From positions 429,226-493,225 of the forward strand of contig CAWJIM010000024.1 in NCBI GenBank assembly GCA_963842945.1: a stretch of 64,000 bases of DNA. Reading direction: 5' to 3'. The position numbers and the translations under genes are program-made. Of the stretch, positions 1 through 64,000 are shown one piece after another (the first letter of the stretch is position 1; each line of letters starts with the position of its first letter). The stretch comes from an uncultured Gemmatimonadales bacterium. GTDB lineage: Bacteria > Gemmatimonadota > Gemmatimonadetes > Gemmatimonadales > GWC2-71-9. A model generated the notes under the pieces. The model made no database searches and had not been told where the DNA came from. It was given only the letters and a program-made list of their open reading frames with translations.

Positions 1-179
1 TCCCGAAGCCGCTTGGCCGATTTCACCGTCGTGGGCGGATAGGTGTGATACAGGAGCGACGAGGTTCCGGTGAAGCCCTCGTGCCCCATCAGCTCCTCGG
101 CATAAATCCCGCCATCCGGCTTCCGGAACGCGATGTGGCGCTTCCGGGGAATTTGACCCATCGTGTGGTAGATCGGCAT
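1..179 (-). CDS. hmgA: homogentisate 1,2-dioxygenase, N-terminal part (runs off window)
   Basis: Manual translation from ATG at 179: MPIYHTMGQIPRKRHIAFRKPDGGIYAEELMGHEGFTGTSSLLYHTYPPT; GGAGG upstream; lies downstream of hppD. Confidence 0.85.
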   Translation of the reverse strand, partial: MPIYHTMGQIPRKRHIAFRKPDGGIYAEELMGHEGFTGTSSLLYHTYPPTTVKSAKRLR

Positions 180-194
180 CTCGACCTCCAAAAA

Positions 195-283
195 GCGTAA
201 GCGGTGAGCGGTGAGCGGTGAGCGGGTTACCTACGAGATGCTCTTCTGCAGCCCGCTTACCGCTCACCTCTTACCGCTCACGC
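195..283. repeat. inverted arrays of GCGGTGA heptamers forming a long hairpin
   Basis: gcgtaagcggtgagcggtgagcggtgagcggg (195-226) pairs imperfectly with cccgcttaccgctcacctcttaccgctcacgc (252-283). Confidence 0.8.
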
Positions 284-289
284 TCTTGC

Positions 290-1415
<1,126 letters not shown>

Positions 1416-1512
1416 GCTGCCCCCTAAGCTGGCGTTGCTACCCGAGATGTGAGCCTGAGCCAGAGCGACGAACTCACGCCTAAATGGAATATAAACATGT
1501 AGTTACTCCCCA

Positions 1513-3624
1513 CTACGTGCCGCCGGCGACACCCTCCATCTGCTGGCAGACCAGCTGGTTTAGCTCGGCCGCCGTAAACGGCTTCTGTAGGAAAGAGACT
1601 CGGGATCGACCAAGCCGCGCTCCACCACGTCCACATGGGAATAACCCGACATATAAAGGATAGGGAGATCGGCCCGAACGTCGCGGATCTTCTGCGCCAG
1701 CTCGATGGTCCCGATGTTCGGAACAATGACATCCGCAACCACCAAATCCAATGTAGCGCCGAACTCCTCGAGCCGGGCGAGAGTCTCATCACCATCGCGA
1801 GCTTCATAAACCCGATGACCCTGCTGCTCCAGTACCCGAACGGCCAGCTCGCGGACCCCTTCTTCGTCCTCGATTACCAGCACGGTGCCGGTCCTGCATT
1901 CTGCCGGGAACGAACCGGACGATCTCGTGCGCTCCACCGGGGCTTCGGCTCGAACCTGGGGCAGACATACGGTTACCGTAGTTCCCGTACCCGGCGCGCT
2001 TTCGACCCAAACGTATCCCCCGCTCTGCTTCACGATACCGTAGACGGTGGCCAGGCCTAATCCAGTGCCGGATCCCGCCGGTTTCGTGGTGAAGAAGGGC
2101 TCGAAAACCTGCTGCAAGATCCCGGCATCCATGCCGTGCCCGGTATCGATCACTGAGACGAGGGCGTATTCCCCGGGAACAATGGAATGCCGATGAGCTG
2201 CAGGCCGTCTTGCTCGTCCAACCGGCGTGATTCGGTGACCAGGCGTAGGGTCCCGCCTCCGGGCATGGCATCGCGGGCATTGAATGCCAGGTTGATAATC
2301 ACCTGGTCCAGTTGCGCGCGGTCGGCTCGCACCAGGGGGCGCAGAGGAGCGAGCGACGCTTCCAGCACGACATTGGCGGGGAGGAGCAGCTTCAGCACCG
2401 ACACCAGCTCCTGCACCACGTCGTTCAGCTGGAGATCCGTTGGCTGGAGGATCTGTTGCCGGCTGAAGGCGAGCAGCTGCTGGGTGATCTTGCCCGCTCG
2501 TGTGGCCGCCTTTCGGATCTCCTCGATATCGCGGTGGCGCTCCGCTGCGACCGCCCCACTTCGGGCCAGCAGGTCGCTGAATCCGAGGATGATGGTCATC
2601 ATGTTGTTCACTTCGTGAGCTACGCCGCCGGCCAGCCGGCCCACGGCCTCCAGCCGCTGGGCGCGGCGAAGCCTCTCCTCTGCCCGCTTGAGCTCGGTGA
2701 GATCCTGAACGGTGATGACGTAGGAGCTGCCACCCGGACCTGCGGCCAGCGAGGTCACATTGGTCAGCACCGGAAACAGAGAGCCATCGGCCCGGAGGTG
2801 AAGCGACTCATACACGGGAGGACTCGACTCGCTTCGCCACCCGGCCGGTTCGTGGGCCCGATCGGCGGGGAGCAGATCGGTAAACAATCTTCCACTCAGG
2901 CTACCGGAGGTCGGATGGCCGTGCAGCGCCGCGAATGCGGGGTTTACCGCCTCGATCCGTTGATCCTCCGCATCCACGATGGCGGCACCCCAGCCGGCCC
3001 GGTCGAACACCCGGATCCATTTCTGCAGGGTGTCTTCCAGTCGGTAACGGCGGGCCTCCTCATTGCCCAGCCGGTCGTTCAGGTCCGAGCCCTGAATCGC
3101 GACGGCTGAGCGCCGGGCAATAACCTGAGCCGCTGAAAGATCCAGGGCGTGGTACGGCTCGCTCGGCTGAACGCGCAGCAGTGCCATGGCTCCGAAAATC
3201 GTGCCTCCGGAGCGGAAAGGAACCACGATCAACGACTGAACGTGCAGACGCTGTAATAGGGTATCGACCGCGGTATCCCGCCGGAGGAAACGGCCGCGGC
3301 AGGGGTGAGCTGCGGAATCCAACGGAACTCGCGTCCCCGCTCCGCGTCCGCTTTGGCCAGCCGTCGCAGCGCGGGCAGCAGGGGGCGGAGTGCCTCCGCG
3401 ATGTCCGCTTCCTCCCGGGGATTGGAGTGGACAACCTCGATCCAATCCTCCTGTTCCTCACGTTGAACGATCAGAACGACGGCGTCTGCAAACCCGGGCA
3501 CCAGGCACTCGCCGGTCGCTCGAATGGTCCGCTCGAAGCCCGATGCGTGATGCAAAGCGCGGGCGACTCGTTCCAACAGATGCAGTCTCTCACCGCCAAT
3601 GGGACCGGCGGCACCTGAAGTCAA
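1513..3624 (-). CDS. hybrid sensor histidine kinase GAF-PAS-HisKA-HATPase-REC (frameshifts near 3290, 2170, 1590)
   Basis: GGVAHEVNN H-box, NARDAM, FEPFFTTK, GTGLGL, receiver VLVIEDE and FLQKPF spread over ORFs 3229-3624, 2150-3445, 1560-2153. Confidence 0.85.
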
Positions 3625-3704
3625 GCCAGCCTCCGCGGAGCCCCGCGCAACCCTATGTGTCTGCTCAGCATCAGCTCAACCTGTGGCCGAAGCGGGCCGG
3701 AAGC

Positions 3705-3720
3705 CGTGATCCCGGTTACG
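3705..3720. promoter_or_regulatory. CRP/FNR-like box
   Basis: CGTGA-tcccgg-TTACG in the divergent intergenic region. Confidence 0.4.
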
Positions 3721-3788
3721 CACACTGCGAGCACGTTTGCCCTTCCCTCCAAAGTGGGCTAGCTTCACTACTCAGCATCGGAGCGCAA

Positions 3789-4805
3789 ATGGCAGGGCGG
3801 GACATCGTGGTCATCGGCGGCTCCGCCGGCAGCATCGAAGCGGTCGCCGAGTTTGTGAAGGGCCTCCCTCCGGATTTTCCCGGTTCCGTGTTCGTAGTGA
3901 TCCACTTCCCCGGGTCGGTCACCAGCACCTTGCCGCGAATCCTGAGCCGGGCCGGACCCCTCCCGGCCCGCCATGCCGTGCATGGCCAAGCGATCGAGCC
4001 CGGCCGCATTTACGTTGCCCCTCCTGATTGTCACCTGCACCTCATCGACGGCCAGACCCGGTTGACCCGCGGCCCCAAGGAAAATGGTCACCGCCCCGCC
4101 ATCGATCCGCTCTTTCGCACGGCCGCCCACAGCTACGGGCCCCGGGTCGTCGGAGTAGTTCTATCGGGAAACCTCAACGACGGCACCGCCGGGCTTCTCG
4201 CCGTCAAGCAGCGCGGAGGCATCGCTATCGCTCAGTCTTTGGAGTCCGCGCTCTATCAGGGTATGCCCCGGAGCGCCATCGAACACGTGGAGATTGATCA
4301 CGTGCTCGCGCCATCCGAGATCCCCCTGCTGCTCACCGAGCTTGCCCTGGAGCCGGTACAGCGCCCCGAGGTGGTACCTATGCCTGATATTTCCCCTGAC
4401 GACCAGCATGCCGACGACTTTGCCGTTGCCGACCGGCATACCCAGCCGGGAGTTCCGTCCACCATGACCTGTCCCGAATGCCACGGCACACTCTGGGAGG
4501 TCAAGGACGACGAGCTGGTCCGCTTCCGGTGCCGCGTGGGCCACGCGTACAGCGATGAGGCGCTGCTGGTGCATCAATCGGAGCAGCTCGAGGCGGCACT
4601 GTGGACCGCCCTCCGGGCGCTCGAAGAGCACTGGGCCCTGGCCCGGCGGCTGGCGGCACGCGCCAGCAGCCGCGGTCACTCCCACAGCGCCTCTTCCTTC
4701 ACCGAGCAGGCTATGGACGCCGAGCACCACGCCTCAGTCATCCGAACCGTTCTGAACCGGGGGGTCCGGACCGGTGATGCGGCCGAAGCGCTGGTAGTGG
4801 GATGA
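3789..4805 (+). CDS. cheB: CheB-type methylesterase without receiver domain, with C-terminal CxxC/CxxGH extension
   Basis: VIGGSAG, VVIHF, RPAIDPLF, LSGNLNDG catalytic motifs; TCPECHG and RCRVGH in tail. Confidence 0.9.
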   Translation: MAGRDIVVIGGSAGSIEAVAEFVKGLPPDFPGSVFVVIHFPGSVTSTLPRILSRAGPLPARHAVHGQAIEPGRIYVAPPDCHLHLIDGQTRLTRGPKENGHRPAIDPLFRTAAHSYGPRVVGVVLSGNLNDGTAGLLAVKQRGGIAIAQSLESALYQGMPRSAIEHVEIDHVLAPSEIPLLLTELALEPVQRPEVVPMPDISPDDQHADDFAVADRHTQPGVPSTMTCPECHGTLWEVKDDELVRFRCRVGHAYSDEALLVHQSEQLEAALWTALRALEEHWALARRLAARASSRGHSHSASSFTEQAMDAEHHASVIRTVLNRGVRTGDAAEALVVG

Positions 4806-6727
4806 GCGAGCGATACTCGGATTCGGCAGAAGAGGCCCTCACCGAGACTGGTGACGGCACTCCGGAGGAAGCGGCGCTCTCCCAACCGCCGCCGGAGTCC
4901 GATCCTGAATGGTCCGGGCTGCTGGAGAACCTCCTCACCTCGCGCGGTTTCGATTTTCACGGATACAAGGCGGCGTCGCTGGCGCGGCGCATCCGCAAGC
5001 GCATGGAGTCGGTCGGGGTGGAGAGCTTTGCGGCATACCAGGAGTATCTCGAGGTCCACCCGAACGAGTTTGCCACGCTGTTCAATACCATCCTCATCAA
5101 CGTCACCAGCTTCTTCCGCGACCCGGCCGCGTGGGAGGTGGTACGTACGGTGGCTGTTCCTGAAGTCCTGGCCGCCAAGGCTCCCGGTGAGCCGCTCCGG
5201 GCCTGGAGCGTCGGCTGTGCTACGGGAGAGGAGGCCTACACCCTCGCCATGATCCTGGCAGAGGAGCTGGGGCTGGACGAGTTCCGGGATCGGGTAAAGA
5301 TCTACGCCACCGATGTGGACGAGGACGCGCTCAACACCGCTCGGCATGCCGCCTACAGCGATCGCCAGGTGGAAGGCGTCCCGCCGGAGCTGCTGACCAA
5401 GTACTTCGAGAAGGTGGACGGGCTCAATCTCTTTCGGAAGGACCTCCGGCGGCAGGTCATCTTCGGCCGTCACGACTTGATCAACGACGCGCCCATCTCG
5501 CGCATCGACCTGCTCACCTGCCGTAACACGCTGATGTACCTGAATGGAGAAACCCAGGCCCGGGTGCTTTCCCGCCTGCACTTTGCCTTGAACGACGGAG
5601 GATTTCTCCTCCTGGGCCGGGCCGAGACGCTGATGGCTCATGGTCACAGCTTCGTGTCGGTAGACCTGAAGCGGCGGCTGAGCCGGAAAGGCGCCCGTCG
5701 AACCCAGGCCGATCCGGGTTTTCCGGAACGGGAGCGCAGGAGCGGAGCACCGGAAAGCATGGACAGTCATCTGCAGATGGCGGCGTTGGAGGCAAGCCCG
5801 GTGGCTCAGATCGTGGTGGATGCTGCCGGGCAGGTGGTGATCGCCAACGATCGCGCGCGGGAGCTCTTCGCTCTCCGGCAATCGGACGTCGGCCGGCCCC
5901 TCCGGGATCTTCCCCTGTCCTACCGTCCGCTGGAGCTGCGCTCCCTGATCGAGCGGGCGGAGGCCGAGAGGCGCAACGTCGGCATCAAGGATGTCGAGTG
6001 GCGCACGCCCTCAGGCGACTCGCGCTGGCTCGACCTCCAGATCGCTCCGCTCACCGACGGACCGGGTAGCCTGCTGGGCACCATTCTCACCTTTTCCGAT
6101 ACCACTGCCTATCGCCGGCTGCAGCGAGAGCTGGAGCAATCCCATCAGGAGCTGGAAACGGCCTACGAGGAGCTCCAGTCTACCAACGAGGAGCTGGAGA
6201 CCACCAACGAGGAGCTCCAGTCTACGGTGGAGGAACTGGAGACCACCAACGAGGAGCTCCAGTCGACCAATGAAGAGCTGGAGACCATGAACGAGGAGCT
6301 CCAGTCCACCAATGAAGAGCTCCAGACCATGAACGACGAGCTCCGGCAGCGGGGCGAGGACCTGAACACCTCCAACGCCCTTCTCCAATCCGTGCTGGCC
6401 AGTCTGCGAGGTGGAGTGGCCGTGGTGGACCCCGAGCTCAGGGTGCTGGCCTGGAACCCTCAAGCCGAGGAGCTCTGGGGACTCCGAGAGGAGGAGGTCG
6501 AGGGCAAGCATCTGCTCAATCTGGACATCGGTCTGCCGCTCGAACGGCTGCGGCCCCTGCTCCGAAGCTGTCTGGGGGGAGAAGGTGGAAACCAGATGCT
6601 TGACGCGGTCAATCGGCGGGGCAAGACCATCCGCTGCCAGGTGACCTGCACTCCGCTCCGGGCCGACGGCAAAGGGGTTGGTGGAGCAATTCTGTTGATG
6701 GAGCACTCCGCCGATGGCAGCGCCTGA
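4802..6727 (+). CDS. cheR: CheR-type methyltransferase with PAS domains and coiled-coil repeats
   Basis: INVTSFFRD, WSVGCATGEEAY, IYATDVD, CRNTLMY; EELQSTNEELET repeats; two PAS-like regions. Confidence 0.9.
   Translation: MSERYSDSAEEALTETGDGTPEEAALSQPPPESDPEWSGLLENLLTSRGFDFHGYKAASLARRIRKRMESVGVESFAAYQEYLEVHPNEFATLFNTILINVTSFFRDPAAWEVVRTVAVPEVLAAKAPGEPLRAWSVGCATGEEAYTLAMILAEELGLDEFRDRVKIYATDVDEDALNTARHAAYSDRQVEGVPPELLTKYFEKVDGLNLFRKDLRRQVIFGRHDLINDAPISRIDLLTCRNTLMYLNGETQARVLSRLHFALNDGGFLLLGRAETLMAHGHSFVSVDLKRRLSRKGARRTQADPGFPERERRSGAPESMDSHLQMAALEASPVAQIVVDAAGQVVIANDRARELFALRQSDVGRPLRDLPLSYRPLELRSLIERAEAERRNVGIKDVEWRTPSGDSRWLDLQIAPLTDGPGSLLGTILTFSDTTAYRRLQRELEQSHQELETAYEELQSTNEELETTNEELQSTVEELETTNEELQSTNEELETMNEELQSTNEELQTMNDELRQRGEDLNTSNALLQSVLASLRGGVAVVDPELRVLAWNPQAEELWGLREEEVEGKHLLNLDIGLPLERLRPLLRSCLGGEGGNQMLDAVNRRGKTIRCQVTCTPLRADGKGVGGAILLMEHSADGSA
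6147..6342 (+). repeat. coding 21/42-bp tandem repeat (EELQSTN/EELETTN heptads)
   Basis: gaggagctccagtctaccaac / gaggagctggagaccaccaac units repeated inside cheR. Confidence 0.85.
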
Positions 6728-9023
6728 CCTCAGCCCGGACCGGGTGGACCAAGACCCGGAACAGCTAGCGGTCACCGAAGAGATCCGGGAAAGCGCCGAG
6801 CTTGCCCGCCAGGCTCGTGAACGAGAGCGGCAGGGGGCCGAGGATCTACGGGAGGATCAGGAACGAGCCCGCCAAGCCGGAGAGGAGCAGCGCAGCTGGA
6901 CCGAAGCGGCCCGAGCGATGGCCGATGAGTTCCGGACAGCAAAGGAGCAGCTGCGAGCCGCAGCGGAGGACGCCCGATCCTCGGCGGAAGACGCCCGTCA
7001 GGCTGCCGAGGAGCTTCGCCGCTCCACCGAGGTTGCCCTCAAGGCCGCATACGATCAGCTCGCCATTCTGCAGGAGGCCAGGGAGACCTTGGCGCGCTAC
7101 TGGGAGGAGCCGCGCGCCTCAGGGACACTGCGGGCGGAGGACATGAGTCCCGAGGAATTGGGGAACCGGCTCCGCCTCGCGCACGATCGCATCGCCTCTC
7201 TCACGCAACGCGAAGATGTGGACGCCGAGCAGGCGGCCGACGATCTACGCTCGGCCCTGGAGGAGCTGCGGGTAGCGGACGAGGAGCTCCGGACCCAGAA
7301 CGAAGAGCTGGCTACCGCCCAGCTGGACGTCGAGGCCGGGCGCGGTCGCTACTATGAGCTCTTCGACCTGGCGCCAGACGCCTACTTGGTGACAAACCTG
7401 GCGGGCATCATCGACGAAGCGAATCTGTCGGCCACGAAGCTGCTGGGTATTGCGCGGGAGTTTCTGGTCGGGAAAGCTCTCGCGTCCTATATCGCCACGG
7501 ACGATCGGGTCCGGTTCCGGTCGTTGCTGAGCGCCCGCGACCGCGGCGGCAGCAGTCGTCCCCTGGCCTTCAGGATCAGGGGTCGGGGTGGAACCAACCT
7601 GCACGTGGAGCTGACCTACTCGATCATCGACGACGAGCGGGGCAATCCGACCGGGTTCCGCTGGATCGTCCGGGACGTCACCGAGCAGGAGCGCATGGCC
7701 CGGCAGATCCGGTCGCTCAATTCCGAGCTGGAGTTTCGCGTGGCCGAGCGCACCGGCGCTCTCGAGGCAGCGCAAGAGTTGTCCGAGGAACTGTTGCAGC
7801 GGGAGCAGACCGCGCGCCGCGCCGCCGAGGCCAGCGAGGCCCAGTCCCGGCACGTGCAGAAGCTGGAGAGCATCGGAGTGCTGGCCGGAGGCATTGCCCA
7901 CGATTTCAATAATCTGCTTCATGTCATCCTGGGGAATGCGGACATCGCGCTGAGTCGCCTTGCCGGGCGCTCTCCCGCCCGCGAGCCGCTGGAAGAAGTG
8001 ATTCGGGCCACGATCCGCGCCGCCGACCTCACCCGGCAGATGCTCGCCTACTCGGGTAAGGGCGCCTTCGTCGTTCGCAACCTGGATCTCTCCAGTGAAG
8101 TGAGAGAGATGGCGACCCTGCTGCGCACCGCCATCAGCAAGCAGGCCACGCTGGTGTGGGAACTGGCCACCGATCTCCCTGCGGTAAAGGCCGACGCCAC
8201 CCAGATCCGGCAGATCGTGATGAATCTGATCACCAACGCCTCCGACGCCCTGCAGAACGCCGGCGGCACCATCACGCTTCGAACCGGCGTGCTCGACCGA
8301 AGCCAGCTCGACGATCCCGCCTTCGGACCGCCGATCGGCGAGGTCGAGCCGGCAGCCGACTACCACGAGGAAATGGTCTACCTCGAGGTCCACGATACCG
8401 GAGCCGGAATGACACCGGATACTCTCCGCCGCATCTTCGACCCTTTCTTCTCCACCAAGTTCTCCGGCCGGGGGCTCGGACTGGCGGCGGTGATGGGCAT
8501 CGTCCGGAGCCACCAGGGACTGATTCGTATCCGCACCGAGCCGGATCGAGGCACCAGTTTTCAGGTCCTCTTCCCGTCCGTGACCGGGAAGGTGATGAAA
8601 CAGGGGAAGCCATCCGCGGCCCGGAGCGAGTGGCGGGGTGAGGGAACGATCCTCGTGGTAGAAGACGAGGCAGACGTACGGGAAGTGGCCGAGCGCATCC
8701 TTCAGGATTTCGGCTTCGAAACGATCCCGGCGGGCGACGGACGGGATGCCCTCGACCTCATGGAGAGCAGAGGCAGCGAGGTTACAGCGATCCTGATGGA
8801 CCTTTCGATGCCGAGAATGGGAGGTCAGGAGGCCCTGCGCCAGCTACGAGATAGCTGGCCCGACCTGCCCGTCATCATGATGAGCGGGTACACCGAGGAG
8901 TCCGTCGCGCCGCAGTTCAGTGATGCCGGCCCCGGCGTCACCGCGTTCCTGCAGAAGCCCTTCTTCGCGGAAGACCTCATTGGGGTCCTTCGTCGCGTTC
9001 TGGTCACCGCCGGACTCAGTTAG
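6714..9023 (+). CDS. hybrid histidine kinase: long Glu-rich coiled coil, PAS, HisKA, HATPase, REC
   Basis: GGIAHDFNN, NASDA, FDPFFSTK, GRGLGL, ILVVEDE, FLQKPF. Confidence 0.9.
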   Translation: MAAPDLSPDRVDQDPEQLAVTEEIRESAELARQARERERQGAEDLREDQERARQAGEEQRSWTEAARAMADEFRTAKEQLRAAAEDARSSAEDARQAAEELRRSTEVALKAAYDQLAILQEARETLARYWEEPRASGTLRAEDMSPEELGNRLRLAHDRIASLTQREDVDAEQAADDLRSALEELRVADEELRTQNEELATAQLDVEAGRGRYYELFDLAPDAYLVTNLAGIIDEANLSATKLLGIAREFLVGKALASYIATDDRVRFRSLLSARDRGGSSRPLAFRIRGRGGTNLHVELTYSIIDDERGNPTGFRWIVRDVTEQERMARQIRSLNSELEFRVAERTGALEAAQELSEELLQREQTARRAAEASEAQSRHVQKLESIGVLAGGIAHDFNNLLHVILGNADIALSRLAGRSPAREPLEEVIRATIRAADLTRQMLAYSGKGAFVVRNLDLSSEVREMATLLRTAISKQATLVWELATDLPAVKADATQIRQIVMNLITNASDALQNAGGTITLRTGVLDRSQLDDPAFGPPIGEVEPAADYHEEMVYLEVHDTGAGMTPDTLRRIFDPFFSTKFSGRGLGLAAVMGIVRSHQGLIRIRTEPDRGTSFQVLFPSVTGKVMKQGKPSAARSEWRGEGTILVVEDEADVREVAERILQDFGFETIPAGDGRDALDLMESRGSEVTAILMDLSMPRMGGQEALRQLRDSWPDLPVIMMSGYTEESVAPQFSDAGPGVTAFLQKPFFAEDLIGVLRRVLVTAGLS

Positions 9024-9340
9024 CCGGTCCCAGTGCAATTTCGCCGCTGAGGCGCATCTCCCCTTCCTTGAGCCGGAGCGGGAGGGGGCCCGGGCTGGGG
9101 AGAGTTGTCGTTTCTCTCGACCCAGCATGCGGTTACACTCAGAGTCTCGAGCTGCTGCCAATCTCCAGATTCGGGTCCTCCGAGCAGGATGGGCGTCACC
9201 GCTCCACCCGCGCCGGCGGAGGCATATTATTGGTGGTACGACTGTTGCCGGGGCTGGAGCATCTTGAGCCTTCGGGATCCGTCTCGGCCGCGAGCGGAGG
9301 TGCCCGGAAGCGGTAATGCGTGGGTTCACTGAAGAGGTAC

Positions 9341-9838
9341 ATGACGGCCGATCTCACCCAGCTCTTCGAGCAATACTACGGCTCGCTCGTCCGGATGCTG
9401 TACCGCCGAACGGGAGACCGGGATCGCGCCGAGGATCTGGCTCAGGAAACCTTTGCCCGCGCGGTGGCCGCACCGCCCAACAACCCTCGGCCGTGGCTGT
9501 TCGCCGTCGCCCTGAACCTGGTCCGGGAAGATGGCCGGAGGAACGTGCGCCAGGGCCGGCGGCTCGAGTTGCTTCGGGCCGACGCCGCGCCGGCCCAGGG
9601 GCCGGACGAAGAGTTCGACCGGAACGAGCGTAGCGCCGGGGTGCGGGCCGCGCTGGCTACGCTGACCGAACGCGATCGGGAGGCATTGCTGCTGAAGGCC
9701 GAGGGGTTCAATTACGGAGAGATCGCTGCCACCTTGGGACTCTCCAAAGGCGCCGTGGGCACCACGCTGGCCCGGGCCCGGCGCCGGCTGGTGGATGCAT
9801 ATAGAGCGGAAGGACGGGGCAAGAATGTCGCATCTTGA
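9341..9838 (+). CDS. ECF RNA polymerase sigma factor
   Basis: AEDLAQETF region 2, WLFAVALN, region 4 YGEIAATLGLSKGAVGTTLARARRRL. Confidence 0.9.
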   Translation: MTADLTQLFEQYYGSLVRMLYRRTGDRDRAEDLAQETFARAVAAPPNNPRPWLFAVALNLVREDGRRNVRQGRRLELLRADAAPAQGPDEEFDRNERSAGVRAALATLTERDREALLLKAEGFNYGEIAATLGLSKGAVGTTLARARRRLVDAYRAEGRGKNVAS

Positions 9839-11106
9839 TGAAGGCACGCTGCACGCGCTCCTCGACGGTGAGCTGGATCTGGCGGAAGTCAGCGAGATCC
9901 AGAAGCACCTCGGGAGCTGTGTGGCCTGCGGCTCCCGTCTCCAGGAAGTTAAGCAGGTGCTGGCCGAGGCCGACCGGCTGGTTGGCGCCATGGAGGTTCC
10001 GGCCGGCGCCTCACGGCCTCGCTCGGAGGCCCCCCGCCCCGAGCCTCAGCCACTCCCATCCCGGCCGGCGTATGAGCCGCTGGCGTGGGACGAGCCACCC
10101 GTGCTCCTGGTGCCCGATCCGATCGATGCGCATGCCAAGCGCCGGCGACATCGATTCGGGGGCTGGCTGTGGCGGCAACCCTGGCCGGAATCGTCACCGG
10201 AGGCAAGCTCATCGGCCGAGCGTTCGAGCCGAGCCATCCGATGCTTTCGGACCGGGATCTCACTTCGGTCTCACAGCAAACCGCTCAACCGGCGGTGGTC
10301 AGCCCTGAGGAGAGCCGGAAACCCGAGTCTACACTGGCTACTCGGGAGAACAAGTCGAACCGCATCCAGCCGCAGCGAGCCCCAGCGGCCAGCGCCCACG
10401 CCCCCTCCAGCCCGGGCCAAGGTGGCAGTAGACACGTCCACTCTTCCGGCCGACCCGGAGGATTCCGCCGTCTCGGATTCAGCTGCAGCGGACTCCATGG
10501 CATTGGCTGAGGCGGCGGCTGACAGCCTTGCCCAAATCGACGCCGCCGCCGGGGTGGCCGCCACCGCGTCGGCGCGCCCACAGGATGGCCAGTCGGAGAC
10601 CGAGCCTTCGTCGAGCGATGCTCTGGCCACCCGCCGGGCCGCCGCCGCGGCTCTGGCCGAGCTGGATCGGGAGAGACAGCGCCAGCGGGCCAACGCCGCC
10701 ACCGCCGCGCTGCCGCCGGCTCGGGTTGAGGCAGAGGCGGAGCCGGCTCCCCGGCCACCTACTCTGGAACAGCGGTCCCAGGTCTATCTCCGAATCGGGC
10801 TGGATGAGGCAGTGAAGCAGCTGGGTGGCCCCGTGCACGTGATCGAGGGGATGACGCCGGAGCTCATCGGCTTGACCCGAACCCAGCTGATCCCGGGCAC
10901 CACGCTCGACCCGTCCGGTGGTACGAGTGGTGTATCTCGATAATAGAGGCCGGCTCATTCTGCTGGATCAGCAGCGAATGGCCTCGGGGCAGGCACTCAG
11001 CACTCCCGCGGGAAGCCTTCGCTGGGCGATCGGAGACGTGATGCTATATCTGCGGGGCGAGCCGAGTCCCGACGTGCTCAGGAGCTTGCAGGCGCGGGTG
11101 AGGTAA
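9825..11106 (+). CDS. zf-HC2 anti-sigma factor (frameshifts near 10155 and 10905)
   Basis: MSHLDEG..HLGSCVAC (HxxxCxxC); TM segment GLAVAATLAGIVTGG in alternate frame; overlaps sigma stop. Confidence 0.8.
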
Positions 11107-11109
11107 AGA

Positions 11110-11305
11110 GGGGAAGGAATACGGGAGGGTCGGGCAAGACGGGAAGGTATGCGGAAACGGAGACAGGCGGTGAGGTGAGAGAATCAAGAGACACGTGCTT
11201 GAGGAGCATCACATTCTTGCAAGAAACCACATCCCTGGCAGCCTATCCGTCCTGACCATCCACCTTCCCGTCCTTCACGTCCTTCCCGTCGTTCCCGTCC
11301 TTATC
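11110..11305. repeat. imperfect inverted arrays of ~9-bp GACGGGAAG units between convergent genes
   Basis: left gggaaggaatacgggagggtcgggcaagacgggaagg; right ccttcccgtccttcacgtccttcccgtcgttcccgtcc. Confidence 0.55.
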
Positions 11306-13771
11306 CAACACCTCCCGCACCTTTCGCATCAAATCGTCTGGCGTAAACGGCTTCTGGATGAACGCGGCCTCCTGCTGGCTGATGCCGCGGCGAACCACCT
11401 CATCGCTGGTATATCCCGAGATATAGATGACCCTCAGCCCCGGCCGCTCGGCCAGGAGTTGATCGGCCAGCTCGCTGGCGCCCATCTCGGGCATTACCAC
11501 ATCGGACAACAGAAGCTCGATCGGATGCTTGTAGTCGGCCGCAATCCCCAGAGCGTCCCGCCCGTGTCGCGCTTCCAGGACGGTGTGGCCATGGTCGGTA
11601 AGGATTTTCCAGATCAGCTCCCGCACGCCATCTTCGTCTTCCACCAGCAGCACCGTCTCGTCCCCCCGCAGTGAAGCAGGCGTTTCGGAAACGTTCGGTT
11701 CGTCTCCTTCCGCCAGGGGGAAGAAGATCTTCACCGTGGTACCCAGTCCCGGCTCGCTGGAAACCCGGACCACGCCTCCGTTCTGCTTCACGATGCCGTA
11801 CACGATGGATAGGCCGAGACCGGTGCGACTCCCCGGCGCTTGGGAGGTGTAGAATGGCTCGAACATGTGGGACATGGTATCGCTGTCCATCCCGCTGCCG
11901 GTATCGCTGACCGCCAGCACCACGTACCGGCCAGGCTTCACCGAACGGCCGCGGGACGACCCGCTGATCTGCCGCTCTCCCGTCTCGATGGTCAGGGTTC
12001 CGCCGGACAACATGGCATCTCGGGCATTGAGAACCAGATTGACCAGCACCTGCTCCAGCTGAGCCGGGTCCATTTTGATGTCGCCCAGACCAGAACGCAG
12101 CTCCGTGACCAGATTGATGTCAGCGCCGATGAGACGCTGAATGAGACCCTGCATGCCGGTGACGACCGCATTGAGCTGGAGGGGCCGAGGGTCCTGAGTC
12201 TGCTGTCGCCCAAAGGTCAGCAGCTGCCGGGTGAGAATGGCTCCCCGGTCGGCCGCCTTTCGGATCTGCTCGACGTCTTTCCGCCTCCGGTCGCTCGCCG
12301 GGATGTCGCGCAACAGAAGGTCGCTGAAGCCGCGAATGGTGGTCAGCAGGTTATTGAAGTCGTGCGCTACTCCCCCCGCGAGCCGGCCGGCCGCATCCAT
12401 CCGCTGAACCTGGCGCAACTGTTCCTCACTCTGGTGCAATGCCGCGCGGGTTCGGGTGCGCTCGCTGATATCGGTGGCCAGCACCAGGCGAGCCCGGCGC
12501 CCATCCCAATCCATTTCATGGGACACCAGCTCCATGTCGACGATGTTTCCGTCCTTGCGCTGGTGCTGGATCAGAGCCACGTCGGTCCGGGCAGTGCCGG
12601 TGCGCTCCAGGCCGTGGTGGACACCGGGAGCATCCTCGGGGGGCAGAATGTCCATGATCGTCATGGAAAGAAATTCGTCCCGGCTGTAGCCGTAGTGGCG
12701 AATGGCTGCCTCGTTCACGTCGAGGAAGGCCAGAGTGTCGCTGTCGAACACCCACATGGGCTGAGGATTGCTGCCGAAGAGCATTCCGTAGCGCTCGTTG
12801 GCTTCCTGGGAATCCCGCTGCAGCCGGCCGTTCTCCACCGACAACGAGGCGCGGCCCGCCAGCTCCTGCGCAAAACTCAGGTCGTCCGGTCCATAGACCC
12901 GGCCCGACTCCGGTCCGGCTACCAGCGTCAGCATTCCCGCCGTGTGGCCGCGGGCCAGCAGCGGCACCCGGATGAACGACCCCGGAGCCAGGACACGAAA
13001 CAGCTTGAGCTGCTCGGCATCCTCCGTGTTGGCCCGAAGCACGTCATCCGTCACCCCGCCATAACTCCCCCCGTCTGAACGCCCGAAAGGGGGACGCTGC
13101 GAGCCGGACTCACACAGCGCCCGAACCAGCAGATCCTTGGCCGGATCGCGATGCGCGGCGGTTACGAACTGAAGCTGGCCGTGTTCGTTGGCGACGTGGA
13201 TTGCACACCAGTCGGCGAGGGTGGGCACGCTCAGCCGAGCGAGATTCCGCAGCGTCGCCTCGTGATCGAGCGAGGCGGCCAGGATCAGATTTGCCTCGGC
13301 AAAAAAGGAGAGCCGGCGATCCAGCCGCTCGGCCTCTGCCCGGGAAAGCTCGACGCCACGCGCTCGCTCGGCGGCGTCTCTCATCCGGCCGACCAGCAGA
13401 ACCGTCAAAGGAAAAACCAGGAGAAAGCCGAGGAGGGTATAGGCGTTTTCAGGGGTGTAACGGAGAATGAATCCCGGTTCCGCCAGGTAATGCCGGGCAT
13501 ACAGGAGGGAGACAACGGCACTCGCGATCCCTGATCGGAGGCCGCCACGATAGGTCGAGTAGACGACTGTGAGCAGCAGAAACGCGAAGGGGTGGACGAT
13601 CGGCATGCCGTGCCGGGCCAGCTGATCGAACACAATCGCGGTGGCCAGGGTGAGGAGAAAACCCCTGGCGCCGACGCCTAATCGGCTCCAATCCATCCGG
13701 GCACGCGCCCGCGCCGCGCGAGCCAGAATGTCTGATCCGGTAATCCGGTGTGCGGCCCCGCTGTCAGTCAT
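11243..13771 (-). CDS. membrane hybrid histidine kinase (DUF4118-like TM, GAF, PAS, HisKA, HATPase, REC)
   Basis: about 4 N-terminal TM helices; GGVAHDFNN; NARDAM; VLLVEDE; FIQKPF. Confidence 0.9.
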   Translation of the reverse strand: MTDSGAAHRITGSDILARAARARARMDWSRLGVGARGFLLTLATAIVFDQLARHGMPIVHPFAFLLLTVVYSTYRGGLRSGIASAVVSLLYARHYLAEPGFILRYTPENAYTLLGFLLVFPLTVLLVGRMRDAAERARGVELSRAEAERLDRRLSFFAEANLILAASLDHEATLRNLARLSVPTLADWCAIHVANEHGQLQFVTAAHRDPAKDLLVRALCESGSQRPPFGRSDGGSYGGVTDDVLRANTEDAEQLKLFRVLAPGSFIRVPLLARGHTAGMLTLVAGPESGRVYGPDDLSFAQELAGRASLSVENGRLQRDSQEANERYGMLFGSNPQPMWVFDSDTLAFLDVNEAAIRHYGYSRDEFLSMTIMDILPPEDAPGVHHGLERTGTARTDVALIQHQRKDGNIVDMELVSHEMDWDGRRARLVLATDISERTRTRAALHQSEEQLRQVQRMDAAGRLAGGVAHDFNNLLTTIRGFSDLLLRDIPASDRRRKDVEQIRKAADRGAILTRQLLTFGRQQTQDPRPLQLNAVVTGMQGLIQRLIGADINLVTELRSGLGDIKMDPAQLEQVLVNLVLNARDAMLSGGTLTIETGERQISGSSRGRSVKPGRYVVLAVSDTGSGMDSDTMSHMFEPFYTSQAPGSRTGLGLSIVYGIVKQNGGVVRVSSEPGLGTTVKIFFPLAEGDEPNVSETPASLRGDETVLLVEDEDGVRELIWKILTDHGHTVLEARHGRDALGIAADYKHPIELLLSDVVMPEMGASELADQLLAERPGLRVIYISGYTSDEVVRRGISQQEAAFIQKPFTPDDLMRKVREVLDKDGNDGKDVKDGKVDGQDG

Positions 13772-13848
13772 TGTGGCTCCGAAGCCCGGCGGATAAGCCA
13801 GAGGGTGTGCCGGAACAACCCAAGCTCAATGTAAAATTATCCCCAGTC

Positions 13849-13864
13849 TGTGACCCGCCACACA
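13849..13864. promoter_or_regulatory. CRP/FNR-like box
   Basis: TGTGA-cccgcc-ACACA between the divergent kinase and TonB receptor genes. Confidence 0.45.
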
Positions 13865-13968
13865 CCCGACTCCTTGCGACCATCGGCAGGGCGCGGTAAG
13901 CTATGCGCCGTTCTCCCATATCGCGGCACGCCCCATTGCCTCCCGGTTCTCGAAAGGGATCTCGCGCC

Positions 13969-16900
13969 ATGGACCCACGCCGACGTCTTGTCCTCTCCGC
14001 CCTCCCCATCGTCGCCTGTCTGCTGGCGGCGCCATCCCTCGCAACAGCGCAGGTTCAGGCCACCACTGGTGTGATCAGAGGCACCGTGAGCGATTCAACC
14101 GGCCACCCGCTGGCTGATGCCCACGTGTCGTTGCGCCACTTGGCCACCAACGCGGAGCGGACCCTCACCACCAATGCCAGCGGCGTCTACATCGCGACGT
14201 TGCTTCGGGTAGGTACCTACGACGTTGCGGCCAGAGCGGTAGGGTTCCAGGAGGACCGGCGGGACAGCGTACAGGTGCGGCTGGGCGAAACGGTGGAGAT
14301 CAACTTCATGCTCGCGCCGCAGGTGGTGCAACTGCAGGAGCTGACGGTGGCGGCACCGGAGCGGGGGATAGATCCTACCGCCTCGGAGTCGGCCACCCGA
14401 ATGGGCGCGGAGGCGGTGCAGGGGCTGCCCAACAACGGCCGCAACATCTTCAACTACACCACGCTGACCCCGAACGTCGCGACGGTGCAGGGCCCCGATG
14501 GAGACGAGATCAGCATCGGGGGCCAGCGCGGCATTCACAACAACGTTTCAGTGGATGGAGCGGACTTCAACAATCCATTCTTCGGGGAGCAGCGTGGTGG
14601 GCAGCGTCCGGCTTTCACCTTCAACCTGGACGCAGTCCAGGATTTTGTCGTGGTATCTGACGGGGCCAACGCCGAGTTCGGACGCTCCGGCGGCGGGTTC
14701 GTCAACATCATCACCAAGTCAGGCACCAACCAATTCCACGGCTCGGCCCACTACTTCGGGAAGTACGACGCGCTCTCGGCCGACTTCACCCACACCTTCC
14801 CCGCCGGCGGCACAACCGGCTTCACGCCTGATTTTCAGCAACACCAGTTTGGCGCCACGTTCGGCGGCCCCATAGCCCGGGACAAGGTGTTCTTCTTCCT
14901 GGCTTACGATCAGCAGGTGTACGACGAGACCAAGCAGACCGACCGCCTGGGGGCGATCGACCCCGCCCTGCTCGCCTTCGTGGACACCGCGTTCAGCGGA
15001 GCCCTGCAGGGAGATTTCGGCCCGATCAGCCGGACCAACGATGCGAACGCCTTCCTGGCCAAGCTCGACTTCAAGCTGGGTGCGAAGAGCAACGCATCGC
15101 TCAAATACAACTACACCAATTCCCGCCAGGAGAACGGTACGTTCGATGTGGACTTCTGGGGCCGCAGCGCCAACGCGTCTCGAGCGGGACTTCTCCCACG
15201 CCGTAAACGGCAGCCTGACCTCACTCTTCTCCTCGGCTCTCTCCAACGAGTTCCGTTTCCAGTGGGCCCGGGAGGATCGGCCGCGACCCTATGAGGGGGC
15301 AACCAACCCGACCGTCGGCCGGCCCTTTCCGGACACCGACATCGGGTTCCTGGCCCCGGACAACTCGTTCCAGGGCTATCGGGTGGGCATGCCGTTCTTC
15401 ATTCCAGTAGATGCGCACGATTACCGCTTCCAGGTGCTGGACAACGTCTCGGTGGTCAGCGGCAACCATCTGTTCAAGTTCGGCGGAGAGTGGAACCGGA
15501 CCGGGGTTGATCAGACGTTCAGAGGTTTCGGCAACGGGCGAATCGGATTTACCTCCGTCCCCGGATTCCTGAGCTACGTCGCGAACCCCGGGTACGTCGA
15601 GTGCGCCGTGGACGTCACCAACACGCCAACTCTACCCCAGACTACGGGCGCCTGCCCAGTGGGCCAGCACATCACCGGGCCGATTGCCCTTTACCTGCAG
15701 CAGGCAGGGCTCAACGGACTTACCGTGGATGAGGCAGGCACCCAGACCATCATCCAGAACGAGCTGGCGCTCTTCCTCCAGGACAACTGGAAGCCGCAGT
15801 CCAACCTGACGGTTAACTACGGCCTGCGCTGGGAGGCGCAGATCGAGCCGAGTCTGATCACGCCGATCCCCGACCTGTTCTATCAGCCGCTGATCGGGAC
15901 TACCTCCGTCACGCCGAAAGGCAGCTTCGAATTTCCGGGCGACGGGACCATCCCGTCCGACTACAACATGTTCCAGCCCCGGCTGGGCATAGCCTACGAC
16001 ATCAATGGCGACGCCAAGCAGGTAATCCGCGCCAACGCCGGCATCTACTACGCGCGGATTCCGGGACTGAACCTGGCCAGCAGCCGGAGCACCGACGGCT
16101 CGCGGGGTCAGAGCATCTTCCGTAACAGCGCGCTTACCCCGATCCTGGGGGCGCCGCCCGCGTACGGGGAGTTGCTGCCCACGCCGCCGGGTGCGCCGTT
16201 CGAGCCGGGTATTTTCGTGTTCGACAAGGATTTCGTGAACCCGCGTACCTTCACCGCGACGGTTGGGTACGAGCGGGAGATTGGGCGCGGGATAGCGGCC
16301 GGCCTGAGCTACACCCATGCCCGGACCGATAACCTGACCCGCTTTATCAACGGCAACGACCCGGTGTTCGGCAATGACACCGTCGGTCCCTGGTCTACCG
16401 CCTTTGCGCCGGGAGGCGCCCCCGGCCTGGGATCGCTGACCGTGGTCCAGAGCTCGGCCAGGTCCCGCTTTAACGGAATAACCGCCGAGCTCCGGCGCGC
16501 GCTAAACCCCAAGCTCGAGTTCCAGGTGAACTACACCCTGAGCTGGGATAAGGCTGACGACGACAACGAGCGCGATCCGTTCACCTTCCGCTATGCCCGG
16601 GCCGACTCACTGGAGAAGGAATACAACTGGAGCGACCGGGACCAGCGCCACCGCTTCAACGCCTGGATCCTGGCGGTACTCCCCGGCGATGTCTTCCTGA
16701 ACAATCGTCTGAGCGCCTACTCGGCCCAGCCAACCTCGGAGGTCTGCGGCGCCGCGAATGTGGGCACCGGGGTACGGGCCTCACAGCCGTCGCAGCGCAT
16801 CTGCCCCGATGGACACGTGCTCCAGCGCAACACGATCCGCCGAGACAATGCCTATTTCTCCTGGGACATCCGGATCTCGAAGCCAGTCTATTTTGCCCGC

Positions 16901-17062
16901 GACCGTGCCCTGGAGCTGATCTTCGAGGGGTTCAACCTCACCAACCACGACAATTTCAAGGATCCGTCCACGGCGGGCACGTTCCTGGTCTTCGACGGAA
17001 CCATCAGAAGCGGGCTGGGAGAGCCGCGGCAGTTCCAGGCAGGGGTGCGCTACATCTTCTGA
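13969..17062 (+). CDS. TonB-dependent receptor, Oar type with carboxypeptidase-regulatory N-domain (frameshift near 15175)
   Basis: Signal peptide; GVIRGTVSD; LPNNGRN; AEFGRSGGGFVNIITKSGTN plug; C-terminal PRQFQAGVRYIF. Confidence 0.9.
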
Positions 17063-17136
17063 GCCGACCGAGGAACCGGACGGGCGAACTCGCTCTTGAA
17101 CTTGCGGGATCGCCCTTCCTTCTCCGTGACGGGACC

Positions 17137-19089
17137 TCACGCAACCGGTGAGAGCACATCCCGCACCTTGGCGGCAAGCTCTTCCGGCGTAAACGGCTTG
17201 GGCAGAAACTCGTCCACGCCGGCCTCGCTGAAGCGCTGCAGCACCTCTATGTCGCCATAGCCACTCATCGCCACAATCGGCGTGTTCGGCTGCAGCCGGC
17301 GTAGCTCGGTGGCCGCTTCCGCTCCTCCCAGCTCGGGCATCGTCAGGTCCAGGAGAATCAGCCGCACGTCGTCTCCCAGGTCGCGCAGCCGCTCCACTGC
17401 CTGCTGGCCATCCTCCGCCAGCTCGACGGTGTAACCCGCTTCCTCGAGGACACTCGACACCAGCGCGCGGATGCCCTCTTCGTCGTCGGCCACCAGGATG
17501 GTTCCCGCCCCCTGGAACCCGGTTTCCACACTGAAACGCCCGCTCACCCGGTCGGGAACATGTGAATCACGCGGCACCGGCAAGAGAACAGTGAAGGTGG
17601 TGCCCCGGCCCGGCTCACTCCGGACGCTGATGGCCCCCCGGTGTCCCCGGACGATGCCCAAGGCTGCTGAGAGACCAAGGCCCCGTCCTAAAAACTTGGT
17701 GGTGAAGAAGGGCTCGAAAATCCGGTTGCGGGTCTCCGGGTCCATGCCGGCTCCCGTGTCGGTCACATCGATCCGCACGTATTCACCGGTCACTATGGGG
17801 AACCCTTCGGTCCGGGGCTGCTCCCGCCGTTCGGTGAAGTGCTCGGTTCGAACTCGCACCGTCAAGGTTCCGGGTTCGTCTCCAATGGCTTCGCCGCCAT
17901 TGATCACGAGGTTCATCACCAGCTGCTGCAGTTGAGCCTTGTCGGCCTCGACCAGCGGGCAATCCTCCGGCACATCGATCACCAGGCTGATCTTCTTGGA
18001 GATGGAAGCCCTGATCAGCGAGCTCACTTCACTCACGAGCTTGCCCAGGTCCACCGAAGCGATGACGAACCGGCCCTTCCCGGCGTAGGCCAGAAGCTGC
18101 CGGGTAAGGTCCGCCGCTTTTTGGCTGGCCGAGAGCACATCGTGAAGCAGTGAAGCAGCCTGGTCGGTCTTCCCGGTGTTGAGGGCCCGGCGCGCCAGTC
18201 CGGCGTTCCCCATGATTCCAGTCAGCAGATTATTGAAGTCGTGGGCTATTCCGCCGGCGAGGACCCCGATGCTTTCCAGCTTCTGCGCCTGCTGCAACGC
18301 CTCCTCGTTCTCTCGCTGAGCGGCTTCGCTCGACTTCTGCTGCGTCAGGTCTCGGATCACCAGGACAGCACCCCCAATGGTGCTGTCGGAGGGAATGGGC
18401 GCGATGGAGGAGCTGATCGGGATGAGCCTGCCGTCCTTGTGCAGGAAAAAGTCTTCTTCACTGCGCAGAGTCTCTCCCGTGATCAGCACCTTCATGTGGG
18501 GGCACTCTTCACTGGAATACCAGCTGCCGTCAGCCGCACGGCATCGGAGCCTGTCGTGCAGCAGCTCGCCGACGAGCTCCTCTCGCGACCAGCCGAACAT
18601 GCTTTGGGCACTGGGATTGATGAACGTCAGCCGACCCTCTTTGTCCACCAGTATCATCGCTTCGGCGGCATTACTGGCGATGGCATCGGCCAGATTGAGC
18701 TGGTACTGGAGCAGCTCCTCGGCGCGCTTCAGCTCGGTGTCGTCGCGGATGATCTTGGCTACTCCAGTTACCGTGCCTGCTTCATCACGCAGCCCCACCA
18801 TGACGCCATTGGCCCAGAACCGGGAGCCATCCTTTCGAATATGCCAGCGAGAGTCCTCAGCCCGGCCTGACTGGATGGCGAACCTGAGCTCATGCTCCGG
18901 AACGCCCTGGAGGTTGTCCTCCGGGGTAAACAGGACGGTACCCGAGCGCCCAATGATCTCGCCGGGCTCATACTGGAAAATCCGCTGCGCGCCTGGATTC
19001 CAGGTCTCCACCGTCCCCTCAAGGCTGAGATGGAAGACGGCGTAATCCACGGTGGATTCGAAGAGCCGTTGATAACGATCGTCCGCCAT
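17137..19089 (-). CDS. cytoplasmic hybrid histidine kinase PAS-PAS-HisKA-HATPase-REC
   Basis: WNPGAQRIF, RKDGSRFWA PAS/PAC; GGIAHDFNN; FEPFFTTK; FLPKPF. Confidence 0.92.
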   Translation of the reverse strand: MADDRYQRLFESTVDYAVFHLSLEGTVETWNPGAQRIFQYEPGEIIGRSGTVLFTPEDNLQGVPEHELRFAIQSGRAEDSRWHIRKDGSRFWANGVMVGLRDEAGTVTGVAKIIRDDTELKRAEELLQYQLNLADAIASNAAEAMILVDKEGRLTFINPSAQSMFGWSREELVGELLHDRLRCRAADGSWYSSEECPHMKVLITGETLRSEEDFFLHKDGRLIPISSSIAPIPSDSTIGGAVLVIRDLTQQKSSEAAQRENEEALQQAQKLESIGVLAGGIAHDFNNLLTGIMGNAGLARRALNTGKTDQAASLLHDVLSASQKAADLTRQLLAYAGKGRFVIASVDLGKLVSEVSSLIRASISKKISLVIDVPEDCPLVEADKAQLQQLVMNLVINGGEAIGDEPGTLTVRVRTEHFTERREQPRTEGFPIVTGEYVRIDVTDTGAGMDPETRNRIFEPFFTTKFLGRGLGLSAALGIVRGHRGAISVRSEPGRGTTFTVLLPVPRDSHVPDRVSGRFSVETGFQGAGTILVADDEEGIRALVSSVLEEAGYTVELAEDGQQAVERLRDLGDDVRLILLDLTMPELGGAEAATELRRLQPNTPIVAMSGYGDIEVLQRFSEAGVDEFLPKPFTPEELAAKVRDVLSPVA

Positions 19090-19209
19090 GCTGGCACCCG
19101 CTTGAGGATTCCCTGTTCGGGCCCGATCTGACCATCAGGCAACCTGTCTGGCTCGGAGCCTCGGGCTGTGACGTGGGATACCCAACTGGTACAAGAACTT
19201 CGGGAAGAA

Positions 19210-19225
19210 TGTGAGTGCGCTCACA
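19210..19225. promoter_or_regulatory. CRP-like box (perfect consensus)
   Basis: TGTGA-gtgcgc-TCACA upstream of the small membrane protein gene. Confidence 0.6.
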
Positions 19226-19295
19226 GACCGGGTATCCGGCGGTTGCTATGTTAGGCCAGGCTGATGGTGCAGATCACCTTAGCGGAGGAAATTCC

Positions 19296-19445
19296 ATGCT
19301 GGTATGGCTTGCAGTCATCCTGCTGGTCGCCTGGCTCCTGGGTTGGGGAGTCTTTCATGTTGCGGGTGGCCTGATTCACCTGTTACTGGTGATCGCGCTG
19401 GTCGTATTCCTGATCAACTTCATCTCGGGCCGTCGAACGGTCTAG
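19296..19445 (+). CDS. lmo0937-family (DUF5670) small membrane protein
   Basis: MLVWLAVILLVAWLLGWGVFHVAGGLIHLLLVIALVVFLINFISGRRTV; GGAGG RBS. Confidence 0.85.
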   Translation: MLVWLAVILLVAWLLGWGVFHVAGGLIHLLLVIALVVFLINFISGRRTV

Positions 19446-19454
19446 GTATTCCTG

Positions 19455-19485
19455 GAGGACAGGGGGATTCGTTCCCCCTGTCCTC
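19455..19485 (+). terminator. GC-rich hairpin after small membrane protein gene
   Basis: gaggacaggggga-ttcgt-tccccctgtcctc. Confidence 0.6.
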
Positions 19486-19562
19486 ACCCTCCGCCTCACC
19501 CCTGGCAATTACTATGGCTGGTGGTAAGTTGCGGCATGCTTACCGCTACCCAATCAACCCGC

Positions 19563-19982
19563 ATGCGGCGAGGCTGCGCGGGGCCTGACTCCACTACCGA
19601 ACCCAGGCGAGTGGTTCTTGTAGTCGACGACGAGCAAGGCCTGCGTGAGCTGGTATGCCGTACTCTGCAGGCTGAAGGCTTTACTACGCTGGAAGCCGGG
19701 CATGGGGCCGAGGCGCTGGAGGTTATGGAAGGCGCCCCCGAGCCGGTAGACCTGGTAGTTACCGACGTGGTCATGCCCGGTATGGACGGCCGTGAGTTGG
19801 GCCGCCGTATCTCCCAGCGCTGGCCTGATCTCCCAATCCTTTACATCTCCGCCTACGACGTGAACGACATCTTCCGTCGCGGCTCTCCCCGCACCTCCGC
19901 CCCCTTTTTGCAGAAGCCCTTCCCGCCCGAGGGACTGATCACAACCGTTCGCGGCCTGATCCGGAGCCGCTCACACCGCTGA
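19563..19982 (+). CDS. single-domain response regulator
   Basis: VLVVDDE, VTDVVMPGMDG, FLQKPF; start codon uncertain. Confidence 0.85.
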   Translation: MRRGCAGPDSTTEPRRVVLVVDDEQGLRELVCRTLQAEGFTTLEAGHGAEALEVMEGAPEPVDLVVTDVVMPGMDGRELGRRISQRWPDLPILYISAYDVNDIFRRGSPRTSAPFLQKPFPPEGLITTVRGLIRSRSHR

Positions 19983-20032
19983 GGTTGGGGCAGGCTCCAG
20001 CGTAACATCGCACCTCGGTTACTGCATTTTGG

Positions 20033-20048
20033 CGTGATCAGGGTCACG
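20033..20048. promoter_or_regulatory. CRP/FNR-like box
   Basis: CGTGA-tcaggg-TCACG with perfectly palindromic arms. Confidence 0.5.
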
Positions 20049-20263
20049 GATCTCGCCTGCTCCCCCCACTATCACTATCGACACTCTGCGGCCCGTGTGA
20101 GATAACCGAGGTCGCCACGCTGGAAATTCGCCCGGTATCACGCTGGGGAGAGATCTTGGTCGCCTGCTTGTCCGTCTTCGCAACATCACCCACCCACGAC
20201 GATCAGAGGGTTCTCCCCCGCGGCCAGATTTCGATCCACGATGACGAATGAGGAGGGGGAATC

Positions 20264-21315
20264 ATGACTGCAGCAATCGAGCAGGGCCTTCGGTATCGCC
20301 GACGGTATACCGACCAGCCGTCAGGCGATATGGAGAGCAGCGCCCAGCGCCGAGCCAGAGGCCTGGGATGGTTCAGCATCGGATTAGGCTTGGCCGAGAT
20401 CGGCGCACCTCGTTCCCTGGCCAGGCTGATCGGCATAAGTGATGACGATGAAACCCGTAACACGATGTTCGCTCTCGGGTTGAGGGAGATCACCAGCGGC
20501 ATCGGGATCCTTGCCTCACCTCGCGTCTCCGGGCTGGGTCTGGAGCCGGGTGGGGGGAGACCTGATGGATCTGGCCCTTCTGGGCAAGGCCATGAGCGAC
20601 GATCAAAACGATCGGAACCGGGTTGCCGCAGCCACCGCCGCCGTTGCCGGTGTCACCATCGTCGATTTCCTCACCGGCCAGCAGCTCAGCCGCAACCCGG
20701 GAACGGCGGTGAGCAGAGAACCAATGGTTCCGGGATAGTCCAGCAGAACCGCCAGTCCTCCAGCGGAGTTCACGTCACCCAATCGCTGACCATCAACCGG
20801 CCCCGGAACGAGGTCTACGGGTTCTGGCACAACTTCGAGAACCTTCCCCGGTTCATGGCTCACCTCGAGTCGGTGCAGGTGCTGGACAACAACCGTTCCC
20901 GCTGGAAGGCCAAGGCTCCGGCGGGCACGACGGTCGAGTGGGAGGCGGAGACCATCGAGGACCGGCCCAACGAGCTGATCGCCTGGCGCTCTCTGCCCGA
21001 TGCGACCATCCCCAATTCCGGGTCGGTGCGGTTCAAGGATGCGCCCGGGAACCGGGGAACCGAAATCCACGTCGACCTTCGCTACCAGCCTCCTGGAGGG
21101 AAGCTGGGATCGCTGATCGCCAAGCTTTTCGGCGAGGAGCCGGAGCAGCAGGTCAAGGGCGATTTGCGCCGCTTCAAGCAGGTCATGGAGACGGGAGAGA
21201 TCGTCCACTCGGATTCAGCAGCATCCATTCCGGCATGCATCCGGCACAGCCACCGGAGAGCCTGGAGGATGTTGAGCTTCTCGGGACGCCTCGCGAGCAC
21301 GCGGTTCAACGCTGA
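20264..21315 (+). CDS. SRPBCC/cyclase-dehydrase family membrane protein (several frameshifts)
   Basis: GLGWFSIGLGLAE N-domain; FWHNFENLPRFM, IAWRS, DLRRFKQVMETGEI; GAGGAGG RBS. Confidence 0.85.
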
Positions 21316-21351
21316 GCTGAGCCGCACGGCTCGGAAAGAGAGACATAGATC

Positions 21352-22524
21352 ATGAAGGCCAACTGCTGGATGGGAAAGCGGAAGGTGCAAGTCGAAGAGG
21401 TGCCGGATCCGAAGATCCTGAACTCCCACGATGCGATTGTCCGGGTCACCTCGACCGCCATCTGCGGTTCGGATCTCCACCTGTACAACGGCTTCGTCCC
21501 TACGATGGAACGGGGCGATGTGCTGGGCCATGAGTTCATGGGCGAGGTGGTGGAGGTGGGCTCCTTCGGTGCGCAACCTGAAGGTTGGCGACCGGGTGGT
21601 GGTTCCGTTTCCGATCGCGTGCGGCGCCTGCGCCTCGTGTGAAGCTCAGATGTTCTCGCTCTGCGAAAACTCCAACCCCAACGCGTGGATCGCCGAGAAG
21701 CTGCTGGGGCACTCCCCCAGCGGGATCTTCGGCTACTCCCACATGCTCGGTGGATTCGCCGGCGGCCAGGCCGAGTACGCCCGGGTGCCTTTTGCGGATG
21801 TGGGCCCTTAAAAGTCCCCGAAGATCTGACCGACGATCAGGTGCTGTTCCTGTCGGACATCTTCCCCACCGGCTACATGGGCGCGGAGATGTGCGACATC
21901 CAGCGTGGGGATGTCGTGGCGGTCTGGGGCGCGGGCCCGGTAGGCCAGTTTGCCATCGCCAGCGCCTACCTGCTGGGGGCGGAACGGGTCATCGCCATCG
22001 ACCGGTTCAAGTACCGGCTGGACATGGCCAAGGAACGGGCGGGCGCCTCGGATACCATCAATTACGAGGAGCTGAACGTCCAGGACGCCCTGCTGGAGTT
22101 GACCGGCGGACGGGGTCCCGACAAGTGCATCGACGCCGTGGGGATGGAAGCGCACGGCCATGGGATTACCTACGCCTATGACCGGATGAAGCAGGCCACC
22201 ATGATGGAAACCGATCGTCCCATCGCGCTCCGGGAAGCCATTCTGGCCTGCCGGAATGGTGGGGTGGTGTCGGTGATTGGGGTGTACGGCGGGTTCATCG
22301 ACAAGTTCCCCATGGGGGCCATCATGAACCGTTCGCTCACCATCCGGAGCGGCCAGTGCCATACCCACCGGTACATGCGGCCGCTACTCGACCGGATTCA
22401 GAAGGGGGAGATCGATCCCAGCTTCGTCATCACCCACCGGCTGCCGCTGGACCAGGCGGCCAAGGGCTATGACATGTTCCTGAACAAGGAAGACAATTGC
22501 GAGAAGGTGGTGCTCAGCGCCTGA
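21352..22524 (+). CDS. zinc-dependent alcohol dehydrogenase, formaldehyde dehydrogenase-like (frameshifts near 21565, 21808)
   Basis: [34 protein letters not shown]. Confidence 0.9.
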
Positions 22525-22549
22525 CGTCGTTCCCTGTTACCGTTCAGGT

Positions 22550-22587
22550 CAGATGCCCCGGTTGCCCCAGCGCAGCCGGGGCGTCTG
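22550..22587 (+). terminator. hairpin after dehydrogenase gene
   Basis: cagatgccccggttg...cagccggggcgtctg. Confidence 0.55.
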
Positions 22588-22668
22588 GCTGCTTGACTGG
22601 CGCTTGACCCGTCCAACGCACCATCTCGGCCGAGGCAGCGGCACCGGCCGCTAGGTCAAATGGCGTAA

Positions 22669-22715
22669 CGTGATGCGGATCACAAACTTGACAGAAGCTC
22701 AGCGGGTAAGATACT
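22669..22715 (+). promoter_or_regulatory. CRP-like box next to a sigma70-like promoter
   Basis: CGTGA-tgcgga-TCACA (22669-22684), TTGACA (22688-22693), 16 nt, GATACT (22710-22715). Confidence 0.5.
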
Positions 22716-22761
22716 AGACTATTACCCGAGAGATCAGAACCTGTTACTGATAGGAACCCCT

Positions 22762-25165
22762 CTGCGAGTTCACCGGCTGAGAAGGAGACTGCGCGGGCTC
22801 CTGCCCATCGTCGCGGCGATCAGCGCGCTGCAAAGCTGCGACAGTGGCGGTGGGGTGGAGCCGTGCGAAGGGCCTTTCTGCGACCTCGGCCCCGCACGGC
22901 CCCAGCCCACCACAATGGAAGTCTGGCGCGGGAACAATCAGACCGGCGTCCCTGAACGGGAGCTAACCGACACCCTTCAGGTGAAGGTCACCGATAATGC
23001 CGGCCGGCCAGTGCCGGGGGTGACGGTGAGATTCAACGTCGCCACCGGTGGCGGTCGGCTTTCCAGTGACAGCGCGCAGTCCGATACCCTCGGAGTGGCC
23101 GGTGTCCGCTGGGTTCTGGGCGAGCAGCTCGGCGCGCAGACGCTGTCCGCCGAAGCTGTCAATAACGACAACGCTCCGCTGGAACACTCTCCTCTGCAGT
23201 TCTCGGCTGAGGCACAGCCGGCGTCACCTGCCAAGCTGATACTACATGCCGGATTGTCGGAGACGGCACAGAACGGCGTTCCGCTGGAGGGGCAGCCGGT
23301 TCTCGATGTGCTGGACGCCGATGACCAGCCGATCGCGGGGGTGGAGGTAGCCGTCTCTGTCAGCTCAGGAGGCGCCACCGTGAGCGGCAGCGCCACGGCT
23401 ACGTCGGACGGCAACGGGATTGCCAGCTTCAGCGGCCTGGCTCTGACGGGAGCGCAGGGGGCGCAAACCCTTCGCTTTACGGCAGCGGGTGCGGAGACGG
23501 TGTCGGGTCCGATTCAGCTCTCGGCCGGCACACCCGCCAGCATGAGCGGAGTGGAGCCTTTGACCTATGAGGGAACCGTCAATTCCCCCGTGAGCCCGGG
23601 ACCGTCGGTAATGGTCAAGGATGCGGCCGGCAATGTGGTGCCTGGCGTGGAGGTGACATTCACTGCCAACCGGAACTCTTCGGTGTCTCCGGAGGTCGCA
23701 ACTACCAACGAGCAAGGTCTGGCCCAGGTGAGCTGGACGCTGGGCACCACCGCCAACGTTCAGTACACGCTCACTGCCCGAATCGAAGCCTCCCCGGTTT
23801 CGTCGGTTCGATTTACCGCTACAGCGCGGGCCGGCGCCGCCGGCCGGCTGAGAATCTCGACCCAACCATCTTCGCCCACACAGAGCGGGACGCCGTTTGC
23901 GCAGCAGCCGGTGCTGCAAACTGTAGACGAGAACGGAAACCCGACGGCCCAGCCGGGCGTCGCGGTTACGGCCGCGATATCCTCAGGGCCCAGTGGCACG
24001 CTGACAAACCAGACTGCGACCACCGATGCAAACGGCCAGGCTGCCTTCAGCGGGCTGACGGTCACCGGCGTGGCCGGCAACTATACGCTTTCCTTCAGCG
24101 CACCTGGCCTGGGGGGGGTAACCTCGACCCCCTTTGCCATCACAGTTGGCTCCGCGGCACGCCTGGCATTCGTGACCCAGCCCTCCACCGCAGCGCGGAG
24201 CCGTCTGCCCCTGGTCAGTCAGCCGGTGCTCCAGATTCAGGACGCCAGCGGCAATCCTATCGCGCAGGCCGGAGTAATGGTGACCGTCTCGGCGCTACCC
24301 TCGGGGACCACGGTCTCCGGTGAAGCCGTGGCGACCGACGAGAACGGACGTGCCGCGTTCAGCGCGCTGACGCTGCAGGGCATACCCGGACCCAAAGACC
24401 TCACCTTTGCCGCTCCGGGGCTGCAGAGCGCGACGGCGCGAGTGACCCTGCCGAGTGTATCCACCGTGACGGCCGCGCCGAGTCACCCGGCTTCGGCGGT
24501 GGTGGGTAGCACCGTTGCCGGGCCGGTGATCTCCTGGACATTCAGAGATGCCTCAACCCGGCCGGTGGCAGACGCTGATTTTGTCCTGAAGGCGCCGTCT
24601 GGCGGAACCGCACTGCCGGTGACACCCTTCAGCGACATCAATGGGGTGGTGCAGGCAGGCAGTTGGACTCTCGGTCCGACGGCAGGTTATCAGTACCTGC
24701 AACTGGGGCTGCCGGATGGCCGCATTTTCCGGGATAGCATTCTCGCCACACCGGGTCCGGCAACACAGCTGGTGAAGGTCTCTGGAGATGATCCGATACA
24801 GTCGGCGCCGATCAATTCTCGAGCTGCCCGACTTGTTTGTCGTCCGGGTGGTTGATCAGTTCGGCAATGGCGTTGCGAACGTCAGTGTCCAGTGGTCGAC
24901 CTGCGATGGCACCGCGGGCGAGCCGGTGCCGCCGACGGACGCAAATGGGTATTCGAGCACAAGACAGCCTACCGGAACGCAACCTTCCGGCGATCAGCCG
25001 TTCTGCACCATGGCCACGGCTTCGGGGCTGCAGGGTTCACCGGTCCAGTTCCTTTACACGGTCACCGGCAGTGCGGCAGCCACGGGCCAGCTTCGAACAT
25101 CAGCAGTAAGGCACTCGGGACCACCACCGATTGCGCCCGAATCTCGCGCCGCAAGAACCCGCTGA
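22762..25165 (+). CDS. surface lipoprotein with tandem bacterial Ig-like (Big_1/invasin-type) domains (frameshift near 24820)
   Basis: Repeated VxDxxGNPxxGVxVxF..TDxNGxA units; in-frame upstream extension LRVHRLRRRLRGLLPIVAAISALQSC is a lipoprotein signal starting at CTG 22762. Confidence 0.8.
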
Positions 25166-25171
25166 TCCGGA

Positions 25172-25786
25172 GTGAGCGTGACCAGAAGCTCTTCAGGACT
25201 TCTCACGGCACTGACGCTACTCGCCGCGAGCAAGGCAACCGCACAGTCGGCCCAAGCCGTCTCGATCCAGGTTTCAGGGCTGTACAACGTCGTGTTCGGC
25301 AACGTATTCGAGACGCTGAAGAATGGAGTCGGTGGAGAGGCCCAGATTCGGTACACCCCGGGAGCGCTTTCATTCGGACTGGGATTTCAATACACCACTC
25401 ACGATCGCCCACCGGTTCAGCCGAGCGACCCTGAATCCCTGGACTTCAGGCTGTATGGGGGCTTTATCGAGCCGCGTTATCGGATTCACACCGGGAGCAA
25501 CGTGTGGGCTCCCTACGTCTCAGCCCGCTTTTCCCTGCTCAAGGTGGGTTTTTCCGATCCTGACTTTTCGCTCTCATCTTCCTTCATCCAAATCAACGGA
25601 GGTGGCGGCCTGTTGTACCGGCTGTCATCGCGAGTCAATCTCGATATGGGGGCCACCTTCGGGTACAATCAGCTGGGCGATGGAACGCTGGAGAGCAAAT
25701 CGAATAACACCGCCACGCAGGTCGAGTCGAGCTCGGGCACAAACGTGATGGTCCGGGTTGGCTTTGCTTTTGGGATCGGCGGGTAG
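25172..25786 (+). CDS. small outer-membrane beta-barrel protein
   Basis: Signal peptide ending ATA-Q, amphipathic beta strands, terminal VRVGFAFGIGG. Confidence 0.75.
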   Translation: MSVTRSSSGLLTALTLLAASKATAQSAQAVSIQVSGLYNVVFGNVFETLKNGVGGEAQIRYTPGALSFGLGFQYTTHDRPPVQPSDPESLDFRLYGGFIEPRYRIHTGSNVWAPYVSARFSLLKVGFSDPDFSLSSSFIQINGGGGLLYRLSSRVNLDMGATFGYNQLGDGTLESKSNNTATQVESSSGTNVMVRVGFAFGIGG

Positions 25787-25794
25787 GTAGCGGG

Positions 25795-28700
25795 CTAGAG
25801 GTCGGGAGAGCCGATGATCCGGCAGCTGGACAGATTAAGGGTGCTGCCGTCCTTCACGAACTCCACCCGGAACATGGGCCGGCTGGTGAGCCGGCCTCCG
25901 AAGGCGTCCTTCCAGGATAGCCGGAATCCGAATTCCATCGAAGCAGTTGTGCTGCCGATCCGCTGAGCCCCGTCCTCGCGCTCACCCACCTGCGCAGCCC
26001 ACTCGCTGGTACGCAAAATCCGGCTGAGCTTCTTCAGATTGTCCCGGTCGCTCTTGGACTCGGGATGATAGAGGTCTTCCAGCCGGCTGACATCTTTTTG
26101 TGCCACCGCGTTGTAGCACTGGTCCACCCCCTGGCCCATCTGATCGATCACCCGCAGCCGCTCGGCGGCTGGATCACCCGGAGGTGCGTCAGGTGCCGAA
26201 CGTCGCGCCTCCTCGGCAGCGAGCTCGGCACGGCTGGTCCGCGGCTGCGGAAGAACGGTGACTCTCACCTTCCCCGCCTTTCCGTCCACGCTGGCGCTGA
26301 TGTCTGCGCTGCCCGCTGCGACGGCTACGACCACGCCGGAGGAATCGACCGAGGCCACGTCCGGATCGCTGCTGGCCCAGACCGCCGGCTGGCCACTCAA
26401 TTCCACTCCGCGCTGATCGCGCGGGGCTGCCCGGAGATCCAGAGTATCTCCCACCTTGAGCGGGCGGGCCCCACTAACGTCTACCGACGCGACGGGCGCC
26501 GGAGCCACGGACACCGATGAGATTGCCGATTCGCCGCCGCTTCGGGCAATGATGAGCGTACCACCCGGCGCGCGAGCCCGAATCAGCCCGGAGCTCTGAT
26601 CGACCGAGGCGACCGACGGATCGCTGGAGCTCCAGGTTGCCCTTACGCCGGGTATCGGTTTGCCGCGCTCATCCTGGCCGGAGAGCGCCAGCGTCAGCGT
26701 GTCGCCCACCCGAAGGGGAGAGGGAGAGGCGATGGAGAGCGAGGCCAGCTGGGGCAACACCGCGGCGCGCGGAGCCGAACGCACCACAATTCGGGCGCTG
26801 TCCCTCCAGGCTCCAGCGGCGGCAACGACCTGGGCCCGGCCGGGAGCCAGCGCCTGCACCAATCCGGAGGAGTCCACCGTGAGCACCGTGGTATCGGTCG
26901 CGCTCCAGGAGATCCGCTCCGGGTCCACCATCCTGCCGCTGGCATCGCGCGATTCGGCAGCAAGGGGGCTCGACATCCCAACCCTGAGCGGACCGGACGG
27001 CCGCCGAGTGATCGTGACCGAGACCGGCGCGCCGGTGTCCACCACCGCGGAATCGGCCGGCTTGCTGGTGGAAGCGATGGCATAACCAGCCGAGCCTAGC
27101 CCGGCCTCGTCCGTAGGTGCCGAGTCACGCAGGGCAATGGTCGTCTCCGGAACGGCCGGCGGTTCTGACTGACCGCGTCCCCCAACCAGCCAGAAGCCAC
27201 CTGCCACCAGGAACGCGCCTCCGGCGGCTACCAGCCATCCTGATCGACTGCGCGAGCGCCTGGGCTCCGGGCTACGCGGCTCGGGCGGCAGCTCCCAGGG
27301 GATCGGATCAGGCCGGGGCCGGGAAACGATGGGCTCGGGAACCCGCTCCAGGACGTTGACGCTGATGGAGGAGCTAACGCCTTCGCACACGGCGGTCAGC
27401 ATGATATGACCGGGATTCCGGGTAATCACCCAGCCTCCCGCCGTTACCACCGCAATGTTCACATCACTGACGCTCCAGGCCACGCTCCTGTCGGTGAGCG
27501 CGCCGGCCCACCGGTCGAGCGGCGTGGCCGTGAGCGCAAAAGAATCGCCCGCTACAACAGACTCCGGCGCCGCCGAGATGTGCACCGCCGCCACCCTCGG
27601 AGGCAGAACGGTCACTCCGACATTGGCCCGAGCGTCGTCGAGCTCAGCAATGATGCGCGCGGACCCGGCGGAGCGCGCCGTCAGAACGCCATCAAGACTG
27701 ACGGTGGCTACGGCGTCGTCCTCGGATCGCCAGGTTACCGGCTCGCCAACCGCTCGTCCCCGCTTGTCGCGAGGGGTCGCCTCCAGCCGGATCTCGTCGC
27801 CCACGGTTATCGCCTTCTCGACCGCCTTTACGACGATGGAATCGGCCCGGGGCGGCGCCACGGTGACCCGCAGCCGCCCTTCCTGGCCATCGCAGATGGC
27901 GCGAATGAGGGCGGTGCCGTTAGTGACGGCAGTCGCCACCGCCTTGGCGGAGTTGACCCGGAGGACGCCGGGTGAGTCGCTGCTCCATTGCACCGGACTG
28001 GTGGGCAATCGGGCGGCCTGGCCATCGTGCACCCGCGCCACCAGCAGGAAACTGTCACCTACTTCGAGGCCGGCCGGCGGGGGCAGAATGCTGACCGCCC
28101 GCATCATCCCCGGTGGAGTAATCTGGAGCACTGCCGAGGACTTGCCGCCAGCCACCCGAGAGCCATTGCGCGAACCCCCGAACGAGGTGCGCGCCCCGGC
28201 CATGGCGAACCGGCTCAGCTCGGCACGCAGTGGATCATCCTCCGGCAGGGCCGCGGCGCCGAGGGCGGTCAGCGCCTGCGTCATGCTGGGCCAGCGCTCC
28301 TCCGGATTCTTGGCCAGCATCCGCAGAATCGCGCTCTCCAGCTCGGGCGGACAATCTCCAAGCTCGCGCAGAGGGCGGGGTGGTTGCTCCACGTGCGCCT
28401 GGATGACTGAATACGTGGACCCGGTGAACGGTGGTACGCCGGTGATCATCTCATAGGCCACCACACCCAGGGAGTACTGGTCCGAGGCGCCCGACACTTC
28501 ACCGCCGGCGCACTGCTCCGGACTCATATAGGCGGGCGTCCCTACCATGAAGCCGGTATGGGTGTGACTTGGCCCCTCGGCGGCCTTGGCAATGCCGAAG
28601 TCGGTGACCACCGCGTTGCCATCCTCGTCGACCAGGATGTTCGCCGGTTTGATGTCTCGATGCACCACCTTGAAGCGGTGAGCGTAAGCCAGAGCCGAGC

Positions 28701-29298
28701 CGACATGGTAGAGAATGGACCGGGCGGTGGCCAGCGGCAGCCTGCCGGCATCCTTGAGGACCTGCTCCAGCGAGCGCCCCTGGATGCAGCGCATGACGAA
28801 GAAGTGGAGGCCTTCGGCTGCCCGCACCGAATAGACCGAGACGATGTTGGGATGGTTGAGATGCGCGATGGTGATCGCTTCACGGCGGAAGCGGTCGATC
28901 ATACCGTCGCCCATCAGCAGCCCGGGCGACATCACCTTGATCGCCACATCGCGATGCAGCGACAGCTCATGGGCCAGGAATACCGCGGCCATGCCGCCCC
29001 GTCCCAGCTCGTGGCCGATCTCGAACTCGCCCAGGGTAGCCCGCCGGAGCCGGGCTATCACCTCAGCCCAGGGGGAATCGTCTTCGGTCAGCGCGCCTGA
29101 AATGGAGTGAGAGTCGGGCCGGGGAATGCCCGGAGTGCCGCATTTGGGGCAGATCTCGTCGCTCTGAAGCAGGAACTCGCCGCAGCTCGCGCACCACAAG
29201 AGCTCCGCTCCGCACTGCGCGCAGAAGCGGTCGTCCGGCCCGAGCGGGCCACTGCACTGCAGACAGGCGATGGGCGCGGTCATGCTGCCGGGAGACAT
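25795..29298 (-). CDS. Hanks-type Ser/Thr kinase with double zinc ribbon, Big_2 repeats and one TM helix
   Basis: four CxxC; LGRGGMAAV, VAIK, HRDIKPAN, DFG, GTPAYMSPE; WSSSDPxVAxV repeats; TM WLVAAGGAFLVAGGFWLV. Confidence 0.92.
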   Translation of the reverse strand: MSPGSMTAPIACLQCSGPLGPDDRFCAQCGAELLWCASCGEFLLQSDEICPKCGTPGIPRPDSHSISGALTEDDSPWAEVIARLRRATLGEFEIGHELGRGGMAAVFLAHELSLHRDVAIKVMSPGLLMGDGMIDRFRREAITIAHLNHPNIVSVYSVRAAEGLHFFVMRCIQGRSLEQVLKDAGRLPLATARSILYHVGSALAYAHRFKVVHRDIKPANILVDEDGNAVVTDFGIAKAAEGPSHTHTGFMVGTPAYMSPEQCAGGEVSGASDQYSLGVVAYEMITGVPPFTGSTYSVIQAHVEQPPRPLRELGDCPPELESAILRMLAKNPEERWPSMTQALTALGAAALPEDDPLRAELSRFAMAGARTSFGGSRNGSRVAGGKSSAVLQITPPGMMRAVSILPPPAGLEVGDSFLLVARVHDGQAARLPTSPVQWSSDSPGVLRVNSAKAVATAVTNGTALIRAICDGQEGRLRVTVAPPRADSIVVKAVEKAITVGDEIRLEATPRDKRGRAVGEPVTWRSEDDAVATVSLDGVLTARSAGSARIIAELDDARANVGVTVLPPRVAAVHISAAPESVVAGDSFALTATPLDRWAGALTDRSVAWSVSDVNIAVVTAGGWVITRNPGHIMLTAVCEGVSSSISVNVLERVPEPIVSRPRPDPIPWELPPEPRSPEPRRSRSRSGWLVAAGGAFLVAGGFWLVGGRGQSEPPAVPETTIALRDSAPTDEAGLGSAGYAIASTSKPADSAVVDTGAPVSVTITRRPSGPLRVGMSSPLAAESRDASGRMVDPERISWSATDTTVLTVDSSGLVQALAPGRAQVVAAAGAWRDSARIVVRSAPRAAVLPQLASLSIASPSPLRVGDTLTLALSGQDERGKPIPGVRATWSSSDPSVASVDQSSGLIRARAPGGTLIIARSGGESAISSVSVAPAPVASVDVSGARPLKVGDTLDLRAAPRDQRGVELSGQPAVWASSDPDVASVDSSGVVVAVAAGSADISASVDGKAGKVRVTVLPQPRTSRAELAAEEARRSAPDAPPGDPAAERLRVIDQMGQGVDQCYNAVAQKDVSRLEDLYHPESKSDRDNLKKLSRILRTSEWAAQVGEREDGAQRIGSTTASMEFGFRLSWKDAFGGRLTSRPMFRVEFVKDGSTLNLSSCRIIGSPDL

Positions 29299-29496
29299 CC
29301 GTTAGGGGGGAATCGCTCAATATTGAAGGCCGGTCGAGAAGAGCGCAAACTGGCTCCTAGTCTAGGTCGAGCGCAGACGCCGGGCAGCGGGGTCTCCCGC
29401 CGCCCAAATCCCAGTCGAACGCCGCCAGATACGATTCTCAAAGCTAATGGTCCTGCCCGAACAGGTCTACGTAACTCTATGCCTGGCATTTAGATC

Positions 29497-29512
29497 TGTG
29501 AGGAGGATCACG
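29497..29512. promoter_or_regulatory. CRP/FNR-like box
   Basis: TGTGA-ggagga-TCACG upstream of the VOC gene. Confidence 0.5.
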
Positions 29513-29568
29513 CACCTACCGTACCCTGCCCCGGGGAGCCAAATTGGTGACGTCCGACCAGGAGGAAT

Positions 29569-29994
29569 ATGACGACTATGGCCACCAAGCCTGCAGCCCG
29601 GCAGCAGCCGGAGTCGCTCCGACTCCGCTCGATCACGCCCAGCTTTACCGTCAACGACATCGACCGCAGCGTGCAGTGGTATTGCCAGGGACTCGGTTTC
29701 TATCTGGCCGAGCGCTGGGAGGACGCCGGGAAGCTCAAGGGAGCCATGCTCAAGGCAGGGGCCTGCGAGCTCGGGCTTACCCAGGACGATTTCAGCCGGG
29801 GACGCGACCGGCCCAAGGGCGTCGGCTTCCGGATCTGGTGCGAGACCACCCAGGACGTCGACGCGATCGCCAAACGGCTGCGAGATTTTGGCGGGACCAT
29901 TACGGAGGAGCCGGGTAATCACTGGGACAACTACAGCTTCACGGCCCAGGATCCGGACGGATTCAAGCTGACGATAATTCGGGCGAAAAGCTGA
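29569..29994 (+). CDS. VOC/glyoxalase family protein
   Basis: FTVNDIDRSVQWY..GLGF, QDPDGFKL; AGGAGG RBS. Confidence 0.85.
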   Translation: MTTMATKPAARQQPESLRLRSITPSFTVNDIDRSVQWYCQGLGFYLAERWEDAGKLKGAMLKAGACELGLTQDDFSRGRDRPKGVGFRIWCETTQDVDAIAKRLRDFGGTITEEPGNHWDNYSFTAQDPDGFKLTIIRAKS

Positions 29995-31555
29995 GCTTCT
30001 GGCGCAGTATCTCCATGGCGGCGTTGCGGCCATTGATCCCGATTACGCTCCCGCCCGGGTAGGTCCCTGCTCCGCAGAGAAAAACGCCGGTCATCGGCGT
30101 GCCCGGCGTCAGTCGCCGGTCCCACATGTAGGCCGGCAGACACTCGCCCTGGAAAATGTGCCCTCCAGTAAGACCGGTCCGCCGCTCGATGTCCGGCGGA
30201 CCCATGACCTCCAGTTGCAACACAGCCTCCGGAATGTTGCTGCAGAACCGGCCGATCGATTCCAGCGCCACCCGAGCAACGTCCTCCCGCCGGCTGTCCC
30301 AGCTTCCCGTGCTGAACCGGTAGGGAACCGGCTGGGCAAAGATGCTCATGATGTGTTGGCCGTCGGGGGTCACGCTCGGATCGTGCGAGCTCTGGAAGTA
30401 CAGCTCGGTCCAGAGCCGGGGAGGCAGCTCGCCGGCCTGGGCGGCCTGATAGTGCGCCCGCCATTCGGCTTTGCTGAGCGGGGTGTTGACCTGGCCGAAA
30501 TGATGCGGCTCCAGCGTGCCCGGGCCGGGCCGTGAAGTTCGGTAGCTCGCTGGAGGGCCACGGTGATCTTGACCGTGCAGCCGGTCATCGGGATACTGCT
30601 CTACCTGCGCCCGCCATCGCCGGATCGGCCGCATCACCCAGCAGCCGGAGCGTGGTGCGGGGGTCCGCGTTGGAGACGACGACCGGAGCCTGCAGGCGCT
30701 CTCCACCTTCCAGCTCGACCCCCTCTCCGGGCAGAATCCGGCGCACCGGCGCTCCCGCCGTCACCTGGACACCCAGCCTCCCGGGCAACGTCCGCCAGGA
30801 TGAACGAGACCCGGCCCATCCCGCCCTTGATATAGCCCCACATGCCGGGCATTCCGCCCATTCGGCCCGAGGCATGGTGGAAGTGGATTGACGCGGTTCC
30901 CGGTTCGTGCGGGCTGGCATTGGTGCCGATCACGCCCTGCCCCAGCAGCGACTGCTGCAGCCGCTCATCCTCGAGGTAGCGCTCGACGAACTCCACCATG
31001 GACCACTCGAAGAGCAGCCCGATGGCCTCCGGGTCGTGACCGAGGCGGGACTCGATTGCCTCCCGGCTGGGTGCGGGCCCGATCCACAGGTCGGCCGGAC
31101 CGGGGGGGCGGAGCGCGTCGCGCACCCGCGCTTTCAAGGCGGACATCGCCCGCCACCCGACGAGATCCTTCGGGGCAAAGCGGCGGATCTCCGCCTCCAG
31201 CCGATCATCGTCTCCCCAGAGCTGCACGCTGCTGCCGTCCTCGAAGGGCACGAACAGTCCTGGCATGGCCGGATGCCACTCCAGCCCTCGGCGGACCAGC
31301 TCCAGCTCCTCGATGACCAGCGGATGGAGCAGCCCACATACATAGGCGCAGGGCGAGACCCGGTAGCCGGGCCAGGTCTCCTCCAGCGTGCAGGCGCCGC
31401 CCAATCCGGTTCCGGCTCTCCAGCACCAGCACCCGGCGGCCGGCCCGGGCGAGGTACGCGGCGCAGGTGAGACCGTTATGGCCGGCGCCGACCACGATGG
31501 CATCCCAGGTCCTGGCGGCCAGCTGCTTGATCGATGAGGATGGAAGGATGGTCAC
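29963..31555 (-). CDS. phytoene dehydrogenase-like NAD(P)/FAD oxidoreductase (several frameshifts)
   Basis: VGAGHNGLTCAAYLA..VLVLE; GGMGRVS; GLTGGHIFQ; LCGAGTYPGGSVIGING. Confidence 0.85.
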
Positions 31556-31585
31556 GTAGTAGAGGATAGCTCAGTTTTACGCCAT

Positions 31586-31617
31586 GAAAAAACCCCGCAC
31601 GGTTGTGCGGGGTCTCT
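31586..31617 (-). terminator. rho-independent terminator after TonB receptor
   Basis: A6 followed by ccccgcac-ggtt-gtgcgggg, giving hairpin plus U-tract on minus strand. Confidence 0.75.
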
Positions 31618-31634
31618 CAATGCGAAGATGATGC

Positions 31635-33750
31635 TCAGAACCCGGTGGTAACGGCAACCCGGAAGGAGCGTGGCGAGCCCGGGCTGATGTTGTCGTTGCT
31701 GTTCGCGGTCCCGTAGTACTGCTGGTCGAAGACGTTCTCCAGATTCGCCTGGACCCGGAGGTGCCGGCTCATGGTATAGTAAGCCGCCGCGTCGAACCGG
31801 GTAAAGCTGGGCAGCGTCACCGCATTGTCGATGGCGGCGTACATGTCATCCTGGTAGACCACGCCCAACCCGAAGCCCAGCGCATGGGTGGCCTGATAGC
31901 GGTTCCACAGGGAGACTGTGTTCCGGGGTACCAGGGCAACCCTGGCTCCTTCCGCCGCTGCCACCGTACGGCTGGTGACCTTGGCATCCTGATTGGCATA
32001 GCCGCCGATGATCTGCCATTCGGGCGTCATCGTGCCGGTCAGGCTGAATTCGAAACCCCTGGTCCGCTGGCTGCCGGTCTGAACCGTTCGGCTGGGATCG
32101 GCTGGATCCGGCGCCGTGGTGTTGGTCCGATCCAGGCGATAGACCGCGCTCGCAAGCGAAAGCCGGTCGAATACGTCCCATTTGGCCCCGATCTCGTAGT
32201 TCTTGAACTTCTCGGGCTCCAGGGTCGCGCTGGTCACCGTCATCGAGGAGAACTGATCCCCCGAGCTGGGGAGGGCCGAGACACTGTAGCTGGAGTACAG
32301 GCTGACGGTCTCGACCGGCTTGAACAGCAAGGCGGCCCGGGGTGATACCAGATCGTCGGTGCGGCTCAGCGCGTCGTTGGTGCGGTGGTTGTAGAAGTCC
32401 ACATCGAAGTGCTCATAGCGCGCTCCAACGATCGCCTGCCACTGCTCCGACAGCACGATCTGGCTTTGTCCGTAGAACGACAGCGACGTGGCGCGTGGAA
32501 TGGTTATCGGCGTCGGTTGCGCTTTGACGGAACGAGACCGGAACCGCGATGGTCGGATTGGATACCGGGGCGATGAACGCCGTCGTCGAATCGTTGAAGT
32601 AGCCGGTATTGCGGAAGTTGTCGGTGATCTGCCGGCCGATGGAAAAGCCGCCGAGCAGCGTCTGGCTGATCGACCCGGTCACCAGGCGATAGCTGATTTC
32701 CGACTCGTTGAACAGGTTGCGCCGCTCGGTCGCGTTGTTGTAGGCCAGGATATTGACCTCGGTGCCCGCCGGGGTCACCGCGCCGGGATACACGTTCTGG
32801 TAGATCTTGTCGTAATCGGCAAAGAGGCTTCGGTTCCGCAGGGTGACCAGGCCTCCGGTGGTGTGCTCGATACTGGCGGTCCCGATGTTGACTAGCGCAT
32901 CGGCGTAGCTGACCGAGGGATCGCCGAAGAAGGTGCGGGGCGTGGTGGTCGACAGCGGCGCTCCGCCAAAGGACGGAATCCCCCGGTCGGCGGTGCGATA
33001 GTCCTTGAAATGCTCGTAGCTCGCCAAGCACCCGGGTCTGGGGCGAGAGCTGGATGGTGGCGGTGGGATTGAGGCCATAGCGCTCGATGTTGACCTCGTT
33101 GCGGTAGACATCGGAGTTCTCGTAGACCCCATTGATTCGAAGCGCCACGGCTTCGGAGATCCCCTGCCCCACGTCCACTGCGGTGCGCCGGTTGCCGTAG
33201 GAGCCGCCCTGCAGCGACAGCTCGCGAATCGGGGTCCAGTCCGCCACCTTCGTCACCCGGTTGAGCACCCCGCCTCCGACTCCCCGGCCGAAGATCAGCG
33301 CGTTGGCGCCCTTCAGCGCCTCGACCCGCTCGACGTTGTACAGATCGCGGAAGTACTGGATGTCGTCCCGCATTCCGTTGACGAAGAACCCGGCCGTGGT
33401 GTTGTTGCCGCGGATCGTAGGCTGATCGCGGTTGCCCTCCCCTTGCCCCATGGTGATGCCGGGGATGTACCGGGTCACGTCGCCCATGCTCTGCATCCGC
33501 TGGTCGGCGATCACATTCCGAGTAATGGCGGTGACCGACTGAGGTACGTCGCGAAGCGGGGTGTTGGTCTTGGTAGCGGTGGAGCTCCGCCGCGTGAAGT
33601 AGGCCGGGCCGGGCCGCGCCCTTCACCTCGATGGTTGGGAGGGACAGTGGCGTGGTGTCCCGCTGACGTCGACTTGGTTGAGTCACCCTGGGCCCGGGCG
33701 AGCGATGGCAGGCAGGCCAGCAGGAGGATGGGGGCGAGATGCCGCGGCAC
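31635..33750 (-). CDS. TonB-dependent siderophore receptor, Fiu-like (frameshifts near 33610, 33030, 32490)
   Basis: TATKTNTPLRDVPQSV, GEGNRDQ, ERVEALKGANALIFGRG plug; LEPE; NLENVFD; terminal Phe. Confidence 0.9.
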
Positions 33751-33765
33751 GGTGATTCCCTATTG

Positions 33766-33780
33766 TGAGAATGATTCTCA
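33766..33780. promoter_or_regulatory. Fur box
   Basis: perfect 7-1-7 palindrome TGAGAAT-G-ATTCTCA 16 bp upstream of the receptor start. Confidence 0.8.
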
Positions 33781-33902
33781 AGTAGTCTTCGGCGTGCGCT
33801 CCATCCTAAAAGCCAAAGGGGACTGCGTCAATAGGAATTTGATCTGTCAGTTGTGCCAGTTGCCGCTGATGCCGGGCGATAGGACCATGAGAGCACGCCC
33901 TC

Positions 33903-34904
33903 ATGACGATCAAGCTCGCGGGTCTTTTCCTCCTCCTCGGCGCCGGAACCGCCGAGGCACAAAAAGATTCGGTCTGGATCCGGAATGGAGACCGGATCAC
34001 CGGAGAGGTGAAGTCGCTTTCGCGCGGATTGCTCAAGTACTCGACCGACGACCTCGGCACCATCTACATCGAGTGGGACAAGGTCGACCGGATCAGCACC
34101 TCCACCGTCGTGGAAGTCCGGCTGGCCACGGGCCACAAGTTTTACGGGCGCCTGGGGTTGGCTCCCACCGGCCTGCTGGCCCTCGCGGCCGACACCCTCC
34201 GGATCTCAGACATCGTGGGCATGACGCCGATCCAGGGGAAATTCCTGGCTCGGCTGAATGGATATTTCGACCTCGGGTTCTCCTTCCAGAAAGCCCATGG
34301 CGCAGTTCAGCTCTCGACCGGCGGCCGAGTGCAGTACCGGGCTCCGAGCGCGGAGACCACGCTCGATCTCACGGGCTACATCGAGGATCGGGATGACGCG
34401 TCCAAAAGCTCGCGCCTGTCCACTGCACTGACCGAGCGGCTGTTCCTGAGTAGACGATGGAGCACCGGTTTCGTGGTCGGTTATGACCGAAACGATGAGC
34501 TCGATCTGTCGGGGCGGGCACGGCTGGTTGGCTTCGGAACCCGAATACTGGCGCAGTCCAACCATATCGAGTTTCTGACCAGCGTTGGCATGGTGCTGAA
34601 TCGGGAGCGGTACTTCACCACCGATTCGACGACAACCGGGGTCGAGGGTTTGCTCGGCGTCGCATTCCGCGCGTTCCGCTATGACCAGCCCAAGCTCGAT
34701 GCCTCGTTGACCAGCCAGGCATACCCCAGCTTCGTGGTGCAGGGCCGGGTAAGACTGCAGAGCGATCTACGAGTATCCTACGAATTATTGAAGGACTTCA
34801 TGCTGACCGGTACGCTGTTCGATACCTACGACAGCAAACCGCCGGTGGAGGGCGCTCCGAAGAACGACTACGGCACCACGCTCGCGATCACCTGGACCTA
34901 CTGA
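33903..34904 (+). CDS. DUF481-like outer-membrane beta-barrel protein
   Basis: Signal peptide AEA-Q; NGDRITGEVK N-domain; beta strands; terminal LAITWTY. Confidence 0.75.
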   Translation: MTIKLAGLFLLLGAGTAEAQKDSVWIRNGDRITGEVKSLSRGLLKYSTDDLGTIYIEWDKVDRISTSTVVEVRLATGHKFYGRLGLAPTGLLALAADTLRISDIVGMTPIQGKFLARLNGYFDLGFSFQKAHGAVQLSTGGRVQYRAPSAETTLDLTGYIEDRDDASKSSRLSTALTERLFLSRRWSTGFVVGYDRNDELDLSGRARLVGFGTRILAQSNHIEFLTSVGMVLNRERYFTTDSTTTGVEGLLGVAFRAFRYDQPKLDASLTSQAYPSFVVQGRVRLQSDLRVSYELLKDFMLTGTLFDTYDSKPPVEGAPKNDYGTTLAITWTY

Positions 34905-34916
34905 CTTCCGATCAGG

Positions 34917-35936
34917 TCAATGATGGTGTTCCGCGGAGTGATGGTGCCCGGATCCGTTCATCGAAGCAGTCATAGCACCATGCGTACGCACGTCCTGCAA
35001 GTAGACGGAATCTCCCCGAGCGACTGTGGGCCATGCGTCGCCGTCGTCGGGCAGCACGATTCCGCCCAGAGCACCCATCCCTCCGTCTTCCAGCACCTTC
35101 CCCGTCGGATTGTCATACTCGGCGGTGAGCCGATACAGATGATCGGGGCTCAGCCGGACGCCGAGCGGCAGGAAGTAATGAATGGGCATGCCGACGACCT
35201 CGCCCTTGTCGTCGAGTTTGGGGCGGGCCTCCCAGAGCACTTTTCCGGCCGAGATGTCCTCGAGCTTCAGGCCGGTGCCGTATTCATGCAGGTGGCTTCC
35301 AGCGGCGAGCAGCCGTGCCGCGACCGCCGGGCGGCCTTCCCAGCTCCGGGAGGATCGGCCCGGCGGCAAGTCGAAGGCGTGCCGACCCGCCGGTGGCATC
35401 ACGTCCAGATACACCGGACGGATCCCGACGGGCCGGAGCCATGACGTGGACGGGGTCAGGCCCAGCCGCACGCGAACTTTCACACCGTGGTGCTCTTTAG
35501 CGGTCGGATTGTGCAGCATGGCGGTGACCAGGAGACTGTCACCGCGATGGACCGGATAGCCGAGGAACCAGGGAAGGCCGTAGGGCTTGGTCTCGGATCC
35601 CGCCGCACCGATGCGAAGTCTGATCTGGCTGAAGAGCTCCCGCTGCTCCGGCGCAATCAGATTCAGGTGGTGAAGGGCTCCAGGGAGCTTCTCGCCTCGC
35701 TCGTCCACCACGTCGAACGCGATGCTGCGGAGCCAGCCTTCGACCGGCAACGCGAGCGTGAGCGGCCGGGGCTGCTCCATCTCGTCGTGGCCGGCAGCGG
35801 ACGGCAGGTGGAAGGGTCCCAGCTCGATAGTGTACTCCTCGGTGGGCCCAGCGGCCGCCGCACCGAGGATGACCGCCAAAGCAGCGGCCAGGGCGAGCCA
35901 GCGCCAGCGCCGGCGAGCAAGGATTTTCCTCACCAT
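34917..35936 (-). CDS. exported protein resembling copper type II (PHM/DBH-like) monooxygenase
   Basis: Signal peptide; LHHLNL, SHLHEYG, late Met (GGMG); His-rich C-terminus. Confidence 0.55.
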   Translation of the reverse strand: MVRKILARRRWRWLALAAALAVILGAAAAGPTEEYTIELGPFHLPSAAGHDEMEQPRPLTLALPVEGWLRSIAFDVVDERGEKLPGALHHLNLIAPEQRELFSQIRLRIGAAGSETKPYGLPWFLGYPVHRGDSLLVTAMLHNPTAKEHHGVKVRVRLGLTPSTSWLRPVGIRPVYLDVMPPAGRHAFDLPPGRSSRSWEGRPAVAARLLAAGSHLHEYGTGLKLEDISAGKVLWEARPKLDDKGEVVGMPIHYFLPLGVRLSPDHLYRLTAEYDNPTGKVLEDGGMGALGGIVLPDDGDAWPTVARGDSVYLQDVRTHGAMTASMNGSGHHHSAEHHH

Positions 35937-35946
35937 CCCTGGGCTC

Positions 35947-36155
35947 GCTCCCAGGCCCGCACCCGCTGGCGGCGCGTCGAACACCTCTCGTAGTTTCCCT
36001 TTCGCACTTCCTCGCTAGCCTCGGGCGTGAGTAAAACCCCACAGCGGACGATACATCTCGAAATATTTTCGCGACCTCGTCCCAGCTTATATCGAAGTAC
36101 ACGTGGCGCAAGGCCGCGCCCAAATGATAATGGTCTTGGGGTGCCGCCGCAGCAG
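35947..36155 (-). pseudogene. internally deleted duplicate of the 3' part of the neighbouring amidohydrolase gene
   Basis: 35947-36062 matches 37112-37229; 36071-36116 is identical to 37357-37402; 36118-36155 matches 37514-37551. Confidence 0.9.
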
Positions 36156-36214
36156 GGCTCCTGCGCGACGGCCTGAGCGTGCCGGCCACCAGCCCGAGAG
36201 CTGAAAAAGGTCCG

Positions 36215-36976
36215 CTACCGTGACGACTGTGCCTGCCATTCAAGCTCCTCAGCCAGAATGGGGATACCGAGATTGCTCGCCTGGATACCCTGGGCGACAC
36301 AGATCTTGAGCACGTCCATGATCTCCTCTACCGTCGCGCCGAGCTTCAGGGCCGTCTGGATGTGCCGGCGAGTTCCGGGCGCGTACATGTGCGTAATCGA
36401 CGCATCGACGGCGATGCTCAGGAATTCCGCCAGCTTAGGCGAGAATACGCCGCTGGTGTAAACCGGGAGGCTGACCGCGATGATCGCTTCCGTCCATGCC
36501 GGGTCAATCTCGAAGAACGCGTCCCATGCCGGATTCCACTGGCCCCCGGCTTTCATCTTGTCGCAGACCGGCGTGGCCGCCTGGTTCCGAGTCGGCTTCA
36601 CACCGGCCGCCTTCGCTTCTTCCAACAGAATCGGCGCGCCCAGGCTGCAGGTATGGATCGACAGCAGAGACGCGATCTTGAGGACCATCAGGATCTCGTC
36701 GCGGGTCGCGCCGGCCCCGAGTGCGCCGCGAATGTGGCGGCGGGTTCCCTCAGCGCTCAAGTTGGTGCAAGCAGCATTCACCGCAATGCTGATCAGCTCC
36801 ACGTCTTTGCGTGGCAGTACGCCGCTGGTCCACGGGTCTCTGGACATCTCGAGGCATCGATCGACCCATGCCGGTTCCCATACGCGAAACTGGGCCAGCG
36901 CAGAGCTGCCCCAGGGGCCGGTTTCCTCCGTTTGATCGCTTCGTGTTGCCCTCGCGGGAGCCTTCAAGCCGCTCAT
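36215..36976 (-). CDS. carboxymuconolactone decarboxylase (CMD/AhpD) family protein with two domains
   Basis: ELISIAVNA..RRHIRGALGAGATRDEI and EFLSIAVDA..RRHIQTALKLGATVEEI. Confidence 0.85.
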   Translation of the reverse strand: MSGLKAPARATRSDQTEETGPWGSSALAQFRVWEPAWVDRCLEMSRDPWTSGVLPRKDVELISIAVNAACTNLSAEGTRRHIRGALGAGATRDEILMVLKIASLLSIHTCSLGAPILLEEAKAAGVKPTRNQAATPVCDKMKAGGQWNPAWDAFFEIDPAWTEAIIAVSLPVYTSGVFSPKLAEFLSIAVDASITHMYAPGTRRHIQTALKLGATVEEIMDVLKICVAQGIQASNLGIPILAEELEWQAQSSR

Positions 36977-37046
36977 GCGTCGCTCATCGTTAAGTCGGTT
37001 ATTTGCGCAGCGCGCCGCAATGAACGGCAACCGTGCGAAGCGACCT

Positions 37047-37082
37047 CTACGGACCACCCTCGCGATCACCTGGAGCTTTTGA
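37047..37082 (+). pseudogene. remnant copy of the DUF481 gene 3' end
   Basis: ctacggaccaccctcgcgatcacctggagcttttga (TTLAITWSF*) versus 34868-34904 (TTLAITWTY*). Confidence 0.7.
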
Positions 37083-37094
37083 CACCTCAGTGCA

Positions 37095-38211
37095 CTAGTA
37101 CTTCTGCGCCTGCTCCCAGGCCCGCACCCGCTGGCGGGCCGCGTCGAACAGCCGCTCGTAGTTTCCCTTTCGCACCTTCTCGCTAGCCTCGGGCGTGAGC
37201 AGGGCCCACAGCGGACGATACATCTCGAACACCGCGTAGTACTGGGTCGTGTCTCGCGGCGCCACCACATCCGAGCCGAACAGGAATCGATCGGGGTAGC
37301 GGTCGATCAGTGCGGCTGCGCGGCGTGTGGTCTCTGGCGTCGCCAGGAGATACTTGGCGACCTCGTCCCAGCTTATATCGAAGTACACGTGGCGCAAGGC
37401 CGGGTCGGAAAGAATTCCCTCCACGATCACGCCCTGATTGGGATTCCGTTCCGTCGACCGGCGCCGAGGCGGAGGCCTGGATCGGGCGCACCACCCGCCC
37501 CAGTCCCATGTGGGCCCAGATGATAGTCGTCTTGGGGTGCCGCCGCAGCAGCGCCTTCATCTGGGTGAGGAAGACCGGCTCGGCCCCCGCTTTGGCGAAC
37601 GGCATGTCCATGTCGTTGTGGATCAGTACGACCAGTCCCACCTCCCCGGCAAAATCGAGAATCCGGTCCAGGGCTGGATCGGTGAGGCTGGCGACATCGC
37701 CCGCGATCTTGGATGAAACGAACTCCTTGTGAATGGTGAATTCGCCGATCCCGGTGAAGACACCGGGAAAGGTCTTGAGCACCCGGCGGATGTGGTCGGC
37801 GGCGTACATGTCGGCGGGGTTGAAGCCCGTGATCATCGGATCGAGCCGGGCGCGCTCCTCCGGCTTGAGCGACCGGTACGCCATCGCGATGAAGGCGTCG
37901 GTGAAGGAGTAGTAGTAGAGCGGAGCGTCGCTCTGCAGATAGTAGGTCGGAGCGTAGTCGCCCGAATTTTCGTGGGACCAGGTCTGCTGCAAGGGAATGC
38001 CGAACAGGGTGGACCGGTGGGCCCGCTTCCCCATGATCCGGAGGAAGTCGCGGACGTCGGTGCCTTCCTGGATGTAGTTGGTCAGGTGGAAGTGGACGTC
38101 GTCGAAGTCATCGCTGCTGCCGCCGGCTGCCGCCTGCGCCGCGAGCAGCCGGGGGACCACGCAGGAGAGCGACGAGAGAGGCTCGCTGCCACATAGTCGG
38201 CTCTCGCTCAC
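37095..38211 (-). CDS. amidohydrolase family metalloenzyme, probably exported (frameshift near 37435)
   Basis: DVHFH, GIGEF, LIHND, WAHMG, FGSD; N-terminus ends LLAAQAAA. Confidence 0.85.
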
Positions 38212-39560
38212 AGCAGGATATCCGTGCCGATGGAGATGGTCGTGCCGCTCTGGCCCGAGGTGTAGAACCCGAAGTTCGATGCCGCCGGGCTCTTCTCCAC
38301 CTTTATGAGGTGCAGGTTCAGCCGCCAGCTGCGAGTCCGGCTGGGATAAACGCTCGCGCCACCGGAAACCTCCCAGGGCTGACGGTCGAAGTCGTCGAAT
38401 ACGTGGCCGTAGGTGAGGTACACCCCCACCAGGCGCGGCACCACCATGTGCATTCCCTGGACCTGAAATCCCTTATCTACGATAGACTCCAGCGCGAAGG
38501 GACCGGTGGTCGCCAGAAAGTCGGAGAGCTTGCGCACGTAGAACTCGCTCTGGAAGGAGAAGCCGCGATACTTGAAGCCGGCATCGAGGGCGAGCTCGTC
38601 GTAAGTCAGCTTATCCACCGTTACCCCGAGGGCGAGAGCGTCGGCATCGAACGGATTGATTCCATCGGAGAGCTTGATCTGGGTGGCGTTGGGCGGCGCG
38701 GTCTCCGACGCATAACGCGATTCACGGCTGTGAGCGGCCGATGCGCCGAATTGCGTGGCCAGCTTGCTGTGGTACTCGAAGTCGCCCAGTCCATTCCGGG
38801 CTCCAAACTCGCCCGTGCTCGGCCTCCAGACGACGCTCGCGCTGTACGCCATGTCGCGGGTGTCGTTGGCGGCGGTGGTACCGAGCTGGCTGATGTTGGT
38901 GTTGACCGAGGCCGTGTACCAAAAGCGGTCGATCGGCTGCCCGGTGACGAAAACGCCGGAGGAGAACCCGCCGCGAAAGAAGTCCTCGGCCATCTGCCGG
39001 TCGCTGGAGCCCCAGAAAGGCCAGGAGCCCTGCATCGAGCGCGCGGTGAGATTGGGTGCGATCCCGACTCCAATGCCGATGGCCTTGTTGAACCGGTAGT
39101 TCAGGTTCCCGAACAGCAGGGTCTGCTGCGTGGTGGGCAGCGACCAGAGCGAGATGTTGTAGCGGAACTTGGGGTCGTAGAAGAACCCGGTGAGCCAGAC
39201 GAAGGTCCGGTGCCAGTTGAGGTCGTTGCGTGCCTTGACCGCGCGCTCCCGGCCCAGATGGTCCGTGAAGGTCTGACCTTCCGACATCTGATTCATGTAG
39301 CGGAACACCGCGTAGAAGCTGACGTTGAGGCTGGCGATCTTGGTCTTGGCGATGTCGAAGCCTTTGGCCGGGGTAAACTCGCCCGCGATGTTGTTGGGAA
39401 AGGTTACATCCGATATGGCGGTGGTGTCGTTGGGCTCGCGGCCCGCCTCGTCCTGGGCCAGCGCCCCAGCGGGGAGGATCGCGATCGCAACCAGACCAGC
39501 AATGAGTACCGCACCTGCGGTGCACAGCCAGTTGTGCCGTGCCGTGGTCGCTGGGCGCAT
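38208..39560 (-). CDS. outer-membrane beta-barrel / porin-like protein
   Basis: Signal peptide ALA-Q; aromatic-rich amphipathic strands throughout. Confidence 0.65.
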   Translation of the reverse strand: MRPATTARHNWLCTAGAVLIAGLVAIAILPAGALAQDEAGREPNDTTAISDVTFPNNIAGEFTPAKGFDIAKTKIASLNVSFYAVFRYMNQMSEGQTFTDHLGRERAVKARNDLNWHRTFVWLTGFFYDPKFRYNISLWSLPTTQQTLLFGNLNYRFNKAIGIGVGIAPNLTARSMQGSWPFWGSSDRQMAEDFFRGGFSSGVFVTGQPIDRFWYTASVNTNISQLGTTAANDTRDMAYSASVVWRPSTGEFGARNGLGDFEYHSKLATQFGASAAHSRESRYASETAPPNATQIKLSDGINPFDADALALGVTVDKLTYDELALDAGFKYRGFSFQSEFYVRKLSDFLATTGPFALESIVDKGFQVQGMHMVVPRLVGVYLTYGHVFDDFDRQPWEVSGGASVYPSRTRSWRLNLHLIKVEKSPAASNFGFYTSGQSGTTISIGTDILL

Positions 39561-39625
39561 CCGCGTTCTCCGTTCAGGGTTTTAATAGGTCGGCCGATAT
39601 ACAGCTGCGGGTGTTGCCGGCGCGG

Positions 39626-40898
39626 TCAGAACTCCATCTGCAGCCGGCTCTGGAAAAACTGGGTGTTGCCCTTCAGGGCAAACCGATCGAGCCTGCCGTA
39701 ACCGTAGATGAGCTCCAGCCGGAGGAAGTCGGCCAGGTGCCAGTTGACCATGGGAGTCAGCCGCCAGAAGGTTCCGCCCTGCAGGGTCCCGCCATTGAAG
39801 TCGCTGTAGGAGAACCGCAGCAGGACCTCCACCGCCCCCGGCCCGCCCTCGAACACCGTTCTCCTCGGTGACACCTGCCTGAAGTAGCCGCCCACCGTGT
39901 TGTAGGAGCGGGTCTCGCCCGTGATCAGCCAGTTGGCGAAGATGTCGCCGCCGTGAAAGACGGGGTCGCCGGTTTCCGGTGAGCTGGCCTTCTCCCAGTA
40001 ATACTCGGTGCCGAACAGCCAGGGACCCGGGCGGTAGTACGCCTCGAATCCCAGAGAGCGTCGCCGACGTCGAGTGGAACTTGCCGGTGTCGATGAAGCT
40101 GGGCGCGTCGCTGGCTTCCGGCTTGGCCTTGAGCTGCAGGGTGTCGTTTTCCGGCTTGCCGATATGGAACGACGCCCCGATGTGAATCAGCTTACCGGCG
40201 CTGTCGGAGACCATCGGCACCCAGGCGAGACGGCCAGCGACCGCCTGATGGAAGTAGGAGAAGCTCTCGTCTTTGGACAGCCAGTCGGTGAACACGCCGA
40301 GGTTCCAGATCAGGTGTCGATTGGGCAGATAACCCAGCCACTTGATGCCGTCGGACAGGAGCGGGATTGCGTCGGAGAAGGTGAACCGCTCGGCGGTCCA
40401 GCCGTCGTATCCGGTCATCACCTTATTGAGACTGGGCCCCTCCTTGCTGCGCCCGATCCAGAAGTTTCCCCAGAGCTCCGGGACTCCCAGCATCAATCCC
40501 GTCTGGCGGACGAACCACTCGTCGACGTAGCCGTCGTACATGAACCCGGCCTGGTAGGTGAGCCGCCGCTTGGTCTTGATCCGTCCGCTGATGAGCAGGC
40601 GTGAGTCGCGGATCTTGAACCCGGGCTCGAGGTCCAACTGTTCCTTGGCGGCGGCGTCCTGGCCGTAGGTGGCGTAGTCCAGCAGGAAGCCGGCGCCGAC
40701 CCGGAGGGTAAGGAATGGCCCGTCGTATTCGTTCCATTTGACCAGACTACGGCGCGGCGGCTCGGCCTCGGACTCTCCGGCCGAGATCCCGGTTTCGAGG
40801 GTGGTATCGCGAGCGGTTGAATCCGTTTGCTGCGCGCACAGCGATGCGCCCCTCGACCAGGTGAGCGCCAGCAGAACCCACGCGAAGGAGGAGCGCAT
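39626..40898 (-). CDS. OprO/OprP-family porin (frameshift near 40048)
   Basis: Signal peptide; IRDSRLLISG, IGRSKEG, AVEVLLRFS, VNWHL, terminal SRLQMEF. Confidence 0.8.
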
Positions 40899-40913
40899 CG
40901 AAGGCTGTTCTGC

Positions 40914-42008
40914 TCAGTACTCGTCGAAGTACCGCTGGATCGTCTTCGGGTCCTTGGTCTTCAGCAGCGCCAGCCGGAGAAGCACCCGCGCCTTCTGGGG
41001 GTTCAGCCCCAGCGAGGCGACAGTGCCCAGGCTGTCGTCGTTCACCTCCACGTTCCGCCCTACCTGGCCGGTGGCCACCCGGGTCGAGCGCACGCAGACG
41101 ATCCCCTTCTTGGCCTGGGCGGCCAGGGCATCGAGCGCGCTCTTGGTCATGTTGCCGTTGCCCACACCCGCGATGACGATGCCCTTGGCGCCGGACGCGG
41201 CCGCCGCGTCGATGATCTTCCCGTCCATGTTCTCGTAGGCCATGATGATGTCCACTCGGGGCAGGACCGTGCTCTTGTCCACGCTGAACTCCGAGGTCAC
41301 GGTGTTCTTCCCGACCGGGCCCCGATACCACTCCGGCGTGCCGTAGGCGATGGTGCCGATCAGCCCCGACTGGGGAGAGAGGAAGGTCTGCACCGCGGTG
41401 GTGCTGGTCTTGGTGAGCGAGGCCGCGCCATGGATCCAGTCGTTGACCACCACCAGGACACCGCGTCCAACCGCGTCCTTGTTGGCCGCGACCGCCACCG
41501 CGTTGTAGAAGTTGAGTGGGCCGTCGGCCGAGAGCGCGGTGGATGGGCGCATCGATGCGGTCAGCACCACCGGCTTCTTCGACTTGATCACGAGGTTCAG
41601 GAAGTACGCCGTCTCCTCGATGGTGTCGGTGCCGTGGGTGATGGCCACGCCGGCGACGTCAGGCTGGGCCAGCAGCTCGTTGATCCGGGTGGCCAGCTTC
41701 ATCCACACCTGATCGTTCATGTCCTGGGAGCCGATGTTGGAGATCTGCTCGCCCCGCATGTTGGCCAGCTTCTTGGCCTGCGGTACTGCGTTGAGCAGCT
41801 GATCGACCCCCACCTGGCCGCTGGAGTAGCCGGCCTGAACGTCGCTCTCGGCTGCACCGGCTATGGTGCCGCCGGTGGCGAGCACTACGACGGTCGGCAG
41901 GTTTCCCTTGGGCGCCTCCGCGGTCGCCTGGGCGGCCACCGATGCGGTGCCGCCCGCTGCACTGAGCAGCAGGGTCAGGACGAGGGGAACTGCATTTCGC
42001 CGGTACAT
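40914..42008 (-). CDS. ansB: L-asparaginase type II (periplasmic)
   Basis: Signal peptide; ATGGTIAG, HGTDTIEETAYFL, SADGPLN, LNPQKAR. Confidence 0.95.
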   Translation of the reverse strand: MYRRNAVPLVLTLLLSAAGGTASVAAQATAEAPKGNLPTVVVLATGGTIAGAAESDVQAGYSSGQVGVDQLLNAVPQAKKLANMRGEQISNIGSQDMNDQVWMKLATRINELLAQPDVAGVAITHGTDTIEETAYFLNLVIKSKKPVVLTASMRPSTALSADGPLNFYNAVAVAANKDAVGRGVLVVVNDWIHGAASLTKTSTTAVQTFLSPQSGLIGTIAYGTPEWYRGPVGKNTVTSEFSVDKSTVLPRVDIIMAYENMDGKIIDAAAASGAKGIVIAGVGNGNMTKSALDALAAQAKKGIVCVRSTRVATGQVGRNVEVNDDSLGTVASLGLNPQKARVLLRLALLKTKDPKTIQRYFDEY

Positions 42009-42058
42009 TGAAGCCTCCTATAGCGTGAACAGAAACGGCTTTGACGTGATGACCAGCT

Positions 42059-43628
42059 CTACTTCTTGTGGTATTGGCTCCGGTCGAGGTTGGTCAGCTT
42101 GACCGGGTCCATGATGTCGGCGAGCTGCTTATCGGTCAGAAGCTTCTGCTCCCGGACGATCTCGAGGATGCCCTTCCCGCTCTTGTAGGCCTCGGCCGCC
42201 AGCTCGGTGGTCTTTTCGTAACCCAGCACCGGGTTGAGCGCGGTCACGATGCCCACCGTGGTTTCCATGTAGTGGTCCAGCACCTTCTTGTTGACCGTGA
42301 TCCCGTCCACGCAACGGGTGCGGAAGGCTATGGAGGTGTTGTAGAGCAGGTGCTGCGACTCGATCATGGCGACACCCTCGACCGGCTCGTAGGCGTTGAG
42401 CTGAAGCTGACCGCTGTGGGCGGCGAGGGTCACGGTGTAGTCGTTCCCCATGACCCGGAACGCCACGAGGTTCACCAGCTCGGGAATGACGGGATTCACC
42501 TTCCCCGGCATGATCGAGGATCCCGGCTGAAGCGCCGGAAGATTGATTTCGGCGAGGCCCGCGCGGGGGCCCGAGGTGAGCAGGATCAGGTCGCTCGCGA
42601 TCTTGGACAGCTTGACCGCGACGCTCTTCATCGCCGAGGAGTACACCACGAAGCCCTGCTGGTCCCAGGTGGCCGACAGCATGTCCGGGGCGGCCTTGAT
42701 CGGCTTGCCGGTGAGCTTGGCGAGGTGCGCCGCGGTGCGCTCGGCATAGCCTTTGGGGGCGTTGAGTCCCGTCCCGATGGCCGTGGCGCCCATGTTCACG
42801 GTGTACAGATACTTCTCCGCGTCGCGCAGCAGGGCAATCTCGCCGTCCAGCGAAGACGCAAAGGCGTGAAACTCCTGCCCCACCGTCATGGGCACCGCAT
42901 CCTGCAGCTCGGTGCGTCCCATCTTGACGATATTCATGAACTCGTTGCCCTTGGCCCGGAATGAGGCGGCCAGCTTCTCCAGCTCGGCGATGAGTTTCCC
43001 GTTCCGCAGAATCAACGCGATCTTGATGGCGGTCGGATACGAGTCGTTGGTGGACTGAGACTGGTTCAGGTCGTCATGCGGCTCGAGAACCTCGTAGTCG
43101 CCCTTCTTGTGCCCGGTCAGCTCCAGCCCGACGTTGGCCATCACCTCGTTGGCGTTCATGTTCGTCGAAGTGCCGGCGCCACCCTGGTACCAGTCCACCG
43201 TGAACTGGTCGTGGTACTTGCCCTGCAGCAGCGCATTGGCCGCCTTCTCGATGGCCGCCAGCTTGTCCTTCTTCATGGCGCCCACGTCGGTGTTGCCCTG
43301 TGCCGCGGCCAGCTTCACGATGGCCCACGCCTCGATGAACCCCGGATAGTGGTTGATCGGCACTCCCGAGATCTGGAAGTTCTCCAGCGCCCGGGCGGTC
43401 TGGACGCCATAGTAGGCGTCGGCCGGGATCTGCCTTCTCTCCCAGGAGGTCCTTCTCCGTGCGGGTGGCTCCGCCCTGGCTGGCGGGCTGAGCGGTGGGC
43501 TGCTGTGGACCCTGTGAGCCCTCGGTCGTTTGCGCAACAGCCGGCGGGGCTTCCCGGGATTTGCACCCCCAGGTGAGCCCTAATGCCAGGATCGGAGCCA
43601 GCAGCGCGCCCTGTTGTGTTCTATTCAC
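42059..43628 (-). CDS. aspA: aspartate ammonia-lyase with lipoprotein signal (frameshift near 43438)
   Basis: MNRTQQGALLAPILALGLTWGC; RTEKDLLGEK then YYGVQTARALENF, GGAGTSTNMN, SQSTND, GSSIMPGKVNP. Confidence 0.9.
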
Positions 43629-43653
43629 AGTGACACTCCTTCTTCTTCCGCGG

Positions 43654-44688
43654 CTAGCTCTTGGGCTCGACCGCGTAAGGATTGGCGTGCAGGCGGTTCA
43701 CGATCTCGATGATCGCTTTCTGCGCCCGTACGCTGTTGCCCGCATCGTCGAGTGGCGGTGAAATGACGGCGATGCCGAACTTGCCCGGCGCGACGGCGAT
43801 GATCCCGCCGCCTACGCCGCTCTTGCCCGGCAGTCCGGTGTGGTAGAGCCATTTGCCGGTGTCGTCGTACAGTCCGGCCGTCGCCATGACCGCCAGCACA
43901 TAGGGCACGTTCTTCGAGCTCATCACCGTCTTGCCGCTCACCGGGTTCTTGCCCCCGTCGGCCAGGGTGGCGGCCATGGTGGCCAGGTCCTTGGCGTTCA
44001 CGTTGATGGAGCACTGCTCGGTGTAGACGTCGGTGGCCTGGTCCGGCTTCTCCTTGATGTAGCCGTAGGCGTACATCAGGGCGCCGATGGCCTGGTTGCG
44101 CTGGTTGGTGGCGGCTTCGGACTTGAAGACTTCCTCATTCACGGCGAGCGGCCTGCCGGCAAAGGCCGAGTGCCAGTCGAGGATGCTCTTCCACACCTCG
44201 TCGCGGGTGCCGCCCTTGACCATGGAGGTGGTAGCGATGGCGCCCGGATTGACCAGGGAGTTCATCTCCGGCCCGCCCAGCGCTTTCTGGGAGAACTCGA
44301 CCGATACGATGGAGTTGAAGCGCATGCCGGTGGCGTCCACGCCGACCGTCTTCTCGATCTTCTCCGGCCCGTCCTCCTCGATCACCTTGGCCAGGGTGAA
44401 GACCTTGGAGATGGACTGGATCGAGACCTCGGTCTTGATGTCGCCCGCGGTGTAGACCTTCCCGTCGGTCGTGACCAGCGCAATGCCGAAGACCTTGGGA
44501 TCCACTTTGGCCAGCGCCGGGATGTAGTCGGCGTTCTTTCCCTCCTGCAGATTCTTGAACTTGGTGTAGGTCTCATTCAGGACCGTCGCGATCGACTGGT
44601 TCTGGCCCTGAGCCGTGAGAGCCGGCGGAACGCTGGCCCCGGCGGCCGCCAGGGCCAGGGTGAGTATTGCGCGAGAAGTCCTGATCAT
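43654..44688 (-). CDS. glsA: glutaminase A with Sec signal peptide
   Basis: MIRTSRAILTLALAAAGASVPPALTA-Q; GKNADYIPALA, SIQSISKVF, PGKSGVGGG, SPPLD..GNSVR. Confidence 0.93.
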   Translation of the reverse strand: MIRTSRAILTLALAAAGASVPPALTAQGQNQSIATVLNETYTKFKNLQEGKNADYIPALAKVDPKVFGIALVTTDGKVYTAGDIKTEVSIQSISKVFTLAKVIEEDGPEKIEKTVGVDATGMRFNSIVSVEFSQKALGGPEMNSLVNPGAIATTSMVKGGTRDEVWKSILDWHSAFAGRPLAVNEEVFKSEAATNQRNQAIGALMYAYGYIKEKPDQATDVYTEQCSINVNAKDLATMAATLADGGKNPVSGKTVMSSKNVPYVLAVMATAGLYDDTGKWLYHTGLPGKSGVGGGIIAVAPGKFGIAVISPPLDDAGNSVRAQKAIIEIVNRLHANPYAVEPKS

Positions 44689-44699
44689 GGAGATCACCC

Positions 44700-45890
44700 T
44701 TAGAAGGTCTTGGAGAAATTGTATTTGAAGGAGAACTGGACCTTGAAGATGTCCGAGCTGAATCCGTCCTCGAAGTTCGTGCGGTCGGCCCACTGGAGCT
44801 CGGCAACCGTCATGACGCCCGGGACGGGGTAGTACGCCACGTTGCCGACGACATAGTTACCGTGGCTGAAGGCGTCAGCCGTCTGAAGCTCGCTGTTGTC
44901 GATATCCACCATCGAATAGCCGATCGAGGAGCTGAACCTCTCGTTCCACGTATGGTCCAGGAACGCCACGACACCGAGGACAGGAAGCGCGACGCCCTGG
45001 ATCGGCGCGACCGGGTCGCCGGCATTTGTCTCGATTCCCACGTCGGCCGGGGCGTCGTTCATGTAGTTCTGGATGCCCTCGCCGTACACCACCGAGCCAC
45101 GGACGATATTCTGCTCACCGATCTTCACGTTGGTACTCCCGTGGATGCCCCAGCCGAGCGCGTCGCCGCTCAGGTCGAACGCGTCGGTGCCCTGGTCCTC
45201 CCACTTGATATACCGGGCAATCCCGGAGATCTCGATGTAGCCCCACTTCGTGGCGCGGCGGTATTCGGCGGAGAGGTCAGGCAGCGGGAATCTCGGTTTG
45301 ACGTCCGCGATCTCGATCCGGCCTGCCACATCTCCCTGGTCAGCGCTGGCACCCGGCCGCTCCAGCGCGATGGTCATCCGGGTGTCCCCCTGGATCGGCA
45401 TGTAGCGCAGCTGCACGTTGCGGAAGAAGACCATTCCGTTCGGCCCCCAGTATTCGACCGTGTTGGGGAACACGTCGATGTCCATGAACGGGCTCCAGGT
45501 CTGACCGGCACCCCACTTGCCCAGCTCGCCATAGGCATGCCGAAGCCGCAACGTGGTCTGCCCGGCGTCCACGCCGGTGCCGAAGAGCTCGAACTCGAAC
45601 TGGGTCTTGAGGGTGCCCACCTTGGTCGGCGTGCTGGAGCGCACGCCGAAGCGGGTCTGCCGAGCGCTGAAGAAGGCTTGGCCGTCGGGGGCGAACTGAT
45701 TCTCGAAAGCGGGGAGCTTGGTGGGCCGGACGACGTCGAACCAGGCGGGGTCGATCTGATTGACATTGTACCCGGCATCCATCATCGCGAAACCGTACAC
45801 CTCGAACGTGGATGAATCTGCGGTGCCTTGTGCCGCCATGGCCGAGGGAAGGCTGCAGAGCAGCAGGGCGGCGAAAAGACGTGCTTTCAA
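44700..45890 (-). CDS. DcaP-family trimeric outer-membrane porin
   Basis: Signal peptide; EVYGFAMMD, SARQTRFG, RLRHAYG, GQTWSPFMD, terminal FKYNFSKTF. Confidence 0.85.
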   Translation of the reverse strand: MKARLFAALLLCSLPSAMAAQGTADSSTFEVYGFAMMDAGYNVNQIDPAWFDVVRPTKLPAFENQFAPDGQAFFSARQTRFGVRSSTPTKVGTLKTQFEFELFGTGVDAGQTTLRLRHAYGELGKWGAGQTWSPFMDIDVFPNTVEYWGPNGMVFFRNVQLRYMPIQGDTRMTIALERPGASADQGDVAGRIEIADVKPRFPLPDLSAEYRRATKWGYIEISGIARYIKWEDQGTDAFDLSGDALGWGIHGSTNVKIGEQNIVRGSVVYGEGIQNYMNDAPADVGIETNAGDPVAPIQGVALPVLGVVAFLDHTWNERFSSSIGYSMVDIDNSELQTADAFSHGNYVVGNVAYYPVPGVMTVAELQWADRTNFEDGFSSDIFKVQFSFKYNFSKTF

Positions 45891-46204
45891 GGGATGGTCC
45901 TCGCAGCTGACGTGAGCACACAGACGCGTGATTCGCCTGATGGGACGACGAAGCCGGGGTAGGTCTTCTCCTGGATGGGGCTATGATAAGGCGGGAGAAA
46001 CGGATGGAGGAACTAGACCTTCGTGCAGGAATTGCCTTGAGTTATGCCATCGAGCCCAGCGTTCGGGCGGAAGAGAAGAATGGCCCGCGATGAGTGCGCA
46101 GCCTTCCCTGTCCCAATCTGATACACGTAGTGCGCCCGGACCGAACCCACCGCTTCAGGCTCAACCCCGAATCAGACTGGATCCCAGCTACCTGATCCAC
46201 GCTC

Positions 46205-46666
46205 TCATTGGAGCGCCATACAGACTGCCAGCGCGGCCGCGATCGCAATCGCGTCCTCGATGAAGGCGGCGGGGTGATCGTTTCCTAGAGCAGCCGCGAG
46301 CCAACCGCGGAAGAAGTGTCCGCCCAGCGTCCCAACCACGGCGCCGGCAACGCCCGCGACCGCTCCGCCCAGCATGGTGCCGCCGGCAGTTCCTACCGCT
46401 GCGCCCGAGAGCGCACCCGTGACGATGCGAGCGCCGAAGCCCAGGGGCGCCGTGCGGCTGGGTGTGGACGGGAGCTGATCGACCACCAGCTCGCCCAGCG
46501 CGAGCAGGGTCAGGACCCAGGGCGTCCACCGGTAGCCGAGAAAGGCGAGCCCGGTGCCACCCAAGTGGAGTCTTCCCAGATAGGATGCCCAGCTCACCGC
46601 GGCCGGCGCAGTCATACTGCGGAGCCCGGCGACCACGCCGATGAGAAAGGCCAGCAGGTAGGCCAT
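46205..46666 (-). CDS. DUF4126-like membrane protein
   Basis: IGVVAGLRSMTAPA, ELVVDQLPSTPSR, AFIEDAIA. Confidence 0.75.
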   Translation of the reverse strand: MAYLLAFLIGVVAGLRSMTAPAAVSWASYLGRLHLGGTGLAFLGYRWTPWVLTLLALGELVVDQLPSTPSRTAPLGFGARIVTGALSGAAVGTAGGTMLGGAVAGVAGAVVGTLGGHFFRGWLAAALGNDHPAAFIEDAIAIAAALAVCMALQ

Positions 46667-46739
46667 CAATGTCGGTCTCGCGCATGATTCCCCCGAGTAG
46701 AAGGATTGGGCGATCGGGGAGCTCGCGCGACTGGCAGAA

Positions 46740-46756
46740 GAGTTACTTGACGGGTC
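46740..46756 (+). repeat. 17-bp direct repeat, copy 1
   Basis: GAGTTACTTGACGGGTC, identical to 47515-47531. Confidence 0.8.
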
Positions 46757-46920
46757 CCGAACGGCTTCATACCGTCGTGTGACACCTGGAAAACAAAACG
46801 GGCGCACAATCGCAGCGGCTGCGTGGGCAACACCCGGCACCTCCACCAAGTTGCGGGGCGTAGCCGGAGCTGCTCGGCGCGGGATTCAGGTCACTTCCAA
46901 CATTAAGGAGGCGGAGCGAA

Positions 46921-47476
46921 ATGAGGACGAAGGGCATGCTGACGGATTGCGATGATTGCGGGTGCGCTCGGCTGCGCGAAGCCGGATCAGTCGCCCGAGA
47001 CCGGCAAATATGCCCTGAAAGTGCCGAATGGCCTCGCCTTCTCCGAGTTCAAGGGCTACGAGAACTGGCAGCTTGTCTCCGTCAGTCAGGACGGACCCGC
47101 AATGGCTGCCATTCTGGGGAATCCGGAGATGATCAAGGCCTACGAGGCCGGTATTCCCGGCAATGGCAAGCCGCTCCCGGATGGCGCCAAGTTCGCGAAG
47201 ATCCACTGGGTCCCCACGAAGATGGCGACCTTCCCCGCGGCGACCGTGCCAGGCAGGCAACACGACGTCGACTTCATGGTGAAAGACAGCAAGAGATTCG
47301 CGGACAGTGGCGGATGGGGATGGGGCGCATTCGAGTACGACTCCGCGTCCGGGAAGTTCGCGCCCGCCACCACGGCGGCCAACCCTCCGCAGGGGAACGA
47401 TGCCAAGTGCGGATTCGCCTGCCACACGATTGTGAAGAACCGGGACTACGTCTTCACCGACTACGCGCAGCGCTAG
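46921..47476 (+). CDS. cytochrome P460 family lipoprotein (probable 1-nt indel near 46945)
   Basis: Repaired N-terminus MRTKGMLTIAMIAGALGC; FKGYENW, PDGAKFAK, MVKDSKRF..GGWGW, CGFACH, RDYVF. Confidence 0.85.
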
Positions 47477-47514
47477 ACCCGTTTCGGCGAGCGTACGCAC
47501 GGTCGTCGTACAGC

Positions 47515-47531
47515 GAGTTACTTGACGGGTC
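47515..47531 (+). repeat. 17-bp direct repeat, copy 2
   Basis: GAGTTACTTGACGGGTC. Confidence 0.8.
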
Positions 47532-47643
47532 TTGTACGGCCCGAGGCTATGAGCAAATGATGAGCGGAAGGCGGAGTTCCGTGCGGTTCTGACGATGTAA
47601 GCCTGGACCTACTTAGCTGCTATGAACCTGGGAGGGGGATTCG

Positions 47644-48138
47644 ATGGCGCAACACAAAGGGGATGAACCCGCAATTTCGCGTGACCGGCTGGCGGAACTA
47701 CTCAACGAGGACCTGTCGCGCGAGTACCAGGCGATCATCAGCTACGTGGTGTATTCCCAGGTACTGAGCGGCGCGCAGTACATGGACATCGCCGCCCAGC
47801 TCGAAATCCATGCCCGGCAGGAACTCGATCACGCGCTGATCCTGTCGCGACAGATCGACTACCTCGGCAAAATGCCGGCCGTCACCTCGAAACCGGTGCG
47901 CACGTCAAAGAAGGCCGAAGATATGCTGCGTTTCGATCTCGAGAATGAAAACGAGACGATCCGGAATTACCGCGATCGCGTCCGGCAATGCGAGGCGCTG
48001 GGCGAATATGCGATGGCGGAACAGATCCGCCAAATCCTGGTGCAGGAGCAGGACCATCAAATCGATCTGGCCACAGCTCTTGGCGAAGACGTCCCAGACC
48101 TGTCGGCGCCGAAACGTCCCGGGAAAGCTGGGGACTGA
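47644..48138 (+). CDS. ferritin-like / bacterioferritin family protein
   Basis: EYQAIISY, QELDHA, EQDH di-iron motifs. Confidence 0.85.
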   Translation: MAQHKGDEPAISRDRLAELLNEDLSREYQAIISYVVYSQVLSGAQYMDIAAQLEIHARQELDHALILSRQIDYLGKMPAVTSKPVRTSKKAEDMLRFDLENENETIRNYRDRVRQCEALGEYAMAEQIRQILVQEQDHQIDLATALGEDVPDLSAPKRPGKAGD

Positions 48139-48147
48139 GGTGCCCGT

Positions 48148-49281
48148 GTGATGGCCAGTGACTGGACTCAGAACCGGCTCACCGCGAGACTCGGGATCGA
48201 GTATCCCATCATCCAAGGTCCGCTCGGCGGGCTGTCGTCACAGCGATTGACCGCCGCGGTGTCCAACTTTGGTGGACTGGGATCGTTCGGTGCCCACTCC
48301 AGGACGCCGCCAGAGATCAGAGACGTGATCGCGGAGATTCGCTCCCTGACCTCCCGGCCGTTCGCCATGAACCTGTGGGTGTCCATGGAAGACGAGGGCG
48401 CCCGGAGCTCGGATGAGACCGCATTCAACCGGTCGCTGGCACCGCTCGCGGATCACCTGGTCGAATTGGGAGTCCCCCGCCCTACCTTCCGTCCGTATTC
48501 TCCCATCCGCTTTGAAGACCAGGCGCGGGTGCTGTTGGAGTCGAAGGTCCCGGTCTTCAGCTTCATCTTCGGCATCCCTCCTCGGGAGATCCTCGAAGAA
48601 TGCCGCGCCAAAGGCATCGTCACGGTTGGGACCGCGACGACACCGGAGGAGGCGGCAGCACTGGAGCAGGCCGGGGTGGATGCCATCGTCGCGTCGGGAT
48701 TCGAGGCCGGAGGACACCGCGGCTCGTTTCTCCGTACGGCCGAGGACTCACTAACCGGGACCATCTCGCTCGTGCCCCGGGTCGTGGACCTGGTAAATGT
48801 CCCGGTGATCGCGGCCGGCGGCATCGCCGATGCGCGGGGAGTGGTCGCCGCGCTGGCTCTCGGCGCCGAGGCAGTCCAGATGGGAACTGCCTTCCTGGCC
48901 TGCGAAGAATCCGGCGCCAGCCCGCTGCATCGCGACGCTCTGATGCGACCCGAGGCCGGGCACACCGCTCTGACCCAGGGGTTCAGCGGAAGACTCGCGC
49001 GGGGCATTCACAATCAATTGCTCGAGGAGCTGAATCGTTCGGAAACCGAGATCCTGCCCTATCCGCTGCAACGAGCCCTGGTCAGGAGTCTCTCGGTGGC
49101 GGCCGAGGCTCAGGGCCGATCGGATCTTCTACCGCTCTGGGCCGGCCAAAGCGCGACGCTCTCCCGGTGGACCGACGTATCTGCATTCCTAAGGTCACTG
49201 GTAGAGGAGCTTTCCGAAATCGCCGGACCAGTGGTTCAGTGGAGCGGGAACCGCCGTCACCAGCATGCGGTTCCTCGATGA
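48148..49281 (+). CDS. nitronate monooxygenase family flavoprotein
   Basis: PIIQGPLGG, GFEAGGHRG, VIAAGGIAD, VQMGTAFL, LWAGQ. Confidence 0.9.
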   Translation: MMASDWTQNRLTARLGIEYPIIQGPLGGLSSQRLTAAVSNFGGLGSFGAHSRTPPEIRDVIAEIRSLTSRPFAMNLWVSMEDEGARSSDETAFNRSLAPLADHLVELGVPRPTFRPYSPIRFEDQARVLLESKVPVFSFIFGIPPREILEECRAKGIVTVGTATTPEEAAALEQAGVDAIVASGFEAGGHRGSFLRTAEDSLTGTISLVPRVVDLVNVPVIAAGGIADARGVVAALALGAEAVQMGTAFLACEESGASPLHRDALMRPEAGHTALTQGFSGRLARGIHNQLLEELNRSETEILPYPLQRALVRSLSVAAEAQGRSDLLPLWAGQSATLSRWTDVSAFLRSLVEELSEIAGPVVQWSGNRRHQHAVPR

Positions 49282-49311
49282 TCCCGAAGAGTTCCCTCAA
49301 GGAGGTGCCGT

Positions 49312-50367
49312 ATGCCGCTGCGTCTGTCACCCGTCATGGCCGGGGCAATGCTGCTTTGCGCGACAGCCGGCCTGCTGGGGTGCAACCGCTCGAGCCCGGG
49401 GGCCGAGCAGACCCGGGCACCGGCGGTAACGGCTGACTCGAGCTCCGCCTCGACTGCGAGCCTGCCGCAGCAGATTGCGGATCAAATGGTCCTGCTCAAC
49501 GGCGGGATCCATACCGGATTCCGGTTCAATCACGCCAAAGGGATCGTCGTGAGCGGGAACTTCACGCCGACCGCTCAAGCCAAATCGCTGAGCCAGGCCG
49601 CACAGTTCACCGGGCCTGCGGTGCCGGTGATTGTCCGATTCTCCAATGCTCCCGGAGTCCCCATCAACGCGGACAACGACCCCGGATCGGGTCCCCGCGG
49701 CATGGCTATCCGCTTCACCCTGCCAGGCGGGGCGTTCACCGACATCGTCAGCATTTCGCACAACGGCTTCGTGGTGGGCACCGGCGATGACTTCCTGGCA
49801 TTCTTCAAGGCGATCGCGGCGAGCGGCCCCGACGCTCCGCACCCGAACCCGGTTGAGTCTTTCCTGGGGAGCCATCCGCGAGCCGCCAAGTTCGTCACCG
49901 AGGTCCAGCTGCGGCCCAGGAGCTACGCCACCGTCGCTTACTTCGGGAACAACGCCTTTGTCTTCGTGGACGGAAACGGCAAGAGACAGGCGCTGCGATA
50001 CCAGACCGTTCCGGTTGCCGGCGTGGCGAATCTGGACTCCGCGTCGGCGGCGCGGGCCGACAGTAACTACCTGCAGGAGGAGCTTCGGCGGAGACTCGCG
50101 CGGGGCCCCGCCCAGTTCCGTCTGTACGCCCAGATCCCGAATCCCGGCGACCCTACCAACGACGGCTCGATCGTGTGGCCCGACGACCGGAAACGGGTTC
50201 TGCTGGGCACAATTAGCCTGACCAAGGTCGAAGCCAACCAGGAGGAGCTGCAGCGCTCGCTCACGTTCAATCCCACGTTCCTGACCAAAGGGATCGAGCT
50301 GTCCGACGACCCGCTCGTCCAGCTTCGATCGGCGGTGTACGCGCTGTCGGTGGCGCATCGGCATTAA
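49312..50367 (+). CDS. catalase-related peroxidase (SrpA-like) lipoprotein
   Basis: lipobox LLGC; RFNHAKG, VRFS, RGMAIRF, SDDPLVQLRSAVY. Confidence 0.88.
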   Translation: MPLRLSPVMAGAMLLCATAGLLGCNRSSPGAEQTRAPAVTADSSSASTASLPQQIADQMVLLNGGIHTGFRFNHAKGIVVSGNFTPTAQAKSLSQAAQFTGPAVPVIVRFSNAPGVPINADNDPGSGPRGMAIRFTLPGGAFTDIVSISHNGFVVGTGDDFLAFFKAIAASGPDAPHPNPVESFLGSHPRAAKFVTEVQLRPRSYATVAYFGNNAFVFVDGNGKRQALRYQTVPVAGVANLDSASAARADSNYLQEELRRRLARGPAQFRLYAQIPNPGDPTNDGSIVWPDDRKRVLLGTISLTKVEANQEELQRSLTFNPTFLTKGIELSDDPLVQLRSAVYALSVAHRH

Positions 50368-50438
50368 AGAAGACGGAGAGACGGAGAGACGCAGAAGTGA
50401 CATGAAGGCCTGAGTCATTCAGTCATGGAGGAATTACC

Positions 50439-51299
50439 ATGTCGACCATCACCACCATCGATGGAACCGAGATCTACTACAAGGATTGGGGAAAGGGGCA
50501 GCCGATTGTGTTCAGCCACGGCTGGCCGCTCTCGGCCGATGACTGGGACACGCAGATGATGTTCTTCGTGCAGCAGGGGTATCGCGTCATCGCCCACGAC
50601 CGGCGGGGGCACGGCCGCTCCACTCAGACCGCCGATGGCCATGACATGGACCATTACGCCGACGATCTGGCTGCGGTGGTGAACACGCTCAACCTGAAGG
50701 ACGCGATCCACGTGGGTCACTCGACCGGCGGCGGCGAGGTCGTGCACTACATTGCCCGGCACGGCGAGCGCCGGGTGGCGAAGGCGGTAATCATGAGCGC
50801 CGTGCCGCCGCTGATGGTCAAGACGCCGGCCAATCCAGGCGGACTCCCCAAAGAGGTGTTCGACGGGCTCCAGACTCAGCTCGCCACCAACCGGGCCCAG
50901 TTTTATCACGATTTGCCCGCCGGACCGTTCTATGGATTCAACCGCCCTGGAGCGAAAGTCTCTGAGGCTGTGATCGGGAATTGGTGGCGGCAGGGCATGA
51001 TGGGAGGGGCAAAGGCGCACTACGACGGGATCGTCGCCTTCTCCCAGACGGACTTCACCGAGGACTTGAAGAAGATCACTGTTCCCGTTCTGGTGATGCA
51101 TGGCGACGACGACCAGATCGTGCCCTACGCCGATTCGGCGCCGCTCTCGGCAAAGTTGCTGCGAAACAGCACATTGCGAACCTACAAAGGCTTTCCTCAC
51201 GGCATGCCCACGACCGAAGCCGAGACCATTAACCGCGACCTCCTCGCGTTCATCAAGCAACCTTCGGCCAGTCCGGAACGAGAGCCGGCCCAGGTATGA
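50439..51299 (+). CDS. non-heme chloroperoxidase / arylesterase (alpha/beta hydrolase)
   Basis: [39 protein letters not shown]. Confidence 0.92.
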
Positions 51300-51343
51300 G
51301 AACAGCCCCGAAGGAGGTTTGCTGAGGCAGTGATCGCCGGGCA

Positions 51344-51370
51344 ACCGCCACCGAAATCATGGTGGCGGTT
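51344..51370 (+). terminator. hairpin downstream of the stress operon
   Basis: aaccgccacc-gaaatcat-ggtggcggtt. Confidence 0.55.
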
Positions 51371-51918
51371 CAGCGTTTAAGACGGGCGGGATACTCCAGA
51401 CCGGAGCCTCGATCTACCGAGTCGAAGGCGCGATTGCAGACTGAATGAGGCGGCTGCAGACTTGAAGTTGCGGCCTACACTCGCGTCATTGCTATGGCCG
51501 TTGCGATACGTCGCTGACAGTATTCATTGCGCGACTGGCGTGGGCTTCTCCGGGCGCTGTAGCACTCGACGGTCGGAGCCCGGGCGCCGCCGTACCTGCA
51601 GAACTCCTGACTCGCACGCCCGGTCTCCTCCCCTCGTGCTAACGCGCCCTCCGAAACCCACCGCCAGTCGCGGGCCACCTTCTTCAACTAATACCTACGT
51701 CGCGTTCCCCCAGCAGTGGAGACCGGCGCTGGTGACTGCTCCGCAAGGGCGCGTTAGCACGAGGGGAGGAGACCGCCCGAGGAGCCAGCGGAGCTCTGCA
51801 GGGTCACTAGAACCGGCGGGCTCCGACCGTCGAGTGCTACAGCGCCCCGAAGGAGCAGCACCAGCGCCGCACACCTGTCGAGCATTTCAGCCGCGTCTGA
51901 ACCCGTGAGAGTGCGCCT

Positions 51919-54064
51919 CTACGGCCGCGCCGACAGCTCGGCCACCGCGGCGCGCCAGACCGCGGGAAGGCGTAGCGGAAGGCCACGACTGGCCAGTCTT
52001 CGCGCCGGTAGTTGGCGCCATCCGGTGCCCGTCCACCACCACGTCGTACGTCGCATGAGGGAGAAGCCCCCGGAGCCGCAACGTCGTAGCGGCTGAGCTC
52101 CGGGCCAGACGATAGGCCAGGACCACCGCGCGACGTCCATCCGGCTGGACGTACTGCAGCGCCGTCCATCCGGTAGGAGCATTCCGCCGAGGCGCCGGCG
52201 TGAGATGGTAGACATCGGCACCCGCGATGGTCCCGCGAATCCGCCGGTACAGCGCGACGTTGTCCGCCACGCGTTTTCGCACCGCGGCGCTCCACTCCGG
52301 AATCCGTCCCGAGATCCCGAATTGCCCGTTCATCGGGACCCGCAGCATGAAGTCCCACCACCCCGCCGGCTTGGCCGGATTGACCACCCCGCTGTCCGCA
52401 TCGCCGACCATCCAGTGGTTGCAGAGCTCAGGCGCGAACTGCACGGTGCAGCCGTAGCCCAGTGCGACCGACGCAATCGGGTCCACCACGTCGGACAGCC
52501 AGGCGGTATGGGTGTGCGCCATGACGCCGAGGTCGAGCCTGAGTCCGCCGCTGGCGCAGTTCTCCAGCACCAGGTCGGGGTGCGCCGCGCGGATGCTGTC
52601 GAGCCAGGCGTAGTAGCCCATCAGATGATCGTAGAGTCGGCGGCCGGATTGTCCGCTCCGCGCCGGATCGAACCGGTCGCCCACGTCGATGTTGTAGTCG
52701 ATCTTGATCCAGTCGAGCCGATACCGGCTCACCAGACGCTCTATAGTAGCAGTCGCCCACTGCCGCACGGCCGCCTTGGCGAAGTCGAGCTGGCAGCGAT
52801 TCGCGGTAATCCAGGGCTTGCCGCCGTACGGCAGGCACCACTCGGGATGTTCGTGGAAGAGACGGGACTCGATTCCGGCGTTCTCGATCTCCACCCAGAG
52901 CCCGAACTTCATGCCCTTCCGGTGAACGTGATCGGCCAGCTCCTCCAGGCCCCGGGGGAACTTCCGGGGATCGGGCTCGTAGTCGCCCAGGGTCCGCTCC
53001 CAGTCGCCGCTCCCGTACCAGCCCGAGTCCAGCACGTAGACCTCGGCGCCGGCCACAGCTGCTGCATCGGCCGCCTGGATCGTGTTGGTGATATCGACCT
53101 TGGGCCCGAGCGGAAACCAGGTATTGAACTGCACCAGCGGCGGTTGATTGGTTCTTACCCGGGGTACCAGGTAGGTCCGCTGATAGCGATGCATCTGGTT
53201 CGCCGCGTCGTCCAGGTCGCCCGCGGTTGCGGTGAAGACGGCGCGCGGAAGGGTGATGATATCGCCCGGGGCCAGGGTCAGCGGCCCGCCGAAGTCGTTG
53301 TGCATGCCGAGCGAGACCCGGACCGACTGGTCCCGGAGGGGGGCCGCGCCGGTGCCGGGCTGGCGCTCGACCTCCATCCACCAGTTCCCCGACCAGGCCA
53401 GCTCGGCGATGTACTCGACTCCCTGTGTCTGATTGCGAAGTGACAGCCAGGGCACGTAGCCGTTGCTCGAGCGGCCCCGGGTCTGCTCGAAGCGCCGAGC
53501 TCCGGCGGCCAGCGTCTCGGTCGCCAGCTGCCGCTCCTGTCCCCAGCTGCCCCAGAGATAGCGCAGGGTGTAGTCGCCGCCGGGAAGCTCCCAGCTGATG
53601 CTGGGCGACCGCGCGACCGGGAGGGGACTGCCGCCTCGATTGGTGAGCCGGATCTCGCGGGAGAACACTCCGGTTTCTCCCCAGGCCGCGTAGCGCACGT
53701 CCAGCTGGAGGGGAAGGCTCGCGTGCATGAAGCGGAGCCGGAGCTCCGTCACGCCCGGCGCCAGCAAGACGATGGAGTCGGAGAGAAGCCGGAGAGATGT
53801 GGCCTCGAGCGACTGATCGGCCGCGACACCGGTCAGGTCATAGCGCGGCTGCTGCGCCGTGTCGGGCGCTCCGCCCATCTGCGATGTCGGGCCGAAGTAG
53901 TCCAACGCGACCTGCTGACCCCGGCGAACCAGGCGATAGGAGACCGGGCCGGACGTCAGGGTCCAGGTTCGGGCCGTCGAGTCGTAGGCGATGCGCTGCG
54001 CGGCAGCTGGAGTCGAGCAGACCGTTGTAGCGAGCAGCCCCGCCAGGAGCCGGTGAAGAGGCAT
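51919..54064 (-). CDS. exported alpha-galactosidase, GH36 (frameshift near 51990)
   Basis: Signal peptide; FNTW, YVLDSGW, FGLWVEIE, WIKIDYN, ENCASGG, WLSD. Confidence 0.88.
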
Positions 54065-54180
54065 CCGCCAATCTAGTCGTCACTAGCGAGCGCCTTCGAG
54101 CGCCGCGGGCTGACCTTCCCGCGAGTTGACCCGCTGCAACAACGGCCTCTAGTTTTTCAGAACCCTGCCCCGGACCTGAC

Positions 54181-54576
54181 GTGCCTCTGCTCAGTCGCTG
54201 GTTCATCCGCACCGGCCTGCTCTATTTACTGATTTCCTTCACCGTCAATCTGGCGCAGGCACTCATTCCCTCCGGCATAGGAATAGCCTGGCCGACGTAC
54301 CTCCATCTGCTGGTGGTGGGGTGGCTCACCCAGCTGATTTTCGGCGTGGCCTACTGGATGTTCCCCCGCTACCAATCCGGACCGTCCGTATGGTTCGAGC
54401 GCCTGGGCTGGATCTGTTATGGCTGCCTGAACTTGGGGTTACTCCTGCGGGTCGTGGCCGAGTCGGGGCCGGGAGGCTCCTTGCGGGCGGAGTCGTTCGT
54501 CGGGTCCGCCCTGCTGCAACTGATCGCAGGATGGGCGTTCGTCGTGACCACCTGGCCCCGGGTGAGAGGACGTTAG
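54181..54576 (+). CDS. small 4-TM membrane protein (NnrS / heme-copper oxidase-like repeat)
   Basis: LHLLVVGWLTQLIFGVAYWMFPR..LNLGLLLR. Confidence 0.7.
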   Translation: MPLLSRWFIRTGLLYLLISFTVNLAQALIPSGIGIAWPTYLHLLVVGWLTQLIFGVAYWMFPRYQSGPSVWFERLGWICYGCLNLGLLLRVVAESGPGGSLRAESFVGSALLQLIAGWAFVVTTWPRVRGR

Positions 54577-54580
54577 CAGC

Positions 54581-55000
54581 GTGCCGGCGCTGACGGTCTA
54601 CGCTCTCCGCATCGCACTTTCCTATCTCGGCATAGGCTTCACTATCGGCGCACTCATGCTCGGGGTCCGCGGCGTGAGCGCCTCCTCGGAGGTGCTGCGG
54701 CTTCGGCCGCTGCATCTCGAATTGCTACTGATAGGCTGGACGGTCCAGCTTGCGTTCGGGGTGGCCTTCTGGATTCTCCCCCGCCGGTCCGGTCTGGGCC
54801 GCGGCAACGAGCGGCTTGCCTGGGGCTCGCTGCTGCTGCTGAACCTGGGGGTATTAACCGTCGGGGTGGGCGCCGTTCTCCATGCATCTCCAGGCGTACT
54901 CATCGTTGGCCGCTTGGCCGAGCTGCTGGCGGGACTCGCCTTTGCCGCCCACGTCTGGCCCAGAGCGAGGCGGTATTCTCTCAGAAATCCTTCGTCCTAG
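54581..55000 (+). CDS. paralogous small 4-TM membrane protein
   Basis: LHLELLLIGWTVQLAFGVAFWILPR..LNLGVL. Confidence 0.7.
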   Translation: MPALTVYALRIALSYLGIGFTIGALMLGVRGVSASSEVLRLRPLHLELLLIGWTVQLAFGVAFWILPRRSGLGRGNERLAWGSLLLLNLGVLTVGVGAVLHASPGVLIVGRLAELLAGLAFAAHVWPRARRYSLRNPSS

Positions 55001-55021
55001 CTCTCCGGTTCCACCGAGCAG

Positions 55022-56119
55022 TTAATGCCCTGCCGCGGGTGGCCCACCGGCCTTCTGGCCCGGAGCCAGCGCTCGCAGGACGCCTACCGCACCCTTGGTG
55101 GCATCGGCGAAGGCGTGGGTCACGAACGGGTAGTCGCCTGGTTCGCGCAGCCGCAGCTCGAAGATGCTGCCGCCCCCGACCGGGACGTTCACGGTCTGCA
55201 CTCCCGCCAATGGGCTCGTTTGTGATCCGTCCTGGAATACCCGGTCGAAGATGCCGCCGACCACGTGGAAGGAGCTGATCCGGTTCGGTCCCGCGTTCAC
55301 CAGGTAGAACCGCAGGAGCTCCCCAGGGCGAACGTCGATCGGGTGGGCGGCATACTGACTGGCGCGCCCGTTGAACACCACATGATCCGGCGCCAGTGAG
55401 AGAAGACGTTGCCAATCCAGACTGTGGGTGCCATCGGCCCCCGCTTTGGGCGTCAGGTAGAACTCACTCTGGACGAGCACGAACTCCCGGGCTCTGGGAC
55501 GGGGTCTCGCTGGGTCGACCACGATGGCGCCATACATTCCGTTGGCGATGTGCATCGCGGCCGGGGCCGTGCCGCAGTGATACATGAAGGCGCCGGGAAC
55601 CCGGGCAACGAAGCGGTAATGCAGGGAGTCGTTGGGCAGCACGTTGACGTAGTACTTGCTGGGAGCGATCTCCGCCGCATGAAAGTCCATGCTGTGCGGA
55701 ATGTTCGCCCGATTGATCAGGGTAAAATCCACCGTGTCGCCCTGATGAATGTGGATGGGTGGCCCGGGAACCCGGCCGCCGAAGGTCCACGCCGCGTAAC
55801 GGACGCCGGGCGCAATGACGACTGGCGCGTGGCTCATCTCCAGACGGATTCGATGCAGTCTGCCGGGCTCGGTCGGCGCCAGTGCAGCGGCCACCGTTGC
55901 CGGCTCGGCCTCGGGACCACCGATCTTCGCCTCACCGTGCGACACGTCGGCCGGAGGCACCGTATCGGGCTGTTCCGACGGGCTCGTGGTCGCTTGTTCC
56001 TGCTGCGTGGAATCCCCTCCGCCAGGGGTACTCGCAGCCGGCGGGACGGGAGTCGAGTCGCGGCATCCGCTCAGAGCCAGACTGAGGCTGCTCGCGATTA
56101 ACCAGAAACTCCGAGACAT
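55022..56119 (-). CDS. nirK: copper-containing nitrite reductase (clade II / AniA-like) lipoprotein
   Basis: lipobox LSGC; HSMDFH, YHCGTAPAAMHIANGM, SSFHVVG, FVTH: T1 and T2 Cu ligands plus catalytic Asp and His. Confidence 0.8.
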   Translation of the reverse strand: MSRSFWLIASSLSLALSGCRDSTPVPPAASTPGGGDSTQQEQATTSPSEQPDTVPPADVSHGEAKIGGPEAEPATVAAALAPTEPGRLHRIRLEMSHAPVVIAPGVRYAAWTFGGRVPGPPIHIHQGDTVDFTLINRANIPHSMDFHAAEIAPSKYYVNVLPNDSLHYRFVARVPGAFMYHCGTAPAAMHIANGMYGAIVVDPARPRPRAREFVLVQSEFYLTPKAGADGTHSLDWQRLLSLAPDHVVFNGRASQYAAHPIDVRPGELLRFYLVNAGPNRISSFHVVGGIFDRVFQDGSQTSPLAGVQTVNVPVGGGSIFELRLREPGDYPFVTHAFADATKGAVGVLRALAPGQKAGGPPAAGH

Positions 56120-56155
56120 AAAGACTCCCCAGTGATAAAAGAGGACCGCCAGCGC

Positions 56156-57010
56156 TCACAGCGGTATTGTGAGCACCGCGCAGGGTGCAGCGTGCCCCAG
56201 GTGCTGCGCCGTGCTGCTGCTCTGGACCAGCCAGGACGGGCCGCCCCGATGCTGGCCGATGACCAGCACATCGTAACTCCCGGATTCGATCTCCTCCAGG
56301 ATCTCGGCGGAAACGGCACCCCGGCGAATCCTCACTTCGACCTCGCCACACCCGGCGGCGGCCACCGTGCTCCTGACCCGGGACTCCAGTGCGACACTGC
56401 GAGTGAGCGGAAGCGGGCTCGAGCTCGCATCATCCGGCATCCGCGGTTCCACGCTCACCACGACGAGGGATGCGCCGAGCACCCTGGCAAAGGAGCAGGC
56501 CGGACCGAGGACCTGCATGCCCCGATCCGACCCGTCCAGCGCCACGAGCGCCCTGCTGAGCCCAGTCCCCCGGATGGGAACCAGCAGCGTCGGCACCCTG
56601 CTCCTCCGGGTCACCGCGTCTCCGGTATCGCCCAGCAACAGCCTGGCCCGTTCAGAATGCTCTTTGCGGCCCACCACGATCAGATCGGCCGCCCATTCTT
56701 CGGCAAATCGGCAGATCTCGATACCGGGAACACCGTAGGCCAAGCTCAGCTCGATCGGAGCATCGATCAGCGCCGGAGAATCATCGCCCAGGAGCCAGCG
56801 GCGCACTCGGAGCTCCGACGACTCCTGCTCAGCCGGAACGCCACCGCTCTCGCTGAGGTAGCCTCCTGCGATGGTTCGCAGCGGAGCGGCGACCACGTGG
56901 AGCAGCGAGAGGGTGGCGGAGGAGCGGGCCGCGAGGCTGAAAGCGGCCCTGACTGCTTCTCGTCCCGCGGCCGAGTCATCGGCCGCCGCGAGGATGCGGT
57001 TAAGCTTCAC
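56156..57010 (-). CDS. tandem-domain universal stress protein
   Basis: RILAAADDS..LIVVG..LLLGDT..PTLLV; ALVALDGS..VLVIG..CAVLTI; GTG at 57010 with GGAG RBS. Confidence 0.88.
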   Translation of the reverse strand: MKLNRILAAADDSAAGREAVRAAFSLAARSSATLSLLHVVAAPLRTIAGGYLSESGGVPAEQESSELRVRRWLLGDDSPALIDAPIELSLAYGVPGIEICRFAEEWAADLIVVGRKEHSERARLLLGDTGDAVTRRSRVPTLLVPIRGTGLSRALVALDGSDRGMQVLGPACSFARVLGASLVVVSVEPRMPDDASSSPLPLTRSVALESRVRSTVAAAGCGEVEVRIRRGAVSAEILEEIESGSYDVLVIGQHRGGPSWLVQSSSTAQHLGHAAPCAVLTIPL

Positions 57011-57079
57011 GATCTCTCCATTCAGCGTGCTCGTCGGACACAACGATCATCGAAGGACTCAACGCTACCCATCGCCCGA

Positions 57080-57095
57080 TGAAGAAATCGTGAAG
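57080..57095. promoter_or_regulatory. candidate OmpR-family direct-repeat box
   Basis: TGAAG-aaatcg-TGAAG (11-bp period); related copies at 57005-57020 and 59181-59196. Confidence 0.4.
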
Positions 57096-57151
57096 GAGCC
57101 AGGAACCTTTTCAGGGTCTCCCGGAGAAGAACTCCGACTAGTATTGGAGTC

Positions 57152-58468
57152 ATGACCAGCAGCCAATCCGGAGCAGTACCACCATCATCTGGATCCAGTG
57201 CCGGCCAGGCCGCCATGGGAGCCCGGCTCGAGCAACTGGTGCTCGCGACCTCGGCGCTGACCACGGAGGTGTCGCTGGAGCGGGTGCTGGAGCGGGTGGT
57301 CGAGGTGGCCGCACAGGTGATCGGGGCGCACTACGCCGCAATAGGGGTCCTGGCACCAGACGGGCGGCTGCTCGAGAGCTTCACCACCTATGGCGTAAGC
57401 GATGAGCAGCGGGCGCTCATCGGACCGCCGCCGCGGGGGCACGGCATCCTGGGACTGGTGATCCGTGAAGCCCGGCCCATCCGGCTGCCTGATCTTACCC
57501 GACATCCCGACTCCTACGGATTTCCGCCCCACCACCCGCCCATGCACTCGTTCCTCGGCGTTCCCATCGTCGGGAAGCGAGGGGTTTTCGGGAATCTCTA
57601 CCTGACGGAGAAGTTCGGCGGCGAGCTCTTCAGCAGCGACGACGAGCACATCGCCGTGCTGCTGGCCGCCAACACGGCGGCCGCGGTGGAGAACGCCCGG
57701 CTGCACGAGGAGAGCGCTCGACTGCTCGAGGAAGTCCAGCAGTTGCATCGGGCGCGGGAGCGCTTCTTCGCCATGGTGAACCACGAGCTGAGGAATGCGC
57801 TAGCCGCGGTGCAGGGCTGGGCGGAGATGATGGTTCGGAAGAAGGATCCCGCCACCGTGCCCCGGGCGGCGTTCGAGGTTCTCGACTCGGCCCAGCAGGC
57901 GGTCGGCTTGATCAACGACCTGCTCGACTTGAGCCGGCTGGACGAGGATCGTCTCAAGCCGGTCATCCGCGCCACCGAGCCCAGCTCGATGGCCCGGCGG
58001 GCGATGGCGCGGGTGACGCCGGCAGCCGAAGCAAAGCGAGTCTTGCTCCAGATAGACGTGGAGTCCAGCCTGCCCAGCTGCGAGACCGACGGGAGCAGAG
58101 TGGAGCAGATCCTGATCAATCTGCTGGGCAACGCCATACAGCACAGTCCGGAGGGGAGCACGGTCCGGCTGTATGTCTCCGTCCGGGAGTCGCGGGTGGT
58201 CTACACGGTCGAGGACGCCGGCGGCGGAATACCGGAAAGTGAGCTGGAGCGGATCTTCGATATCTATTTCACCAAGGCCGCGGGCGAGAGCCGCGGGACC
58301 GGCCTGGGGCTGCCGCTATCTCGCCGGCTCGCCCGACTCCTGGGTGGCGAGCTTCGAGCGTTCGCCCGGCCCGGCCAGGGTGGCTACTTCGTGCTGGAGC
58401 TGCCGGCCTCCCCGGAGATGAAGGAATCTTCAGAGATCCTTTCTCCTACGTTCAGCCGTCATCCATAG
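57152..58468 (+). CDS. sensor histidine kinase with DosS/DosT-like GAF domain
   Basis: GHGILG..HPDSYGFPPHHPPMHSFLGVPI..GNLYLTEK; VNHELRN H-box; NLLGNA; GTGLGL. Confidence 0.9.
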   Translation: MTSSQSGAVPPSSGSSAGQAAMGARLEQLVLATSALTTEVSLERVLERVVEVAAQVIGAHYAAIGVLAPDGRLLESFTTYGVSDEQRALIGPPPRGHGILGLVIREARPIRLPDLTRHPDSYGFPPHHPPMHSFLGVPIVGKRGVFGNLYLTEKFGGELFSSDDEHIAVLLAANTAAAVENARLHEESARLLEEVQQLHRARERFFAMVNHELRNALAAVQGWAEMMVRKKDPATVPRAAFEVLDSAQQAVGLINDLLDLSRLDEDRLKPVIRATEPSSMARRAMARVTPAAEAKRVLLQIDVESSLPSCETDGSRVEQILINLLGNAIQHSPEGSTVRLYVSVRESRVVYTVEDAGGGIPESELERIFDIYFTKAAGESRGTGLGLPLSRRLARLLGGELRAFARPGQGGYFVLELPASPEMKESSEILSPTFSRHP

Positions 58469-58478
58469 ATTTCCAATC

Positions 58479-59174
58479 ATGAAAATTCTGGTGGTGGAAG
58501 ACGACCGGAAGGTCGCGGGCTTCATCGAGCAGGGATTGAAGGAAGAGGGTCACGTGGTCGACGTCGCGCCCGACGGCGAGGAGGCGACCATGCTGGCGCA
58601 CGTGTATGACTACGACATCATTCTCCTCGACGTGGTCCTGCCCAAGAAGAACGGCTTCCAGGTGGCAACGGAGCTCCGGCGCGAGGGCCGGACCACCCCG
58701 ATCCTCATGCTTACGTCGAGGGATGCCACGGAAGATGTGGTGCGGGGCCTGGACGCCGGGGCCGACGACTATCTGTCGAAACCGTTTCCCTTCGACGAGC
58801 TGCTCGCCCGGATTCGCGCCCTGCACCGCCGGGGCGGGGCCGAGCGGCTGGACGTGCTGCGATATCCCCCGGTCGCACTCGACCGTCTGCGGCACATCGC
58901 CACCGTGAACGACAGGCGCCTGGATCTGACTCCCAAGGAGTTCCAGCTGCTGGAGTACTTCATGCTCCATCCGGAGGAGGTCGTCAGGCGGACTACGCTC
59001 CTGGAGAAGGTCTGGGACATGCACTTCGACCCGGAGAGCAACGTGGTGGACGTGCACGTCGGCAATCTGCGCCGGAAGTTGAGTGAGGCAGCCGGCGAGC
59101 AACTCCTGGCCACCATCCGCGGGGTAGGCTTCAGCCTCCGTCGTAACGGCGAGGTCGCAGAAATTCGCTCCTGA
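58479..59174 (+). CDS. OmpR-family response regulator (CusR/CzcR-like)
   Basis: KILVVEDD, LDVVLP, GADDYLSKPF, LTPKEF, NVVDVHVGNLRRKL, TIRGVGF. Confidence 0.95.
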   Translation: MKILVVEDDRKVAGFIEQGLKEEGHVVDVAPDGEEATMLAHVYDYDIILLDVVLPKKNGFQVATELRREGRTTPILMLTSRDATEDVVRGLDAGADDYLSKPFPFDELLARIRALHRRGGAERLDVLRYPPVALDRLRHIATVNDRRLDLTPKEFQLLEYFMLHPEEVVRRTTLLEKVWDMHFDPESNVVDVHVGNLRRKLSEAAGEQLLATIRGVGFSLRRNGEVAEIRS

Positions 59175-59263
59175 AGAAAGCTTCACACTTTCTCCACCTC
59201 CGGTTTACCCCCCGCTTCCTAGGTTCCTCCCGTGATGAATAGCTCCCTTCTCCAGGAGGTTTC

Positions 59264-60322
59264 GTGGGTTCAGATCTGATCGCGACTCCAGCGGGCTCAC
59301 GCCGGGAGTTCATAAAGCGCGGGACAACCGTCGCAATCGGCCTGCCCGCAGTGCTCTCGACCCTGGGCGCGTGCAGCGACAAGGCGCCCGAAGCCGCGCA
59401 GGCGACGACGCCTGCGGCGCCGGCCGCTCCACCGTCCCCGCGGCAGCGGGCCGACGAGATGGACGCGATGCACGAGAAAGGCGTGAAGGCGTTCCCGGCC
59501 AAGACGGAGGGCAAGGGGAACCAGCTGCTGAAGCCGCGGATCGAGAAGGGCGTCAAGGTATTCGATCTCACCGCCGAAGAGGTTCAATGGGAGGTCGAGC
59601 CGGGGCGGAAGGTGAAGGCCTGGGCCTACAACGGGCAGGTTCCCGGTCCCCAGATCCGGGTGCGGCAGGGCGACCGGGTGCGGGTGAATCTGCTCAACCA
59701 GCTCCCCGAATCCACCGTGATCCATTTTCACGGACTCGAGGTGCCCAATGACCAGGACGGCGTGCCATTCATCACCCAGCCGCCGGTCAAGCCGGGCGAC
59801 CGCTACACCTACGAGTTCACCGTCCCCAATGCCGGTTCCCATATGTACCACTCGCATCACAATGCCGCTCTGCAAGTGGGCCAGGGTCTCCTGGGAGCCT
59901 TCATCGTCGAGCCTCGGAGGCCGGTCGCTTCGCACCGGGCCGACGTGGACTACGTCATGGTGCTGAACGACGGGTCTCACGGATTCACGCTCAATGGCAA
60001 GAGTTTCCCGGCCACCGAGCCGATCGTCTGCCAGCAAGGCCAGACGGTCAGGATCCGGTACATGAATGAAGGGATGATGATCCATCCGATGCACCTGCAT
60101 GGCATGCACATGACGGTGATCGCGAAGGACGGCTGGGACCAGCCGGCGCCGTGGAAGTGCGACACGCTCAACATCGCGCCGGGGGAGCGCTGGGACGTGC
60201 TGGTCAAAGCGAACAATCCCGGCACCTGGGCGTTCCACTGCCACATCCTGCCCCACGCCGAATCGGAGCACGGAATGATTGGCATGGTCACGGCCCTCAT
60301 CGTGAAGCCGGCGACGGTCTAG
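59264..60322 (+). CDS. two-domain multicopper oxidase (type B, small-laccase-like), Tat lipoprotein
   Basis: SRREFIK Tat motif, LGAC; HFH, HSH, HPMHLH, HCHILPHAESEHGM. Confidence 0.88.
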   Translation: MGSDLIATPAGSRREFIKRGTTVAIGLPAVLSTLGACSDKAPEAAQATTPAAPAAPPSPRQRADEMDAMHEKGVKAFPAKTEGKGNQLLKPRIEKGVKVFDLTAEEVQWEVEPGRKVKAWAYNGQVPGPQIRVRQGDRVRVNLLNQLPESTVIHFHGLEVPNDQDGVPFITQPPVKPGDRYTYEFTVPNAGSHMYHSHHNAALQVGQGLLGAFIVEPRRPVASHRADVDYVMVLNDGSHGFTLNGKSFPATEPIVCQQGQTVRIRYMNEGMMIHPMHLHGMHMTVIAKDGWDQPAPWKCDTLNIAPGERWDVLVKANNPGTWAFHCHILPHAESEHGMIGMVTALIVKPATV

Positions 60323-60421
60323 TCGCTTCCCGATTCGGCACCGAGCCCTTGACTCGCCAGCGCTGCCTCCCAGGCTTACTGTTATTAAGCGGTGGTTTCA
60401 ATTTTGACTTGAGGTCGCCCG

Positions 60422-61306
60422 ATGCCGTCCGGGCAAGGTGTCTCCCGTCTGTTCCTGGTGGTCCTTACCACAGTGGCAGTCGCCGCCTGTGATGGTGATG
60501 CTGTAGCCGGATTCGCTGGACCGAGCCTCGAAATCATCGTGTCCATTACCGGCGCCGAGCCGGATCTGGATGGTTATACCATTCAGGTCGATGCCGAGCG
60601 GGCCCGAGCCGTTCGGACTCCCACCCCCCTACAAGTCCACAACCTCCAGCCGGGTGATCACACCGTCTTTGTCGCCGGAATTGCCGACAACTGCATGGTG
60701 GACGGCGCCAATCCCCGAAGCGTCATGGTCGAAACCGAGGGGACGACGACTGTCACGATTCCAGTGGTCTGCGCCGCCCGGACCGGGCAGGTCCTAGTTA
60801 CCACGTCGACCCGAGGACGGCTGCCATACGCTACTCCACCCACTGTCCTGATCGATGGAGCTGAGCGAGCAAACATCGATACCGGGATAGTCTTGATTCG
60901 CGATGTGGCTCCGGGTCAACACGTGATCGCGCTCCGGGGGATGGCCCCGCATTGCATGGCGCAGGGCAACCCTCGCACAGTGAGCATCGAGGCCGTCGAG
61001 ATCACCGCGGTGGATTTTGTCGTCACCTGTGTGGGGCTTCGCGGGATCCTCGAGATTGAAATCGTAACGTTTGGTACCCAGAGGGTACCGAATTACCTCT
61101 TTTCCATAGACGGTGGCCGGGTCCTCCGTATGAGCGGCTTCAGCTTCCTCGCCATCTCCAACATTGCCGCCGGCCCACACATGGTGCTGCTCTTGGACAT
61201 CCCCCAGTGCACCGTGCGGGGACGGAACCCTCATAGGGTTTTAGTGCCGCCCGAGGGTAGCGGTCGAGCTCGCTTCGAGATTTTTTGCGGGCCTTCCGCC
61301 CCATAG
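60422..61306 (+). CDS. hypothetical lipoprotein with three beta-sandwich repeats
   Basis: lipobox VAAC; three units of xDG..PGxHxV..C..NP..V..C. Confidence 0.7.
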   Translation: MPSGQGVSRLFLVVLTTVAVAACDGDAVAGFAGPSLEIIVSITGAEPDLDGYTIQVDAERARAVRTPTPLQVHNLQPGDHTVFVAGIADNCMVDGANPRSVMVETEGTTTVTIPVVCAARTGQVLVTTSTRGRLPYATPPTVLIDGAERANIDTGIVLIRDVAPGQHVIALRGMAPHCMAQGNPRTVSIEAVEITAVDFVVTCVGLRGILEIEIVTFGTQRVPNYLFSIDGGRVLRMSGFSFLAISNIAAGPHMVLLLDIPQCTVRGRNPHRVLVPPEGSGRARFEIFCGPSAP

Positions 61307-61442
61307 CGACCGACCTCACGCTCTTGAACTTTTTGGTACGTGAGGTCAGCTTCCGGCCCCCCCATCCACGATGGTAGGCGATGAACCGGGTCGGGAGTAA
61401 CATCGGCCCTGTGGTTCACGACTACGCTTCCCACTTCACTAC

Positions 61443-61721
61443 ATGCCCACTCCTGGCCATCCATGCACCCTGGTCTACACCTTTGTCCGTCTTCGGCCCA
61501 AGCTGGCGGCACAGCACCCCAGCATTCCTTCTGACACCTGGCACCCAGTTCGAACCTGGAATCCCGGGGCCCTTTGCCCTCAGGCGGAGCCCGGTCTCGT
61601 CTGGGTCGATGTCGAGGGACGGCTCCGGAAACTCCCGACCCACTACTTTGAGTTCACAACGTCGAATACGTGGGAGCGGCGGCGCGGGTACGCCCGCCGA
61701 GATCCGCAGAGCGGCGGCTAG
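61443..61721 (+). CDS. hypothetical protein
   Basis: 92-aa ORF with protein-like composition; no recognised family. Confidence 0.35.
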   Translation: MPTPGHPCTLVYTFVRLRPKLAAQHPSIPSDTWHPVRTWNPGALCPQAEPGLVWVDVEGRLRKLPTHYFEFTTSNTWERRRGYARRDPQSGG

Positions 61722-61805
61722 CTCCCCCTCATTGACCATCGCGCTTTCGCGTAGTTTTCGCCCCTAGCACCCATGCGTCTGCCCAACGGCAGGGAAGGCA
61801 CATCT

Positions 61806-62156
61806 ATGTCGCCAATCCGGTCCAGGATGGAAGCCGAGGACTGGCTCGTGAGACGACTGGCATTGGAAGGACCCGGCTTGTGGACCGTGCAGCAGTACAA
61901 GGAGCTGGGGAAGAAACTGGCGCAGGAGTACCGGCCCAAGGGGTCGAAATGGCGGGTGAAGGAATGGACCCAGCAGCCGGAAGGAATTCCGGTCTATGTC
62001 GTCACCCGCGGAGATGGTGTAGGGATTCACCGGGTGGATGACTCCGAGAGAGCGCACGAAAAAGCCGATGCCGTGATGCAAGCGCTGAACGCACTAGATG
62101 CCGAGATGAGCATCCTGACGCGCGGAACCCGGGAGGCCCAGAGAGCGCCGGCGTGA
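61806..62156 (+). CDS. hypothetical protein
   Basis: ORF with typical codon use and purine-rich upstream RBS; no recognised family. Confidence 0.5.
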   Translation: MSPIRSRMEAEDWLVRRLALEGPGLWTVQQYKELGKKLAQEYRPKGSKWRVKEWTQQPEGIPVYVVTRGDGVGIHRVDDSERAHEKADAVMQALNALDAEMSILTRGTREAQRAPA

Positions 62157-62160
62157 TGCT

Positions 62161-62784
62161 CTAGGCGGTGCGGGGTCGCCACGGCTCTTGCTCGTGCGCG
62201 AGCCAGACCAGCTCGGGGTCGAGCGCGCGCACCAGCAGCTGGCCTTCGGTGTGCGGCTCGTCGAGCTCGCCGAACCAAACCGCCACGTCGCCGCCAACGA
62301 CGACCGGGCGCCCGCCAGTCTCGACGACGACGACCTGCATGCCGGGTGTGTGGCCCGGCGCCGGGACGAGCCGGAGCCCGGGAAGCAGCTCGAGTTCGCC
62401 GTCGACCGGCACGTACCGCACGCCGGGCGCATCGACCCACTCGCGAATGGTGTAGTCGTCCTCGTTGCGCGCGTCGTCGAGCTCCCGACGCTGGACGTAG
62501 ATCGGCTTGCCGGCGAAGAGGTGGTTGCCGCCGCAGTGATCGAAGTGCAGGTGTGTGTTGACGACGATGTCGATGCCGGCGAGGTCGAAGTCCTGCTGGC
62601 TCAGCGGAAGTAGGCGGGGATCGAGGTCGGCCACCGCCGGGTGCAGCTCCGTCATGCCGGTGTCGACCAGCACGCGCGCATCGGGATGGTCGATGACGTG
62701 CACGTAGACCGGCATCCGCTCGCCCTCGGCGAGCAGGTCGGCAACGCGGACTGGCGTGATGGTGATCGAGGTAGGGGCGTTCAT
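62161..62784 (-). CDS. MBL-fold metallohydrolase (AHL-lactonase-like)
   Basis: LVDTG, THLHFDHCGG, PGHTPG, GGD, AH. Confidence 0.9.
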   Translation of the reverse strand: MNAPTSITITPVRVADLLAEGERMPVYVHVIDHPDARVLVDTGMTELHPAVADLDPRLLPLSQQDFDLAGIDIVVNTHLHFDHCGGNHLFAGKPIYVQRRELDDARNEDDYTIREWVDAPGVRYVPVDGELELLPGLRLVPAPGHTPGMQVVVVETGGRPVVVGGDVAVWFGELDEPHTEGQLLVRALDPELVWLAHEQEPWRPRTA

Positions 62785-63302
62785 TTCTCCCTCCGTCCCA
62801 CGCTCGCGCCCAGGGTGACGAGAAGCTCGTCCAGTTGCTCGAACGTCTCTCCCATCGCATCCGCCGCCCCGGTGCCGGCGGCGTCGAGAGCTTCCTTCGA
62901 GGGATAAAGCTCGTGCATGACCAGCAACGTCTTGCCGCCTTTTTCCGCGAAGGTCACCGTCGTGACGGAACCCTCGTCACTTTCCTCATTGGTCCAGACG
63001 AGGCGCGAGTGCGGTGTTACTTCCTTGTACGTGCCGAAGAACGCCGACTGTGAGTCCCCGTGTGCGAACTCCAAACGGTACCTGCCCCCGACACGAACAT
63101 CCATTTCGCAGGAAAGCAGGGACATTCCCATCGACTTCGGCACCCACCACTGCCTGAACAGCTCGGGCTTGGTCCACGCCTCGAACACGAGGCGCGCCGG
63201 GCCGTTGATGGTTCGCGTGACGACGAGCTCACGCTCGGACTTCCGTTCCACCGTCGTGCGGTTCTTCATGAGGGTAGGCTCACTCTCTCTCGGTGCGTCC
63301 AT
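62781..63302 (-). CDS. SRPBCC (AHSA1-like) protein
   Basis: ELVVTRTINGPARLVFEAWT, MDVRVGGRYR. Confidence 0.9.
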   Translation of the reverse strand: MDAPRESEPTLMKNRTTVERKSERELVVTRTINGPARLVFEAWTKPELFRQWWVPKSMGMSLLSCEMDVRVGGRYRLEFAHGDSQSAFFGTYKEVTPHSRLVWTNEESDEGSVTTVTFAEKGGKTLLVMHELYPSKEALDAAGTGAADAMGETFEQLDELLVTLGASVGRREK

Positions 63303-63645
63303 CGGTTTTCTCCTTCCGTTTCAGTTCGTCGACAACCTTGTCCAACTCGTCGAAGCGTGCGTCCCAGAGCTGGCGGTACCTCTCGAGCCACGCCGTCTCT
63401 TCCTCCAATCGGCGCGGGCCGAGCTTGCAGGTCCGCACCCGCCCGACCTTCTCGGTGGTGACGAGCCCGGCCTCCTCCAAGACGCCGACGTGCTTCTTCA
63501 TGCCCGTGAGGGTCATGTGGAACTTCTCGGCAAGGTCCGTGATCGAAGCGTCGGAACGTCCGAGCTGCTCCAGAACGCCGCGTCGGGTGGCATCCGAGAG
63601 CGCGGCGAACGAGTCATCGAGGCGGGCTTGCGTATACTGAACCAT
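63280..63645 (-). CDS. ArsR/SmtB family transcriptional regulator
   Basis: MVQY..FAALSDATRR..KHVGVLEEAGLV..GRVRTC. Confidence 0.92.
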   Translation of the reverse strand: MVQYTQARLDDSFAALSDATRRGVLEQLGRSDASITDLAEKFHMTLTGMKKHVGVLEEAGLVTTEKVGRVRTCKLGPRRLEEETAWLERYRQLWDARFDELDKVVDELKRKEKTDGRTERE

Positions 63646-63660
63646 ACGGTTCAGTATACG
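63631..63660. promoter_or_regulatory. ArsR operator palindrome overlapping the start codon
   Basis: CGTATACTGAACC-atac-GGTTCAGTATACG, perfect 13-bp arms. Confidence 0.8.
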
Positions 63661-63787
63661 GACACAGGGGGCCGCATGCAAGGGGAGGCCGAGCCCGGGC
63701 TGCGAATCGACACTCCGACCCCGGTTCGCCCATGAAGAAGCCCCGGCCGGTGTGAGATCACCGAAGCGGGGCAACAGGTTCAGAATA

Positions 63788-63829
63788 TGGGCCTGGGTAG
63801 AGTTGAACTACTGACCTCACGCTTATCAG
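63788..63829 (-). mobile_element. 3' half of tRNA-Ile(GAT): probable att junction of an integrated element
   Basis: minus strand CTGATAAGCGTGAGGTCAGTAGTTCAACTCTACCCAGGCCCA = anticodon loop, T arm and acceptor 3' strand; no D arm or 5' half upstream. Confidence 0.8.
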
Positions 63830-64000
63830 ACCGAAACCGAGCGTTGGCACCCGCCGACCAGCGTTCATTTTCTTGCATTTAAGGGCGGCCGGCGCTTACT
63901 AGCGCTGGCCGTCGCTGACCGGGTTTGTTACCAGCAGTGTTACCACGGCTTTCTCCGCGCGAGGTGCGACTGCTTCATCGAGCCGCTCCTGGAGCGACCA

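Follow-up and report, generated by a model that had tools for sequence, protein, structure and literature searches.

Genes and features at the locus

The window, by which we mean the whole 64 000-nt stretch of DNA analyzed, comes from an uncultured Gemmatimonadales bacterium (genome G000, 87% complete). Seven genes lie at 37095–45890, all on the minus strand with intergenic gaps of 11, 25, 50, 15, 65 and 13 nt, which bears out the description, in an earlier note on this DNA, of seven co-oriented and close-packed genes at these positions. In the direction of transcription, dcaP (44700–45890) encodes a DcaP-family porin with a Sec signal (PF19577, E 8.6e-19; profile match to 6EUS, E 3.3e-18). 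It is followed by glsA (43654–44688), encoding a YbaS-type glutaminase (PF04960; NF009020, 426 bits against a cut-off of 395) with the N-terminal Sec signal MIRTSRAILTLALAAAG..., whose best PDB match was YbaS 1U60 (E 3.3e-86) and whose catalytic residues S92-x-x-K95, N147, E191, N198, Y222 and Y274 were present and invariant in the alignment. The aspA gene (42059–43628) encodes an aspartase (NF008909, 644 bits against a cut-off of 510; fumC models scored below cut-off) with a lipoprotein-like signal, LTWG-C, then an Ala/Pro/Gln linker, and with the motifs GGAGTS, GSSIMPGKVNPVIPE and the SS-loop signature GSSIMPGKVNP. The type II L-asparaginase gene ansB (40914–42008) also carries a Sec signal (TIGR00520, 437 against a cut-off of 314; best PDB match 1WSA, E 1.6e-106).

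The remaining genes encode an OprO/OprP-like porin (39626–40898), a third porin, here barrel3 (38208–39560), and an exported amidohydrolase (37095–38194) with its true start at ATG 38194 (MWQRASLVALL). A Pfam search with the frameshifted OprO/P-like window ORF gave no match, and the intact orthologues in loci L067 and L117 passed PF07396. No match to barrel3 was found in Pfam or NCBIfam; its AlphaFold model (mean pLDDT 60) matched OmpT, Omp32, OprO and OprP in Foldseek at E about 5e-8, suggesting a porin-like barrel related to OprO/P. Its ESM Atlas neighbours were named porin, one cluster being 100% PF07396, and it had at least 994 relatives. Outside the operon, a DUF481 outer-membrane protein is encoded at 33903–34904 on the plus strand (PF04338).

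Four single extra bases disrupt the reading frames, at about 43432 (aspA), 40054 (OprO/P-like porin, net one), and 38162 and 37455 (amidohydrolase). Because all four are missing from L086 and three from L029, the closest loci, and independent contigs omit those at 43432, 40054 and 37455/6, the frameshifts are most likely assembly errors. An intact AspA relative (P0272, 522 aa) was 97% identical to the window protein.

The amidohydrolase matched PF04909 on the intact L086 copy and was modelled as a TIM barrel (pLDDT 80), with best folds 3IRS (Z 19.1, rmsd 3.2, 244 aligned) and 3CJP (Z 18.3) at identities of at most 19%; the top folds are uncharacterised. In an alignment of 54 rows with a mean column identity of 64%, H3, H5, E120, H161 and H197 were invariant and D277 nearly so, which we take to form the full two-metal ligand set. 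The TIM barrel, the HxH motif and the further His/Glu/Asp metal ligands place it in the superfamily. Searches of PDB sequences and NCBIfam gave no match, ESM Atlas neighbours were named only 'putative amidohydrolase', and there was one distant plasmid match.

Upstream region

A putative activator site, a near-palindrome with the core ACGAAGGTC, lies at 46014–46024 on the minus strand, about 44 nt upstream of a likely start that follows a TATCAT −10 box at 45983–45988. The ACGAAGGTC pattern occurred in 18/111 high-GC upstream regions (shuffle mean 2.7, maximum 8), a test that is partly circular because the pattern was first spotted by eye in some of the regions tested, and at the null level in low-GC regions (3/60). 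The site scored top in G000, as it also does by construction, and when that genome was scanned with the upstream palindrome, no regulon that could be interpreted emerged. Neither sigma-70 promoters nor terminators rose above the shuffle level. Sigma-54 sites were found in 5/141 upstream regions (null mean 1.2, maximum 3) and a loose NtrC pattern in 33/141 (null mean 23, maximum 28), neither of them before the window operon; FNR boxes (36/141, null maximum 43) and CRP boxes (18/141, null maximum 28) were not enriched.

Probable export of the glutaminase and the aspartase

GlsA-type glutaminases and aspartases are regarded as cytoplasmic enzymes. We called signals with a home-made N-terminal rule, not SignalP, which 9–17% of shuffled extensions pass as background. 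In the window operon, six N-termini passed directly and the amidohydrolase signal, split by a frameshift, was intact in L086. Across loci, the rule was passed by glsA in 68/69 (the module glutaminases) and 16/17 cases, by the amidohydrolase in 71/75 and 15/15, and by aspA in 16/21 and 4/5, the misses being two FumC genes and four signal-less aspartases, compared with 0/4 glsA and 0/5 aspA controls. The GlsA and AspA signals differed in sequence among several phyla with their architecture kept. These features give good support to the export of GlsA and AspA, and true periplasmic localization is highly probable.

It is very improbable that the N-terminal extensions are mis-called starts of cytoplasmic enzymes. 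Although the extension is missing from the annotation of 13/119 AspA relatives, several of which were started at an internal Met, the window glsA and aspA have no in-frame ATG between signal and conserved domain and ribosome-binding sites precede their long starts; also against it are the architecture kept despite sequence divergence, the absence of signals in all nine controls, and a fusion of GlsA to DcaP, which needs export.

Such in-frame signal–GlsA–linker–DcaP ORFs were found at three loci (L147 and L148, 85% identical, and L208, 66%) and lack a second signal before DcaP. The fusion is rare (2 genomes and 1/80 metagenome loci) and probably arose from tandem duplication. Given that the DcaP N-terminus is periplasmic (10.1101/306035), GlsA would therefore sit at the periplasmic end of the porin. 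The proposed periplasmic location of GlsA thus gained two independent lines of evidence, conserved signals and the fusion. Co-folding of GlsA and DcaP as one chain each (score 0.00 twice, mark 0.32) speaks neither for nor against binding. Among other long ORFs, the single AspA–AnsB ORF of L041, with the AnsB signal retained mid-ORF, was judged a read-through artefact, and the two-gene ORFs of L118 and L031 were rejected as covering only part of one gene.

In a quick-method GlsA tree (70 of 90 rows after 88% thinning), 62 rows formed a group with support 94. It did not take in the signal-bearing sequences of Myxococcaceae or those of L145/L149, so the tree does not establish a single origin of exported GlsA. 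BF9343_0291 is, by annotation only, an 'exported glutaminase'. The signal-bearing AspA sequences formed one clade in a quick-method tree (SH-aLRT 100, 37 rows, with 9 rows outside) that included the window protein; together with the window's lipoprotein-like signal, this agrees with the suggestion that AspA is exported. Export is not a fixed trait of the module aspartase, as some modules use a signal-less aspartase adjoining a DASS carrier.

At the AspA His188/Gln site (AspB position 188), the 120 best relatives all had Glu (GRT-E), as did all typed signal-bearing loci, and all five controls had Gln. Glu-type aspA loci (n = 24) comprised 15 without a carrier, 5 with Dcu and 4 with SLC13, whereas DASS came next in 6/6 Gln-type loci with downstream DNA. 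A cytoplasmic AspA acting after import would fit only Gln-type variants and not the window AspA. In AspB, His188 touches the substrate amine (PMC11744663), so the clade-wide Glu could shift specificity; for this reason we call activity of AspA on L-aspartate likely and no more.

Module structure and distribution

The survey covered Gemmatimonadota, Acidobacteriota, Bacteroidota and Myxococcota; of 599 matches to genomes, the best 80 were taken. The unit consists of two shuffling modules, a core of dcaP-glsA-porin-amidohydrolase and an accessory module of aspA-ansB-OprO/P porin. All seven genes occurred together in 21/80 loci, among the bearers of the full set being the cultured soil isolates Adhaeribacter terreus (L063), A. 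soli (L069), Pollutibacter soli (L073) and Taibaiella soli (L077), and the gene order of the window in only 2/80, both close relatives; the conserved synteny sought for the unit is therefore one of gene set and not of order. The amidohydrolase followed barrel3 in 59/75 loci, and a second amidohydrolase subclade stood alone in 15 loci. As a marker, the amidohydrolase was found in 31/351 Gemmatimonadota, 28/351 Acidobacteriota, 2/351 Bacteroidota and 3/151 Myxococcota genomes, about half of the matches being in module form. Most of the named bearers among the best 80 of 599 matches were Bacteroidota, Gemmatimonadota or myxobacteria from ordinary soil. Contigs of relatives were also found in rhizosphere and soil sequencing runs, which contained at most 15% of the words; contigs from RNA libraries were relatives at 88% or more and are not proof of transcription.

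No inner-membrane carrier was found inside the seven-gene unit of the window. The earlier statement that the unit lacks a transporter stands for this operon and for 61/80 loci, but not as a family trait, since 19/80 carry AspT, DASS/SLC13 or Dcu. Elsewhere, G000 encodes two Amt and a single SDF carrier, besides numerous APC permeases; tblastn of this 87% complete genome with AspT, DASS, SLC13, Dcu and AspD queries gave no match, and GadC had only weak APC-like matches (22–26%) away from the operon. GadB and GadC were absent from module loci (0/182), and no Amt was seen among the partially annotated neighbours. Neighbours related to acid included HdeD/DUF308 (5/80, 2/22 and 4/80 loci), AspT (13/80), AspD (L154 and L182) and carbonic anhydrase (L140); a few loci also encoded malic enzyme, serine dehydratase or PPK2. 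The order AspT-AspD-AspT-ansB lay upstream of glsA in L154, cytochrome bd genes adjoined the module in L034 and L117, a DUF481 homologue occurred in 26/80 loci, and a type III glutamine synthetase occurred in 6/80, all from related genomes.

Comparison with known systems

Coupled deamidase–transport systems (secreted AnsB and GGT; DcuAB, DctA and Peb) occur in Helicobacter and in Campylobacter jejuni. In C. jejuni, growth on Asn/Gln needs secreted AnsB/GGT plus uptake carriers. As in our loci, an enzyme gained a Sec signal, by which Asn and Gln can be converted outside the cell and the resulting acids taken up, and some module relatives keep Dcu; in C. jejuni, however, AspA acts on imported aspartate and GGT splits Gln, and dedicated porins and an amidohydrolase are found only here (PMC4178425). 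Pseudomonas combines AnsB with AatJQMP/GltP/DctA: amide amino acids lose their ammonia in the periplasm, the cell uses it as a nitrogen source, and the acid is imported or left outside; in P. aeruginosa glutamate from Gln builds up outside the cell. That system pairs one asparaginase-family enzyme with an inner-membrane ABC system, whereas in our loci export extends to a serine-dependent GlsA and to an aspartase, and the dedicated partners are porins (PMC7962211). The papers found on a periplasmic glutaminase were mostly about Pseudomonas. Compared with these deamidase–uptake systems, the exported type II asparaginase is present in the window (TIGR00520 and signal); for the acid product, the unit itself has no carrier, the SDF carrier elsewhere in G000 would be a candidate, and the 19 loci above have a carrier of their own.

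The AR2_Q system (YbaS/GlsA with GadC) likewise frees ammonia from Gln with a YbaS-type glutaminase, but its glutaminases have no signal (controls L102 and L103) and need GadC, whereas in the module GlsA carries an export signal and neither GadC nor GadB is present (PMC6250119 and PMC5695133). The Bacteroides aspA / dcu-ansB-porin locus (L104) brings aspA, ansB and a porin together and is the likely ancestor of the accessory module, with which enterobacterial aspA-dcuA (L105) was also compared; in both, unlike in the window, AspA is without a signal, carries Gln at position 188 and is encoded alongside a Dcu carrier. Acinetobacter DcaP (6EUS) is of the same family, and its constriction residues Arg114/148/150/189 align, counted by hand, to R80, R115, R117 and R157 of the window porin, invariant in 22/22 aligned sequences (10.1101/306035 and PMC12338516). 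Window DcaP is distant from it and lacks the long periplasmic coiled coil, whose place a glutaminase takes in three loci.

The idea behind the unit is not without precedent. Periplasmic deamidation followed by uptake is known from Pseudomonas AnsB and Campylobacter AnsB/GGT, but exported GlsA, exported AspA and the coupling to porins were not found described; a literature search outside subscription journals and bioRxiv supplements returned nothing on the gene cluster or on a bacterial periplasmic aspartase.

Proposed function

Gene identities, catalytic motifs, signals, the fusion and co-occurrence are direct observations, from which we infer localization, activity on the textbook substrates, flux direction and purpose. 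In some soil bacteria, two enzymes that release ammonia, normally in the cytoplasm, seem to have been relocated to the periplasm and paired with dedicated outer-membrane pores, probably so that Gln, Asn and Asp give up their nitrogen ahead of uptake. GlsA (Gln to Glu and NH3) and AnsB (Asn to Asp and NH3) would be exported by Sec, and AspA (Asp to fumarate and NH3) would be exported as well, in G000 as a membrane-anchored lipoprotein; the predicted exported metallo-hydrolase probably supplies a further amide. The enzymes would act beside the three porins, with GlsA most likely at the periplasmic end of DcaP. Ammonium would enter the cell by Amt, and generic or adjacent carriers (SDF/DctA, Dcu, DASS, AspT) would bring in the acids, unless these are spilled via the porins when only nitrogen is needed. 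The earlier picture of a periplasmic deamination unit is strengthened by the exported enzymes; as for entry by porins, the arginine constriction kept in DcaP would suit anions (Glu, Asp, fumarate) better than neutral Gln/Asn.

Stripping of ammonia in the periplasm to feed the cell with nitrogen and carbon is the likeliest purpose (probability of about 0.45). Against it, no nitrogen-control signature was found upstream (sigma-54 and NtrC patterns being weak); direct Gln import should be cheaper under nitrogen limitation, because splitting outside risks ammonia loss; and GlsA is of the acid-active YbaS type, with several acid- or proton-related neighbours. The main rival is relief from acid, in which glutaminase acid resistance has moved one membrane outwards, ammonia binds periplasmic protons, and the DcaP and OprO/P porins export anions in place of GadC. 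The match of GlsA to the YbaS-type model and to 1U60, the absence of GadC from all 182 loci, the anion-selective arginines kept in DcaP and the acid-related neighbours all fit this idea; YbaS works at pH 4–6 (PMC6250119) and a secreted asparaginase helps Mycobacterium tuberculosis resist acid (PMC3930563). We nevertheless find it doubtful, since GadB is absent as well as GadC, the acid-related neighbours are each found in a small minority of loci, counted without a background rate, the bearers are mostly ordinary soil bacteria, nothing in the survey tied the unit to acidic habitats, and the amino-acid levels of soil should hardly suffice to buffer an open periplasm. A neutral to alkaline pH is also what aspartases and type II asparaginases usually favour.

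An unlikely further reading is energy supply at low oxygen, with periplasmic AnsB and AspA making Asp and fumarate for Dcu exchange or an AspT–AspD proton-motive cycle, the window operon having lost its carrier gene and using one elsewhere. Dcu beside or near exported aspA in five loci, the AspT-AspD-AspT-ansB order in L154, the ancestral-looking Bacteroides locus and the adjoining cytochrome bd genes favour it; yet it accounts for the accessory module alone (about a quarter of loci), the incomplete G000 gave no tblastn match to any of the five carriers and enzymes sought, and FNR and CRP boxes were not enriched. Because the amidohydrolase is linked as tightly as GlsA, with a subclade alone in 15 loci, some other compound may be what the unit really takes in. 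On this reading the amidohydrolase and barrel3 would handle a larger amide (a gamma-glutamyl or beta-aspartyl amide, N-acyl-Gln, pyroglutamate or isoglutamine), GlsA would finish, and Glu-type AspA may use an aspartate analogue. The strong conservation of an amidohydrolase without a close solved relative, its place after barrel3 and the possible effect of Glu at 188 speak for this, but no substrate-specific neighbour recurs and GlsA, AnsB and the remaining AspA motifs are canonical, which leaves it quite improbable.

More tentatively than the feeding role, a porin-docked metabolon may take over, at the outer membrane, the part that GadC plays at the inner one: neutral amides would come in, the mouth of the pore would be where NH3 is stripped off, and anion-selective porins would let Glu and fumarate out without any step at the inner membrane. 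The Glu-188 aspartase would then be a periplasm-adapted subfamily and GlsA–DcaP a natural enzyme–porin channel. If so, cells would mineralise soil amino-acid nitrogen without carbon uptake.

The fertility of soils is routinely gauged by their glutaminase, asparaginase and aspartase activities (PMC6197954). The recurrence of exported GlsA and aspartase in several abundant soil phyla points to genes and cultured hosts that may account for some of these activities, and the module also offers a porin family outside Pfam, an amidohydrolase without a characterised match, an aspartase clade with a changed active site and a natural enzyme–porin fusion.

Gene organization of the unit

G000, the genome that contains the window, has a size of 4.3 Mb, a completeness of 87% and Gemmatimonadales as its closest named relatives. 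As the earlier note had described, seven co-oriented genes, 11–65 nt apart, were found on the minus strand of the window (45890 to 37095), in the order dcaP, glsA, aspA, ansB, OprO/P-like porin, barrel3 (a third porin) and amidohydrolase. All are single-copy in G000, with one fumarase-like and one asparaginase-like paralogue elsewhere. Four single-base insertions interrupt aspA, the porin gene and the amidohydrolase gene; three were absent from independent contigs, and L086 and L029, two loci compared with the window, lacked all four and three of them, respectively. These insertions are most likely assembly errors. Barrel3 matched no Pfam family, and its predicted model, of modest confidence (pLDDT 60), was porin-like and nearest to OmpT, Omp32, OprO and OprP. 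Two distant relatives (P0521, P0522) were seen in Terriglobus roseus, one of them named phosphate-selective porin O and P. The amidohydrolase had a complete metal-ligand set and an amidohydrolase fold, and no close characterised relative was found by sequence and fold comparison.

Behind the amidohydrolase lies a PF02627 (carboxymuconolactone-decarboxylase family) gene, followed by three degenerate pieces of the 3' end of the amidohydrolase gene (35939–36158 and 36215–36976, minus strand). This stretch was missing from L086 and L029, two sequencing runs bridged across it, and it reads as a recent insertion with partial duplication. The surroundings also included a DUF481 outer-membrane protein (33903–34904, plus strand), with homologues at varying positions in 26 of the best 80 of 599 loci, a 355-aa protein (34917–35984, minus strand) matching no Pfam or NCBIfam family, whose L029 counterpart is directly 3' of the amidohydrolase, and an upstream near-palindrome (46014–46024, minus strand) conserved in high-GC genomes (L021, L022, L027, L035, L064, L065 and L117–L119). 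A response regulator gene was present in 14 of the same best 80 of 599 loci.

Conservation and distribution

Species genomes were scanned with the barrel3 alignment, giving 599 matches, from which the best 80 were retrieved; locus sets were used without de-duplication against one another. These best 80 of 599 came from Gemmatimonadota, Bacteroidota, Ignavibacteria, Myxococcota, Krumholzibacteria, Latescibacteria, Zixibacteria and one Vicinamibacterales record, and contained glsA and the amidohydrolase in 75 loci each and dcaP in 64; the OprO/P porin and ansB were each present in 25 and aspA in 24. The conserved synteny expected in the earlier note was found for the gene set, with all seven genes in 21 of these 80 loci, but the exact gene order of the window recurred only in L029 and L086. 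Within the same best 80 of 599, dcaP immediately preceded glsA in 56/64 loci and aspA preceded ansB in 19/23.

In the reverse test, loci were anchored on the amidohydrolase, which was found in 31/351 Gemmatimonadota, 28/351 Acidobacteriota (19 retrieved), 2/351 Bacteroidota and 3/151 Myxococcota genomes. In Gemmatimonadota, glsA adjoined it in 11 of the 13 top-scoring loci, the other two stopping at a contig edge, while 15 second-subclade and 3 distant loci had no other unit gene; in Acidobacteriota, glsA accompanied 15/16 top-scoring and 0/3 lower-scoring amidohydrolases. The second subclade of the exported amidohydrolase was solitary, without glsA or porins (L120–L134, L156–L157), and often had a lipoprotein-like N-terminus. 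A glsA match occurred in only 4/36 same-genus genomes, and the unit is thus patchy.

Minority neighbours, counted as raw occurrences, included HdeD, AspD, malic enzyme, serine dehydratase, PPK2, glutamine synthetase III, cytochrome bd and a carbonic anhydrase, and may point to proton handling as well as nitrogen handling. A peptidase S51 gene, presumably cyanophycinase-like, lies between ansB and the porin in L063, L068 and L069 (about 5600–6900), and cyanophycin synthetase adjoins the module in L096. Upstream of the core module (dcaP-glsA-porin-amidohydrolase), a second, distant DcaP-like gene (26–29% identity, long N-terminus) was seen in L140, L141, L142 and L143, and a bestrophin-like (PF14023) membrane protein is often within 1.2 kb of the module (L063, L066–L069, L073, L075, L097, L099, L116, L118, L119).

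Predicted export of GlsA, AspA and the amidohydrolase

Export was evaluated with a fixed rule: a basic n-region, nine uncharged hydrophobic residues and a small-X-small site or lipobox. In the barrel3-anchored loci (best 80 of 599), the rule was passed by 68/69 glsA and 71/75 amidohydrolase genes with an in-frame start and by 16/21 aspA-like genes; of the five misses, two were FumC genes and three were aspartases with a short start. The 17 amidohydrolase-anchored loci gave passes for glsA in 16/17, for the amidohydrolase in 15/15 and for aspA in 4/5. Among database relatives, 116/119 GlsA and 90/106 extended AspA passed, and 13 AspA relatives were called without an N-terminal extension. Controls passed in 0/4 (glsA) and 0/5 (aspA) cases and shuffled extensions at 9–17%; mis-called starts are a very improbable explanation. 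Even at 85–90% identity, the AspA signal could be of the lipoprotein type in one protein and cleavable in another, a pattern to be expected if selection acts on export and not on sequence. The signal claimed for GlsA was supported by this rule, and that for AspA held in most aspA-like genes but not in the four Gln-type aspartases checked.

Periplasmic GlsA is further backed by fusions, each in one frame, of a signal, glutaminase, short linker and DcaP barrel without its own signal: L147:7454–9658 (minus strand), L148:12065–14263 (plus strand) and the metagenome locus L208:105–2417 (plus strand). L147 and L148 come from a single family, where two of the seven genomes have the fusion, and L208 is 66% identical to L147. 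The DcaP N-terminus is on the periplasmic side (10.1101/306035); the predicted fused glutaminase must therefore lie in the periplasm, attached to the pore, which is support for GlsA export independent of the signal rule. A free glsA adjoins every fusion, a layout that suggests origin by tandem duplication. It is a rare arrangement: in 80 metagenome loci retrieved with the fusion as query, dcaP-then-glsA was counted 59 times, against a single case of the fused order.

Aspartase type and inner-membrane carriers

Family scores and motifs identified the window aspartase as AspA, not FumC. The motif GRT-E was found in 120/120 best AspA relatives, while controls had GRT-Q and FumC had GRT-H; the corresponding AspB His188 lines the carboxylate pocket and touches the amine (PMC11744663). 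In a quick tree, signal-bearing Glu-type aspartases of Gemmatimonadota, Bacteroidota, Latescibacterota and Acidobacteriota grouped as a single clade (SH-aLRT 100; 37 rows). In some modules a Gln-type aspartase substitutes; it had no signal in 4/4 checked (L027, L065, L117, L153) and was followed by a DASS carrier in all six of the 10 such loci with downstream DNA. The 24 Glu-type loci had no carrier in 15 cases, Dcu in 5 and an SLC13 protein in 4. AspA export and the DASS carrier consequently look like alternative solutions, in loci that are not independent.

The claim that the unit is carrier-free stood for the window, but not for 19/80 loci (best 80 of 599), which had AspT (13), DASS (2), SLC13 (4) or Dcu (3). 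In G000 (87% complete), AspT, DASS, SLC13 and Dcu queries gave no match, but the genome encodes Amt twice, a single SDF carrier and numerous APC permeases elsewhere. In L154 (806–6986, minus strand), aspT-aspD-aspT-ansB is joined to the core module, with an AspD that passes TIGR03801; L182 showed the same combination by tblastn.

Proposed function

The four arginines to which the Acinetobacter pore owes its preference for anions are retained in the window DcaP. Glu, Asp and fumarate are anions; Gln and Asn carry no net charge. We infer that amides would cross the outer membrane by barrel3 or by general porins and release their ammonia in the periplasm, and that the acids would move inward by whichever carrier is present or outward by the OprO/P porin and DcaP; the latter could just as well admit Asp and Glu. 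DcaP porins take up di- and tricarboxylates (PMC12338516).

The outward case has a parallel in Pseudomonas aeruginosa, in which extracellular glutamate exceeds 10 mM with Gln as sole nitrogen source (PMC7962211). Nitrogen and carbon feeding was therefore ranked first as the purpose of the unit, with a probability of about 45%, followed by acid relief, which is possible at rather lower odds, and low-oxygen energy supply, which is doubtful; that the unit handles another substrate is unlikely. The window glutaminase is of the acid-resistance type, like that of AR2_Q (YbaS/GlsA with GadC), but the enzyme is predicted to be exported, GadB and GadC were found in 0/182 loci, and the unit falls outside AR2_Q.

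Among known systems, the unit as predicted would work most like periplasmic deamidation in Pseudomonas and Campylobacter, but here GlsA and AspA are predicted to be exported too and the dedicated partners are porins. The accessory module (aspA-ansB-OprO/P porin) resembles the Bacteroides aspA/dcu-ansB-porin locus. In open full texts, which do not cover subscription journals, neither this gene cluster nor a periplasmic aspartase from bacteria was found described. The architecture is well supported by the sequence comparisons; the unit is real and recurrent, and its predicted activity would be a variant of periplasmic amino-acid deamination that has apparently gone undescribed so far.
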